Origin: Balanoglossus misakiensis | Taxonomy: Eukaryota; Animalia; Hemichordata | Length of the DNA stretch: 64,000 nucleotides | Assembly (NCBI GenBank): GCA_040954595.2 | Contig: CM082586.2 | Span: forward strand, 2,981,124 to 3,045,123 | Direction of reading: 5' to 3' | Shown here: piece by piece, positions 1 to 64,000 of the stretch | How the letters are laid out: each line of letters starts with the position of its first letter | Position numbering within the stretch: position 1 is the stretch's first letter | Translations under genes and position numbers: made by a program | Notes under the pieces: generated by a model | Told to the model about the DNA's origin: nothing | Database searches by the model: none | The model's input: the letters and a program-made list of their open reading frames with translations, nothing else

Positions 1-3000
1 GATTTTCAAAATTTGGTGATTTTCTGATAAAAAGCATGGGTTATAGCTCATGAAAATCATCCAGAAATGTCAATTTTTCGACTTCGCGGATTTTCAAAAT
101 TTGGCGATTTTTTGATTAAAACCATGGGTTATAGCTCATGAAAATCATCCAGAAATGTTAATTTTTCGACTTCGCGGATTTTCAAAATTTGGCGATTTTT
201 TGATAAAAAGCATGGGTTATAGCTCATGAAAATCATCCAGAAATGTCAATTTTTCGACTTCGCGGATTTTCAAAATTTGGTGATTTTTTGATAAAAACCA
301 TGGGTTATAGCTCATGAAAATCATCCAGAAATGTCAATTTTTCGACTTCGCGGATTTTCAAAATTTCTTCATTTTTTCGAAAAAACCATGGGTTATAGCT
401 CATGAAAATCATCCAGAAATGTCAATTTTTCGACTTCGCGGATTTTCAAAATTTGGTGATTTTTTGATAAAAACCATGGGTTATAGCTCATGAAAATCAT
501 CCAGAAATGTCAATTTTTCGACTTCGCGGATTTTCAAAATTTGGTGATTTTTTGATAAAAACCATGGGTTATAGCTCATGAAAATCATCCAGAAATGTCA
601 ATTTTTCGACTTCGCGGATTTTCAAAATTTGGTGATTTTTTGATAAAAACCATGGGTTATAGCTCATGAAAATCATCCAGAAATGTCAATTTTTCGACTT
701 CGCGGATTTTCAAAATTTGGTGATTTTTTGATAAAAAGCATGGGTTATAGCTCATGAAAATCATCCAGAAATGTCAATTTTTCGACTTCGCGGATTTTCA
801 AAATTTGGTGATTTTTTGATAAAAAGCATGGGTTATAGCTCATGAAAATCATCCAGAAATGTCAATTTTTCGACTTCGCGGATTTTCAAAATTTGGTGAT
901 TTTCTGATAAAAAGCATGGGTTATAGCTCATGAAAATCATCCAGAAATGTCAATTTTTCGACTTCGCGGATTTTCAAAATTTGGCGATTTTTTGATAAAA
1001 ACCATGGGTTATAGCTCATGAAAATCATCCAGAAATGTTAATTTTTCGACTTCGCGGATTTTCAAAATTTGGCGATTTTTTGATAAAAACCATGGGTTAT
1101 AGCTCATGAAAATCATCCAGAAATGTCAATTTTTCGACTTCGCGGATTTTCAAAATTTGGTGATTTTTTGATAAAAACCATGGGTTATAGCTCATGAAAA
1201 TCATCCAGAAATGTCAATTTTTCGACTTCGCGGATTTTCAAAATTTCTTCATTTTTTCGAAAAAACCATGGGTTATAGCTCATGAAAATCATCCAGAAAT
1301 GTCAATTTTTCGACTTCGCGGATTTTCAAAATTTGGTGATTTTTTGATAAAAACCATGGGTTATAGCTCATGAAAATCATCCAGAAATGTCAATTTTTCG
1401 ACTTCGCGGATTTTCAAAATTTGGTGATTTTTTGATAAAACTCATGGGTTATAGCTCATGAAAATCATCCAGAAATGTCAATTTTTCGACTTCGCGGATT
1501 TTCAAAATTTGGTGATTTTTTGATAAAAACCATGGGTTATAGCTCATGAAAATCATCCAGAAATGTCAATTTTTCGACTTCGCGGATTTTCAAAATTTGG
1601 TGATTTTTTGATAAAAAGCATGGGTTATAGCTCATGAAAATCATCCAGAAATGTCAATTTTTCGACTTCGCGGATTTTCAAAATTTGGTGATTTTTTGAT
1701 AAAAACCATGGGTTATAGCTCATGAAAATCATCCAGAAATGTCAATTTTTCGACTTCGCGGATTTTCAAAATTTGGTGATTTTTTGATAAAAACCATGGG
1801 TTATAGCTCATGAAAATCATCCAGAAATGTCAATTTTTCGACTTCGCGGATTTTCAAAATTTGGTGATTTTTTGATAAAAACCATTGGTTATAGCTCATG
1901 AAAATCATCCAGAAATGTCAATTTTTCGACTTCGCGGATTTTCAAAATTTGGTGATTTTTTGATAAAAACCATGGGTTATAGCTCATGAAAATCATCCAG
2001 AAATGTCAATTTTTCGACTTCGCGGATTTTCAAAATTTGGTGATTTTTTGATAAAAACCATGGGTTATAGCTCATGAAAATCATCCAGAAATGTCAATTT
2101 TTCGACTTCGCGGATTTTCAAAATTTGGTGATTTTTTGATAAAAACCATGGGTTATAGCTCATGAAAATCATCCAGAAATGTCAATTTTTCGACTTCGCG
2201 GATTTTCAAAATTTGGTGATTTTTTGATAAAAACCATGGGTTATAGCTCATGAAAATCATCCAGAAATGTCAATTTTTCGACTTCGCGGATTTTCAAAAT
2301 TTGGTGATTTTTTGATAAAAACCATGGGTTATAGCTCATGAAAATCATCCAGAAATGTCAATTTTTCGACTTCGCGGATTTTCAAAATTTGGTGATTTTT
2401 TGATAAAAACCATGGGTTATAGCTCATGAAAATCATCCAGAAATGTCAATTTTTCGACTTCGCGGATTTTCAAAATTTGGTGATTTTTTGATAAAAACCA
2501 TGGGTTATAGCTCATGAAAATCATCCAGAAATGTCAATTTTTCGACTTCGCGGATTTTCAAAATTTGGTGATTTTTTGATAAAAAGCATGGGTTATAGCT
2601 CATGAAAATCATCCAGAAATGTCAATTTTTCGACTTCGCGGATTTTCAAAATTTGGTGATTTTTTGATAAAACTCATGGGTTATAGCTCATGAAAATCAT
2701 CCAGAAATGTCAATTTTTCGACTTCGCGGATTTTCAAAATTTGGTGATTTTTTGATAAAACTCATGGGTTATAGCTCATGAAAATCATCCAGAAATGTCA
2801 ATTTTTCGACTTCGCGGATTTTCAAAATTTGGTGATTTTTTGATAAAAACCATGGGTTATAGCTCATGAAAATCATCCAGAAATGTCAATTTTTCGACTT
2901 CGCGGATTTTCAAAATTTGGTGATTTTTTGATAAAAACCATGGGTTATAGCTCATGAAAATCATCCAGAAATGTCAATTTTTCGACTTCGCGGATTTTCA

Positions 3001-3766
3001 AAATTTGGTGATTTTTTGATAAAAAGCATGGGTTATAGCTCATGAAAATCATCCAGAAATGTCAATTTTTCGACTTCGCGGATTTTCAAAATTTGGTGAT
3101 TTTTTGATAAAAACCATGGGTTATAGCTCATGAAAATCATCCAGAAATGTCAATTTTTCGACTTCGCGGATTTTCAAAATTTGGTGATTTTTTGATAAAA
3201 ACCATGGGTTATAGCTCATGAAAATCATCCAGAAATGTCAATTTTTCGACTTCGCGGATTTTCAAAATTTGGTGATTTTTTGATAAAAACCATGGGTTAT
3301 AGCTCATGAAAATCATCCAGAAATGTCAATTTTTCGACTTCGCGGATTTTCAAAATTTGGTGATTTTTTGATAAAAACCATGGGTTATAGCTCATGAAAA
3401 TCATCCAGAAATGTCAATTTTTCGACTTCGCGGATTTTCAAAATTTGGTGATTTTTTGATAAAAACCATGGGTTATAGCTCATGAAAATCATCCAGAAAT
3501 GACAATTTTTTTGACTTAGCGAATTTTCAAAATTTCTTCATTTTTTCGAAAAAACCATGGGTTATAGCTCATGAAAATCATCCAGAAATGACAATTTTTC
3601 GACTTTGCGAAATATCAAAATTTCTTAATTTTTTCGAAAAAACCATGGGTTATAGCTCATGAAAATCATCCAGAAATGACAATTTTTCGACTTTGCGAAT
3701 TTTCAAAATTTCTTTATTTTCTCAAAAAAATCATGGGTTACAGCTCATGAAAATCATTAAAAATTT
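1..3766. repeat. 88-bp tandem satellite array, about 43 monomers, truncated by the window start and degenerate at its right edge
   Basis: Monomer gattttcaaaatttggtgattttttgataaaaaccatgggttatagctcatgaaaatcatccagaaatgtcaatttttcgacttcgcg recurs at 1, 89, 441, 881, 1321 etc. (period 88). The last 3 copies are diverged. Confidence 0.99.
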
Positions 3767-3851
3767 GACGTGGCCAATACTTTGGCCAGGATTTCACGAG
3801 TGTAGAATTCTCTTTGAGGATCTCGCTCGGATCTGACGACACTGTTACCGG
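3767..3851 (-). repeat. 85-bp duplicated fragment of the last coding exon of the adjacent IFI44-like gene
   Basis: 3767-3851 matches 4182-4266 with 4 substitutions and abuts the satellite. Confidence 0.95.
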
Positions 3852-4129
3852 CCTATGTTCTAACTGCAGTATTTAAACCATATTTGGTGGAAACTGTAAT
3901 AGTAGTTAGTGTAATGTTCTAGTCATATTGAAAGCAATATATTCAAGTCAAGTGTCATCTCGGATCTAAACTCACTAACTATGAGTATACGAAAGGTCAC
4001 TACTGAAAGTTATCTGCCCAATTCGCCCCCCCCCCCCTCAACGAAATTACAGATCAACAAGTACTGCACTAAAACGGATAGGTTTTTACAGACATGGACT
4101 TGGCAACAGTCCGGTCCTGGTAGGTGTAT

Positions 4130-7100
4130 TTACGAAATAACACAGCTGCCCGTCTGCTTCGTTTCATCTTTGTACGACTTCGACGCGGCCAATACTTTGG
4201 CAAGGATTTCACGCGTGTAGAATTCTCTTTGAGGATCTCGCTCGGATCTGACGATACTGTTACCGGTGTGATCGTAGTTTGCAATCGGGAATATTTGGCT
4301 TCGATCGACCCCAATTTCATGGGCGATTCGCTTCCGTGCATCTTCTATTTCTTTTGGAGTCATTTCGTCGATGTGTGTCATCACTATAAACATCGGTATA
4401 GCGCGACCTATCAAATGAGACGTAAACATTAAAAGTTTAATTTTAGAAAACAACGCAAGAATTGAAGTAGACGCCAGTGACGTTTGAATAAATAACATTT
4501 ATGAAAGAAACATCGTGAATATGGTTCGTCATTTCGATGAAGCATATTATATGTAGGAAGACATGTTATAAGATAATATTTTCTTATAAATGGGCTCTAT
4601 ATTCCGTTTATAATTAACTACGCCCATCAGACAATTTGCAAGCCTTTATTCAACCTACCTGTTTTTGTCACAGCCTGTAAGAAGTCCGAATGCATGGTCT
4701 GAGTTCCCGCTCTTCCATTTTGTACGGCGATGACAGTCTGGATTTTTGCATGGTCTGTACTGAACCATCTGGTGGAATCTCCAATTTTAATATTTGGGGG
4801 TTCCTTACCGTTGATAATGTTCTCCATAGCCTTCTGGAGGTTCCCCTCATTTTCATAGGCCCTGACGGTGGCACCCGGCACATCCCATAAAGTGAATTCG
4901 CGCAAACCAAGGCAAATTTTATATGGGGTGTAAACGGGTGTGCCAGTCACTGGGCCGCCATACGTCGGAGCAACCGGGTGCATTTCAAGTGACTGGAAGC
5001 AAACCATATTTTGGGATATACTTTAATACAACTTTTTCTTTCATAAGTCTAGCGCCCTCACACAGCTACCATGAATGTGACATGAACGCAAAGCTAGGCC
5101 AATGGGGAAAATCCCTTGGCCGTGATGGGCCAACTTCCCAATTGAGTTCAATTTCATGATGGCCGCGTGAGGGCGCTAAAGTTATGAAAAAGGTGCCTTG
5201 TCCACCATTTCCGACTATGTATGAAAGTCAGTAATATTTAGTAATACACATATCTCATTCACGCAAAGCAAACTTTCGTCACCGTTGAATCCAAATATAT
5301 ACTATTGACAATTTTAGTGTTCATCAGCAAAGTTACCATTCCAAGAGAAAGGGTACGCACAAATAAGCTTTGGAACTAGGTTGAGAATCGAAAACAATTT
5401 TAAATTTCACAACTATCATGAGCGTGACACGACGAAAAATGCGAAATGTCAGAGGTTTTATCGCAAGCGACCGGCTAGACAAGATGGCGCCAAGCTTACC
5501 TTCATGAGAGTGTTGATAAAGGATGATTTGCCATGGGCAGCGCCTCCAATTAGAACTATGTTTTGACCACAACACATTTTTTTTATTTCGTCTGTAATTC
5601 AAAACACGACATGACTTCATTTCCAAGTCTGGTACATGTGATGTACTCCAACATAACCAAAGGGATGTTTGAGTTTGAGTACCCATTAAGAGGGTGTACA
5701 GAAAAAATTGAAAAAATGTAACATTACAACATATTTTGCACTTGCTAGAATTCTCCAAGTGACCATGGTTATTTCATTATCGACAGTCAAAAGTATCTTA
5801 CCCAAATTAGGAGAGCCGGGTACATAAAAGACAAGTTCTTTCTCAGCATATTCTGAGAGTTCATTCATTGTCGGAATTGGTGAGCTGATCCTTCCAGGGA
5901 TTTCAACTGGTTGATAGACGATAATGTCGTCATCTTCGGACAATTTGAAGGTACGCTGAATTTCTTCGGTCAGATGACATATTCTGTTAGATGTGCGGAG
6001 TTGTAATGGTCTCCTTCTCCGAGCTCCCACTTTCCCGACGTAGACGGTGATTTCTGAAAGATGTGGAAATGCTCATATATATAGAAAGGGGGTACGGGCG
6101 GGATAAAAAAAAAAAGCTCGACTGTATTGAATGAAATAAAGCTATGCAAATTAGCAGGGGGAGAGGATATGGGTCTTGTAATACAAGATTATTCATAAAA
6201 TACCGGGATTTATGTCCGAGTACAATGTACAGCGGCGGTATTTTTCCAAATTCCCTTCCGAAGTTTTTTTGTGAAAATTGTCCAAGTTGGCATTAGTTTC
6301 ACAAGGTTATTGAGGTTTGACATTCATTTCAATCAAACGTTCATTAGATGTTTGTGGGAAGTTTAGTGAAATACAATGCAGCAGATTTGGGTGCTGTAAT
6401 TACAAATGTCCACTGATTATACAACGAATTCTTTCTACTTTAAATAGGTTTTTGCTACCTAGGTGAATAATTAAAATCTCAATTGAGTCGACACAATGTC
6501 ACGATGGCCGTTTTTTGCCATGTTTTTAAGAAATGGAAGTCCATGGGGTAAAGTGATACTACGACAGCCACCATTGTCAGGTTATGTCAAGTCACTGCGC
6601 TGGCTAACGTCATGCCAGATAAAAGATATGCTAAAATGCTGGACATGATAGTGTAGGCTATATATTAACTGGGTGGCAGATGGTAACATACCGTTGCTTT
6701 CCGCCATTTCCGTGCTGCTACTGCTGCCGTCACGTGTCCGCTTTGCTTGCTTGTGGGCTGTTATTAAAATTCAGGATGTTAGAAATGTAAAGGACACACA
6801 GGTACACGGAAGAAATATTTTAGTACTTAGACTAGATTTCCACACAACGATATGTCCGTGGTTGTCGTTTTGGGGTAAAGAGTCCGAGGGGATCTCCCGA
6901 TATGCACTAGTACGCAGTCTGACTATAGAGAACTCAATTATTTTCACTTTCGTTTCTATTGTTCATACAACCTGATAAAATAGTCCCGATACTGCGAAAT
7001 TGCCATTGAATATGCAAATTAGATGCTCCTGTATACAATGTAGCTTACAGTACTGTGTGAAATCAACATCTTTAACATATTCCATAATCTTTGTTTGTAT

Positions 7101-8850
7101 TTTATGTATGCATTTGGCGTACTTATAATTCATTAGTGAGTGTAGTGTGATAATAAATGCACGTCAAAATGTTCTTGACCAGAGGTGACAAGTGAAAAAA
7201 CAGTTTAGCCTGGCCATTTGAAGTAAAACGTTGAAAGTTAGTTTTCAATCGCGATTCTGGTAAGTGGTATATTTGCTTGTAGGTCATTGTGCCGATTTCG
7301 CGAAACCGAAAGAATGAATCTAGCGGATCTGGGCTGAGTCATGACTTTGTCACAATCTATCTCTGCAGTCCTGTGGGTTGAACAAACACAGTCAACCTAC
7401 TTGCATATTTTCGTCGATATGGCGTGGGATATGTCGACGTGAAAGAACATTTGTAAGTAAACACAATATGCAAAGTGCTACACATCACAGTGACAGTACA
7501 CACACCTAGAAGTTGCTAGCTTTTTGTCGCCATTAACATCCACTTTCATCTTCCACGATACGATATATGAAACCTAACTTAAAGTCGAGATAAAAATCGT
7601 CGCCTTAATATTTGATATGGATCGTGGATGGACACAAAAGTCGTACTAACCAGAACAAGGTTGTGCTGTTCGCGTGAATGTACCACCTTCGGGTGAAAGG
7701 ACCCTTGATATCAAGGGTCGAATCTCGGGCTAGTCAAAGGTTGAGATTTCATGAGTTTAAAATATACCCGTACCCCAGTTGAGGTATAAGGTCATCTTTA
7801 ATTTACATATGTCTACATACATTGTCAAAATAGCGTGTCTAAGTCTTCGAAGCCATAGGCATATGGTGGCGCAACATTTTCGCATGTATGTATAACATAA
7901 ATTAAACAATTCTGTTTAATTAACTATCCGAAATACCGTTGTATTTACCTTCATATTCTTTTACTTCTTCTTTACATTGCTCATACTCAATTTCTGACAT
8001 TGTTACTTCCATGGTGATGTATTTTGCCTGAAGTTTCTCCAGCAGCTGCCCAGTGATAATTGCTTTCTGGAAAACTTGCTGTAACTCCCCACTTTTGTAC
8101 TGGCCCCATAGCTTTTCCAGCACCTCCGTTTTGCCACACCAAACCACACACTCGATGGATGAACGCCTGAACTCTTTTATAAGAGTCCCGACCCTTTCCA
8201 GATGGTCCTCAACCATTTGCAGGGCACCCTCTTGACTCAAGTCAACACTATCGTAGACTCTTCTCATAATATAATAGTATGTGCGTGTACTCTCATCCGC
8301 TGCCATGGGTTGGTCACCTACAACTTGAAAATCCTCCAATGCAGCAAGTACTGAAAGTTCGCCTGAAATGAAAATAAATCTTGTGTTTGATTGCTAAAGC
8401 CATTTTCGTATATCAAAGCATAGACAGGAGTATTTCAACCCAACTAACAGAAAGAAAATCAGTACAAATCTCCATCTAAGAACCAAATCTTGACTTATGA
8501 AAATCAGAAAATGGAAATTTCAAAGTTAACTTACATTGTTGTCTTCTCCCCCTCACGCCGGTTTCTTCCAGAAACTTAATGACCATTGTTTTGAGTGGCA
8601 TCCTCTTGATTGTTTCGAACAAATCCAGCAGCAAGTCCAAATTGTCATCGCGTATGTGACCCCTATCTTTGAGGTAATGAAAAAGCTCTGTTGCCGTTCC
8701 CACACTTTCAGTGTCCTGTATGTCCAGTTGCTGATCTCGTAACAAGTCCTTCATGGTGGCGACTTCTTCAAGGGACAGCTTTTGCGCCAATTCCACGAAT
8801 AATTTGTTTAATGGATTAATGTTGTCTGTGGGATCCGGAGCTTCAGCCAT
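4130..8850 (-). CDS. DED + TRADD-N-like + ubiquitin-like + IFI44-like GTPase with C-terminal CaaX (CVIS), about 583 aa, 7 coding exons
   Basis: Exons 8850-8535, 8362-7949, 6757-6692, 6053-5802, 5591-5500, 4992-4659, 4407-4130, all GT-AG and phase-compatible (1752 nt). ATG in strong Kozak context GCGGCCATGG. DED pattern LFVELAQKLSLEEV...ELFHYLKDRGHIRDDNLDLLLDLFETIKRMPL. TRADD-N-like SIECVVWC...LEKLWGQYKSGELQ...MSEIEYEQCK. GTPase motifs GGAAHGKS, LWDVPG, THID, ANY. Joining the DED half to the GTPase half is inferred. Confidence 0.8.
5039..5189. mobile_element. MITE-like element with about 37-bp imperfect terminal inverted repeats, intronic
   Basis: tttcataagtctagcgccctcacacagctaccatgaa (5039-5075) is near reverse-complementary to ttcatgatggccgcgtgagggcgctaaagttatgaaa (5153-5189). 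Confidence 0.65.
6941..6956 (-). promoter_or_regulatory. IRF-E/ISRE-like motif GAAACGAAAGTGAAAA, intronic
   Basis: Three GAAA cores on the minus strand, about 190 bp upstream of the 66-nt exon. Confidence 0.5.
7302..7312 (+). promoter_or_regulatory. ISRE-like motif GAAACCGAAAG, intronic
   Basis: Matches the GAAANNGAAA consensus. Confidence 0.4.
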
Positions 8851-10307
8851 GGCCGCAATTTTTGTTGCTGTTTTAACGTAAATCACAACTTCAGAGTTTA
8901 TTGCGAAACGAGGCCTGCGAGACAAAAAGGAAAATGTCACTTTGATGATCTAGATCATATAGTACACAACAAACAAAGTTACCCGGCCACTTTGCGCCGG
9001 CTTGAAAAACCATACCAGATACATATGCAAGGTATTATGTCTTATTATTATATTAGGTGAAATATGAAAAATAAAGATTTTAAACATATTTACTTCACTA
9101 CCGCAGCCGTTTCAATTCGATATCGCTATTACCTCCCAAAACCTCCCAAAGAGTACCAAACTTGTACAATCAAAAGTCAAAACGTTCCTGATTTTAAATT
9201 GCAAACATATTACTAAGTCAGCTTCAGTCACTGTGGGATGATCTAAATATGCTCTGGTGACTGTTTACAGGGTCACTAACTATGGACAGATTTATGGCGT
9301 CTTGTACTGTATTGCTAAGCCAGTATAGGGAAGTGGGGTTATACAGGTCAGACCTACACACATGTAAATAAGATTTGGCTTTTCTCTGTGTAAAGTTGGG
9401 CCAAAAGTCAACCACTGAAGATCATTGAGTACAGGTCTTTTCCAAACCGTAAATTTACTAATTTGGGTGAAAGAATTAATAGCTTCCAAACAAGGTATGT
9501 TGTCATATCGGCCAGCAGTGCCGCCATATTTATATCCCCAGGAAAATGAAAACACTGAGGAAATTAACTATGCAGAAGCTTATGGCACACTTTCCTGTTT
9601 AGTATATTGTTGCAGACATTTACTCAGTTGATTAATTGATGACAGTATGTGTTCTGTAAGCCTTGGGCTGGATTGTACTTGTATCTGTAAAACGTATATT
9701 ATTTCCTTCGAAGTCTACAATGTTGAAGTTGACACAGGATATACTTCTGAATACTCTGGTTCTTGTTTCACCTGTACACCTAATGCCTGCTGCTAATGTG
9801 TCTCAGAGTATAACGTGACTTATCATAATAATTGAAGTCTAAAATACCTTAAATCAAAGATTCTTTCTCTGATACACTCCGGACACAGCGGCGATGAATT
9901 TTGAGTTGCACAGCTGGTGAAAACGTTATAGTACTCAGGTATCAAAGTTCGACATTTGCATGTGAATGATCTCACGGGTTGACTACATGTACTTCGTTGT
10001 CCTTTGCTTGGTCGAGTCGCTGGCTTTCCTTTGCCCCCCCCCCCCCCAGACAGCACTGGAAGAGGTCAGGAATATAAATGATTCAAAAATTAGGATAACA
10101 AAGGTTAAGTGCATTATGGTAACGTACGTTAGTCCTAAGCAACAAACAAAAAATATGCAAACTATAAGAGTGAACAATATGGCGTCCACAGATGAGATAA
10201 AACTGTGTTGTCGAAATGTAATTTTGTTTTAGCTATAGGCCTATACATGTACTTCTTGAAGGTGCAATTAGTGGCTTGAAGAAAACATATAATACTTTCG
10301 ATACAGT

Positions 10308-10320
10308 CACTTTCACTTTC
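10308..10320 (-). promoter_or_regulatory. IRF1/2-type element GAAAGTGAAAGTG in the shared divergent promoter region
   Basis: cactttcactttc at 10308-10320, between the two divergent ATGs (8850 and 10661). Confidence 0.6.
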
Positions 10321-10660
10321 GTGTGCTACATATCAAACATTACACCACTATGTATGCGTTTAATTGCAGCTAAGCTTTTAATATAAATTTCAGCAAGCAA
10401 ACTTTTCTGGCTTGTTTATGAACGACTGGGACGAGAGGCTGATAATAACGGCTGTCAGAAAGCTTGTTTGAACGGCCCAATTAGTAAAATCACGAAAATA
10501 GTATTTTTAAAAAGGTGTGGGAGTACATGGGGATAATTCCTAGAACCAAGGTCAAAGGCTATTTTGCGCTTGCGCATTTCGCGTTTTCCCCGTCAGTCCA
10601 GAAACCGTGCAACAGTTAAAAATAGATCTCCAGGGATTCTTCACGTGACAAGCAATAGAA

Positions 10661-13135
10661 ATGTTAAAGTTTTGGGGAGCTTCAAGTTCTCAGCAACCGT
10701 CAGCTCAGGTCGAGGCTGGTGAACAGCGGGAAAATGCGAACGTGGACGAGACTATCAAAGTGTACGTGCGATATGCCCAGGGAGCTAAGAACCCAGTACC
10801 AATTGACTGTGCGAGAGAAGACACGGTGTACGAGCTTGCAGGCAAACTGAAAGTTAACGCCCACAAGTTCAAGCTAACAGACGATGACTTCGATGAATCC
10901 GAAGTCGATCTATACACAGTGGGAACGAACGACAAGAAGACAAATCTGCATCCCAGCGTTAAGATATCAACATTGATCGGTAGTAAAGTAGAATTTGACA
11001 CAGGCAGTAAGTACGTTACATGGTACCAGCGTCAGTACATGGGGTTGTTTATATATGGCAGAACCGGATCAGTATGAGTTTGTTTATTCTAGTATGCAAG
11101 TGACCTGGTTTCAGAGGAGTAATTCGTCCTTGGAAAGTAGTAAAAGATGAGCTCAACGCCAAGATCTTCATGAACTTGACATTTCTGTTCTTGGTGCGAT
11201 ATGAGATAGCAGCGCTTGACATTATCTTTCAGTTTCAACACTATTCGCAATAACGCTGTTCAGGTAAAGTCCTATGATGGCGACTGAAGGGACACCGGCG
11301 TGAATGCTTGGTATACCTGTTGTTTATTTACCGACGCGCATATAGTATTACTGAACGTTAATGAGTAACAGGGTTCATGCACGATGCTATAGTCGATGAA
11401 TTATAAAATAATATGTTATTTCTCATGTTTTCCCTAAAACGGGCACAGATGCGGCATTTTTCTATTTCCCGTTATTCTTGGCGTCAAAGTAATTGCTTAA
11501 ATATTCAATACATTTATTTCATTATCTGACAGATTTCGTCGTGTATGTCGGGCACATCAGCCAGACGAGCGAAGAAATGTTCAACTGTCGGGAGAAAAAC
11601 ACCGTGTACGACCTCATATGCAAATTAAGAGAACGACTTCACGAGTTCGGCTTGCCACCGGCTGACGTCGAGCGTGTTTGGTTGAACGAGGGCCGTTTGC
11701 AGATTTACAAAAAAGCCAAATTACCAGGCGGGGTGAATACACCACTAGTGCTCAGTCAACGCCTGGATGAAATGAAAGGCGAAACACTACTTTTCGACAT
11801 GATTTCAAGATCTGTTGACATAGGTGGGTATTGAGCAGAGGTTAACAGTCATTACCCATAATATTTGATTGTTTTTTTTTAGTATTTTGGTCTCGAGTAT
11901 TTAAATCTGTCTGTCTGTCTGTCCCACTCTCTCAGAATGTATTAGCAAGAAGTGCTGTGGGCAAAACATTATCTTTTTTGGTGGCCCATCTCACGGAAAG
12001 TCGTCTACGATCAATACAATTGTAAAGGTAAGTGGCCAACTTCACTTCTATTTACACCACATGCGTTTTTGATGACACATATTATGACCTTGCCAAGTAC
12101 AGAAGGAATGAACGTATCTTTTAATTGTCGCTTACTTACTTTACATTTAGTCAATGCAAGGCTTCCATCAGAATTTGGCGCAGACTTTCACCGCTGTTAT
12201 GGCCGGAACCACAGTTTACACGCCCTACAGGATCGACGTCAAGAGCAAAAGTTTTACACTCTGGGACGTTCCCGGCACTTCGCTGTCGAGCAAGATAAGT
12301 CGCCATGCAACCGACGGCAGGCGAGTCATCCAGAATATCCTGGACGGCAAGCTGCCGGCCCATAGTGCGATTGACGGTCCCTTCAGGAGCAGCGGTCTGG
12401 AGGCGGACAAGATTCACGCGGCGGTGTGTGTGCAAAAAGGAACTGCCGAACTCGAGCGATTGCATTCAATGGTGTTTGAAGCAACTCGTAGACACGGTAA
12501 GAATTCTTTCCTGTCTACTTTTCCTCGCATTAGAAACATTGAATAATTGATTGCGTAATTGTAGTCTGCCTTGTTATATCAACTGTCCATGGACATCAAC
12601 ACTTTCAGCGTGTTAATTAAAGAACTTTTATCATCCAATTAGCGCTCGTGTCATAAAAGTTTGGGCGTCTGTGATTGGTGAATATCGATCCCACATTCCT
12701 ATTGGCCAAGAGTGTGAATAAGTACACAACTGTCATTTTTCTACCCAAACAGGTCGAAGCATGCCGGTGTTCTTCATCATAACGCACCAAGATCAAATGG
12801 AGGACCATGAAGTAGAGGACAAAATCAACGAAGTGTCCGGGACTTTTGGGGTCGACAAAAGCGCCATATTCACGATAGCAAACTACGACCACACAACACT
12901 TTACAACGACGACCCGCAGAGAGACGCGCATGTGTTGTCCGCTCTCTGGCAGATGCTGTCCTGTGCGTACACCTACAAAACGAGGGGACGGGTCCAGATT
13001 GGTGAATCGGTTGGCCCGTATGACATCGAAGATAGGATAGAACAGACAGAACCAAGGACAGAACCAGCCCCTGCACCAGAACGCCCTCAACCACGGCCGG
13101 CGCGACACCGTGTTGAATTCTGTGTAATATCTTAA
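10661..13135 (+). CDS. Tandem ubiquitin-like domains + IFI44-like GTPase with C-terminal CaaX (CVIS), about 485 aa, 5 exons
   Basis: Exons 10661-11006, 11533-11823, 11936-12027, 12151-12496, 12753-13135 (1458 nt, phases consistent). G1 GGPSHGKSSTIN, G3 LWDVPG, DKIHAAVCV, G4 THQD, ANY...DPQRDAHVLSALWQML. This resembles the IFI44 C-terminal pattern (THVD...SNY...DP.KD..ILSALRRML). The two N-terminal exons share VYV...C....TVY(E/D)L..KL. Confidence 0.88.
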
Positions 13136-15815
13136 AGATATGTATAAATAATATGACCAAAAATTCGGACAAACCCTTCTTCTTGGAACTTGTAAATATC
13201 ATGAGCAATTTTTCGTTGCAATTAGCAAATTTATGAATAAATCGAATGATGTCGCCTTTACTGCCATGCTGTTACCTGTAGTGTTTATGCCTCATGCGAA
13301 TAGGTCACCTGATATTCGCCAGGGGGTTAATTGTGGTGTGCCCACTTTCAGTGAAAGCGTTGCGGCAACTTGATAGGCCCTACACAATCTATTATGATCC
13401 GTAGACAACAGTAGGCATCTACGGTATGAAAGTATCAGGCCTGTTGTTACCTTCAGTAGTTCAACATCTCAGTGGACTCGATAATAAAGAAAGTGAAAAT
13501 GGCTAAAAAAGACAAACAAACAGACAAGCAAACAAACTAACAGACCGTAAAAATATGAGGCATGATCTGCATTGGTGAATTTATGTCATATGCAAATAAG
13601 CTATGTCAAGGCCGCGCTCTCATTGGAGTTGAACAAGACGCTTTACCGTGAGCGGAGCAGCAGGCCAAAAGACAGACTCATTGCAGATAACATGCTGTAT
13701 ATGTGACACAGAATGTAAGTTTTGTCTTGTAACATAGACTGGCTTTTAAAACAGGAAACGCAAATATCTATGAGCAAATATAGCCGGAATATAACCATGG
13801 CGTCAGCAACACATTGTTCATTGATTACAAAGGTATACTCTACCCGGAACCGTAAACCTTTACATTTAATTCTCAGCGTCCTGCACCTTTCCCGAATTAT
13901 ATTATAAGATGGTCTTAATTTTGTATATTTATGTTATTCATTTATCTCCCGTGGGTTTTACAACTTAGACGAGGTAAATTTAAAGGTGAACCTATGGTCA
14001 AGGACACAGGTGCTTTACCGATACGAAGTGCGCGCTGCTGGGTTTGTCTGTGGCCAGTGTACCATACCTACATGTATTTTCAACTGGATACCCATTGTCG
14101 ATGCTCACAAAAGAAAATGCATTAAGCGCTCCAAATCCGATATAGGCCTCGGTATTTTTTTTTACTCTAGCGTGGTTTTCTAGATCACAGATTACTTACG
14201 TTCAGACGTGACTTTTTACGCGTACCTATATGCAGTATTACATTTTTGAATACAAGTTCGAAAATTCATTTGTGACTGATTAAAAGGACACGATCACCTA
14301 TTCAAATTTAAGTATCTCACTTTACTTTGACACAAACGGTGGAGTGAACAACTCATGATGGCAAACCAGTTAAAACGGGTATGCACGGGCACAAATATCG
14401 CGCAGTGCATGAACATTGGACCCAGTCGAGTGGCCAATATACCTGTACAGCTCTTCTACGGGAGTGCGTCCCCCGGGGCGTTTTACGGTCCGTGACTTTG
14501 AGAAATTGCTTTACGGCCACACGGCCGTACAAACCGGAATTCTAAGTATTTTTGCCCTACCTTGACCTAAGAAAAGGGACATAAACGGTGACCTAGTATA
14601 AAACGACTGGTTACTGAATGATCTGAGGTATAACCCAGGTTGACAGTGCCGTTTGGCCCTGCCCATATTTTTTCATCGCAACTTGCAGTTTGGTGCAGTG
14701 TGGTAAGTAACCGATATAATATATTCAAAGACTTTGCAAAATATTTAATGGGAGGAATGTCACTAAAACTATATAATGTATTAAGCTGGATTTTTGGCTT
14801 CGATGGCGGACAGTAAGTTCTAACCTGCTGTACGTTTACTTCACTGAAGTTGTCGGTCAAGTACAGGCTTGCGTCTGCGGCAAGCGAGACCAGGTTTACG
14901 CCGGCGAATTAAGAATGACCAGCCAATGACCGGAGTGATTTGACTTCGCGGAATCTGAAATATCACGGACCACTCCAGGGGAATTATTTTTTGGTATGGC
15001 AACACAATACATCGTCACCTTTAACCCACTGGTGTGTTATCACTTTGTGGAACGCACGTGATTGAGTATCATTTACTCCGTCGCTAACAAGAGTGCATGG
15101 CGACTTCGACAAACTCTGGCATGGCAACATTTAGAATTTAACGGCAGTATAGGCTTTGATGCAAGGGAGGTAACGCCAGTATTCTCGCGGAAGTTCTGAG
15201 GAGGCCAAGGAGGCCAGTGGTTCCTCGCGCGTGCGCAGAGGCCACCAACATACCAAAACAGGAGCTTGGTATGTTCGAGTTGTACGTCCTTTTACCAGGT
15301 CGTTGTTTTGTCGAGTAAAGGTGTCCCAATATAATTATATTTATATAGGACAGGCCTACTATAAATAGTTTCTCGCTCTACTTAAATGTCAAGGACCTAA
15401 CAGAGTTGACCTCAGTGTGTTTTGGCTGTGGGCAATGTCACCTGGACGACTGGGTCACATACCGAACTTAGCTCACCAGTATATCAATAAACTATTCCGC
15501 TGACTGTATTTGGTGCTTTTGGGAAAGAGGGAGGTTGCCCTAGACTTGTCATTCAGGTTGACAGACGAGGCCAATCAACGGCAGGTGTTAGGTTCGGGTG
15601 AAATAAATGATATCTATGACCACACGGCATTCCTTGGTTGCGCTCTGCATAGGTGTGTGGGGCGGGGGGACCTGGCTGTATTTTGAAGTCAGTACATGTA
15701 CTAGTATAGCAGAGTCTAGTACCCGACGACAAATACCCCCACTGTGATTTTAAAACGCCGGCCCTTACAAATTTAATTGTGTTCTCCCGTGTTCACCTTC
15801 TTGCAGAAAGCCACG

Positions 15816-17819
15816 ATGTCGAAGGCTTACGTGTGCACACTGAGCGAGGATTTGCAGGAGAGGGCTAGAGTGGAACTTAACGAAGACCCCGAGACACGAA
15901 TGGCGAAGGTGGAGCAGCTGCGAAGTATGTTCAAGACCAGACCGGACATAATCTTCAGACAGGACGATTTCTTCCTGCTGCAGTTCCTGAGGAACAAGAA
16001 ATTCGACGTCCAGAAAGCCTTCAAGAAGATCGTGCATTACTACGAGGTGAGGAGGGACTGCACGGACATTTTCGGGACATTCCTACCGCTTGATTACAAG
16101 TACATTTTCGACGCGGAGATGGAGATGGTCTGCCCCGGAAGAGACGCCGAAGGGCGGAAGGTTATTATCGCTAGAAATTGTGAGTATAACCACCGAGGAT
16201 GCAACTGAAGCATCGCCTTGTTTTTTTATTTGGCCCAATCAAACCGTTGAATAACATGGGCGATAGAAAGAAGGGAGTCATTTTTGGCTTAGAAAGTAAT
16301 ACCAGGTGACTAAAACTCCATAAACGCCACTAAACAACTTTGTAAACAAACATGCACCTTAACAGGAATGCAAGCTACGCGAATTGGTATTCATGGACGG
16401 AATTTATTGCGTCCAATTTTGGCGTGATGAATTGCCTTGTACCTGGCTTGCATGGTTCAGTTGCAGTGAATGGTTTCAAAGGCGTACAAACCTCGCCTTA
16501 TTTATCACCTCGGCCAATAGGAAACGCGTTCGCAGCTACATGTATATCGTGTCTATGTACGAATGTATCGATCCTTCCATCCATCTAGTCGACCAGCCAG
16601 GGAGACAGACAGACAGACGGACAGAGAGACACATCTATATATCCACCAACCACTAATCCATACACTGATCAACCCAACCCCACCAATCCATCGATCCGTG
16701 GATCCGTCCGCCTATATGTCTGCTTGTCTATCTGTATGACTAAACTGACGAACTGCCCGAAGACAACTGCTAGTCATACAGCTAGACCAATAAATAGTAC
16801 ATCCGCTAGTCCGTCGGTCAGTCACAGTCAGTCAGTCAGAGTGAGTCCGTCAGTAGTCTGATAGGATAATAACTGAACCCTACTTATTTGTATCTCAGCT
16901 AGATGGGATGTGGACAGGTATGACGTAGCCGACGGGTTCAGAGGATCGCTGATGATGATGGAGACGATAATACAGGAAGAGGAATCGCAGATCAACGGAG
17001 TGGTTCTCATCGCTGACTATGAGGGCTTCACCATGAAGCACTTCACCAAAACCAAGCCGTCACTGATGAAAAAGATGACTGATATTTACGAAGTGAGTTT
17101 TTGTCCCCCTTTTTGCCAGTGAGGGCGCAGACTGTTTGCTCAGACCGTCATACACAAGGCATCGTGTCATTCTGATTCCATCTTTGTTGTTTTCTTCAGA
17201 ACGCCTTGCCGATACGTATTAAAGCTATTCACTTTGTTAACCAGCCGGAGATCTTCACTAAAGTGTACGCAATTATGAAGTCATTTATTAGTGAAAAGTT
17301 AACTAGCAGGGTAAGTAAATACAATGTAATGGTTTAGTAGACTTTAGTTTTGTCCCTTCTTTTCACCCAATTTGCTTCTTTCCCGATCTCCGACACAGAC
17401 TATGGCCGCCGCCATCTTGTCTGTTGTTACGACAGCACACTTTGCATTGACTGTACATGTATACACATTTGAATAAACCAGAGTCTCTGGTTTGGCACAT
17501 GCGCATAAGACGATCTCTGCCATTTAAAGTTCCTTTCACTAAATTGTGTAGTTTTTCTTTTCAGTTGCACTTCCACGGTGAAGAGTATGGTAGTCTACAT
17601 AAGTACGTACCGTCTGCAATGCTCCCGGCCGACCTGGGCGGACAGCTGCCCGAGTTTCAGAACAAAGAGTGGCGGGAAAAACTTCTGGCGTCCAACCCCG
17701 TGTTTGAACGCAATAACAGGTTCGGGTTCCCGCAGGCGACGAGGTCCGTAGGAGAGACTGGCGTGGCGAGCGAACTGAATTATGGGATGACGGGGTCATT
17801 CAAGAGACTTGACATTTGA
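15816..17819 (+). CDS. CRAL-TRIO (Sec14) domain protein, alpha-tocopherol transfer protein-like / clavesin-like
   Basis: Exons 15816-16179, 16899-17092, 17200-17310, 17565-17819. Motifs DDFFLLQFLRNKKFDV, ESQINGVVLIAD, LPIRIKAIHFVNQP, LPADLGGQL. Confidence 0.93.
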
Positions 17820-20180
17820 TGACCTCTTGGTGGCGCTGTTCGCGTACACTAATCGTGACCTTTGTGAATCTGGTGACCGGAAGTGCAACGTGTTTGCGAC
17901 ACACAGACAGTATTTCTTGGATATGCAGTTCAGTAGCTTTCATGTCGTTTATAAATCTCGAAAAGATGGTGGTATTTCAGGAGCGACATTTTCAAGTACC
18001 ACATCTCCGGTCCCAGATAGTGATCACAACTAGGTTGCAAGATTTGAATGGGTGTATTGTATTCCGTGACCAAAAAGAATATATGTCCGAGGACTTTTGC
18101 TCATTATATTTATATCTCAGGAGAAGTCACCAGTCAATGCAACATGGTTGCTAGCGTCGAGCACCTATGCAAATTTCGCCCCAGTTACAATGACAAGTTG
18201 AGGTCTAACCAATGACAGATTTTCATGTGGTGGCCACGCAAGACAATACACACCTTTTAAAGGCGGAACTCCCGTATAAAAGCGCGAGAGCACGCGAGAG
18301 TTGGCATAATGGTGGGAGATTCAAACTCACTAACAACAGAACGGACGTTGTCCATAAAAGACTGTAAATTTAGGTCTACCGATGATTTTTTTTGTCTCTA
18401 AATTCTATACATGCGTATATGTAAATTAGAAGTGATTGTATACATTTAATCACGTGGTTCATTTATTATTTTGGCATATAATAATGTGAATTAGAGTTGC
18501 CAGGGGTGATCAATTGTAAATAATTAAACTGGATTATTAAAGGACGGGCATCGTCCCACACAGGTGGTAGAGTGTCAAAGTAGGCACAAAGTCAAACTGT
18601 TACGATGTACATAATTGAAAACAATACGTTTTGATACTTTGTATATATTGCACTATATACCATGGTAAATACAATGAGTCGTTGCTTCTTATCACATTTC
18701 GAAGTTATTTGCTGTAACATGTATTGATTGGCAGGTACTCCTTGTACAGTTAGATCAATGCCGATGATATGTTTATGAACAGGAAAGTCGCACATGTGCA
18801 GTTAGGACGAAATTCCCCTTTAAATATTTATACATTGCAGATAAAGTGTTACAGAACTTAGTTTGACAGGTTGTTAACCGTTGAAAAACGTGCGGTCATT
18901 CAGAGGGGACCTTCAAGATTTCTGATAAATGTCGTATTTTATCCATCAAAGGGACCGACATACTGTTAAATGTCATAGTCAGCTTCTCTCCATATCGAGT
19001 TATTCCTTTTTAGTTTTAGGGGGATTTCTTCTTATTTGAAATGAAATAAAACTTGTCACGTTGCAACACTCATATCACGTTTCACGGCTTCCGTCTTCAT
19101 GGTAAATAATCTGTCCAAAAGCACCGACGCGGCCAATACAATATGAATGAGGAACTTCCACGCCTTGTCTGTCTTAGAATTCGCCACGTTTCTGGTTAAC
19201 AAGAGGCCTCGCATTGTGCTTTCTCTTGATACATGTAGTCTGAAACTTCCACACTTTCCATCACACGTGCTCCATCTGCTTCATTATGAATTGTCTGCTG
19301 GTTTCTCCCGCCTTCATTGTGAATAGACCTTTCGAGAGCGCAAAACATACAAAAACCACCAAGACGCATAATGGAGGAACTTCTAGACAACCCCGCCTGC
19401 CTTGGTCATCGGCACGTTTCTACTTAAGGGCAAAGTGGCGACTCTGTCGAACAGACACTGAGCCTTAACCATTCTACATCTATTCTCAGGTTTTCCCATC
19501 TTTGATCACGCGTTATACGTATTTCGTCTAATATTCTTATTGTAAACATCGTGTTCGAAAATACGACACAGCAAACACCAATACGTCAACTTTCGGATAG
19601 CATATGTCTCTGGTTGAAGGCAAGAACGTGGGTTCTCTTTTGTGAATGGGAGATTTTTTTCAAAACATGCTGTGTGTATTGTTAATTTTAAAAAATAATA
19701 AAAGACGCGTGACATTTACGACGATTTAACAAGGACGTCGATGTCTGGTGATATATCTTAAATCGAGCAAAGGGCGCTGTGGCATGCTTATTTGGAAAAT
19801 TGTTTTTCTGATATTTGCTTACTAAACCTCGAGAAGTTTAAAGAGTAAACAACGTCGCATGCACGTATGCACACATACACGCGTACATACACACACAGTT
19901 CTTGGACAGTGTAAGAATCTTTCTGGAGTAGGGTGCGTGCATTTATTTCAACAGCCTGAGTCTTTGCAGGGAGTGGTACAGACGTCAGTTGCGATTGTGT
20001 CGTACGTCATCCGACAACAAGAAAACACATCTGCATATTAATGCCTTTCAAAAGTCCTGCAGTACAAGAGATAGCCTTCGAATATCCAGTTTGTCGCCAG
20101 CATCATATTAAATTGACTTGTCATGAAGTTTGCGTTCATTCGTTTCTGCAATCTACGAGAGCTGTACACAGACTGAAAAT

Positions 20181-21251
20181 ATGAACAGCACGGTTTCCAG
20201 TAACGATAGCCGCACTGCGCCTGAGATTGTACTGCCGGTGTCATGGGCGACCGACCTGTCCGGTGCTCTTGAGATCGTCCTGGCGTTGGGAGCAATCTTC
20301 GGCAATACTCTGTTCATCTTGATAGTTTTCTTCAAGAAAAAACTGAGGTCGTCCATGAATATATTCTTGGTCAACCTGAGCGTGACGGACATCATTGCAG
20401 CAATCTTCGTCTCTCTCCCAACGGCAGATTCCTATCTGCACCGAAAGTGGCGCTTGGGAGCCAAATTCTGTCTGGTACACAATGTCCTCAACCCGGTACT
20501 GATTTCAGTTTCGCTCTGGCTGACAGCATTCATCTCCATCAATCGGTACATCTTCATCGTCCACAACGAGAAGTACCGTCGACTTACCAACAAAGTTACG
20601 CTGGCACTTGCATTTGTATTTGCCTGGTGTTTTCCGATAGCGAATGAGTACGCCGTGTTTCAAGACACATCTCGATCAAGATACTCACCACCATCTTTTC
20701 GTTGTCAGATGCCCGGTACCCAAGTTCTCTTTGTACTCCTGTTCTACACCCCTACGATTATTGTACCTTTGGTGTACCTTCCGATCATCGTCTACGTGAT
20801 GAAGAGCAGGCGTCGCGTTCAGAGCCACCAGTCGCAAAGTGCCGGTGCAAATGGTCCATCTTCACAGGAAGTCCGTATGCTGCTGGTCATTGTCGGCGTC
20901 TTCTTCATGGTCATGCTCGGTTACCTACCATTCGTCATCCTGATCAACTGTTACCAGATCTACGGCCAAAGACCACCACCAGAGGCTATGATCTTGATGT
21001 ACCCCTTGATTCACGTCGGAGGCGTCATGAACCCCTTCCTGTACGGCATCAACAACAGGCACTTCAAAGAAGCGTACAAAGAGCTACTGACGGGAAAACT
21101 ATTCCGAAAACGCGGACGTGCAAACCAGGTGGCACAAGCACCGAATTCAAGCAATCGTCCAACTGACATGAGCCTGGACACCAGCAGTAAAAACCCAAGG
21201 ATGACCCAATCAACGGTGAACGAACAGGTGGGCGGGCCAAGCACTGTCTAA
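20181..21251 (+). CDS. Intronless rhodopsin-class GPCR (melatonin-receptor/moody/Tre1-like group), ligand unknown
   Basis: Seven hydrophobic segments. GN in TM1, NLSVTD in TM2, NRY in place of DRY, NPFLY in TM7, N-terminal NxS/T sites. Confidence 0.93.
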   Translation: MNSTVSSNDSRTAPEIVLPVSWATDLSGALEIVLALGAIFGNTLFILIVFFKKKLRSSMNIFLVNLSVTDIIAAIFVSLPTADSYLHRKWRLGAKFCLVHNVLNPVLISVSLWLTAFISINRYIFIVHNEKYRRLTNKVTLALAFVFAWCFPIANEYAVFQDTSRSRYSPPSFRCQMPGTQVLFVLLFYTPTIIVPLVYLPIIVYVMKSRRRVQSHQSQSAGANGPSSQEVRMLLVIVGVFFMVMLGYLPFVILINCYQIYGQRPPPEAMILMYPLIHVGGVMNPFLYGINNRHFKEAYKELLTGKLFRKRGRANQVAQAPNSSNRPTDMSLDTSSKNPRMTQSTVNEQVGGPSTV

Positions 21252-23029
21252 TTTATGAACTTGTCTCTTTCGTCAGAAGAATATTGGCAATTGTCCCTAA
21301 CAGAACTGAAACAATGTAATATGTGATATGCTTGTCCACGTTGGAAATTGTAAAGCAAAATTTAATGTAGGAGACTTACACCGATCTCATGCCGACATCA
21401 CAGACCGCTTGTTAATGGATTGCTAGAATAATTGTTTTTTCGAACCATATAGATAGATATTTTTTCAATGTACACTCTATATTCATTATTTGCACGATGT
21501 TTATGAATAAATGTAATACCATTTGAAATAGCAATACTATTTTAACTTGAACATATATGTTTTACATAGTAGGAAAGGACGTAACTTAGAATCTGTGCGA
21601 CGTGCATTGAAAGTAAACCACAAAACATGTACTAACATGATAAATATTTAGTATTAAACATGTCGAATATACCTGTATTCGTGTACTCAGGTACGGTTAC
21701 TGTAAACTGTACGCATATGCATGCAGGCCATGATAACACTTGTATTTACCACTTAATTTAGACTGGCTTGGTGTTTATAAATTATCTATGCTACGATGTC
21801 TGTATTAGCATGTCAAGTGAGATGGGTCATGTTCTGCGCTTGCCCAAAGGAAACCATTCGCAGTCAGGCAAAAGAAAAGCACTCCATGTCGATTAAAAGA
21901 GGGCGCACCCTATATTATGGCGTACGTTCTTTGGGCATCATTGGGATGACATGGTATTTTCGTGAAGTTGATAAAAATATATCGTTCGGCAGATATTTGA
22001 GCTATCTGTGGTATTGTCATGTTTGGCGTTTTATCATTAAATAAATGTCACAATGCGATAACTGTAAAGGCAGACTGTGGTTATTGAAAGATTGTGGGCA
22101 GTATGTTTTCTTGACCAAACGATGCTCGTGTGTTACCATCTAAAGGGTGTGGTCCCAACTAATGGTTAATGGTTTTAGAGTTAATGACGTTTTTCACCAC
22201 AGAAATATTCCATGATAAACAATTATGTGTTGTATTCAACACGGTCTGTCTTACCATATCTTGTCATGACGACATCAATGGGTGTGGCATTGACAAATGC
22301 GAGGCAGTGAGCAACGAAGGCGAGAGGATGACGGCCATTCTGTCCTTGTGTATACCACCTGTCAAGACCGCCCCCTACGACGAAAAAAATCCCACCCCTT
22401 TGTCGGAAGCTACACGTATTGTATGTCGTTTATCATGACAGCAGTAAACGTGAGCCATCACAGAAATAACCTCCGAGGATAATCAGTTAACACTGTATTA
22501 ATTGTAATCGTTTGCAAGGTTGTCACTTGGCAACCAGAATCTTATCCATCCATCACATTAAAACCTTACATGGTACGTGATAAGTAGTGGTGCACACGTT
22601 TCCAACTGAAATTCATCACATGAAACACAATCAGTAAAATTAATTGTGAGTGACTTCGGTAACCACGGCCAAGGAGTACTCGTAGTGCTGACCACGAAAA
22701 TCAGAGTTGATCTCTAAGATACTAGGCCTACATGTATCGTGTATGGCCGCTGGGCGACATGCAGTATCTCCTGAACAACATCTATCCCCAAGACTCCCCT
22801 ACCCTCAATAATTGCATTGCCGTGGGTGCTCACGTAGTGGGCATACAATGAGTCATTCATTATGACTGCAGAAATATACCCAGTGGAAATGTGACGTTAA
22901 TATATACGCACATATCATGTTGAGTGATGATTTGACTGGAGCGCCCAGGTAGACTCCCATAAATACAATTGCTAGTAGATACAGTGTAACTTATTACAAT
23001 GTAAATCAATGAAAACATAACAATATGGC

Positions 23030-23297
23030 TGTTACTTTGTATTACATTGTACATCATTGCAAACAATGTGGTTGTTACTTTGTATTACACTGTAGTGTAA
23101 CTGCTACAATGTACATCATTCCAAACAATGGGGTTGTTACTTTGTATTACACAGTAGTATAACTGCTACAATTTACATCATTCCAAACAATGGGGTTGTT
23201 ACTTTGTATTACACTGTAGTGTAACTGCTACAATGTACATCATTGCAAACAATGTGGTTGTTACTTTGTATTACTATGTACATCATTACAAACAATG
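23030..23297. repeat. 62-bp minisatellite, about 4 copies
   Basis: gttgttactttgtattac recurs at 23071, 23133, 23195 and 23257, with partial flanking copies. Confidence 0.92.
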
Positions 23298-23786
23298 AAT
23301 TACTACTGTTTATTACATTCCAAGTTACTTTGATGCAACATGCATTGGTTGTGGGTCTCCCTGAATAGTGGGAAGAAGACTGATGGTGTGTGTAATTCGT
23401 TCGCAGATGACCCTTCCCCTTTGAGGATTAACACTGTCACAGGCATCATACTTTCCTTTGTCATAATTTTATTGTATTTCACCCAACATTAAACCCGGCA
23501 GTGAGCTTACCCAAGTGTATACATGTGAATACCGTTAAACAAAGACAGAAAACAAATGAAACTTTTCATTCAGCTGCGTATACATGTTAAATTGTCGTTT
23601 CAGACTAAAAATATGAGAAATTAAAGGTTAAAGTAGGTGACAACTTTGTTGTGTGCAACCATATATGAATATGCATAGCATATGATAGTGTGCATATTAT
23701 TCTAAAGGAGTATTTTAAAAAGGGAACAGAATCATAAAAATACAGATATTTTCAATATCTGCAGAGTGATGTTGGGAATTCCACTT

Positions 23787-26700
23787 TTAGGCTTTTGGAA
23801 ACTTCTTGACGTATTCCAGACGGGATGGGTGCTCATCGTTTGGACGGCAGTGAGGAGTCCACACTGGCTCTCCGACGAACATGCGTTTGGCCTTGATGTA
23901 ATCCTGCAATTGGAAGTTTATATACACTCATGTAAATATGTATACCACGCAAAATGACCTGCTGGCTGTGACTCTGTTTTGTGCAGAAATGTCTTAAAAT
24001 GACAAGCTGATTAGCTGGATCTTCTTTGAATTATAAATGTGACTAAAATTTTCATAGTAGAGAATATATTCTTTACACAATTTCCAATGATTGCTGACAG
24101 GTTTTCATTGTTCGTTTCATTGTGGACGACACAAAACAGTACAGATGATATGTGCAATTTTCGCCACACCCATGCATGCCTCACAAGTTACTTTTAATTA
24201 CCCGGTACATCAAACATTGACATACCTTGGTATCCAAAGTGAATCTATGATAGATCCCCGCTGGCAAAATAATCATGTCTCCCTTGGCGACCTCGATGCG
24301 GATCCATTTGTCACTTCTGCTGCGGATATCAAAATATCCACTGCCGTCTGTGATGAATCGGATCTCTTCATCAGCATGCAAATGTTCTGTGAAGAACCGC
24401 TTCAGCTGTAAAACAAAATTTAAAAAATGATTGACTGATCGTCAAAAATCGTTTTGTGAAGTCATCAACTGACAAAAACATTGTTCAGATGAACGCATCT
24501 GCCTGCAGCTCAAAGATGACACAGCTGACGTTTCGCAAAATGTCTATTAGTGAATGGAAGCGCTTGATTAACTAAAGTTAGCTAGTTAATAAGAAGCTGC
24601 AAGTATAGACACCTGTCTACTTTGCACAATTTCCTGATCGAGTCACCTTTCATCAGTGTCTTTGGAAATTGCATTATTTAATACCTTCTTTTATCTTTAT
24701 AAAGACAGTTCCTCAGATATTTATTATTGGAACAGACGTCGGCCTGAAGGGTCAGCATGTTTGATTATTCTCAGAGGAAATCTAATTTTCTGTTTTTAAC
24801 ATCTTCTTTCAACTGCAAATTTTTTATATTCCTCAAGCTGTCAAATTCATTTTTTTATCATTTATGGTTTCCGCTACACTGCATGCAATGTCAAGAAGAT
24901 ACTGCGTTCCTCAGCAGACAGCACAAAATGACTGGAAATGTTCAGGTGACAATTATTTTGTCGTTTACATCTGGGACATGAGTCACTCACAAGCCAGAGG
25001 GGAAATAGTCTCTATGCTCCTTTTATGACCATCTGTGTAAATGAACGGTTTATTGAGAAGATAGGCTGAACATTCTTACCGTGTTATCGTAATCAGGTAG
25101 TTTCTCTGGAGTGCATGTGATCTCATCCTCATAAGTATAACCGCGATCACTTCGGATCTTATCTAGAGTGCCTTCCTCCTTCCAATTGTCAGCATCAAGC
25201 TGGAATAAAAAAAATAATAGTTTTCGTATTTTGTCTAGTCAACGGAGTATAAAAACAATAGTTTTCATATTTTGTCTGGTCAACTGAGAATAAAAACAAG
25301 TTTAGAAATATTTTGTCTGGTGAACTATAGTGTTTGTATTTTTCTAGTCAACTGAGAATGTAGTTTTCTCAACAACTGAATTTTTTAGTTAACCAAATAT
25401 AACTAGGCTAAATTTTTAGTTCTTTTAATATCATCAAATGCCCATAATCCATATCTGTACACGTGTTGGTGCCGTCTGGATGCGGCTATATTGATTTTTA
25501 TATTGGACCCCACTGATGCGGGTCTATCGATCTCCATAATAAAGAAATGGCCGAAAATAATTATCCTCATGTAGGCTGACGATTTGCATATGAATAGTGG
25601 TAAATAATGTTGAGTTATGGGGATTTTAAATCCACGTTTCGATTTCGATTTCGAAATTTTTGAAAGTAAAATCGTGAAAATCCGTTTCTATGGCAACCAA
25701 TGCGTCCATTGCGGCAGCTGTTATACGTCTAGCCTTGGCCTCTATCTCTAAGGACTACTTGTTTGCTACGTGACGTTTGTGACCTAACAGTTTTGCATGT
25801 CTGATAAATTCGATAGACCATGGTGTAGTGACCTCTTGAAGGTCATGAAATTGAAAGCACAGGAAGTCATGTCAGAGAGTTGTTTAAGGTCGAAGGTCGT
25901 AAAAAAGACGAACCACGCCAGTGTTTGGATAACCTTTCCAGAAGCTTCACTACAGAGCTTTGTGTGTTTGAAGAAAAAATGAATTCAACCAATCACTTTT
26001 ATTCTGGAAAAAAGTAACTTTTTTTCACATATCCTCTGATCCCCCCCCCCCCAACCCCCTCGTTTTTCCTGATCGCTGCCTAAATGCACATTCGAGTGTA
26101 TCATGTGGCATACTGGGCTCACGTGTGGACGGACCTATTGTCTGAGGTCACATAGACTGCATGTTCCCGCCGCCATTAATCCATCCACAAGACTATGTTT
26201 GTGAACACACATTTAAGCTACTTTATTGGCGATTCAATATTTATTCTATTACAAATAAATTTGCGCGTTTATAATATAGCTGAAGGATTGATATAAACAG
26301 ACTGTAAAGAACAACCAATAGTTTAATAGTCAATCTATTCAGTGTCGTACGTGCAGTGAAAAAAATAACACGTGCGCAGTCCGTTGTATGAGTGCCCTTG
26401 TGTCGATTTTCGTGTTTATTGCAACTTCAAAACTTTGTTGCAACTACATGTAAATTTCTTTCATAGTACAAACTTTGTTGCACTGAAACGTTTGTTCTCT
26501 GAAATGGACACGCCGATTGTAGCGTTCGGCGAATTTCCGGCGTTTTGCGACATGTGCGGGGTACATGTACATGTCTATACTCACTGGGGAAAATGTCAGT
26601 TAAAAATCACAAATATGAGCGGAGTTAATGAGTAAAAAACATCGACACACTCGTGGGCTAGTATTTCAAAACGCTGGCAGCGTCCCTCGTGGTGATGCGA

Positions 26701-26935
26701 CACACGTGTTATATACAACTGCGTAGTCCACAAACGCCCTTGACCCGACCGGCCAAGTTCACCCCAACCTGGTTTATGTTGATATACTTAGCAACCTGTA
26801 TACGTATATACTAACCTTCCAGTACAGTACCCCTTGTTCCTTCAAGTAATCCAGATCCACAAACTGAGGCGGTTCGGTCATGTGTTCCAAACGCTGATCA
26901 GCGTCGGAGTCATCCATGTACCACGCTCGCACCAT
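23787..26935 (-). CDS. ADI1: Acireductone dioxygenase (methionine salvage), 178 aa
   Basis: Exons 26935-26816, 25199-25080, 24405-24226, 23903-23787. Motifs [47 protein letters not shown]. Confidence 0.97.
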
Positions 26936-28473
26936 TTTCGTAGCAGGATTCGCAGGGCAGAGAGACGATGTCCTCAACACTGTAGCTAACACCAGACTGA
27001 CACTGTTTCTCTATCAACTCTGCATATGAATCGAGGCAAGCATGCGCATTTGATACGTGGAGGTCATTCCCCGTTAAGTAGGTGGATTTCACACACGAGC
27101 GACAAAGAGGGCTCCCTTTCTACTCATAACACACATTTTGCCGCAAAAACTAAGGGAGCTTGATAAAAATCTGTGACATAGAATCCCAAGATTTCGGAGA
27201 AGTTTTATGCGATATAAATTATCGACAATTAACCCACGATGAAAAATATATAACGTGAGGAAATCATCAGGCATGATGAAGTAAAACCCTGCCACCATAC
27301 CTGAACATTTCAGCCACGTGGTAGTGTTGTGCAATAAATCTGTGACGTCATAAGTACATGCTCAATGTGATTGGCTAATGCGGGATCAAGGAAGCTGTGG
27401 GCTATAGCCTGAGCACTGACACAAATCAATGTCAGCAAAGTTGCAGGCATCATTAACAGCCGAAGCACGGAACCAGATTCTCGATTTGAATTGTCTGAAA
27501 AAGAACGTGAAAATCTGTACAGACGAGGGCCGCGGATAGTTACGTAACACAGTGGGAATATTAGACACTGATGCGCCCTCTACTGTTAAGAAAATGCACC
27601 ATGTGGCGACCTCTCGCCGTTTCACTCGGCCATTGCGGGCACACATTCAATCACACGATAATACGAATATGTGCGCGATAATCGAAAGAAGAACTTACAC
27701 AGCTGATGATTATCTACTAACCTCCTATAAATATGAATCCATAACTAATTAAACACGTTGCAATTAAGTCACTAGTATTCATGACCTCTGAACTATCGTT
27801 TTGAAAAAAGTAGTCCAATAGCATTGCGATCATTGCGCCCTGTGCATTGACGCTGGAATCACTTGCAAAAAGAGTAAACAGGCTGCTTGTCCCCTGCATG
27901 CTGCAGTGCTGTACTGAAACACGTTACAGTTTTGAAAAAACTACGCTTTGTTCATGTTTAAATGATCGCAAAATACGCCCAAGTAATCCAGATTATGAGG
28001 TCAACAACTTTTGTTGGGTCAGTGTTGAAAACATAGGAGCCAAAAGAATATCATACACCAACCCACCTCTACTCCCACCCCTACACACACCACATGTATC
28101 GTTGTCTGTGTCTACTTGTTTATACTGAAGACTCTTAATAGTAACATGCTATGTGTCGACTTGTTATGGTCGAAATGAAATTGTTACATGAGCAATCATT
28201 TATGGGGAAATGGGAGGATGTGTCTGAAAACATCAAACACAGTACTCAACCTGCATCAAGAAATGCATACGAGGATGACAATTCAATGGTCGAAGTCTAA
28301 CATGAAATATTGACACCAGATAACTTTAATCTGTCCAGTTTGTTTATTTTGTGATTTTAAATAATTACATCTATTAAAATTTGTTTATAAAATCTAAAAT
28401 AAATAATTTCACAACTTCAAGTTTTCTTATTAAAATATCTATCAAGTACAAATAAAACAGTCACTAATTCAAA

Positions 28474-32298
<3,825 letters not shown>

Positions 32299-33342
32299 GG
32301 TGATGGTCAGCCAACAGTCGTCAACTTTTGTATACAGGTGTTGTTTTCCAGTCAAATAATGTTTGTTAGAAATAATTAATCCACCAGCCCAGTTCTTTTC
32401 TTCAAAGTGTTCTCTTGATTTTCAGTAATGTATTTTTCCAAGTTACTATACCAACAGTATAATTACCTGACAGGTTTACAGCCAATGTTCGTTGACCCAC
32501 GGCCCCAAGGTGAGTTCATATACCAGTACAGTACCGGTATATTGAGTCCGGCTCAGTGTTATAGTGACATAAGGCTCACCTTGCTTCAACAGTTACTCCA
32601 TGCCACACTGAGCGGTTACCCGCCCACCCCGCAATCGACATGTTTCATCATTGTGGTGCAATCTATCTGTGAACATTGACCCCAATTTTTTGCCGTAAAG
32701 AGGACCATTCATGGTTTACGACGATACCACTGGACCGCACCATTATCTTGTAGAGGTGAGGAGCGAGGGGTCACATCACAGCAGTGAAGAGACCCTGGTT
32801 TCATTAATTTGCTTGTGATCATTTTTTTCACTTGGAGAAATTTGAACCTTTCTAAAGATTTTATGAAGTTAAGTTCAAATCTCCACAAGCCATCCTTGAG
32901 ATATCAATAACACAGACAGGCAAACACACACAAGGTCGATCAAGACACATACTCTAGAGAAATGGGCATGCAGTCAAACATCGGTGGATTCGGGCAACAA
33001 TAATTTATTGCATTATTATTTACAATAATACAACAAATTTTTATATTGCTTTCTAAAATGTAATATATAATAAAAAAATTACATAAACAATATTTTATGT
33101 TACCCACTCTTGAGTACTCGAACAAGTTGATACTTTATACACGTATCCTTGACAACTAGTTTCTATCACTTTAGCATGTTATGTCAACCATCACAGTGGA
33201 GCTGTATAAGTTTCTATCCCTCAAAGAAGGGGTATAATACCAAATGGATTAGTAAAGGCTTATTGCTTATTTAAGTTACAAGATAAAACATCTCTTACAA
33301 TATTTTTTGTGTGATGGCAAATGCAAAGTGCTATGAGTAAGA

Positions 33343-36300
33343 TTACGTGTACGACAGGGGAATTCTTTCATCTTTATCACAGTTGTCGATTGTCACTATT
33401 TCCTTCCGTCTTGGAACTCTCCTCCTGAAGGGGTAAAACAAAAAAGACAAACTTACTCTTGCATTGGGCAGTTGAATAAAGTGGTGCCATACCCATTTAT
33501 TATCAACTTGTTCATATTTAAATGTAAAATCATGAAAATAATTCAAAAATTGGCAACTATTGGGGGTTTAACAATTTAACATAATTCCTTACCCTTTTCC
33601 ACACTGGTATTCCCACAGACAGAATAGAATAAGTAACAGTGCAACCAACAGGTAAAGTGTAGAAATCACAGTGACACCCCAGTTGAAACCGATCACTTGA
33701 GAAAGGGCTCCACCCGCAGTTGGTCCTATAAAGCTCCTGGAAGTAGAGAGAAAAAAATGTTTTAAGAAAACACAAAGTTGATGAAGAATCAGACGCAACT
33801 ACCGCCACTATTAATAAAAATTATACATGACAAAAATGACTTTCCCCAACAACCGAACACAAAGTAAGCACATAAGTATGTTTTTTGTAAAAAAATCAGC
33901 CAAACTGAACTTGGCCTTTGAACTCACCCAAGTGAATAAAAGCCACTGTACACACCAGATACCACACCATGGGTACTCATATCATCTGGCATTCCATACC
34001 ATCTGGAGAAAAACAACAGGTAAACAAATGTCAACAAGAAAAAAACACCACATTGTTGGACAGACACTATATTTTATAGCAATATCAACCACTACCGGGT
34101 GTAACCTTACCTTGCAGATATAAACATATCACTGAACGTTGGGACAAAGGAGCAACCGACGGATATACCGAGGAGAATCATTGACAAAATCAGTAACCAG
34201 AGTTCACTGGTGAGAAAAAAAATGACAAAAGCATTAAGACCTGGAATGGGCATCGAATATATTTGGTTATAGCGTCATGTGACAGGTACCTCATCAATTG
34301 TTATTTTCAGCATCTGGTGTACTTAACATTTAAATGACTTGTACTCAGGATTCTGTTGTGAAGTTGTGAGTTCCCATACCTCTTTGTCTGCAACAAGGGT
34401 GATGGTCCTAAATACAGGTATGCCCCAGCCGCACCGATATTACCAACTATCATCAACAACTTGGCGATATTCTGGGAAAAAAAATTACCAGTAGTTTTTC
34501 TTTCATTCGTAATCTATACACAGAAACAGGTTGATAAAACTGTAGGGCTGTCTTCAAGTTTAGTCTGAGCCGAGGGTTATGATCGTACACAGTGCCTTCC
34601 TTGACCTTGTCCACCCTATTGTGGGTACAAAGCAGCCATGTTTGTCCAAATGCAGCAGCACCTTACGGTCGTTCAGACGTCAGGGACAGATTTTTACAAA
34701 AATTATAATACTACTCCAAACTTTCCAATTCTTTGCTTTGAGGAAAAATTGTGAGAGAAAGTTCAAGACTTTGATTTTGGAAGTGACTGTGCTTCGCATA
34801 CAACACTGACAATATGTAAGCAAATTAGAAGTATTTAGATGTACAATGGAGAAAAAGAAATAACTTACCAGTTTATCTGACATGTAACCCCAGACACAAG
34901 ACGATGATGCATATGATACAGAAAGTATGAAATATATCCACCCTACTCCTGTTACATCGACATGGAACTGTTCCTTAAGGTGTTTTGTGAAACTCGGCAT
35001 GAGGTAACCGAGTGCCATGGCACCAACCACGGTGCACAGAGCTGTCATGAGTACCGAGGGAATCGCAAGCAGCTGCAGAACAGACCCCGATTTCGGTCTA
35101 GAGCCATCTGGCAAACAAAGGAAATTATTTGCTCAGGTTATTCACTGATAAATTTGAAAAATAAAAATGTGACGTTCACAAATGTATTATGAGGATTGAA
35201 AGTGCCCTGGCTCATTTGCCAAGACATGTGGTGTAAATATAATGGATGTAGGATAGGGAGAACTTCACACCTTAAAATCTGAGCAAATCATGCATCTTAC
35301 TTACCTCCTTGTCTTGGTAGAATACATAAGTTCAACAACACTACTAACACTGCAAGCCCTCCCAGCACTGCAAATGGCATGGTGTAGCCCCCAACCTAAA
35401 ATACACGTGATATAAAATAGATCACACCATTAGAGGACCACCATAGACTACTTTGCACATGCAGGTACATTCAATTATAAGATTTCTCAGGGTATATAGA
35501 TATATTTTCCATAGAAAACAATGGACTTGGACCAATTCATAGACGTGAAAGGGTTAACACTAACCTTATACAGGTATGCACCAAATGGCGGTCCAATCAT
35601 ATAACCCAGGCCAATAAAAACCTCAAGTATTCCCTTTAAAAAAGCAAGACCTAATTATATTTCTGTATGAAACTCTGACTGAAAAGTCAAGATAATTATT
35701 CAACATCTACATTGGCTGGCCTCTAATATAAAGCAGAACACAGAATAAATGGGTTAGTTACCTTACTGAAGTTGGTTTTGTAACGTTCTTGTAAGATGTG
35801 CAGAAAGTTTGTTACATAACATCAAATGACCTGTTAGCATGTCAATAGACTTGAGAGCCTCCAAAGAGAGTTTAATTGAAGACCCAAGACTAAGCGCCGC
35901 CACCTGTTGTATTAAAAAGTGTTGCAAAGTGAAGCCTTATTGAAGGAACATAGGGTGTTAGCCTGAAATGCATAGGTGCAAATCAGAAAATGTACTGAAT
36001 AGTAGTTCACTGGAGTAAACAAATCAGTTGAAACATGTTTGAACCCAACTATAGACATCACTAGCTCACTTTTAGCGGCTATTATCTACACATTACATAC
36101 AGTACAAAAAAAACTGACTTACAAATACAGTTGATAGGTGACCAGGAAATGTTTGAGCCACAATCGTAAAAGATGCAGTTGATGAAGCTGCTGCTCCCGC
36201 AGCCGCAAGGGATCGTAACACAAAACAAAAGATGATGAACTCCATTGAGTTGTTCAGTTTGTCAAGGAACCTGCGAAAACGTAAAAATACTTTTTAAGAA

Positions 36301-37228
36301 TAAAATAGAGTCTTAATACAATAAAATACCCACATGAACTTCACAAGCCACCATACAACCACAGTGTATGGCAACTTCCTCAGTCATGTGGACCTATAAA
36401 AACTGCACAATTTTTCATTTGTTTTTTGAGAGAGATTTGTATATAGGGGTTGCAAGTGGTGCGATATACTCACCCAAATAGTATCATACAGCCACCGCAC
36501 ACAAAAGAACCAGTCAAAAACAGACGCTTTGCACCAATGAACGGAAGCTGAAATGAGTTAAAAATAATTGCTGAACAAATTTGAAGACACAACAACTGTA
36601 GTACATTGTACTTTCACGAATAAATGTACGCCTGTAAATTTGTAAATTTGCGTAAATCAGAGTGCACTGTTATGTATCGATCACAGAAGTGTTAAATACT
36701 TACAAGTTTACCAAATATTGGTGATGTTATAAACATAACCAGGGAAAAGCAACCAAAGATTAGACCAACTACAGTATCAGAGGCGCCCATCATATTGGCC
36801 TGAGTACGTCAATAAAAAAAACACATATGGATAAAAAATACATTATTGACAAATAATATGCATGCATATATAATTGTTCTGCCACACTAATATTTTCTAT
36901 TGTGTCAACAAATCAAGCTTATTTGATGAACAGAATGATTCTGATGGAAAAAATCATGACAACTTTCTGAACAGAATCAGTCATTTTTCTAATTCACTTA
37001 CAACTTTTAAGGAGTGAATTAAGGCTGCATGTTCTTAGTTACCTCAGTTGGGAAAAAAGGTGCAAGAATGCTGAAACTTGTTGTATCTGCAAGATTTGCT
37101 AAAGCAATACTCCCAAGAGTAAGCTTCTGTCTCCTGGTGAATCCTTTACTTTTCCCCAAGTCTTCTGACTTTTGAATGCTTCCATTAAGTTGATTAACTT
37201 TCTCTTGATTCAGTCTCTGCTTTTCCAT
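33343..37228 (-). CDS. SLC18B1: MFS transporter, SLC18B1-like (copy 2), tandem paralog
   Basis: FTRRQKLTL...FSILAPFFPTE. Exon series parallel to copy 1, SFIGPTAGGAL, ends DERIPLSYT*. Confidence 0.88.
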
Positions 37229-37997
37229 GTTGATATAAAGCTAGCCTTGTGTTTTCAGTTCTGCAGAACTATTTTCTTCCTTTCTTCCGCCTCTGTTGAC
37301 ATTAAAGAGCTGTAGATTTTGCAAGAATGTTATGTCTTGCGAGAGTTAGGAGCCAGCTAGCATAGAACATCAGGCAGTCTATGACTTTCAGTTTCATATA
37401 TGAACAAAGTATGTACAGTATAACTTTATCCCACCTTGTCTACAAGATCATGAAGATTGTAGTTTCATCACGGTTTCCTTTTTCATGACATGAAAACACC
37501 ACCTTCGTTATGGAGCCATAATTGCACCAGTGAGCACAGACCAAGTCACTTACATAAGTTACACGAGTTATTAGACCTGCCTCTAGGGATTGAGATTTGA
37601 CCTCATTTGACCTAAATTGGAGCACCCTCTAGCGGCCGTCAGGGCAAGTCATTGTCATTGTCAATAACACAGTCCCCGCTGCCAGGTAGGTACGCAATGC
37701 AAGTCCCGACTTAATTTTATAGTTTCCTTGGTGATCGTGATCCTCGATGTTATTTGTCGATGTTGTAAATACACTATACTATCGATAAAAGATAAACTAT
37801 AGATCGTATGGTCGCCCAGCGTCACTAACAACAAACAAAACAGCTCCCAGTGAAACCTTTATTTCAAGATCACTGGGAGTTGTCTCAAAAATACACAACA
37901 GCATTTAAGTATCTTGTTGAAAAACCTCTTTTATTTGTCACACTGTAAAATGACAGTTCAGCAGAGAAAGATGGTATAATTTACAATAAATGCGTTT

Positions 37998-38996
<999 letters not shown>

Positions 38997-39145
38997 TTTT
39001 GCGGTTGTTCTGGGCCACGTAAGAACCTGCGAAGAACACAATCGATATTCAGATGTTTAATGTGCTTTATAATACCATAATCATATCGAACAGTGCTGAG
39101 AGAGATGAGAAAATGAGACAAAACTTAAAGAAGGCAAACACTCAC

Positions 39146-39178
39146 AAGCTGTCTGACCACGTTCAGAGAGAAAAGACC
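39146..39178 (-). promoter_or_regulatory. RPL30 TCT/5'TOP initiator and short non-coding first exon
   Basis: Minus strand reads tcttttctctct (39176-39165), followed by a gtgag donor at 39145. The matching acceptor is at 39027. Confidence 0.7.
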
Positions 39179-39398
39179 GAACTTTCCCGGATGTACAATA
39201 GTTCTCGTTCAGATATCGCGTTGTCTGAAACAGACAAATGAAAACAAGGCAAAGTAAAGTCTCCTATCACCTTCTATAGAGGGAGGTTAATAAATGTATT
39301 CATTTATTTTACATTCTTTCCTAACAAAACCACATTTTCTTGTAATAAAATTGTGTAAATTCTGTCTCAATATTTAAATCACGTTGCACCACGAGATC

Positions 39399-39438
39399 AT
39401 GCAAATTAGCCGGAGAAATACCAATTTCAAAATGGCGG
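39399..39438 (+). promoter_or_regulatory. Octamer (ATGCAAAT) and YY1 (AAAATGGCGG) motifs in the RPL30/WDR35 bidirectional promoter
   Basis: atgcaaat at 39399-39406 and caaaatggcgg at 39428-39438, within the roughly 350-bp gap between the divergent genes. Confidence 0.45.
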
Positions 39439-39525
39439 AGCTGCATCAGTGAGACAGGCTCGGCGATGAATGACTTGATGGTTTACTAACGTCTCATTTG
39501 GAACATCGAATTTAAAGATACGAAA

Positions 39526-48418
<8,893 letters not shown>

Positions 48419-50013
48419 ATACCCCCCAACTGCACCTCAACCAGTCTTGCACCTATGTACCCTCCCCTTTTGTTCTGGGCGCACCTGGTTCAACAGCTGA
48501 TTGGCTGTGGAAAAGCCAATGATAGGACTATGCATGAGTAATGATGAACCAGGTGTGTTTTGGTCAGAGTTGACGCAAAACTTTAGGTTGTTGTGAAACG
48601 GCAAGTTTTGGTCAGCTCTGACACAACCTATGCCACCCTACAATGCTGTCAATATTTTCAGTGCTGTGGTTGCAATATTCATGAACACGGCATGCACCTG
48701 GTTGAACTGATTATCAGCATCCAATCCTCAGCTTGCAGTGTACCTGGAAATCATCACCACAGTCACAATTTACACCTTGAGTGAATTCAAACCTTAATCC
48801 AACCCTTAAAAAAACCAAATACACACATTGCAAATCCATATTCCCGGCATATGCAAAGTGGGTGATACCACATCCCAAGCAAATCTGCATCTGTGTGAAA
48901 GGCACACAAGATGCACTCGTGCTAATAATAAACCAGTGCCCTGTATTCCATTCTATAGACATGTAGAGATGTGTGTGCAACAAGCCCGTCCAGTAACTGG
49001 TTATATTGCCCATATCACAGTGCATCCCACGTTACACAACAGCAAGACTCGGAAGGTTGATGTGTACATAAGTTCTGCTTAGATGCAGTTTGATACATGA
49101 ACAATTTTTCTCATTTACAGGAAAACTAAACCAACAGCTATAAATGCATTGTCTGTAAATTCTGCGATATAGAATGTGCAACTTTTTTGATATATGTAAA
49201 TATGCCCTGATGGTGTGCCCTAGTGTATTCTTTAGTGTTAAGATTTGTGTATTTTATGGAAATGAATCTTTACAGTAACTTAGGATTGGAACTTCAGAAT
49301 GGTCTTCATTTAACCATCGCTTATGTGCTGTTAAGCTAAAGCATATGTAACTTTGATATTGAATAAATATTACTGAAACAAAATAGAACTGACTGAAAGT
49401 TGCCTTGTCCCTTCTGTATCATGTTCTTTGCAAGGAAACCTTTGTTTTTCTTTTTTGTAGATTTTTTAGTACTTTGAGAAGCATTGATTCCTGAAAGACA
49501 GGAATTCCTTTGCCTATTTACAGTTGATCAAACGTGTTTTATGCTTCTTTAGTTCAAAGGTCATCTGTTTCTAAGCAACATGTGACCAGCAACTGATTCC
49601 AGGCTGATACATACATGTTTGATCTACTAATACATTAATAGGTTGACCCAATTTACTGTCCTCAAATGACTCGAGTTACTTCCAGGTTACAACCAATAAC
49701 CATAAGTTTGAATCCTCGTGGGCCATATATACAACAAGACCTTTTTGTTAATTATAGCAGTATATAAAATTCACAAATATTTCCCAGTATACGCACAAGT
49801 GCAATGTACATGTACTACGTCACTACGAAATAGACAATCTGCATTACGTGACGCCCTCAACGGTCACCGGAAGACGAGATTTGTAAAGGATACTTCATCC
49901 AAGTGCGTGGAGAGGTCATCGTGGGTTACGTAAATGCGACACATAACATAGCGATATCAGGATGGGTTTAAAACTCACCGACTTTACATGATCAGCGCCT
50001 CTGATAGCAGATC

Positions 50014-52125
50014 ATGATGACAAACCAGGCGCATAAAGAGTTTGTGTCGCTATTCAGCCACATACGATATGAGAACTTGGTCGCTGGCATCGCTGGTGGT
50101 GTCATCTCGACACTGGCCTTGCACCCTTTGGACCTGGTGAAAGTTCGACTCGCAGGTAAGACAGAGAGTGATTCTTGAGTTTGGCAAGAGACATCCACGA
50201 TGAAGCTAATCACCTCCTACTTCTTGGTTATCACATTCGTCGAAACATGCCCTCAGGTTCTAAAGGATCAAAGAGCGTTTGATCAGTGACCATGAACGCC
50301 CCCCCCCCCCGCCCCCCACCCTTGCACCCTTAAACGTCACGATCTGAATATTGATAATTTTACTTTTCAGTGAGCGATGGCTTGCAGTCCAGACCGAAAT
50401 ACACTGGCATGATACATGCCTTCCGATCTATCGTGAGGGAGACCGGATTCTTAAGCCTTTATCAGGGAGCTTCTCCCAATGTCTTGGGTGCTGGTGCATC
50501 ATGGGGGTTTTATTTTCTGTTGTAAGTATCATGTTATTGTGTTTAACCTGTGTTGTGTTCAAATATGTATATTGTACAGTGTTGTTGTGTATTAACTTGT
50601 TTGCGACATTGATTGTGAAGTTGCATGTATCCTAATTTGCTATAGCATACAATAGAAGTGATATAACACTCTAAAATATATAGCTAACCCTGCTACAGCA
50701 TGGCTGAAATGCAACATCTTCAGTGCTGCTGAAAACAATGCAGGAATTAGCAATAGGTATCAAACGTGATATTGACCATCATTAAATTTACATGTATTTG
50801 CCTCTGTCTCCATAGTTACGGTGCAATAAAAACATACATGCAGGATGGTAGACATGAGCCACTGGGACCAGGCAGACATATTTTGGCGGCAGCTACATCA
50901 GGTGAGAGAGATCGACACTGTATTTCACAAAATATGAACACCCAGAGAGAAAGAGAAAGAAAGACAGATAGTTAGACTTACAGACAGACAGACAGACAGA
51001 CGGGAAGGGAATGTGCATGTATGCTTTGAGTTCTAACAAGATTCTTTGTTTTATGTTGACAGGTGTGATAACTCTTCTGCTCACCAATCCAATCTGGGTT
51101 GTGAAAACAAGACTGATCCTACAGTATGAAGGCCTCCGGACAAATACTGGCGGCGGAGATATCAAAGCGAAACCTAAACATTACAAGGGACTAACAGATG
51201 CTTTTGTCAAAATATACAGATTCGAGGGTATTCCAGGTTTGTATAAGGTCAGTATGGTTAGTCAGGGTGTACTTCCCCAGTGCATCATAATAACTGTGCA
51301 TACAATGTACAAATGTTTCTATACTATAAATCCATACTGTGCCTCATCACATTGTACCATATCATACCACACCAAATTATTCTGCACCACACCACATCAT
51401 ACTGCATCACACTACACCTATGTAGCTGAAAACTACACTGACCTTGATTCATAAATTCTTTTCATCGTCTTTACCTGCAGGGTCTCATACCTGGCCTCTT
51501 CGGGGTCTCCCATGGTGCATTGCAGTTCATGGCGTATGAAGAACTGAAGAAACTTTATAACGGTTACTATGAGCAACCAAACGATACACTGTTGGTAAGG
51601 AAATCTAACGTTCACATCTGCAATATTCTAAGCCACCTGAAACTAATCAAAATAGTCAACCTGAGTTTATGTCAGTAGAATTGATCATTTGATCACATGA
51701 AGTCTCTTAAATAACAATATTTGCGTTGGTTCTCTCTTCAGGGCGCTGAAGCTTACATCACATTTGCGGCACTGTCAAAATTATTTGCAGTCAGCGTGAC
51801 GTATCCATACCAGGTAGTCCGATCTCGACTACAAGATCAGCACAGACATTACAAAGGTGTTGTGGACTGTGTGAAGAGAACGTGGAAGTAAGTACAGGCT
51901 AAAGGTAACAACTTGTGAGGTATTCAACATCAGAGTCATTTTTCTCATCAACAACTGACTGACCTATTTCTTCACATTTTTCTCCGACACAGGTCCGAAC
52001 ACGCCAGGGGTTTCTACAAAGGTCTCGTTCCAAACTTGATACGGGTTACTCCAGCGACGTGCATAACATTCGTTGTCTACGAGAAGATAAAATATATGAT
52101 GATGCCACCAAAACTGCCCTCGTGA
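50014..52125 (+). CDS. SLC25A32: Mitochondrial folate/FAD carrier
   Basis: [10 protein letters not shown]...[11 protein letters not shown]|VSDG...[69 protein letters not shown]. Confidence 0.96.
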
Positions 52126-55100
52126 AGACTTCAGATGAAAACTCTAGTTTTTATGCGAGACTGCCGTTGTGCAAATTTTATCAACCAATAATTCTATAGA
52201 TGTATTTAATAGCAGCGAACACTATCAAATTCAACACAGCAAAATTTGTATCATTATGAAACCTTGATTTTTGTATTGCATATTTTTAACAGGTTACTAC
52301 AGAAACCAGGTGTACATTTTAAGTTCTTGTATAACATTGTCGCTTTTTAACAGTTTTGTTCAGTAACTGTATGTCTGTATGCTATGAGAAAGCATATATA
52401 AGTTATGCATAACAATTTGTGGAACATAAAAACATAAAAATAAAGAATTCTCAAATTTTAGAAATACCTTCAAGTGTTTGCATGCTTCATTTTCCCCATA
52501 CAATTCGACTTTTTTTATCTGTACAGTCAGGTCTTGTTTGGTGGCTGACAATATCTCCCTCTAGAGTCAATATCGTACGAACTTTTGTTTTTATACCATT
52601 GACAACGGAGTGGACTGTATCAGCATAGAACTGATTCACAGGCAGGAACCACAAGTGGCCCATGCTACGAAATTCTCTGATTGGCTCTCGCATACAGGTG
52701 CATATTCTCTGAACCAATAGCAACGCAACTAGAATCCTCCAAGCTTGAATTTACTTTTAAAATTTATTGCCAGTTCTTTTGTACACTATACAACATATTT
52801 TGAAAAAAAAAGTAGCAAATAAATATACAGAATAATTTTTTACATATTAATCCAGCGGAACCTCTTTCCATGGCATAGCATGTAAACATCAACAAATAAA
52901 AACAATAAAACTGGTTGTCTATTTCCCCACAGTGGCTGGCTTAAGTGGCCATGCTAGTGTTGTTCTGTTTCTTCAATATTTCAGTCAGTAGAATTTTTTT
53001 GTCCTAAAGTTGGCTGCTAATACGTTTGATGATGAGTTTTGTCTGATCTCAATATTGGTTGAATGCCAAAATATTTTTATTGAAGGTGGGAGGGGGGGGG
53101 GGGAGACACAAAGCCAACACACTGAATACATCTTGATTTAGGATCAACTCAAAAATTTTGCTAATTCAGACCATTCCATTATGAGGGATATTAGGGGTGG
53201 AAGGGGCAACAAGTGTGCTACCGAGGACTACTGGAAGATTCCTCGAAGAATTATTCAATTCAGAAATGGCAGTAATTCTTGAGAAATCTCGGCTTCACCA
53301 CTCGCTTAAAACGTCTCGCAACCGACACAACATTTTCTGCACGACACAGAGTGATGTCTGCCGGTGTCTGGAAACCACAAAGCACTAACTAAAACACACA
53401 AGCCAACAACCCTGGGGGCATCTGCTGCCCAAATAGACAGCAAAAAAGAAAACTCTACCATCAGGACTTGAACTGATCACTGACACGCAAACCAACCTTC
53501 ATTTTCTCCACTGTAAATGAAATGCACCTCCATAAGACATTAATATACATAAACTCTCTAATAAAAAATGGGGTGAGTGCAGTCCGAGTTACGAGAGACT
53601 GCTATGCTTCATCAGGTAGATTGTTACAATGGTTTAAAAATCTTTAAAAGTCGTCACCCTTTTAAAAACTGGCCAACGACATGCCTCTATCTAGTTTTGC
53701 CACTAATAGATCCTTCTAGTTGGTGCACGGCCATCTTGTGTGAACAATTAAGATACAAAAATTTCTTGTTCCTTGTGACTTCGTTTTGTTTGTATTGATT
53801 TTTTTTTACAATCTTCCAAAAACCATGGCAGTGCAACAACTGGATGTAAACACCATCAGAGATCACCAGCAGCTTCAAGAACAACCCATTTGCGGTAAAG
53901 GCTTTGGCTTTCATGCGACACAATGGAAAACCATGATTCTTAATTTACAAAAAAACAAGTTATTTTCATACTAAAAAAATTACTCCACTGTGTAAAATTA
54001 AAAAAAAAATAGTGTTCAAGGTGGAAACAAAGAGAAAGCTGCATCAGTTTAAAAATTTTCCGACACATCATCAGACACCTCAAAAAAGCCAGAATCTGTC
54101 TTGAAGTTCCCAAGGGTGAGGGCTGTCAAACCAACATATGTTAAAAACAAAAGCATCAATGCCACCACCTCTAGAGGGCACGAGTTAGCATGTATACATA
54201 ACACAAGACCTGGTTCGACTGGACTAAAAAATTCTGAAGGCTATAAAGATTTTCCATTTACAAACTGGTCTCAGGATTGGCAAAAAAATAAACCTCTCTT
54301 GAACCATCTTCAAAACAGGTGCATTCATGTTTTGTTATTTAGTAATTAAAAATATAATCAATAAAATATTTGGCTGCATAATTACAAGCAATTTTTGAAA
54401 TAAACAATTCTTGACAAGTTACATACACTGTAGCATTTTCACAATGGTTGTTGTTGTTTGTTACCTCCATGAGTATTTTTAGCACCAGATTCTATCCTCC
54501 CAACATGCTGGTCGTTATTCAGACGAGTCCCGCACTGACAATGCAAGATTTCAGCATAACACTGCTTCGTGCTCCTGTTGTAAACGTAGCGAGTTTATCG
54601 GGACAAAGCCACGGTCACAGCCAGTGTCCAAAAGGGCAATCTTGAACTTGACTCTTCTCGTTTCCTTGCAGACTCACTTTCGGTGTAATGGAAATCCAAA
54701 CATAAAATGTAGGGCAGACTGTTTTCCCGAAATCTTCGAATGCGATTTTTCTCGAATTATCCACGCAGAAACAACCAGCAACGCGTAGTCTAATCCATTC
54801 TCCGAAGTACGATGCCTTTGAACTCCCAAACTTACATAGCGCGTCTGCGAGATTCGCAATGGGTAACACAGGCGAAAGTCTTCAATTCACACGAAGGTGT
54901 TGTTTGTTTTTGTGTGTAAAAAATAAAACCCTGCTGTTTGTTAAAATCATCTGCCAGAGGTTTCTGACACAAGTACACTTCATTCAAAAATGACGTAAAG
55001 AAAACAACAGTAAGCAAAAACACAGTGACGTTTGCATATGTCGCAATCCACTACTTTACATTGCCTAACATTAAGTTTTCGTTAGTTGTTAGTTTGTAAA

Positions 55101-56008
55101 AAAAAATAGGGGGGGGGGGGGTTTACTTGGAGGGATAAAATGTCTTGGTGTATGAAACCATTTTGTCGTGTTTACAACTCAAGCTTTAAAACCTACTAAC
55201 ATAAAGCCAGTATCATTCTAGCCTCTTTGTTTCCAACAATAATTTGACATTATAGTAGAAAATCTGTGCAATTTGCTGATTCTGAAACACCACCATTTCT
55301 ATATATACACCTGATGGAGAAGATTATGCTGAGAGATCCTTACAAAATCTCTATGCCATATTTGGCAATATGCTGTGATCATGTGATCAACAGCTACATT
55401 AAAATTCATGATGTCATTAAAAAGGCCTAATTCTATTGGACAGTTCCATTGTTATGTAAAAAAACACAGCAAATGGCAAATATGGATACAGAGTAGATCT
55501 TCCTCAGAGGGTGATCAAATATGTCAATACATTCCACGACATATTGCCCGATTTTGAAGACATGATGTAATTCCGGGAATTTAACATGCCAAATGAGGAT
55601 TTAAGTTATGGAATATTCTTGTTAGAGTTCTATTAAAGTTAGACGACAGCATTAGCAACCTTGCACATACACATTAAACACATCAGGCAAAATGTGTTCT
55701 TGACCTAATTTGCATTACTGGAATACGCCATACACTCAAAATATCAAAAAAGAAAACACAAAGGTGTTTCGTATTTCAGATTTTTGGTAATTACTTGTAT
55801 GAAAATATGCATATTTGTTCTTTTTTATCTCTCAACTCATGATTAGAAGTAGCTCACAATGTATAAATGCTTTATTAACATCTAACTTACCATTCTTGTG
55901 GGTTTGTTTTTTTTAATTCTCACAAAAATAATCTCTCTGTGTTCCCCCCCTCTCTCTGGACAATTTAATAAGATTTCCTATATACTAAAACCCTAGCCGG
56001 ATTTATCA

Positions 56009-59000
56009 TCATGACCACGTCCTGGGTTTCGCTTCCACGAGTTCAATCTGTTTGTAGCGCTTGCGCACATTGGACACGGGGTCCTTGTATAGAACAGGGT
56101 CGAGTCGCATCTGCGAGCGCATCAACGGCATGTAGCCGAAGTGACTCACGAACTCGTTCATGCACGTTTGCCGATCGGCGAAGTGCTGAGGCTCCAGCCA
56201 CAGTGGGAGCTGCGCGGACGGGTCCAACGTCTGCAGCATGGTCTCCTTGTACTGTTTCTTCTGGGTGACCTTGATGGGTGGGAGTTTGGTGACGTGAGCC
56301 ACCAGCATGTTCATGAGGAGGTCCTCGCAGTTGCCCAGTTCGTCCACGCGGTGGCGCAACTTGGCCGGCAGGTAGTGAGTGAAGAGGTGGTTGTAATACC
56401 TGTGTGCAGTGTGGGGAAAGAAACAGCAATAAAGTAAGAATTGTTAATTGTGTGATTCACAAGTGTGTGCTCTGATGATGACTGGAGATATCTCAGTTTA
56501 CAGTAGACAAGACTTTACCAGGGGGTGTGCACACCCTTATTGTAAAGGGGATGGTTGGCTTACGTGTGATAGAAAGCTGCTCCTGTGAGCACCATGGAAT
56601 AATCGTTGGTCCATTTGGAGGTGTATCCCCATTTTGACTTGGCTTCATCCCAGTAATGATTCCTGGCTGGGTAGCCCACAATTCTCTCTGGAAACGACTG
56701 CCATACTGAAAATGCAAAATCAACCTACAGGAGCAAACATATGAACACTTTTCAGTGATACTCATTTGCTCATAGGGTACATTGATGTTGGGTTAGGCTG
56801 AAAAACTTCAGAACAGCAAAAATTGTAGGTCAGTCATCTGAACCAATGAAAATGACAAGCTGTATCATGTGATCAGCAGCTCCACCAATCAACAACATGT
56901 AATCTCATCACATGACCACACTCACCTCATCTGTTGACAGCATGGCATCATCATCTAAGCTAAGGACTGCATTTGTCTCTATGTGATCATAGGCAACAAA
57001 TCTACTACTTACAGTCTGTGAAAAAAAACCAACAACACAAAACAAGCATTAATCTTTGCAACATTGCGTTGAGCACCAGAAGTTGATGAGTGTTTGAAAT
57101 TCAGATCATGTAAATAATTACTGTACACTGAAACGACTTGGCCATGACTCATTGAAACGACGCTATAAAACTCTAAACGGACATGACACTGAAATCACTT
57201 TTTATTAAGGAAGCTCTAAAACTTGACATTCCACTGTGTCAGGTGTACGTTGCTGCATTAATGAAGACATTTCCCGGTGAGGCCATAAACAATGATGAAA
57301 TTTTCTCTGCTGTGTAAACAGCCCTGTACGATTGCAAACAAATTAATGGGTTATAATGGAGGAAGGAGAATTTGAAAACAATGGTTGCATTGATTGAGAA
57401 TATCATACTTTATGGTATTTAGCTCGCAAAAATATTGCAAGTGATTTATTGATTTTCTTGGAATGCAGCTGGAGAACACAGCAATTTCTATTACTTTTGA
57501 AAGTGACCCCACTTAACCCACAACACAGCAAAGAATGCAAAACTTGTTCCCCTGGGGATGCACTCTGCCATTAGATAATGGGACGATACTTGCATGCTTC
57601 CCATGTTTAACATTGTTCATAATGGGAGATAAAAATTCAAGTCACAACCATATGCAATAACAGGGACCATATAACGGTACATGTATATGACACTCACCTT
57701 ATAATCAGTATCTACAATTGCAAGTGGTACACCAGTAACTGGCCATTTGCTTTTTAAAGGTACAGGCCTATCTACGTTCCATAGCACCAAAATCTGGATC
57801 AAAGACACACACAAAAACGTGAATAAATACATGAGATTTCAATCCTATCTTTCTACCATGTTATGGCAATAACTGTTATCAATTTGACTGATACTCAATG
57901 ATATTTACAAGTGTCCTTCCACAAATCATGACAATTCATTTTCATCACATAGATGGACACACAGACAGACACAATCAGACACACAGACATGCACGCAGAC
58001 AGACAGACAGACAGACAGACAGGTTGAAGGACACTCCTCACAGAATTCACTTTCTCGCCAGAAACCAGAGATCCATCGGAGTCACACAGTCCCTAAGCAG
58101 ATGGTTCTTCAATCAAGGCACTTTCATACCCCACATAATTAGCAATCGGCATTCCGGGAGAAAAAAAAACTGCTCTTTTAACTCCCGGGGACATATTTTC
58201 ACACATCTCACCAGTTTGTAGGTCACCTTGGAGATTCATACTTACTTTTGCCACATAGGCAGACTTTGAAACATTTTTAATGAGTTTGACGATGGAGGCT
58301 GATTGTGTTAAGATGGGCGACGTTGCCAGAATAACTGCTGTAAATGACGACGATGGCTTGACGCCCAAAGCCAGCGTGTAAAACGGAAAAGATGCTAGAC
58401 TTTCAGAATACTGTGGCAGGGTCACCAATGCCCCTGGAGGCCGATTCCACACAAATTCATCTCGGGCGATTTGTTTATGTACTCTGTCTTGAATAATCTG
58501 CCGAGGAGAGAAAACGAGAAATCAGTTCACTGAAATGTTAAATGCACTCTGTCTGCCAGGGCAGAGACACATAATCGATTTACTGAAACCTTCAATGCAA
58601 AGACAAATCCCAACTGTCTGCAACAAAACACGACAGTAAATTTGATTTGGAACGGGCAGACAGCGTCAACAAATTTGCCAGGAAAGTAGCTGTGCACCAT
58701 GTGGTGTTTTTGCTGAATTCCGAAGGGACTACTCAGCTTTTCTGCTGTATACAAACTATCAAAGCCCCATTTATCAGAGCTTTGACCCCCTATATGCCAC
58801 TGTACTTTGGACTAACCCCAAGGGGGTTTTCAGTGGCGAGGTTGCAACCCAAAGAACAGTATGATGGGTGTGTTAAAGGTTTATCGCCAAAACATGCTAC
58901 TATTTTGAGTCTGTGTACTATAATCAAGGCGTTTCCCTCAAATTCACACTCAAGCAATGATACTTGCCATTTGTAGAATTTCACTTAACATCACACATGC

Positions 59001-59289
59001 AGACAGACACAATGACACCTACCTCCAGAGTTGTCATGACAATTTTATCAACAGAAGAAAAGTAGGCTTCCCACAGGAATTGAGTTTGTTGGCGCAGGGT
59101 CATAATTTCCTGGTTGCTTATAGAGCGCACAATTGAAGGGATCTGAAAGTAGAACATGTAAATCTGGATTGTTAAAGTAAAGGTGACAGACAGCAAAATA
59201 ACTACCACACATGCATGCCATTGCCTATACTCGGTTTCACAAACTAATCAAGCAAGTCATATTTTACTAAACATTCATGTGTGTGTAAA

Positions 59290-59324
<35 letters not shown>

Positions 59325-59758
59325 ATGTATGTATGTATGTATGTATGTATGTATGTATGTATGTATGTATGTATGTATGTATGTATGTATGTATGTATGT
59401 ATGTATGTATGTATGTATGTATGTATGTATGTATGTATGTATGTATGTATGTATGCATGTGCTATTTTCCTTCATAATGTTATAAAGCCCTATCTCTCTT
59501 ACTCTCAGATTGGTATTACCTCATTCAGAACGCAACTTGACAAAATCTTAACTCACCTGTAAGAGTAATCGTTCATCCCCAATTATCGTGGCTCTATCCC
59601 AGTCTATGACTTCCGAGAAAGGCAGCTCCCACCCATTGCTAAGTAAAACCGGTATGCATGCAGCTTGTAAAGACTCTAGAAATCGGAAGGAGCCCAGCCT
59701 CCTCCCTCTTGGCACTAAACAAAATGTAGAGTTATGCAGGAGTATGTGGAAATCGTAT
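56009..59758 (-). CDS. EXT1: Exostosin-1 glycosyltransferase, 3' exons only (5' exon lies beyond the window end)
   Basis: [96 protein letters not shown]. The 59759-64000 stretch has no recognisable coding exon, consistent with a long first intron. Confidence 0.96.
59290..59455. repeat. Compound (TGTC)n(TGTA)n microsatellite, intronic
   Basis: About 8 TGTC units followed by more than 30 TGTA units. Confidence 0.99.
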
Positions 59759-62700
59759 CTGCAAGAAACAGAAGAGAGAGAGAGGAATTTGTTAGAAACT
59801 CGGCAGGCTTATAGTCAATGTCAATGTCAACGTACATGGAATATACATGTACTGATAAATGTTTGGTAACAAAGTGTAGGATATTGGGGTCAGAGTTGAC
59901 CCAACCAAATTTATACAAGAACCTCATGCCAGACAGGTCAGTACGGACAGCAGCTTTGTCTCCTGCCCTCTAGAGGCAGACCTCTCTACTCATAGAGAGG
60001 TTCTTTCTACTGTCTAGCATCCAACTCTGGAGGCAGACACCCTCATCTCTATCCTACTGTCGAAACTTGCTAAATCATGGTGTGAGATGGTAAGCGACCT
60101 CGTACTTAGAGGTTTACAGTATACAACTGTACAGTTTGTGGTATAACTGTATATTTCTGTAAACATCCCTGTACATACTTGGTTGCTTACTGATAGCAAA
60201 CATCGGCAGCCTGACAGTACAGAGGGCCAGATATCTGTCAGACGGCCAAGGTGTCTCTCCTTGTTGATCAGCGCAAATATTTCACTCATGCCTTTTTAAG
60301 AGCGTATTAACTGAAATGTAAACACTTGGGCGAAATAAAAACTGCCCTGGTGTGGGGAATACTCTGTGAACTTTGCAATGGGGTGTCGGAGAGATGGAGA
60401 GAAAATGTGGCGATGAAAGAGAACGGAGGGCTGGGGTGGTGCATACAGAATGGAGTGTGCGAAGGCTACCATGGACAGTGTGCCTGGGAAACACTGGCTG
60501 GTTGCTAATCAGACACCACAGATAAAACCGAATTCCCACAGAGAGACCGACTGGGTTACGACCTTGGTGGAAACACAGCCGAATGGGAGCGATTGGCCAT
60601 GCATCATTTGCAGCCATCAACAAACCCGGGCGCAAGTCATCACACACTCTATAGAACACTATTTTCTTTCTTGTTAATCGGCCATTAGCATGTCTGGAAC
60701 GTTTTGTATGCTCCGCGAGAGCTTTGTAGTGGGAGGGGGAGAAGGGACCCTGTCAGCAATTAAAGTTAGCAGTGTTACAATGCAAGCAATTTTCATCAAT
60801 GGCTGGCCAGCCTTCGGATGATGAATCTCCCACAGCCCACCACCCGCACCGAGTCTGGAAACTGAACAAGCCATTACTCGGTGTTGATGAACACATTAGA
60901 GAGAAATATCCTCTACATGGAGCAAATATGAAGCAATGGGCTTGCATTTTGAGTATGTTCCATGATTCAGAAAGTCAAACTGAAGGAATTATTACAGTAA
61001 GAATCTCAACAACCATCTGGATATTTGATTTGCTTTTTTCATAGGCAACACAAGCTAAAGTTTTACCAAGCTCAACCAAGACATTCACGGATGGCTGGGG
61101 CTATATCTCGCACTCAGATATGATATGGACTAATGCAACAAGCTCAGGGAGTTCACGTCAGGTCAGATTACCAAACACTGCAGTCTGACAGGCAGACGCT
61201 GGTCGGCTGAGGCTCTGGCCTTTTTGCCTGTTTACTGCTGACACTCACTCAACGAAAATTCACAGTTGGTAGATTGGATAATTGTCAGGGGCTTGTGTCT
61301 AGGGCATGCTGGACCTCACCCAAATCTATTTGCAGCCTTTTAATTGGCTTTTATTGTCCATTCAATCACCAATGATTTACATTTGGGCAACCCTGCATGG
61401 CTGATCTCGGATCTAGGCAAGCTTTTCCATATAGCTTCTTCCTAGATGCATCATGGGTAATTTAGAAACAATACATTATAGCTGGATAATCGCCCGATGC
61501 TGGCTTGTTCTAAACAGCTAAGACAACATGAAGGAAAAATATTTTTCTAAGGAATAAACTGTCGGCACCTGTTAAAATGACCTCTGACCTCATCACAGTC
61601 CAGTAATGACTTTGGTGTTTTGTGTCCGTACACACTGAATCACACAGTCCCGTTACAAGGAGTTTGACTCAGACCAGCTTTGGAGCGAACGTGCAGAAAC
61701 AAATTATGAGGTAAAAGATTACATGCCCTGGGATTGCGAATTTCAAAGAATTTCTCCCAAAACTAATTTGTCAGTCCTCTCTGACTGGTTTCTAAACAAG
61801 AAAACAGGGATGCCATATGCTGAATTTTAACCTTTCACTCGTGAGGAATGCTGTCTGCCACTTGAAACCACATCAGTCCATGGTAGGGGGGAGAGGGGAC
61901 GTCCCTGAATAGAATTACCCGCTACGAAGCAAAACCATGCAATGTGGTCCAATAAACGTGCAAATCTTTCCTTGTTGTATTTGAGGAAAATTAGGATCAA
62001 AGTTTTTCTTGCAAAGCACTTGTGTGACAGACACCAGTCACGTATCTTTTATGTAATCACGACTATGAGTCCATCATTGTTTGATGGTTTTACAAGATTC
62101 TCAAAATCAGAGCAAAGCAATCATTTTTCTGGTTCACTCTAAGGCATCACCAGACTTCAGCATCAAAATCTCAGCTCCTCGGGCAAAAGACGGCCTTCAC
62201 AGCAAGGACACGAACAGCAGGGTTGAATCAGCTGTTATCTGGAAACAAATTTTCTACCCAAACAAGGGCTTGCCAGTTTGCAAACAGTATTTACTGATGG
62301 CCCTGCATAATCCGTCAGGGGGATTGAAACTTTAGGCTCAGTATAAACTCAGAAATAAGTGGGGACAGCGTGGTCGGGAAAGTGGAGAAGACCGCTCTGT
62401 AAATTGACAGCGGTTCTCACATTAACAGAGTTCTCCTTGCGGAATAAGCTGTCATCAGAAACCGGGGCTCTTTCTCATGGGCAGAGTGTGTGGCTGATGA
62501 AATGACTACACCAGCTGTACTGTATATTCCAGTTGTCCGAGGGTCACCTGGGGACACGGAGGCAGTCTGTGAACTTGATAGACTAAACTTTCATTGGACA
62601 TAGGGATATCATTACCACGGCAGACGTACAGGCTAACATTGAACAACTGTAAGCAGTTGAACGTGAACACCCGGTCTCACTCACAAAGGGTTCACTTTAT

Positions 62701-64000
62701 TCTGGTTGTGCGAGGTGACTCAACTTCAAATCAAATGCAAAAGCACATTTGAAGGGGAAACTTTGTTTGTGAAATGCGAGTGTGTGATGACTACAAATTG
62801 TGCAATACCCAACGACACCAACTGGAACAGACCACACCACTGGTTTCAGGTTTGCAATCTTTGACGCACAGTATATCTGCTAAAATTGTACATTGACTTC
62901 GCGATATCGAGTTTCATCAGTTTCCCACGGCCAAATATGGCCATATCATCCCTGATTGAGAGATGACCAGATACCAGCAATCAACTGACCCACTTTACAG
63001 CGGATGTCTAGTTAGAGACGATTATTCAGTCTTCGAGAATCACACTTTATTTTTATAACCAATTATGCATGGCCAGGCTGATGCCGTCTTAATTTGTCAT
63101 CAGATCCATTTATTCAAAAGTCGTTCTTTTTACAAACCAGCACCTTGCCTTTTTGTACCGAACACATTAGCACCAGGCTCAGACCTCATCAAGATCGTTA
63201 TCAGCTGTGACTGAAGTCATTAACTGAGCTGGACTTTTCACCCTGCTACAATAGATGGGTCATTTATCTGTCGGAAGTCAACATTATCTTACTGTTTGTC
63301 TTTTCACTTCGATTCAAGGGGTTTCTTTTTGACACTTCTTAGAAAAAAAGTCATACATCGAGTCATTAGCAAAAATGATGCAATATGCACAATTAAAGAA
63401 AATGAAAAATCTCAGAGAAAGCAGGCAAAATCCTTCAAGTTGTAGGAAAACGCGTGATAAGCGTGGTCCTTACGCGACACTGGAAAGCTATTAGTCTGTT
63501 GGAAAACTTGGAACAATGTCTCCCTTTTGATACATTGTATCATTGTTAGGTAATGGAGGTAGCTACAATGTAGCCCTCTGGCCAATGGAACTTTGGGAAG
63601 CCCTCCTAGCCAAGCACAGAAAAATTACATAGACGCAGAGCAACATACAATCTGAAGTCTGCTATCACGTGTATTCTCCTTCATCAGTGAGAATGGTAAT
63701 CTTTAATAGACAGCTTTCTGGGCAAGAAAGGTGTCTTCACTTAATCTAATATTCATGAGGGATCCTTTTGCTGAGGAGTAATGAAGCCATGAGCGAACAT
63801 TAGCGAGCACCAAAGTCCAACCACAATGACTTCACAGCTCAGCTGCTCGGATTTTAACTGCAGTGTCAATCACACCAATTGAACTCTTGTGTTGTCTTTT
63901 CTCTCTCTCTCTTTTTTTTACCCCAGCACAACTCTGCTCCAGGGGATGCTATTTCAAGACTGCTTAACCCGAATTCAACAATCAGGAAACGTCGGGGAAA

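Follow-up and report, generated by a model that had tools for sequence, protein, structure and literature searches.

Two divergently transcribed genes of Balanoglossus misakiensis, here called A and B, are by sequence old paralogues within an acorn-worm family that combines ubiquitin-like (Ubl) domains with an IFI44-related GTPase. The family appears to be expanded and undescribed. In the reading that we favour, and to which we give an even chance of being right, A and B would be cell-autonomous immune GTPases similar to GBPs, induced through IRF and NF-kappaB and farnesylated, and gene A would have gained a DED-TRADD-N module. All positions refer to the window, i.e. the whole 64-kb stretch of DNA that was analysed.

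The exon models of both genes (Table 1) were computed from splice signals, and the junction between the DED/TRADD-N exons and the GTPase exons is their least certain part. The models yield proteins of 583 aa (gene A, minus strand) and 485 aa (gene B, plus strand), with each frame open up to a single terminal stop and GT-AG borders at all 10 introns of the two genes combined. The genes lie head-to-head, with their ATGs 1,811 nt apart. In both, the P-loop exon measures 92 nt with phases 1/0 and is followed by a phase 1 intron, and the two proteins are 33% identical over 329 columns (E 2e-55). These results confirm the first-pass annotation, which had described divergent paralogues with ATGs 1.8 kb apart, a common GTPase exon layout and the same 92-nt exon. 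Coding exon 1 of gene A is preceded by a strong splice acceptor at 8915, which implies a further 5' exon. A and B are the only two members of the family in the window.

Table 1. Exons and candidate regulatory elements of genes A and B (positions in the window).
Feature	Position	Strand	Basis or remark
Gene A coding exon 1 (DED)	8535..8850	-	Pfam DED 50.9 bits and exon model
Gene A exon 2 (TRADD-N-like), phase 1-1	7949..8362	-	PF20694 match below cut-off; ORF 7920-8393
Gene A exon 3 (low-complexity linker), phase 1-1	6692..6757	-	exon model; in-frame ATG 6707
Gene A exon 4 (single Ubl/beta-grasp domain), phase 1-1	5802..6053	-	Ubl profile, P0008 identity, P0013 model
Gene A exon 5, 92 nt (G1 P-loop)	5500..5591	-	exon model and motif alignment
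Gene A exon 6 (G2 and G3 region)	4659..4992	-	exon model and motif alignment
Gene A exon 7 (G4, ANY motif, CVIS CaaX box, stop)	4130..4407	-	exon model and motif alignment
Gene B exon 1 (first Ubl domain)	10661..11006	+	exon model and family Ubl profile
Gene B exon 2 (second Ubl domain), phase 1-1	11533..11823	+	exon model, Ubl profile, orthologue fold
Gene B exon 3, 92 nt (G1 P-loop)	11936..12027	+	exon model and motif alignment
Gene B exon 4 (G2 and G3 region)	12151..12496	+	exon model and motif alignment
Gene B exon 5 (G4, ANY motif, proline-rich tail, CVIS CaaX box, stop)	12753..13135	+	exon model and motif alignment
ISRE/IRF-E-like candidate element, three GAAA units, gene A intron 2	6941..6958	-	motif match; candidate internal inducible promoter
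Palindromic NF-kappaB-like site, about 45 nt downstream of the ISRE-like element	6888..6898		motif match
Perfect IRF-E match, intergenic, candidate	10309..10320	-	340 nt from ATG of B, 1.46 kb from ATG of A

The alignment showed intact G1 (GxxxHGKS), G3 (DVPG) and G4 (THxD) motifs in both proteins, as had been claimed, and an intact downstream ANY motif. The earlier assignment to IFI44-like GTPases is also supported, over the full length of the domain. In hhalign the family matched IFI44-like GTPases at 99.8-99.9% over 207-210 columns (E 4.6e-29 at 207), whereas alignments to AIG1-type and IIGP domains spanned 151 and 69 columns, although the IFI44-like set was drawn from matches of the family profile itself, which favours this full-length result. 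The TLDc-IFI44 profile spanned A and B end to end (46.7 and 61.8 bits) and the reciprocal profile covered positions 5-240 of 244, whereas AIG1/IIGP-type proteins met the TLDc-IFI44 profile only at the P-loop (18-23 bits). Family proteins scored 39-65 bits against the IFI44 profile, and fish IFI44-like proteins 201-222 bits. No TLD match was found in any exon of A or B or in their close relatives; seven distant matches do carry TLDc. In a quick tree the family formed a 22-row clade (SH-aLRT 98) outside the group with the TLDc rows, and a long-branched AIG1-type outgroup joined beside this clade at 87, unstarred. Judged by sequence, the GTPase of A and B is IFI44-related over its whole length, and the acorn-worm family appears to be a distinct clade without TLDc.

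Pfam recognised the family GTPases only at the level of MMR_HSR1. AIG1 stayed below its Pfam cut-off, and of the 211 positions of an AIG1-type profile only 6-89 matched A and B. GBP and GBP_C gave no Pfam match in the exons of A and B or in the family proteins P0001, P0002, P0008, P0009 and P0013, and NB-ARC, NACHT and LRR gave none in the exons or close relatives. The structural model of P0013 (pLDDT 92.9, pTM 0.91) has, past the G domain, a single final helix. Its nearest solved folds in Foldseek were GIMAP2, Toc34 and GIMAP7, and septin-like GTPases were reached by profile; the sequence likeness to these GTPases, in contrast, lies mostly in the P-loop region, with identities of 14-16%. Generic GTPases scored similarly in the fold search (mitofusin Z 15.7, IF2 15.0, Era-like 14.8), and no solved structure named IFI44 was among the fold and profile matches listed.

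The Ubl exons of A and B gave no significant match in Pfam. However, the second Ubl of the Ptychodera orthologue of B resembled beta-grasp folds (best Z 9.5, rmsd 2.5, 81 residues aligned; model pLDDT only about 55 there). A profile built from that domain, with the subclade of A left out, detected the Ubl twice in B and once in A (E 0.0015 in a set of 132 proteins). The Ubl of A is 47% identical to that of P0008, and the Ubl in the P0013 model has the order beta-beta-alpha-beta-beta. A beta-grasp fold of these exons is thus supported through orthologues, which bears out the earlier description of a beta-grasp-like exon ahead of the GTPase in both genes and a second Ubl in B.

Both proteins end in CVIS, as first noted, and the third codon position differs in all four codons. 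The cysteine is retained in orthologues that have other aaX residues (CAIS, CLVL, CTVI). Of 21 family proteins, nine have a cysteine at position -4, each in a CaaX-like end, versus 6 of 88 distant matches; the other 12 family proteins have no CaaX, so the anchor is not universal. In gene A, the CaaX box lies only a few residues past the G domain. Farnesylation of A and B onto membranes is predicted.

Family members number at least 13 in Ptychodera flava and at least seven in Glandiceps talaboti. A search of 1.84 billion representatives returned 18 proteins at E<=1e-30, and the close relatives that were looked up (18 of 23) came from P. flava (13) and G. talaboti (5) and no other source. Members combine up to three Ubl domains with the GTPase, often a CaaX box, and sometimes CARD (CARD_2 at 64 bits in P0020) or TIR and SAM (P0022). 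We found no published description of this acorn-worm Ubl-GTPase family. An immune role is likely because of the CARD and TIR-SAM fusions together with the IRF-type elements at the locus.

The DED of gene A is firm (PF01335, 50.9 bits; cut-off 35.9). The TRADD-like_N match is borderline, just below its cut-off (PF20694, 22.0 versus 23.7 bits; E 1.4e-4). The DED-TRADD-N cassette is predicted to link gene A to caspase signalling. Neither domain occurred among 111 matches, where the second scan at E<=1e-7 could miss a weak TRADD-N. The three closest full-length relatives of A (P0008, P0009, P0013) also have neither domain, and they match the 323-aa product of an internal ATG; the death module is therefore likely a recent add-on, possibly confined to a long isoform.

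This internal ATG, at 6707, lies in good context and in frame, and would yield a short Ubl-GTPase-CaaX form. The short form aligns residue 1 to residue 1 with P0013 of G. talaboti (325 aa), and all three close relatives start at or just before their single Ubl. The ISRE-like and kappaB-like sites of intron 2 lie 180-250 nt upstream of this ATG. The element at 6942 has one 12-mer in common with the intergenic IRF-E, and a kappaB-like 11-mer at 10530 also lies between the genes. Five of the seven sites of a strict IRF motif in the window fall inside 4130-13635, versus 0.15 expected and with five or more in none of 1000 simulations, for a pattern chosen once the sites had been seen. Five equal-size windows elsewhere held 1, 0, 1, 0 and 0 such sites. 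Three of the five locus sites (7302, 11227, 13489) adjoin no start, and kappaB sites were not enriched across the window (6 versus 3.4 expected; 17 of 100 shuffles reached 6). Induction of A and B by infection via IRF and NF-kappaB is likely, judging from these motifs.

The favoured reading starts from the observed gene structure, family membership and Ubl, GTPase and CaaX anatomy. On infection, IRF and NF-kappaB would become active and switch on B through the intergenic element and short A through the element in intron 2. Farnesylation of serine-ended CaaX boxes is established chemistry, and would hold the proteins on endomembranes or pathogen-containing compartments. GTP binding may then cause the G domains to dimerise or oligomerise, as their GIMAP/Toc34/septin-like fold suggests, with the rigidly packed Ubl as a putative protein-binding surface. 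Splicing of the phase-1 DED and TRADD-N exons to exon 3 would give the long A isoform, which could join these assemblies, cluster its DEDs and bring in FADD/caspase-8-like proteins. B may join A in such assemblies, though as one of several family members and not as an obligate partner. The best analogy is with prenylated, inducible GBP-type GTPases: GBP1, GBP2 and GBP5 likewise end in a CaaX box, and A and B are likely inducible as GBPs are. Against this reading, however, A and B belong to another GTPase family and have no long helical domain, which drives coat formation in GBPs. Moreover, in amphioxus, a gene with the label IFI44 went down after poly(I:C), in a table row that repeats the identifier of another gene (PMC5752451).

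The internal start raises the alternative that the DED and TRADD-N exons make up an upstream gene of their own, which would encode about 250 aa and end near 7920, that gene A is the 323-aa form with its own inducible promoter, and that the fusion is an artefact of the gene model. The starts of the close relatives and the two promoter-like sites fit this alternative, as does the frame, which on reading through the exon 2 donor stops at about 7920, with ATTAAA at 7915 and 7797. However, the read-through tail is intron-like (GC 0.31), and ATTAAA is frequent on the minus strand (7 copies in 7 kb). The exon 2 donor (7949) lies at the very end of the TRADD-N domain, in phase 1; its score of 5.2 is the best upstream of exon 3, ahead of three weaker donors (2.4-3.8). 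Exon 3 shows signs of an acceptor, namely a branch-point-like site and a step in GC from 0.34 to 0.60, and from the ISRE-like site to this exon there is no donor that could be used. Furthermore, a death-fold fusion is annotated in another family member, and the published dyads usually precede a further domain (PMC8195603). We regard an artefact as unlikely, though still deserving some weight.

The first-pass annotation had proposed a dedicated sensor/executor pair with bait Ubl domains on one partner. In its fullest form, such a pair would be transcribed together from the IRF element and assemble beforehand at the membrane; the extra Ubl of B would bait pathogen enzymes and the DED of A would give the death output. 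Divergent orientation around a perfect IRF-E, identical predicted anchors, the absence of other members from the window, and the faster divergence of the outer Ubl of B than of its GTPase (60% versus 80% identity to P0001) agree with a pair. So does the fold class, which includes dimerising GTPases such as GIMAP and Toc34. The bait claim is not supported, however, given the Ubl of A itself and the Ubl domains of most members, where two or three copies are the norm, also without CaaX. The family is large, the relatives of A have no death module, and neither of the two intact GTPases looks like a degenerate sensor. The closest P. flava relative of A lies on a contig of length 47,311,355 and the orthologue of B on a different one, of length 40,314,384, although a closer unannotated orthologue of A may exist, and a G. 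talaboti contig with A-type, B-type and further members fits remnants of a cluster. Paired plant NLRs with integrated decoys (RPS4/RRS1, RGA4/RGA5, Pik) are head-to-head paralogues with unequal accessory domains, as are A and B, but A and B have no STAND ATPase or LRR, carry candidate bait domains on both partners and apparently lack conserved linkage. The analogy is weak, and we think a dedicated pair improbable. Inducible feedback dampening, with long A as a membrane-tethered decoy for DED proteins and TRAF-like adaptors, also seems improbable to us. A report that human IFI44 damps antiviral signalling (PMC6712396) agrees with such feedback and counts against the favoured reading. DEDD2, which has been described as working with cFLIP in negative regulation, has the same DED plus TRADD-N arrangement (PMC8195603), and feedback genes could carry IRF and kappaB elements just as well. 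Yet the family has expanded within one lineage, varies in Ubl number and exchanges CARD, TIR and DED modules, which fits arms-race effectors or sensors better, and TLDc is absent. Housekeeping membrane GTPases would explain the generic fold scores and the MMR_HSR1-level Pfam matches, but the nearest full-domain relatives are IFI44-like and the multi-copy, narrow-range family has immune fusions amid IRF-type motifs; we consider this very improbable indeed.

Precedents exist for parts of this architecture. Kaur et al. (2021) described N-terminal DED-TRADD-N dyads in marine invertebrates, with low-complexity linkers and variable C-terminal immune domains, listed fusions to AIG, GBP, AP and dynamin-like GTPases, and named hemichordates among the expanding lineages (PMC8195603). 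In gene A, by comparison, the modelled C-terminal part is a Ubl, an IFI44-related GTPase and a CaaX box. The term 'IFI44' is absent from the text of that paper and from the architectures listed, and its GTPase-AIG label could hide such a domain. DED-GBP fusions are known from amphioxus, a deuterostome invertebrate (PMC6400534). The earlier view of an undescribed system holds for the family in the literature that we found, but the theme is less unprecedented than was thought.

IFI44 serves widely as a marker of interferon, and little is known of its biochemistry. IFI44, IFI44L and invertebrate IFI44-like proteins (TLDc plus GTPase) resemble A and B in the full-length GTPase and in a G4 T(H/K)xD followed by xNY, but the acorn-worm family differs in its missing TLDc, N-terminal Ubl repeats, partial CaaX and death-fold or TIR fusions. 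IFI44 has been said to have no homology to GTPases (PMC6712396). The modelled G domain (pLDDT 93), the intact motifs and the recombination with CaaX, Ubl, DED, CARD and TIR in a deuterostome without interferons suggest that the IFI44-related domain serves membrane immune signalling as a GTP-switched scaffold. A and B offer small proteins for testing its function, and hemichordate immunity gains a lineage-specific family that appears to be undescribed. Gene A, with its two predicted promoters, would be a simple case of grafting a death module onto an existing inducible gene. We attach little credence to a bolder proposal, a GBP-like caspase-recruiting membrane platform made from the IFI44 fold, in which Ubl-GTPases that are induced by IRF and farnesylated hetero-oligomerise, Ubl domains bait pathogen ubiquitin-directed enzymes, a promoter switch selects death-competent long or death-less short A, and B is a co-regulated sensor. 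If true, this would make A and B the first paired immune receptor with a GTPase at its core, and the IFI44 domain perhaps an ancient oligomerising immune switch. Neighbours in the ESM Atlas included an 'interferon-induced protein 44-like' cluster (score 0.89), which we take as a lead only.

Exon models built from splice signals alone resolved two divergent multi-exon genes, gene A on the minus strand (583 aa) and its plus-strand paralogue gene B (485 aa), whose ATGs lie 1,811 nt apart. All ten introns (10/10) have GT-AG borders, and the sole stop in each frame is the terminal one. As the first-pass annotation had claimed, the two genes have a common GTPase exon layout, with a P-loop exon of equal length and agreeing intron phases across the GTPase, their G1, G3 and G4 motifs are undamaged, and both proteins end in CVIS. 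The ANY motif is likewise preserved in both. The proposed death effector domain (DED) of gene A scored 50.9 bits in Pfam against a cut-off of 35.9. The TRADD-N-like assignment of its second exon stood as a similarity (E 1.4e-4) but not at the cut-off (22.0 versus 23.7 bits). A family profile placed beta-grasp-type ubiquitin-like domains (Ubl) in both proteins, one in A and two in B; these exons had no significant match in Pfam. An NCBIfam scan gave only sub-threshold GTPase matches. The proteins are 33% identical over 329 columns (E 2e-55), and tblastn found no other family members within the 64-kb window.

Exons, regulatory elements and neighbouring features of the gene A and gene B locus
Feature	Window position	Strand	Basis or remark
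Tandem satellite, 88 bp, 42.7 copies	1-3757		97% matches; from window edge to ~370 nt from gene A stop
88-bp copy of part of gene A last exon (4179-4266)	3764-3851		94% identity; same orientation
Gene A exon 7, stop after CVIS	4407-4130	-	splice-signal model
Gene A exon 6	4992-4659	-	splice-signal model
Gene A exon 5, P-loop, 92 nt	5591-5500	-	splice-signal model
Gene A exon 4, Ubl	6053-5802	-	splice-signal model, Ubl profile
Gene A exon 3, linker with in-frame ATG 6707	6757-6692	-	splice-signal model
Palindromic kappaB-like site	6888-6898		motif match; gene A intron 2, after the 6941-6958 element
Three-unit IRF-type (ISRE-like) element	6941-6958		motif match; gene A intron 2
Presumed octamer-like ATGCAAAT	7012-7019		gene A intron 2, ~55 nt upstream of ISRE-like element
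Gene A exon 2, TRADD-N-like	8362-7949	-	splice-signal model, Pfam
Gene A exon 1, DED	8850-8535	-	splice-signal model, Pfam
Perfect IRF-E	10309-10320		motif match; 340 nt before gene B ATG
Gene B exon 1, Ubl	10661-11006	+	splice-signal model, Ubl profile
Gene B exon 2, second Ubl	11533-11823	+	splice-signal model, Ubl profile
Gene B exon 3, P-loop, 92 nt	11936-12027	+	splice-signal model
Gene B exon 4	12151-12496	+	splice-signal model
Gene B exon 5, stop after CVIS	12753-13135	+	splice-signal model
CRAL-TRIO protein	15816-17819		Pfam
Rhodopsin-family GPCR	20181-21251		Pfam
Presumed MFS transporter	32089-35132
Presumed WDR35/IFT121-like	41470-47410
Presumed mitochondrial carrier	50972-51454
Presumed exostosin-like	56009-58521

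The third positions of the CVIS codons all differ between the two genes, so the shared ending does not stem from recent copying, and recent gene conversion was ruled out as its origin. Position 8915, upstream of the DED exon, is a strong splice acceptor, and the 21 codons from there to the gene A ATG (8851-8915) are open in phase 1, which points to at least one additional 5' exon that may be coding. Towards gene B, all donors are weak (at most 3.0).

A search with the G3 exon of gene B found two relatives among 126 candidates, P0001 of Ptychodera flava (78%, ending in CAIS) and P0002 of Glandiceps talaboti (65%, ending in CLVL). These matches make an enteropneust hemichordate the probable source of the window. 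A profile of these two proteins and the GTPase exons of gene A, searched against 1.84 billion representatives, gave 111 matches at E<=0.001, 18 of them at E<=1e-30. Eighteen of the 23 closest proteins (P0001-P0023) were identified, all uncharacterised RefSeq entries (13 from P. flava, five from G. talaboti); P0015, P0017, P0018, P0021, P0023 and the fragment P0044 fall outside this species assignment. The clusters of the 18 added two near-identical G. talaboti copies and one P. flava member. Of the 13 P. flava proteins, eight are encoded on one common contig; the seven G. talaboti proteins likewise all come from a single contig. Word-based searches with the G3 exon (0/107 candidates) and the TRADD-N exon (0/643) of gene A were negative; both nulls are weak evidence, the former because that search also missed the family member P0008.

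A cysteine at position -4 occurred in 9 of 21 family proteins, each time in a CaaX-like end, versus 6 of 88 distant matches. The 114-aa family fragment P0044 also ends in CVIS. Two P. flava proteins carry independent fusions to signalling modules: in P0020 (XP_070533933), a RIG-I-type CARD_2 (64 bits) is followed by a Ubl and then by a truncated G domain, whereas P0022 (XP_070551313) has TIR and SAM ahead of the G domain. No DED was seen among the 111 profile matches. A and B belong to a real family of hemichordate GTPases that are related to IFI44, bear Ubl and are often prenylatable, and in which death-fold and TIR modules are interchangeable.

The relation to IFI44, also part of the original claim, was borne out at the level of the domain. 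Behind the family, the next profile matches are IFI44-like: the Lingula protein P0036 bears that name, as does a member of the P0026 cluster from a herring-like fish, and seven matches contain TLDc. Profile–profile alignment to TLDc-bearing proteins covered the whole domain (99.8% over 207 columns); in a further comparison TLDc-bearing proteins aligned over 210 columns (99.9%), versus 151 for AIG1-type and 69 for IIGP. A reciprocal TLDc-IFI44 profile, whose comparison set came from the family's own matches and somewhat favours IFI44, aligned end to end with A (46.7 bits) and B (61.8 bits), versus 201-222 bits for fish IFI44-like proteins and 18-23 bits, in the P-loop only, for AIG1/IIGP-type GTPases. 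As a lead only, an IFI44-like cluster ranked second in the ESM Atlas (0.89). In a quick tree of 101 domains, five outgroup domains included and 14 cluster duplicates and rows with <165 profile positions excluded, the family formed a 22-row clade (SH-aLRT 98) outside the TLDc-containing group, adjoined at 87 by the long-branched AIG1 outgroup. Judged by these alignments and this placement, the family is therefore IFI44-related, yet apparently not an IFI44 orthologue group.

Among distant IFI44-like single-domain proteins, P0042, P0045 and P0106 end in CILL, CTQM and CKIQ, and P0025 begins with Met-Gly, a hint that lipid anchors may have arisen elsewhere in the superfamily. Fusions to VWA, SH3, Ig, F5/8 type C and HEPN (P0029, P0031, P0027, P0065, P0077, P0096) show broad domain shuffling around the IFI44-like GTPase.

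For the Ubl profile, the last Ubl was taken from each of 14 proteins outside the subclade of A, and the profile was run on 132 proteins. By this profile B, P0001 and P0002 have two copies each, P0004, P0006, P0007 and P0011 have three, and P0008, P0009, P0013 and gene A have a single one (E 0.0015 among the 132 proteins); no copy was found in the distant matches. Residues 131-229 of P0001 resemble beta-grasp folds (best Z 9.5, rmsd 2.5, 81 aligned; 28 chains at Z>=8) in a low-confidence model from a two-sequence alignment (mean pLDDT 36), of which the Ubl region alone was used. The model of P0013, a G. talaboti protein, from 51 sequences (pLDDT 92.9, pTM 0.91) has an N-terminal beta-beta-alpha-beta-beta domain and a G domain; GIMAP2, Toc34 and GIMAP7 ranked highest in Foldseek, and many GTPases were almost tied in VIA-align (Z 15.7 to 13). 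A PDB sequence search with the two-sequence profile gave no significant match. A weak Pfam match to the Crinkler N-terminus (E 0.12 in B, 0.004 in P0007) was rejected as an identity and taken as beta-grasp resemblance only.

Starting at the ATG in exon 3, gene A could encode a short form of 323 aa; its alignment with P0013 (325 aa) begins at residue 1, and its identity to P0008 is 46%. The motif GAAA[CG][CT]GAAA has seven sites outside the satellite, and five of these lie within 4130-13635, 16% of the sequence (binomial p 0.0015 for a pattern picked after the sites had been seen). Simulations gave 0.15 sites expected in this region and reached five in 0 of 1000 runs; five equal windows elsewhere had 1, 0, 1, 0 and 0 sites, and six control cores 0-1. 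The IRF-E before gene B and the ISRE-like element in intron 2 of gene A have one 12-mer in common; kappaB matches as such were not enriched. Outside the locus, a GAAATC repeat at 25631-25652 yields overlapping GAAANNGAAA matches, probably a simple repeat. From the match of short A to P0013 and the intron-2 elements, the ancestral A-type gene looks like a Ubl-GTPase-CaaX gene with its own promoter; an internal inducible promoter is predicted in gene A, and the DED-TRADD-N graft is likely recent.

Four gene A exons (DED, TRADD-N, linker and Ubl) share a phase-1 end. A branch-point-like site and a step in GC from 0.34 to 0.60 accompany exon 3; the stretch from the intron-2 element to this exon contains no donor with a score of at least 1.5, and the best donor upstream of exon 3 is that of the TRADD-N exon. 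On these splice signals the fused long form is predicted to exist with good probability; otherwise DED and TRADD-N would form a gene of their own that stops near 7920.

The first-pass annotation had further proposed that A and B form a dedicated sensor/executor pair, with bait Ubl domains on one partner. The perfect IRF-E between the genes and common to both, the same predicted anchor and the faster evolution of the outer Ubl of B (60% versus 80%) favour such a pair. However, A as well as B carries Ubl and undamaged G motifs, multiple Ubl are the norm of the family, and the linkage looks unconserved. In the tree, B joins P0001 and P0002 (98), and A joins P0008 (92) within a CaaX-ended subclade (91) that includes P0009, P0013 and the fragments P0017 and P0019, and whose complete members have one Ubl. 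Both subclades hold Ptychodera and Glandiceps, so that the split between A and B is old; together with the 33% identity, this ruled out a recent tandem duplication. P0008 and P0001 lie on different contigs in P. flava, and A-type, B-type and multi-Ubl genes lie on one contig in G. talaboti. A dedicated pair is thus possible but improbable, and A and B may stand head to head as what is left of an ancestral cluster.

Starting from the observed gene structure, family, domains and motifs, we propose that A and B act as GBP-like immune GTPases, a mechanism to which we give an even chance. CaaX boxes ending in serine are farnesylated, as A and B would be. GIMAP, Toc34 and septins dimerise in a GTP-dependent manner, and the G domains would do likewise; long A would then cluster its DEDs and recruit caspase-8/FADD-like proteins. 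The genes would be induced by IRF/NF-kappaB, and invertebrates possess IRFs with conserved GAAA-contacting residues (passages of PMC7819612). GBPs offer the closest working analogy: in sections of PMC6400534, GBP1, 2 and 5 are targeted to membranes by CaaX prenylation and DED fusions occur in the Gbp genes of amphioxus, to which the predicted CaaX of A and B and the DED on A correspond. Counting against the mechanism, human IFI44 is a reported negative regulator (excerpts of PMC6712396) and an amphioxus gene labelled IFI44 decreased after poly(I:C) (parts of PMC5752451). These two results make a dampening role of A and B conceivable, though we consider it unlikely.

In passages of Kaur et al. 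2021 (PMC8195603), DED-TRADD-N dyads form a constant N-terminal part followed by variable immune domains; the animals concerned are sessile and marine, hemichordates among them, and the partner domains include AIG, GBP, AP and dynamin-like GTPases. The matches listed from that paper do not include IFI44, which is also absent from sections of the papers on the hemichordate genome (PMC11175523) and on the amphioxus pangenome (PMC12373286), and no GTPase occurs in the Saccoglossus rows of supplement 4 of PMC8195603 (first 30 of 60 places). In literature coverage largely without subscription journals, we found no description of the Ubl-IFI44-CaaX family, and a search for IFI44, CaaX and ubiquitin-like gave only an unrelated retina study. 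Hence, the family is apparently undescribed, in line with the initial suggestion: precedents exist for every ingredient (IFI44 domain, GBP-style CaaX, dyad fusions), and their combination was not found in print.

The genes neighbouring the locus look ordinary. More family members could lie beyond the satellite. The partial copy of the last exon of gene A adjoins the satellite, equals its period in length, and may be what remains of a neighbouring copy or the product of a local duplication.

Follow-up and report, generated by a model that had tools for sequence, protein, structure and literature searches.

A DED and TRADD-N-like exon pair lies in frame upstream of an apparent IFI44-like GTPase gene in Balanoglossus misakiensis and may be a later addition spliced onto an old start exon

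Background

Proteins in which a DED and a TRADD-N domain form a constant region joined to variable effectors have been described from marine invertebrates by Kaur et al. (2021; PMC8195603), who count 22 copies of the DEDD2 clade in hemichordates. They report fusions to AIG and GBP GTPases and to polyubiquitin, and their table, in the supplements searched, places TRADD-N with a GTPase-AIG domain in eight rows (Branchiostoma XP_019614641.1 carries this pairing), with GBP in two and with a dynamin-like GTPase in three. Four of the 24 Saccoglossus rows combine DED with TRADD-N, at 483-828 amino acids, and a GTPase label appears in none of the 24. The name IFI44 was not found in the text passages or supplements of that study that were searched, nor an IFI44 or TLD label in those supplements; it may be that the label "GTPase-AIG" hides IFI44-like domains. 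For TRADD-N itself, an internal position between two domains is much commoner than a terminal one (p 6e-68), and Kaur et al. model it as an autoinhibitory hinge between its neighbours that is freed on signal. The classical TRADD clade is limited to vertebrates, and MATH/TRAF is not a universal partner of the invertebrate TRADD-N domains (PMC8195603).

Two kinds of immune GTPase are also relevant. IFI44 has a G1 motif of the form GxxxxGKS and no catalytic Gln after G3, and deletion of G1 from the human protein did not reduce its effect against RSV (bioRxiv 10.1101/2020.02.24.963900), so that a GTP switch is not established even in human IFI44. IFI44 is immune-inducible in vertebrates and oyster (bioRxiv 10.1101/2020.02.24.963900; PMC11682996), and canonical IFI44 and IFI44L carry an N-terminal TLDc domain (PMC11682996). 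GBP1 needs its CaaX box to coat bacteria and takes part in a GBP1-caspase-4 platform (PMC7314798).

The gene considered here, gene A, lies in a window of 64,000 nucleotides, by which we mean the whole stretch of DNA analysed. It has the N-terminal dyad of the Kaur et al. class, with an effector following in an open frame, and is unlike the rows of their table in having a ubiquitin-like domain, a GTPase and a CaaX box together, and in a junction that appears to keep an old start exon (PMC8195603). DEDD2 likewise pairs a DED with TRADD-N but has no GTPase (PMC8195603). Compared with IFI44 and IFI44L of human, fish and oyster, gene A has the same G1 and no Gln after G3, with a ubiquitin-like repeat and a CaaX box rather than TLDc. 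The likeness to the GBP1-caspase-4 platform (PMC7314798) is that of a membrane-targeting, inducible GTPase with a CaaX box and a proposed link to a death protease; the GTPase family is a different one, the helical stalk is missing, and the platform is shown for GBP1 and conjectured for gene A. A family of acorn-worm proteins, for example XP_070558157.1 of Ptychodera flava and XP_077990209.1 and XP_077990398.1 of Glandiceps talaboti, has the same ubiquitin-like repeat unit and G motifs as gene A, without DED or TRADD-N.

The first-pass annotation of this DNA had set the fusion against partners of the NACHT and ROC type, a premise that is weakened by the TRADD-N fusions to AIG-, GBP- and dynamin-like GTPases already on record (PMC8195603). 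Fusion of DED and TRADD-N to immune GTPases is already published; we found no published example with an IFI44-like partner in the literature searched. A word-index search with the family alignment among proteins of 939-2680 amino acids gave no match, a weak negative, as this range misses the 583-residue size of the gene A product.

Exon structure of gene A

Gene A lies on the minus strand between 8850 and 4130. Its seven exons join into 583 codons with no internal stop, and all six introns are GT-AG, in phases 1, 1, 1, 1, 0 and 1. The domains are predicted to follow one another as a DED, a TRADD-N-like domain, a short linker, a ubiquitin-like domain and a P-loop GTPase, and the protein ends in a CVIS prenylation box, which had gone unremarked in the first-pass annotation.

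9771, 9847, 10127 and 10310: donor-like sites from a donor scan, upstream of acceptor 8914, candidates for a preceding exon
8851-8914, minus: probable 5' untranslated part of the DED exon, inferred from 17 pyrimidines in the 20 positions before the AG of acceptor 8914
8535-8850, minus: exon 1, DED, amino acids 1-105 (Pfam match)
7949-8362, minus: exon 2, TRADD-N-like domain of the DEDD2 type, amino acids 106-243, phase 1-1 (PF20694 match below cut-off)
7915-7948, minus: read-through into intron 2, nine codons, stop at 7920 directly followed by the variant poly(A) signal ATTAAA
6692-6757, minus: exon 3, 66 nt, phase 1-1, with an in-frame ATG at 6707 (Met261)
5802-6053, minus: exon 4, ubiquitin-like (beta-grasp) repeat, the N-terminal unit of the GTPase family
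5500-5591, minus: exon 5, GTPase G1 (G365-x4-GKS372)
4659-4992, minus: exon 6, GTPase, probable G2 at Thr398, G3 DVPG followed by Ala and not Gln
4130-4407, minus: exon 7, G4 (THID) and the last helix, with the CVIS CaaX box at the C terminus before the stop

The exon coordinates, phases and lack of a frameshift given in the first-pass annotation are borne out by this model, and so is its read-through stop at 7920, which would yield a product of 252 amino acids. Donor 7948 departs from the consensus at one position, and equally good sites make up 54 of the 7690 GT sites in the window. Acceptor 6757 has an AG-free zone of 66 nt and a branch-point-like motif; the loose filter used also lets through six further AGs of intron 2. 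Exon 3 is the first homology-supported exon downstream of exon 2, at a distance of 1.19 kb. The chance of an in-frame match between exons 2 and 3 is about 1/3 for phase times 0.78 for a stop-free frame, or roughly one in four, and in both paralogues of the window the ubiquitin-like exons begin in phase 1 regardless; frame compatibility is for these reasons weak evidence. The potential for in-frame splicing of exons 1 and 2 onto the GTPase exons is thus confirmed at the level of the sequence, and the splicing itself is a prediction.

The 3' side of the gene is unusual. An 88-nt copy of part of the last exon (3764-3851, 94% identical) lies 415 nt downstream and directly adjoins an 88-bp satellite (1-3757; 42.7 copies, 97% matches), and the first sense-strand AATAAA after the stop, at 3718, is within the satellite. 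The 3' end of gene A may be rearranged. Within intron 5, a MITE-like 42-nt inverted repeat (81%) with a 67-nt spacer (5039-5189) encloses a kB-like site at 5115.

The GTPase and its relatives

A paralogue of the GTPase half, gene B, lies head to head with gene A, 1.8 kb upstream of it.

10661-13135, plus: gene B, 485 amino acids, two ubiquitin-like repeats, GTPase and CVIS, no DED (open frame, GT-AG introns)
10661-11006, 11533-11823, 11936-12027, 12151-12496 and 12753-13135, plus: exons of gene B

A profile of exon 6 built from both genes and searched against 1.84 billion representatives gave 21 matches. Five of these (P0015, P0017, P0019, P0020 and P0021) are repeat-rich proteins of the Ig/PKD/pilin type or other unrelated proteins, and the 16 true family members, seven from Glandiceps talaboti and nine from Ptychodera flava, are all annotated as "uncharacterized"; P0003 is one sequence under two RefSeq accessions. 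The members have one to three copies of an N-terminal ubiquitin-like repeat (no repeat in three fragments) and then a G domain with G1 GxxxxGKS, G3 DxPG and G4 mostly THxD. They are 28-46% identical to gene A, while gene B is 57% identical to P0001 of G. talaboti. In a tree from which the fragments P0005, P0011 and P0018 were left out, the standalone P0003 and gene A pair up (support 98/97) within a group of CaaX proteins that have a single repeat (97/92), while P0001 is the partner of gene B (96/94). The G. talaboti records suggest that the members from that species form a cluster. A CaaX end is present in all five proteins of the sister clade of gene A and in nine of 18 relatives; CVIS we take to be a box of the farnesylation type.

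Exon 4 has no Pfam match. A profile of 12 family sequences searched against the PDB gave weak matches (best E 2.6e-4, over summed repeats), for the most part to chains of ubiquitin, ubiquitin variants and ISG15, one of the 12 family members has a Pfam ubiquitin match, and the secondary structure in a model of P0003 agrees with a ubiquitin-like repeat. The case for a ubiquitin-like N-terminal repeat is weak but consistent.

The P0003 model, of the closest relative, has a pLDDT of 78.5 and a TRAFAC GTPase fold (Z about 15 over 160-170 residues). PDB searches returned generic TRAFAC GTPases, GIMAP and Toc34 folds among them, and no specific solved neighbour. In the ESM Atlas, six of ten structure rows for P0003 are IFI44-named or TLDc+GTPase clusters, with TM 0.52-0.57, all below the naming bar, and the feature score is 0.87; exon 6 alone gave no clear family there, and a word-index search with it among proteins of 196-2000 amino acids found no match, a weak negative. 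Homodimer prediction for the P0003 G domain with GTP and Mg scored 0.04 against a mark of 0.32, which speaks neither for nor against a dimer.

Gene A contains a P-loop GTPase region of the IFI44 type, with G1, G3 without Gln, and G4. There is no TLD match in its exons or in the 16 relatives, and since TLDc is absent we call the modelled domain IFI44-like, apparently nearest to IFI44 and IFI44L, and do not file it as IFI44. A GBP identity was rejected (neither GBP nor GBP_C is matched by Pfam in the exons or in the 16 relatives, and the P0003 model ends after the G domain, without helical stalk), as was a GIMAP/AIG1 identity (AIG1 at E 0.098 for exon 5, and a match in one of 16 relatives at 23.7 bits against 27). 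The analogy to GBPs drawn in the first-pass annotation is thereby weakened: the GTPase of gene A looks IFI44-like and stalkless, and the CaaX box is the sole feature that it shares with GBP1. Gene B and 18 database proteins together define an acorn-worm family of one to three ubiquitin-like repeats followed by an IFI44-like GTPase, half of them with a CaaX box, of which we found no published description in the literature searched.

Downstream of gene B, the window holds a CRAL-TRIO-like gene with a weak Pfam match (15780-17819, plus) and a rhodopsin-family GPCR of up to 374 amino acids that seems to occupy a single exon (20127-21251, plus). Between 31000 and 58500 the genes are ordinary by Pfam: an MFS transporter (34.7-35.1 kb, minus), WDR35/IFT121 (44.8-48.1 kb, plus), a mitochondrial carrier (51 kb, plus) and an exostosin-like glycosyltransferase of family 64 (56 kb, minus).

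The DED and the TRADD-N-like domain

Exon 1 matches the Pfam DED profile PF01335 at 50.9 bits, above the cut-off of 35.9, and its best PDB match is PEA-15 (E 1.3e-4), likewise a single-DED protein, in which the RxDL motif is intact and no GTPase is attached. At the RxDL position exon 1 reads R83-M-P-L86 where the aligned PEA-15 has R-P-D-L, so that the aspartate is missing. The hydrophobic FL motif of the type Ib surface would presumably fall at D35-L36, on the FADD/caspase-8 register. RxDL is a hallmark motif of DEDs (PMC7156525), and its loss lowers the case for a canonical filament-forming DED but not that for a DED fold. With the aspartate missing, this DED more probably serves as a tether or modulator than as the seed of a filament, and the earlier suggestion that it nucleates caspase-8/FADD assembly is correspondingly weakened.

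The second domain is only probable. Exon 2 matches PF20694 (TRADD-like_N) at 22.0 bits (E 1.4e-4), short of the cut-off of 23.7, over profile positions 4-68 of 69. Within the matched stretch, S173-S174 is likely the "uS" turn (beta2-beta3) of TRADD-N, by an inferred placement in the fold; the serine of this motif contacts TRAF2 in TRADD (PMC8195603). A single-sequence model of exon 2 reached a pLDDT of 41.6, too low for a reading of the RRM/ACT-like fold tested, and exon 2 has no PDB sequence match and none in a word-index search among proteins of 241-2000 amino acids, a weak negative. Neither PF09034 nor Death matches the exons, and a classical, TRAF2-binding TRADD was rejected. Of the module claimed in the first-pass annotation, then, the DED, the open frame and the immune context stand, as does TRADD-N as a probable domain, and the further claim of TRAF recruitment is weakened, since for invertebrate TRADD-N domains MATH/TRAF is not a universal partner (PMC8195603). 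No second copy of the DED or TRADD-N exon occurs within the 64-kb window.

Origin of the upstream exons

DED and TRADD-N are missing from all 16 relatives, and of 18 proteins aligned with gene A not one reaches upstream of its residue 260. Met261, encoded by the exon-3 ATG in good context, aligns with Met1 of the standalone P0004, P0022 and P0023, and the remaining 323 residues compare with their 325. Because Met261 lines up with the start of these relatives, exon 3 is likely the old first coding exon of the GTPase gene. The 66-nt exon had been read as a shuffled symmetrical linker; a former start exon describes it better, and in a transcript that includes exons 1 and 2 its leader would be translated as a Ser-rich linker.

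The CpG content over the DED/TRADD-N exons is also distinct.

7948-9870: CpG-depleted island spanning the DED and TRADD-N exons plus 1 kb before them, probably an inserted segment; its left edge is uncertain

CpG in the window has two levels, about 1.0 observed over expected across 3.8-22.8 kb, where the GTPase genes, the CRAL-TRIO-like gene and the GPCR gene lie, and for the most part 0.2-0.8 beyond 28 kb, at housekeeping-type genes, with a CpG-normal bin at 38.8-39.8 kb that may mark a promoter. Such a pattern is that expected of gene-body methylation in invertebrates. Within the CpG-normal zone just two 1-kb bins fall below 0.8, and these cover the DED/TRADD-N exons with the kilobase upstream of them. 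Positions 7949-9950 hold 44 CpG where 77 would be expected (p 1.5e-4, for boundaries set after the fact). Blind scans also found a depleted segment, equalled in none and in one of 2000 permutations, and placed its left edge at 7948 or 9190 according to the model; a codon-level control was marginal (p 0.03). Intron 2 is at 1.04. The coincidence of the left edge with the exon-2 donor was lost in a per-G model and is not relied on.

Because this CpG-poor island sits inside CpG-normal DNA, the simplest reading of the sequence is that the DED/TRADD-N cassette has a history unlike its flanks and arrived later, although the contrast is compatible with two separate units too. Neither intron 2 nor the upstream region has a repeat match within the window. 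Retrotransposition has been proposed for the expansions of DED+TRADD-N genes (Kaur et al., PMC8195603), but both cassette exons keep their intron, which would point to a copy made at the DNA level.

Regulatory motifs

Immune-type motifs occur in intron 2 and elsewhere at the two-gene locus.

6888-7311: cluster of immune-type motifs in intron 2, a candidate for a former promoter or enhancer
7302 (plus) and 6942-6955 (minus): IRF-element-like sites in intron 2
6888-6898: palindromic NF-kB-like site in intron 2
10307-10320, minus: IRF-element-like site in the head-to-head interval between genes A and B
11227-11236: IRF-element-like site in the first intron of gene B
13489-13498: IRF-element-like site downstream of gene B

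All are matches to vertebrate consensuses, picked after the sequence was seen, and the counts should be read accordingly. GAAASTGAAA occurs six times against 0.81 expected, four of them between 6.9 and 13.5 kb. A related IRF pattern has five of seven occurrences in the two-gene locus (p 0.002), and a broader pattern, less enriched, has seven of 19 (p 0.02). Three of six kB-like sites fall in the locus, two of them one palindrome, at a borderline p of 0.056. The IRF and kB motifs of intron 2 would lie 130-550 nt upstream of a short form starting in exon 3.

One protein or two

The reading that we prefer, at about even confidence as a whole, is that the DED and TRADD-N exons came later, as a cassette that stands in frame ahead of an IFI44-like GTPase gene and is spliced to its old start exon, to give a 583-residue protein that is predicted to be prenylated and inducible. 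The fused RNA taken by itself we consider fairly likely to be a real isoform. It is favoured by the seven-exon open frame with GT-AG borders throughout, by the near-consensus donor at the end of the TRADD-N domain, by the real-looking acceptor at exon 3 and by the lack of any sense-strand AATAAA in intron 2, where about one is expected. The internal placement usual for TRADD-N and the precedents for its pairing with immune GTPases (PMC8195603) also speak for fusion. Counting against it, no DED or TRADD-N accompanies the GTPase in 16 relatives, ATTAAA stands right behind the read-through stop, and proteins with a DED and TRADD-N only are known (DEDD2). Translation from the exon-3 ATG probably still yields a 323-residue short form, and the fused and short products may both be made.

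The same ATTAAA and ATG would serve two separate units, which we think somewhat unlikely: a 252-residue DED+TRADD-N adaptor, ending at stop 7920 with poly(A) at ATTAAA and acting as a modulator like DEDD2 or PEA-15, and the ancestral 323-residue protein of ubiquitin-like repeat, GTPase and CaaX box transcribed from an IRF/NF-kB promoter in intron 2. The start shared with relatives, all of which are standalone proteins, agrees with this arrangement, as do the motifs and the CpG level of intron 2, and donor-like sites at 7400, 7505, 7650 and 7820 could close a non-coding first exon. Those donors, however, have two mismatches each, with none at that level between the kB site and exon 3; ATTAAA is expected by chance 0.52 times per kb per strand; and the arrangement must ignore the near-consensus donor at the end of a domain that is seldom terminal (PMC8195603).

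It is also conceivable, if quite improbable in our view, that a DED/TRADD-N piece of another gene, recently duplicated into the upstream region or first intron of the GTPase gene, is mostly skipped or silent and has yet to decay, the short GTPase alone being functional. The foreign CpG signature, the degenerate DED motif, the lack of a fused relative and the instability of the locus (the last-exon duplicate abutting the satellite) would fit an inert insertion; such an insertion is harder to square with the 243 open codons, the three splice sites, all intact, and the good context of the ATG.

Least probable of all, and by our estimate very unlikely, is a version of the platform of the first-pass annotation in which a GTP oligomer would coat membrane or microbe as GBP1 does, the DED would nucleate a FADD/caspase-8 filament and TRADD-N would recruit TRAF: the CaaX box that GBP1 needs on bacteria (PMC7314798), a G3 not followed by a conserved Gln, a trait of IFI44 and GBP1 as well, a DED above the Pfam cut-off and a likely "uS" serine of the kind that contacts TRAF2 in TRADD (PMC8195603) are set against R-M-P-L at the RxDL position, a requirement of caspase-8 activation for FADD F25 (PMC11074299), exons and 16 relatives without a GBP or GBP_C match, a model without a stalk, and the finding that MATH/TRAF is no universal partner of TRADD-N (PMC8195603). 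The presumed FL position, D35-L36, would tell in the same direction. GBP1 is not known to have a built-in death-fold adaptor.

If the fused protein of the preferred reading is made, IRF and NF-kB signals would induce the gene A locus, and the CaaX lipid would hold the GTPase on a membrane. TRADD-N would pack against its neighbours and hold the protein inactive, in line with the proposal of Kaur et al. for the DED+TRADD-N class (PMC8195603), until a change driven by GTP or an invader freed the DED to bind host DED proteins, rather as a tether or modulator than as a filament seed. The GTPase would thereby be linked to death or inflammatory signalling.

Implications

The locus appears to keep traces of the birth of a fusion, in an old start exon, old immune motifs now in an intron and a foreign CpG signature. 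The predicted fusion is seen in one genome, and its general design is already in print. The most far-reaching reading, which we hold to be unlikely, is that the DED-TRADD-N cassette was recently shuffled into a member of the acorn-worm family of IFI44-type GTPases with ubiquitin-like repeats and prenylation boxes, took over the old start exon and so produced a membrane-anchored GTPase hard-wired to DED death signalling. Were it true, the long and short forms, together with gene B, would make the locus a natural with/without pair, and the shuffling event would point to a role of IFI44-type GTPases. The joining of a death-fold adaptor and a lipid anchor would then be a testable clue that GTPases of this type act on membranes and feed death-fold signalling.
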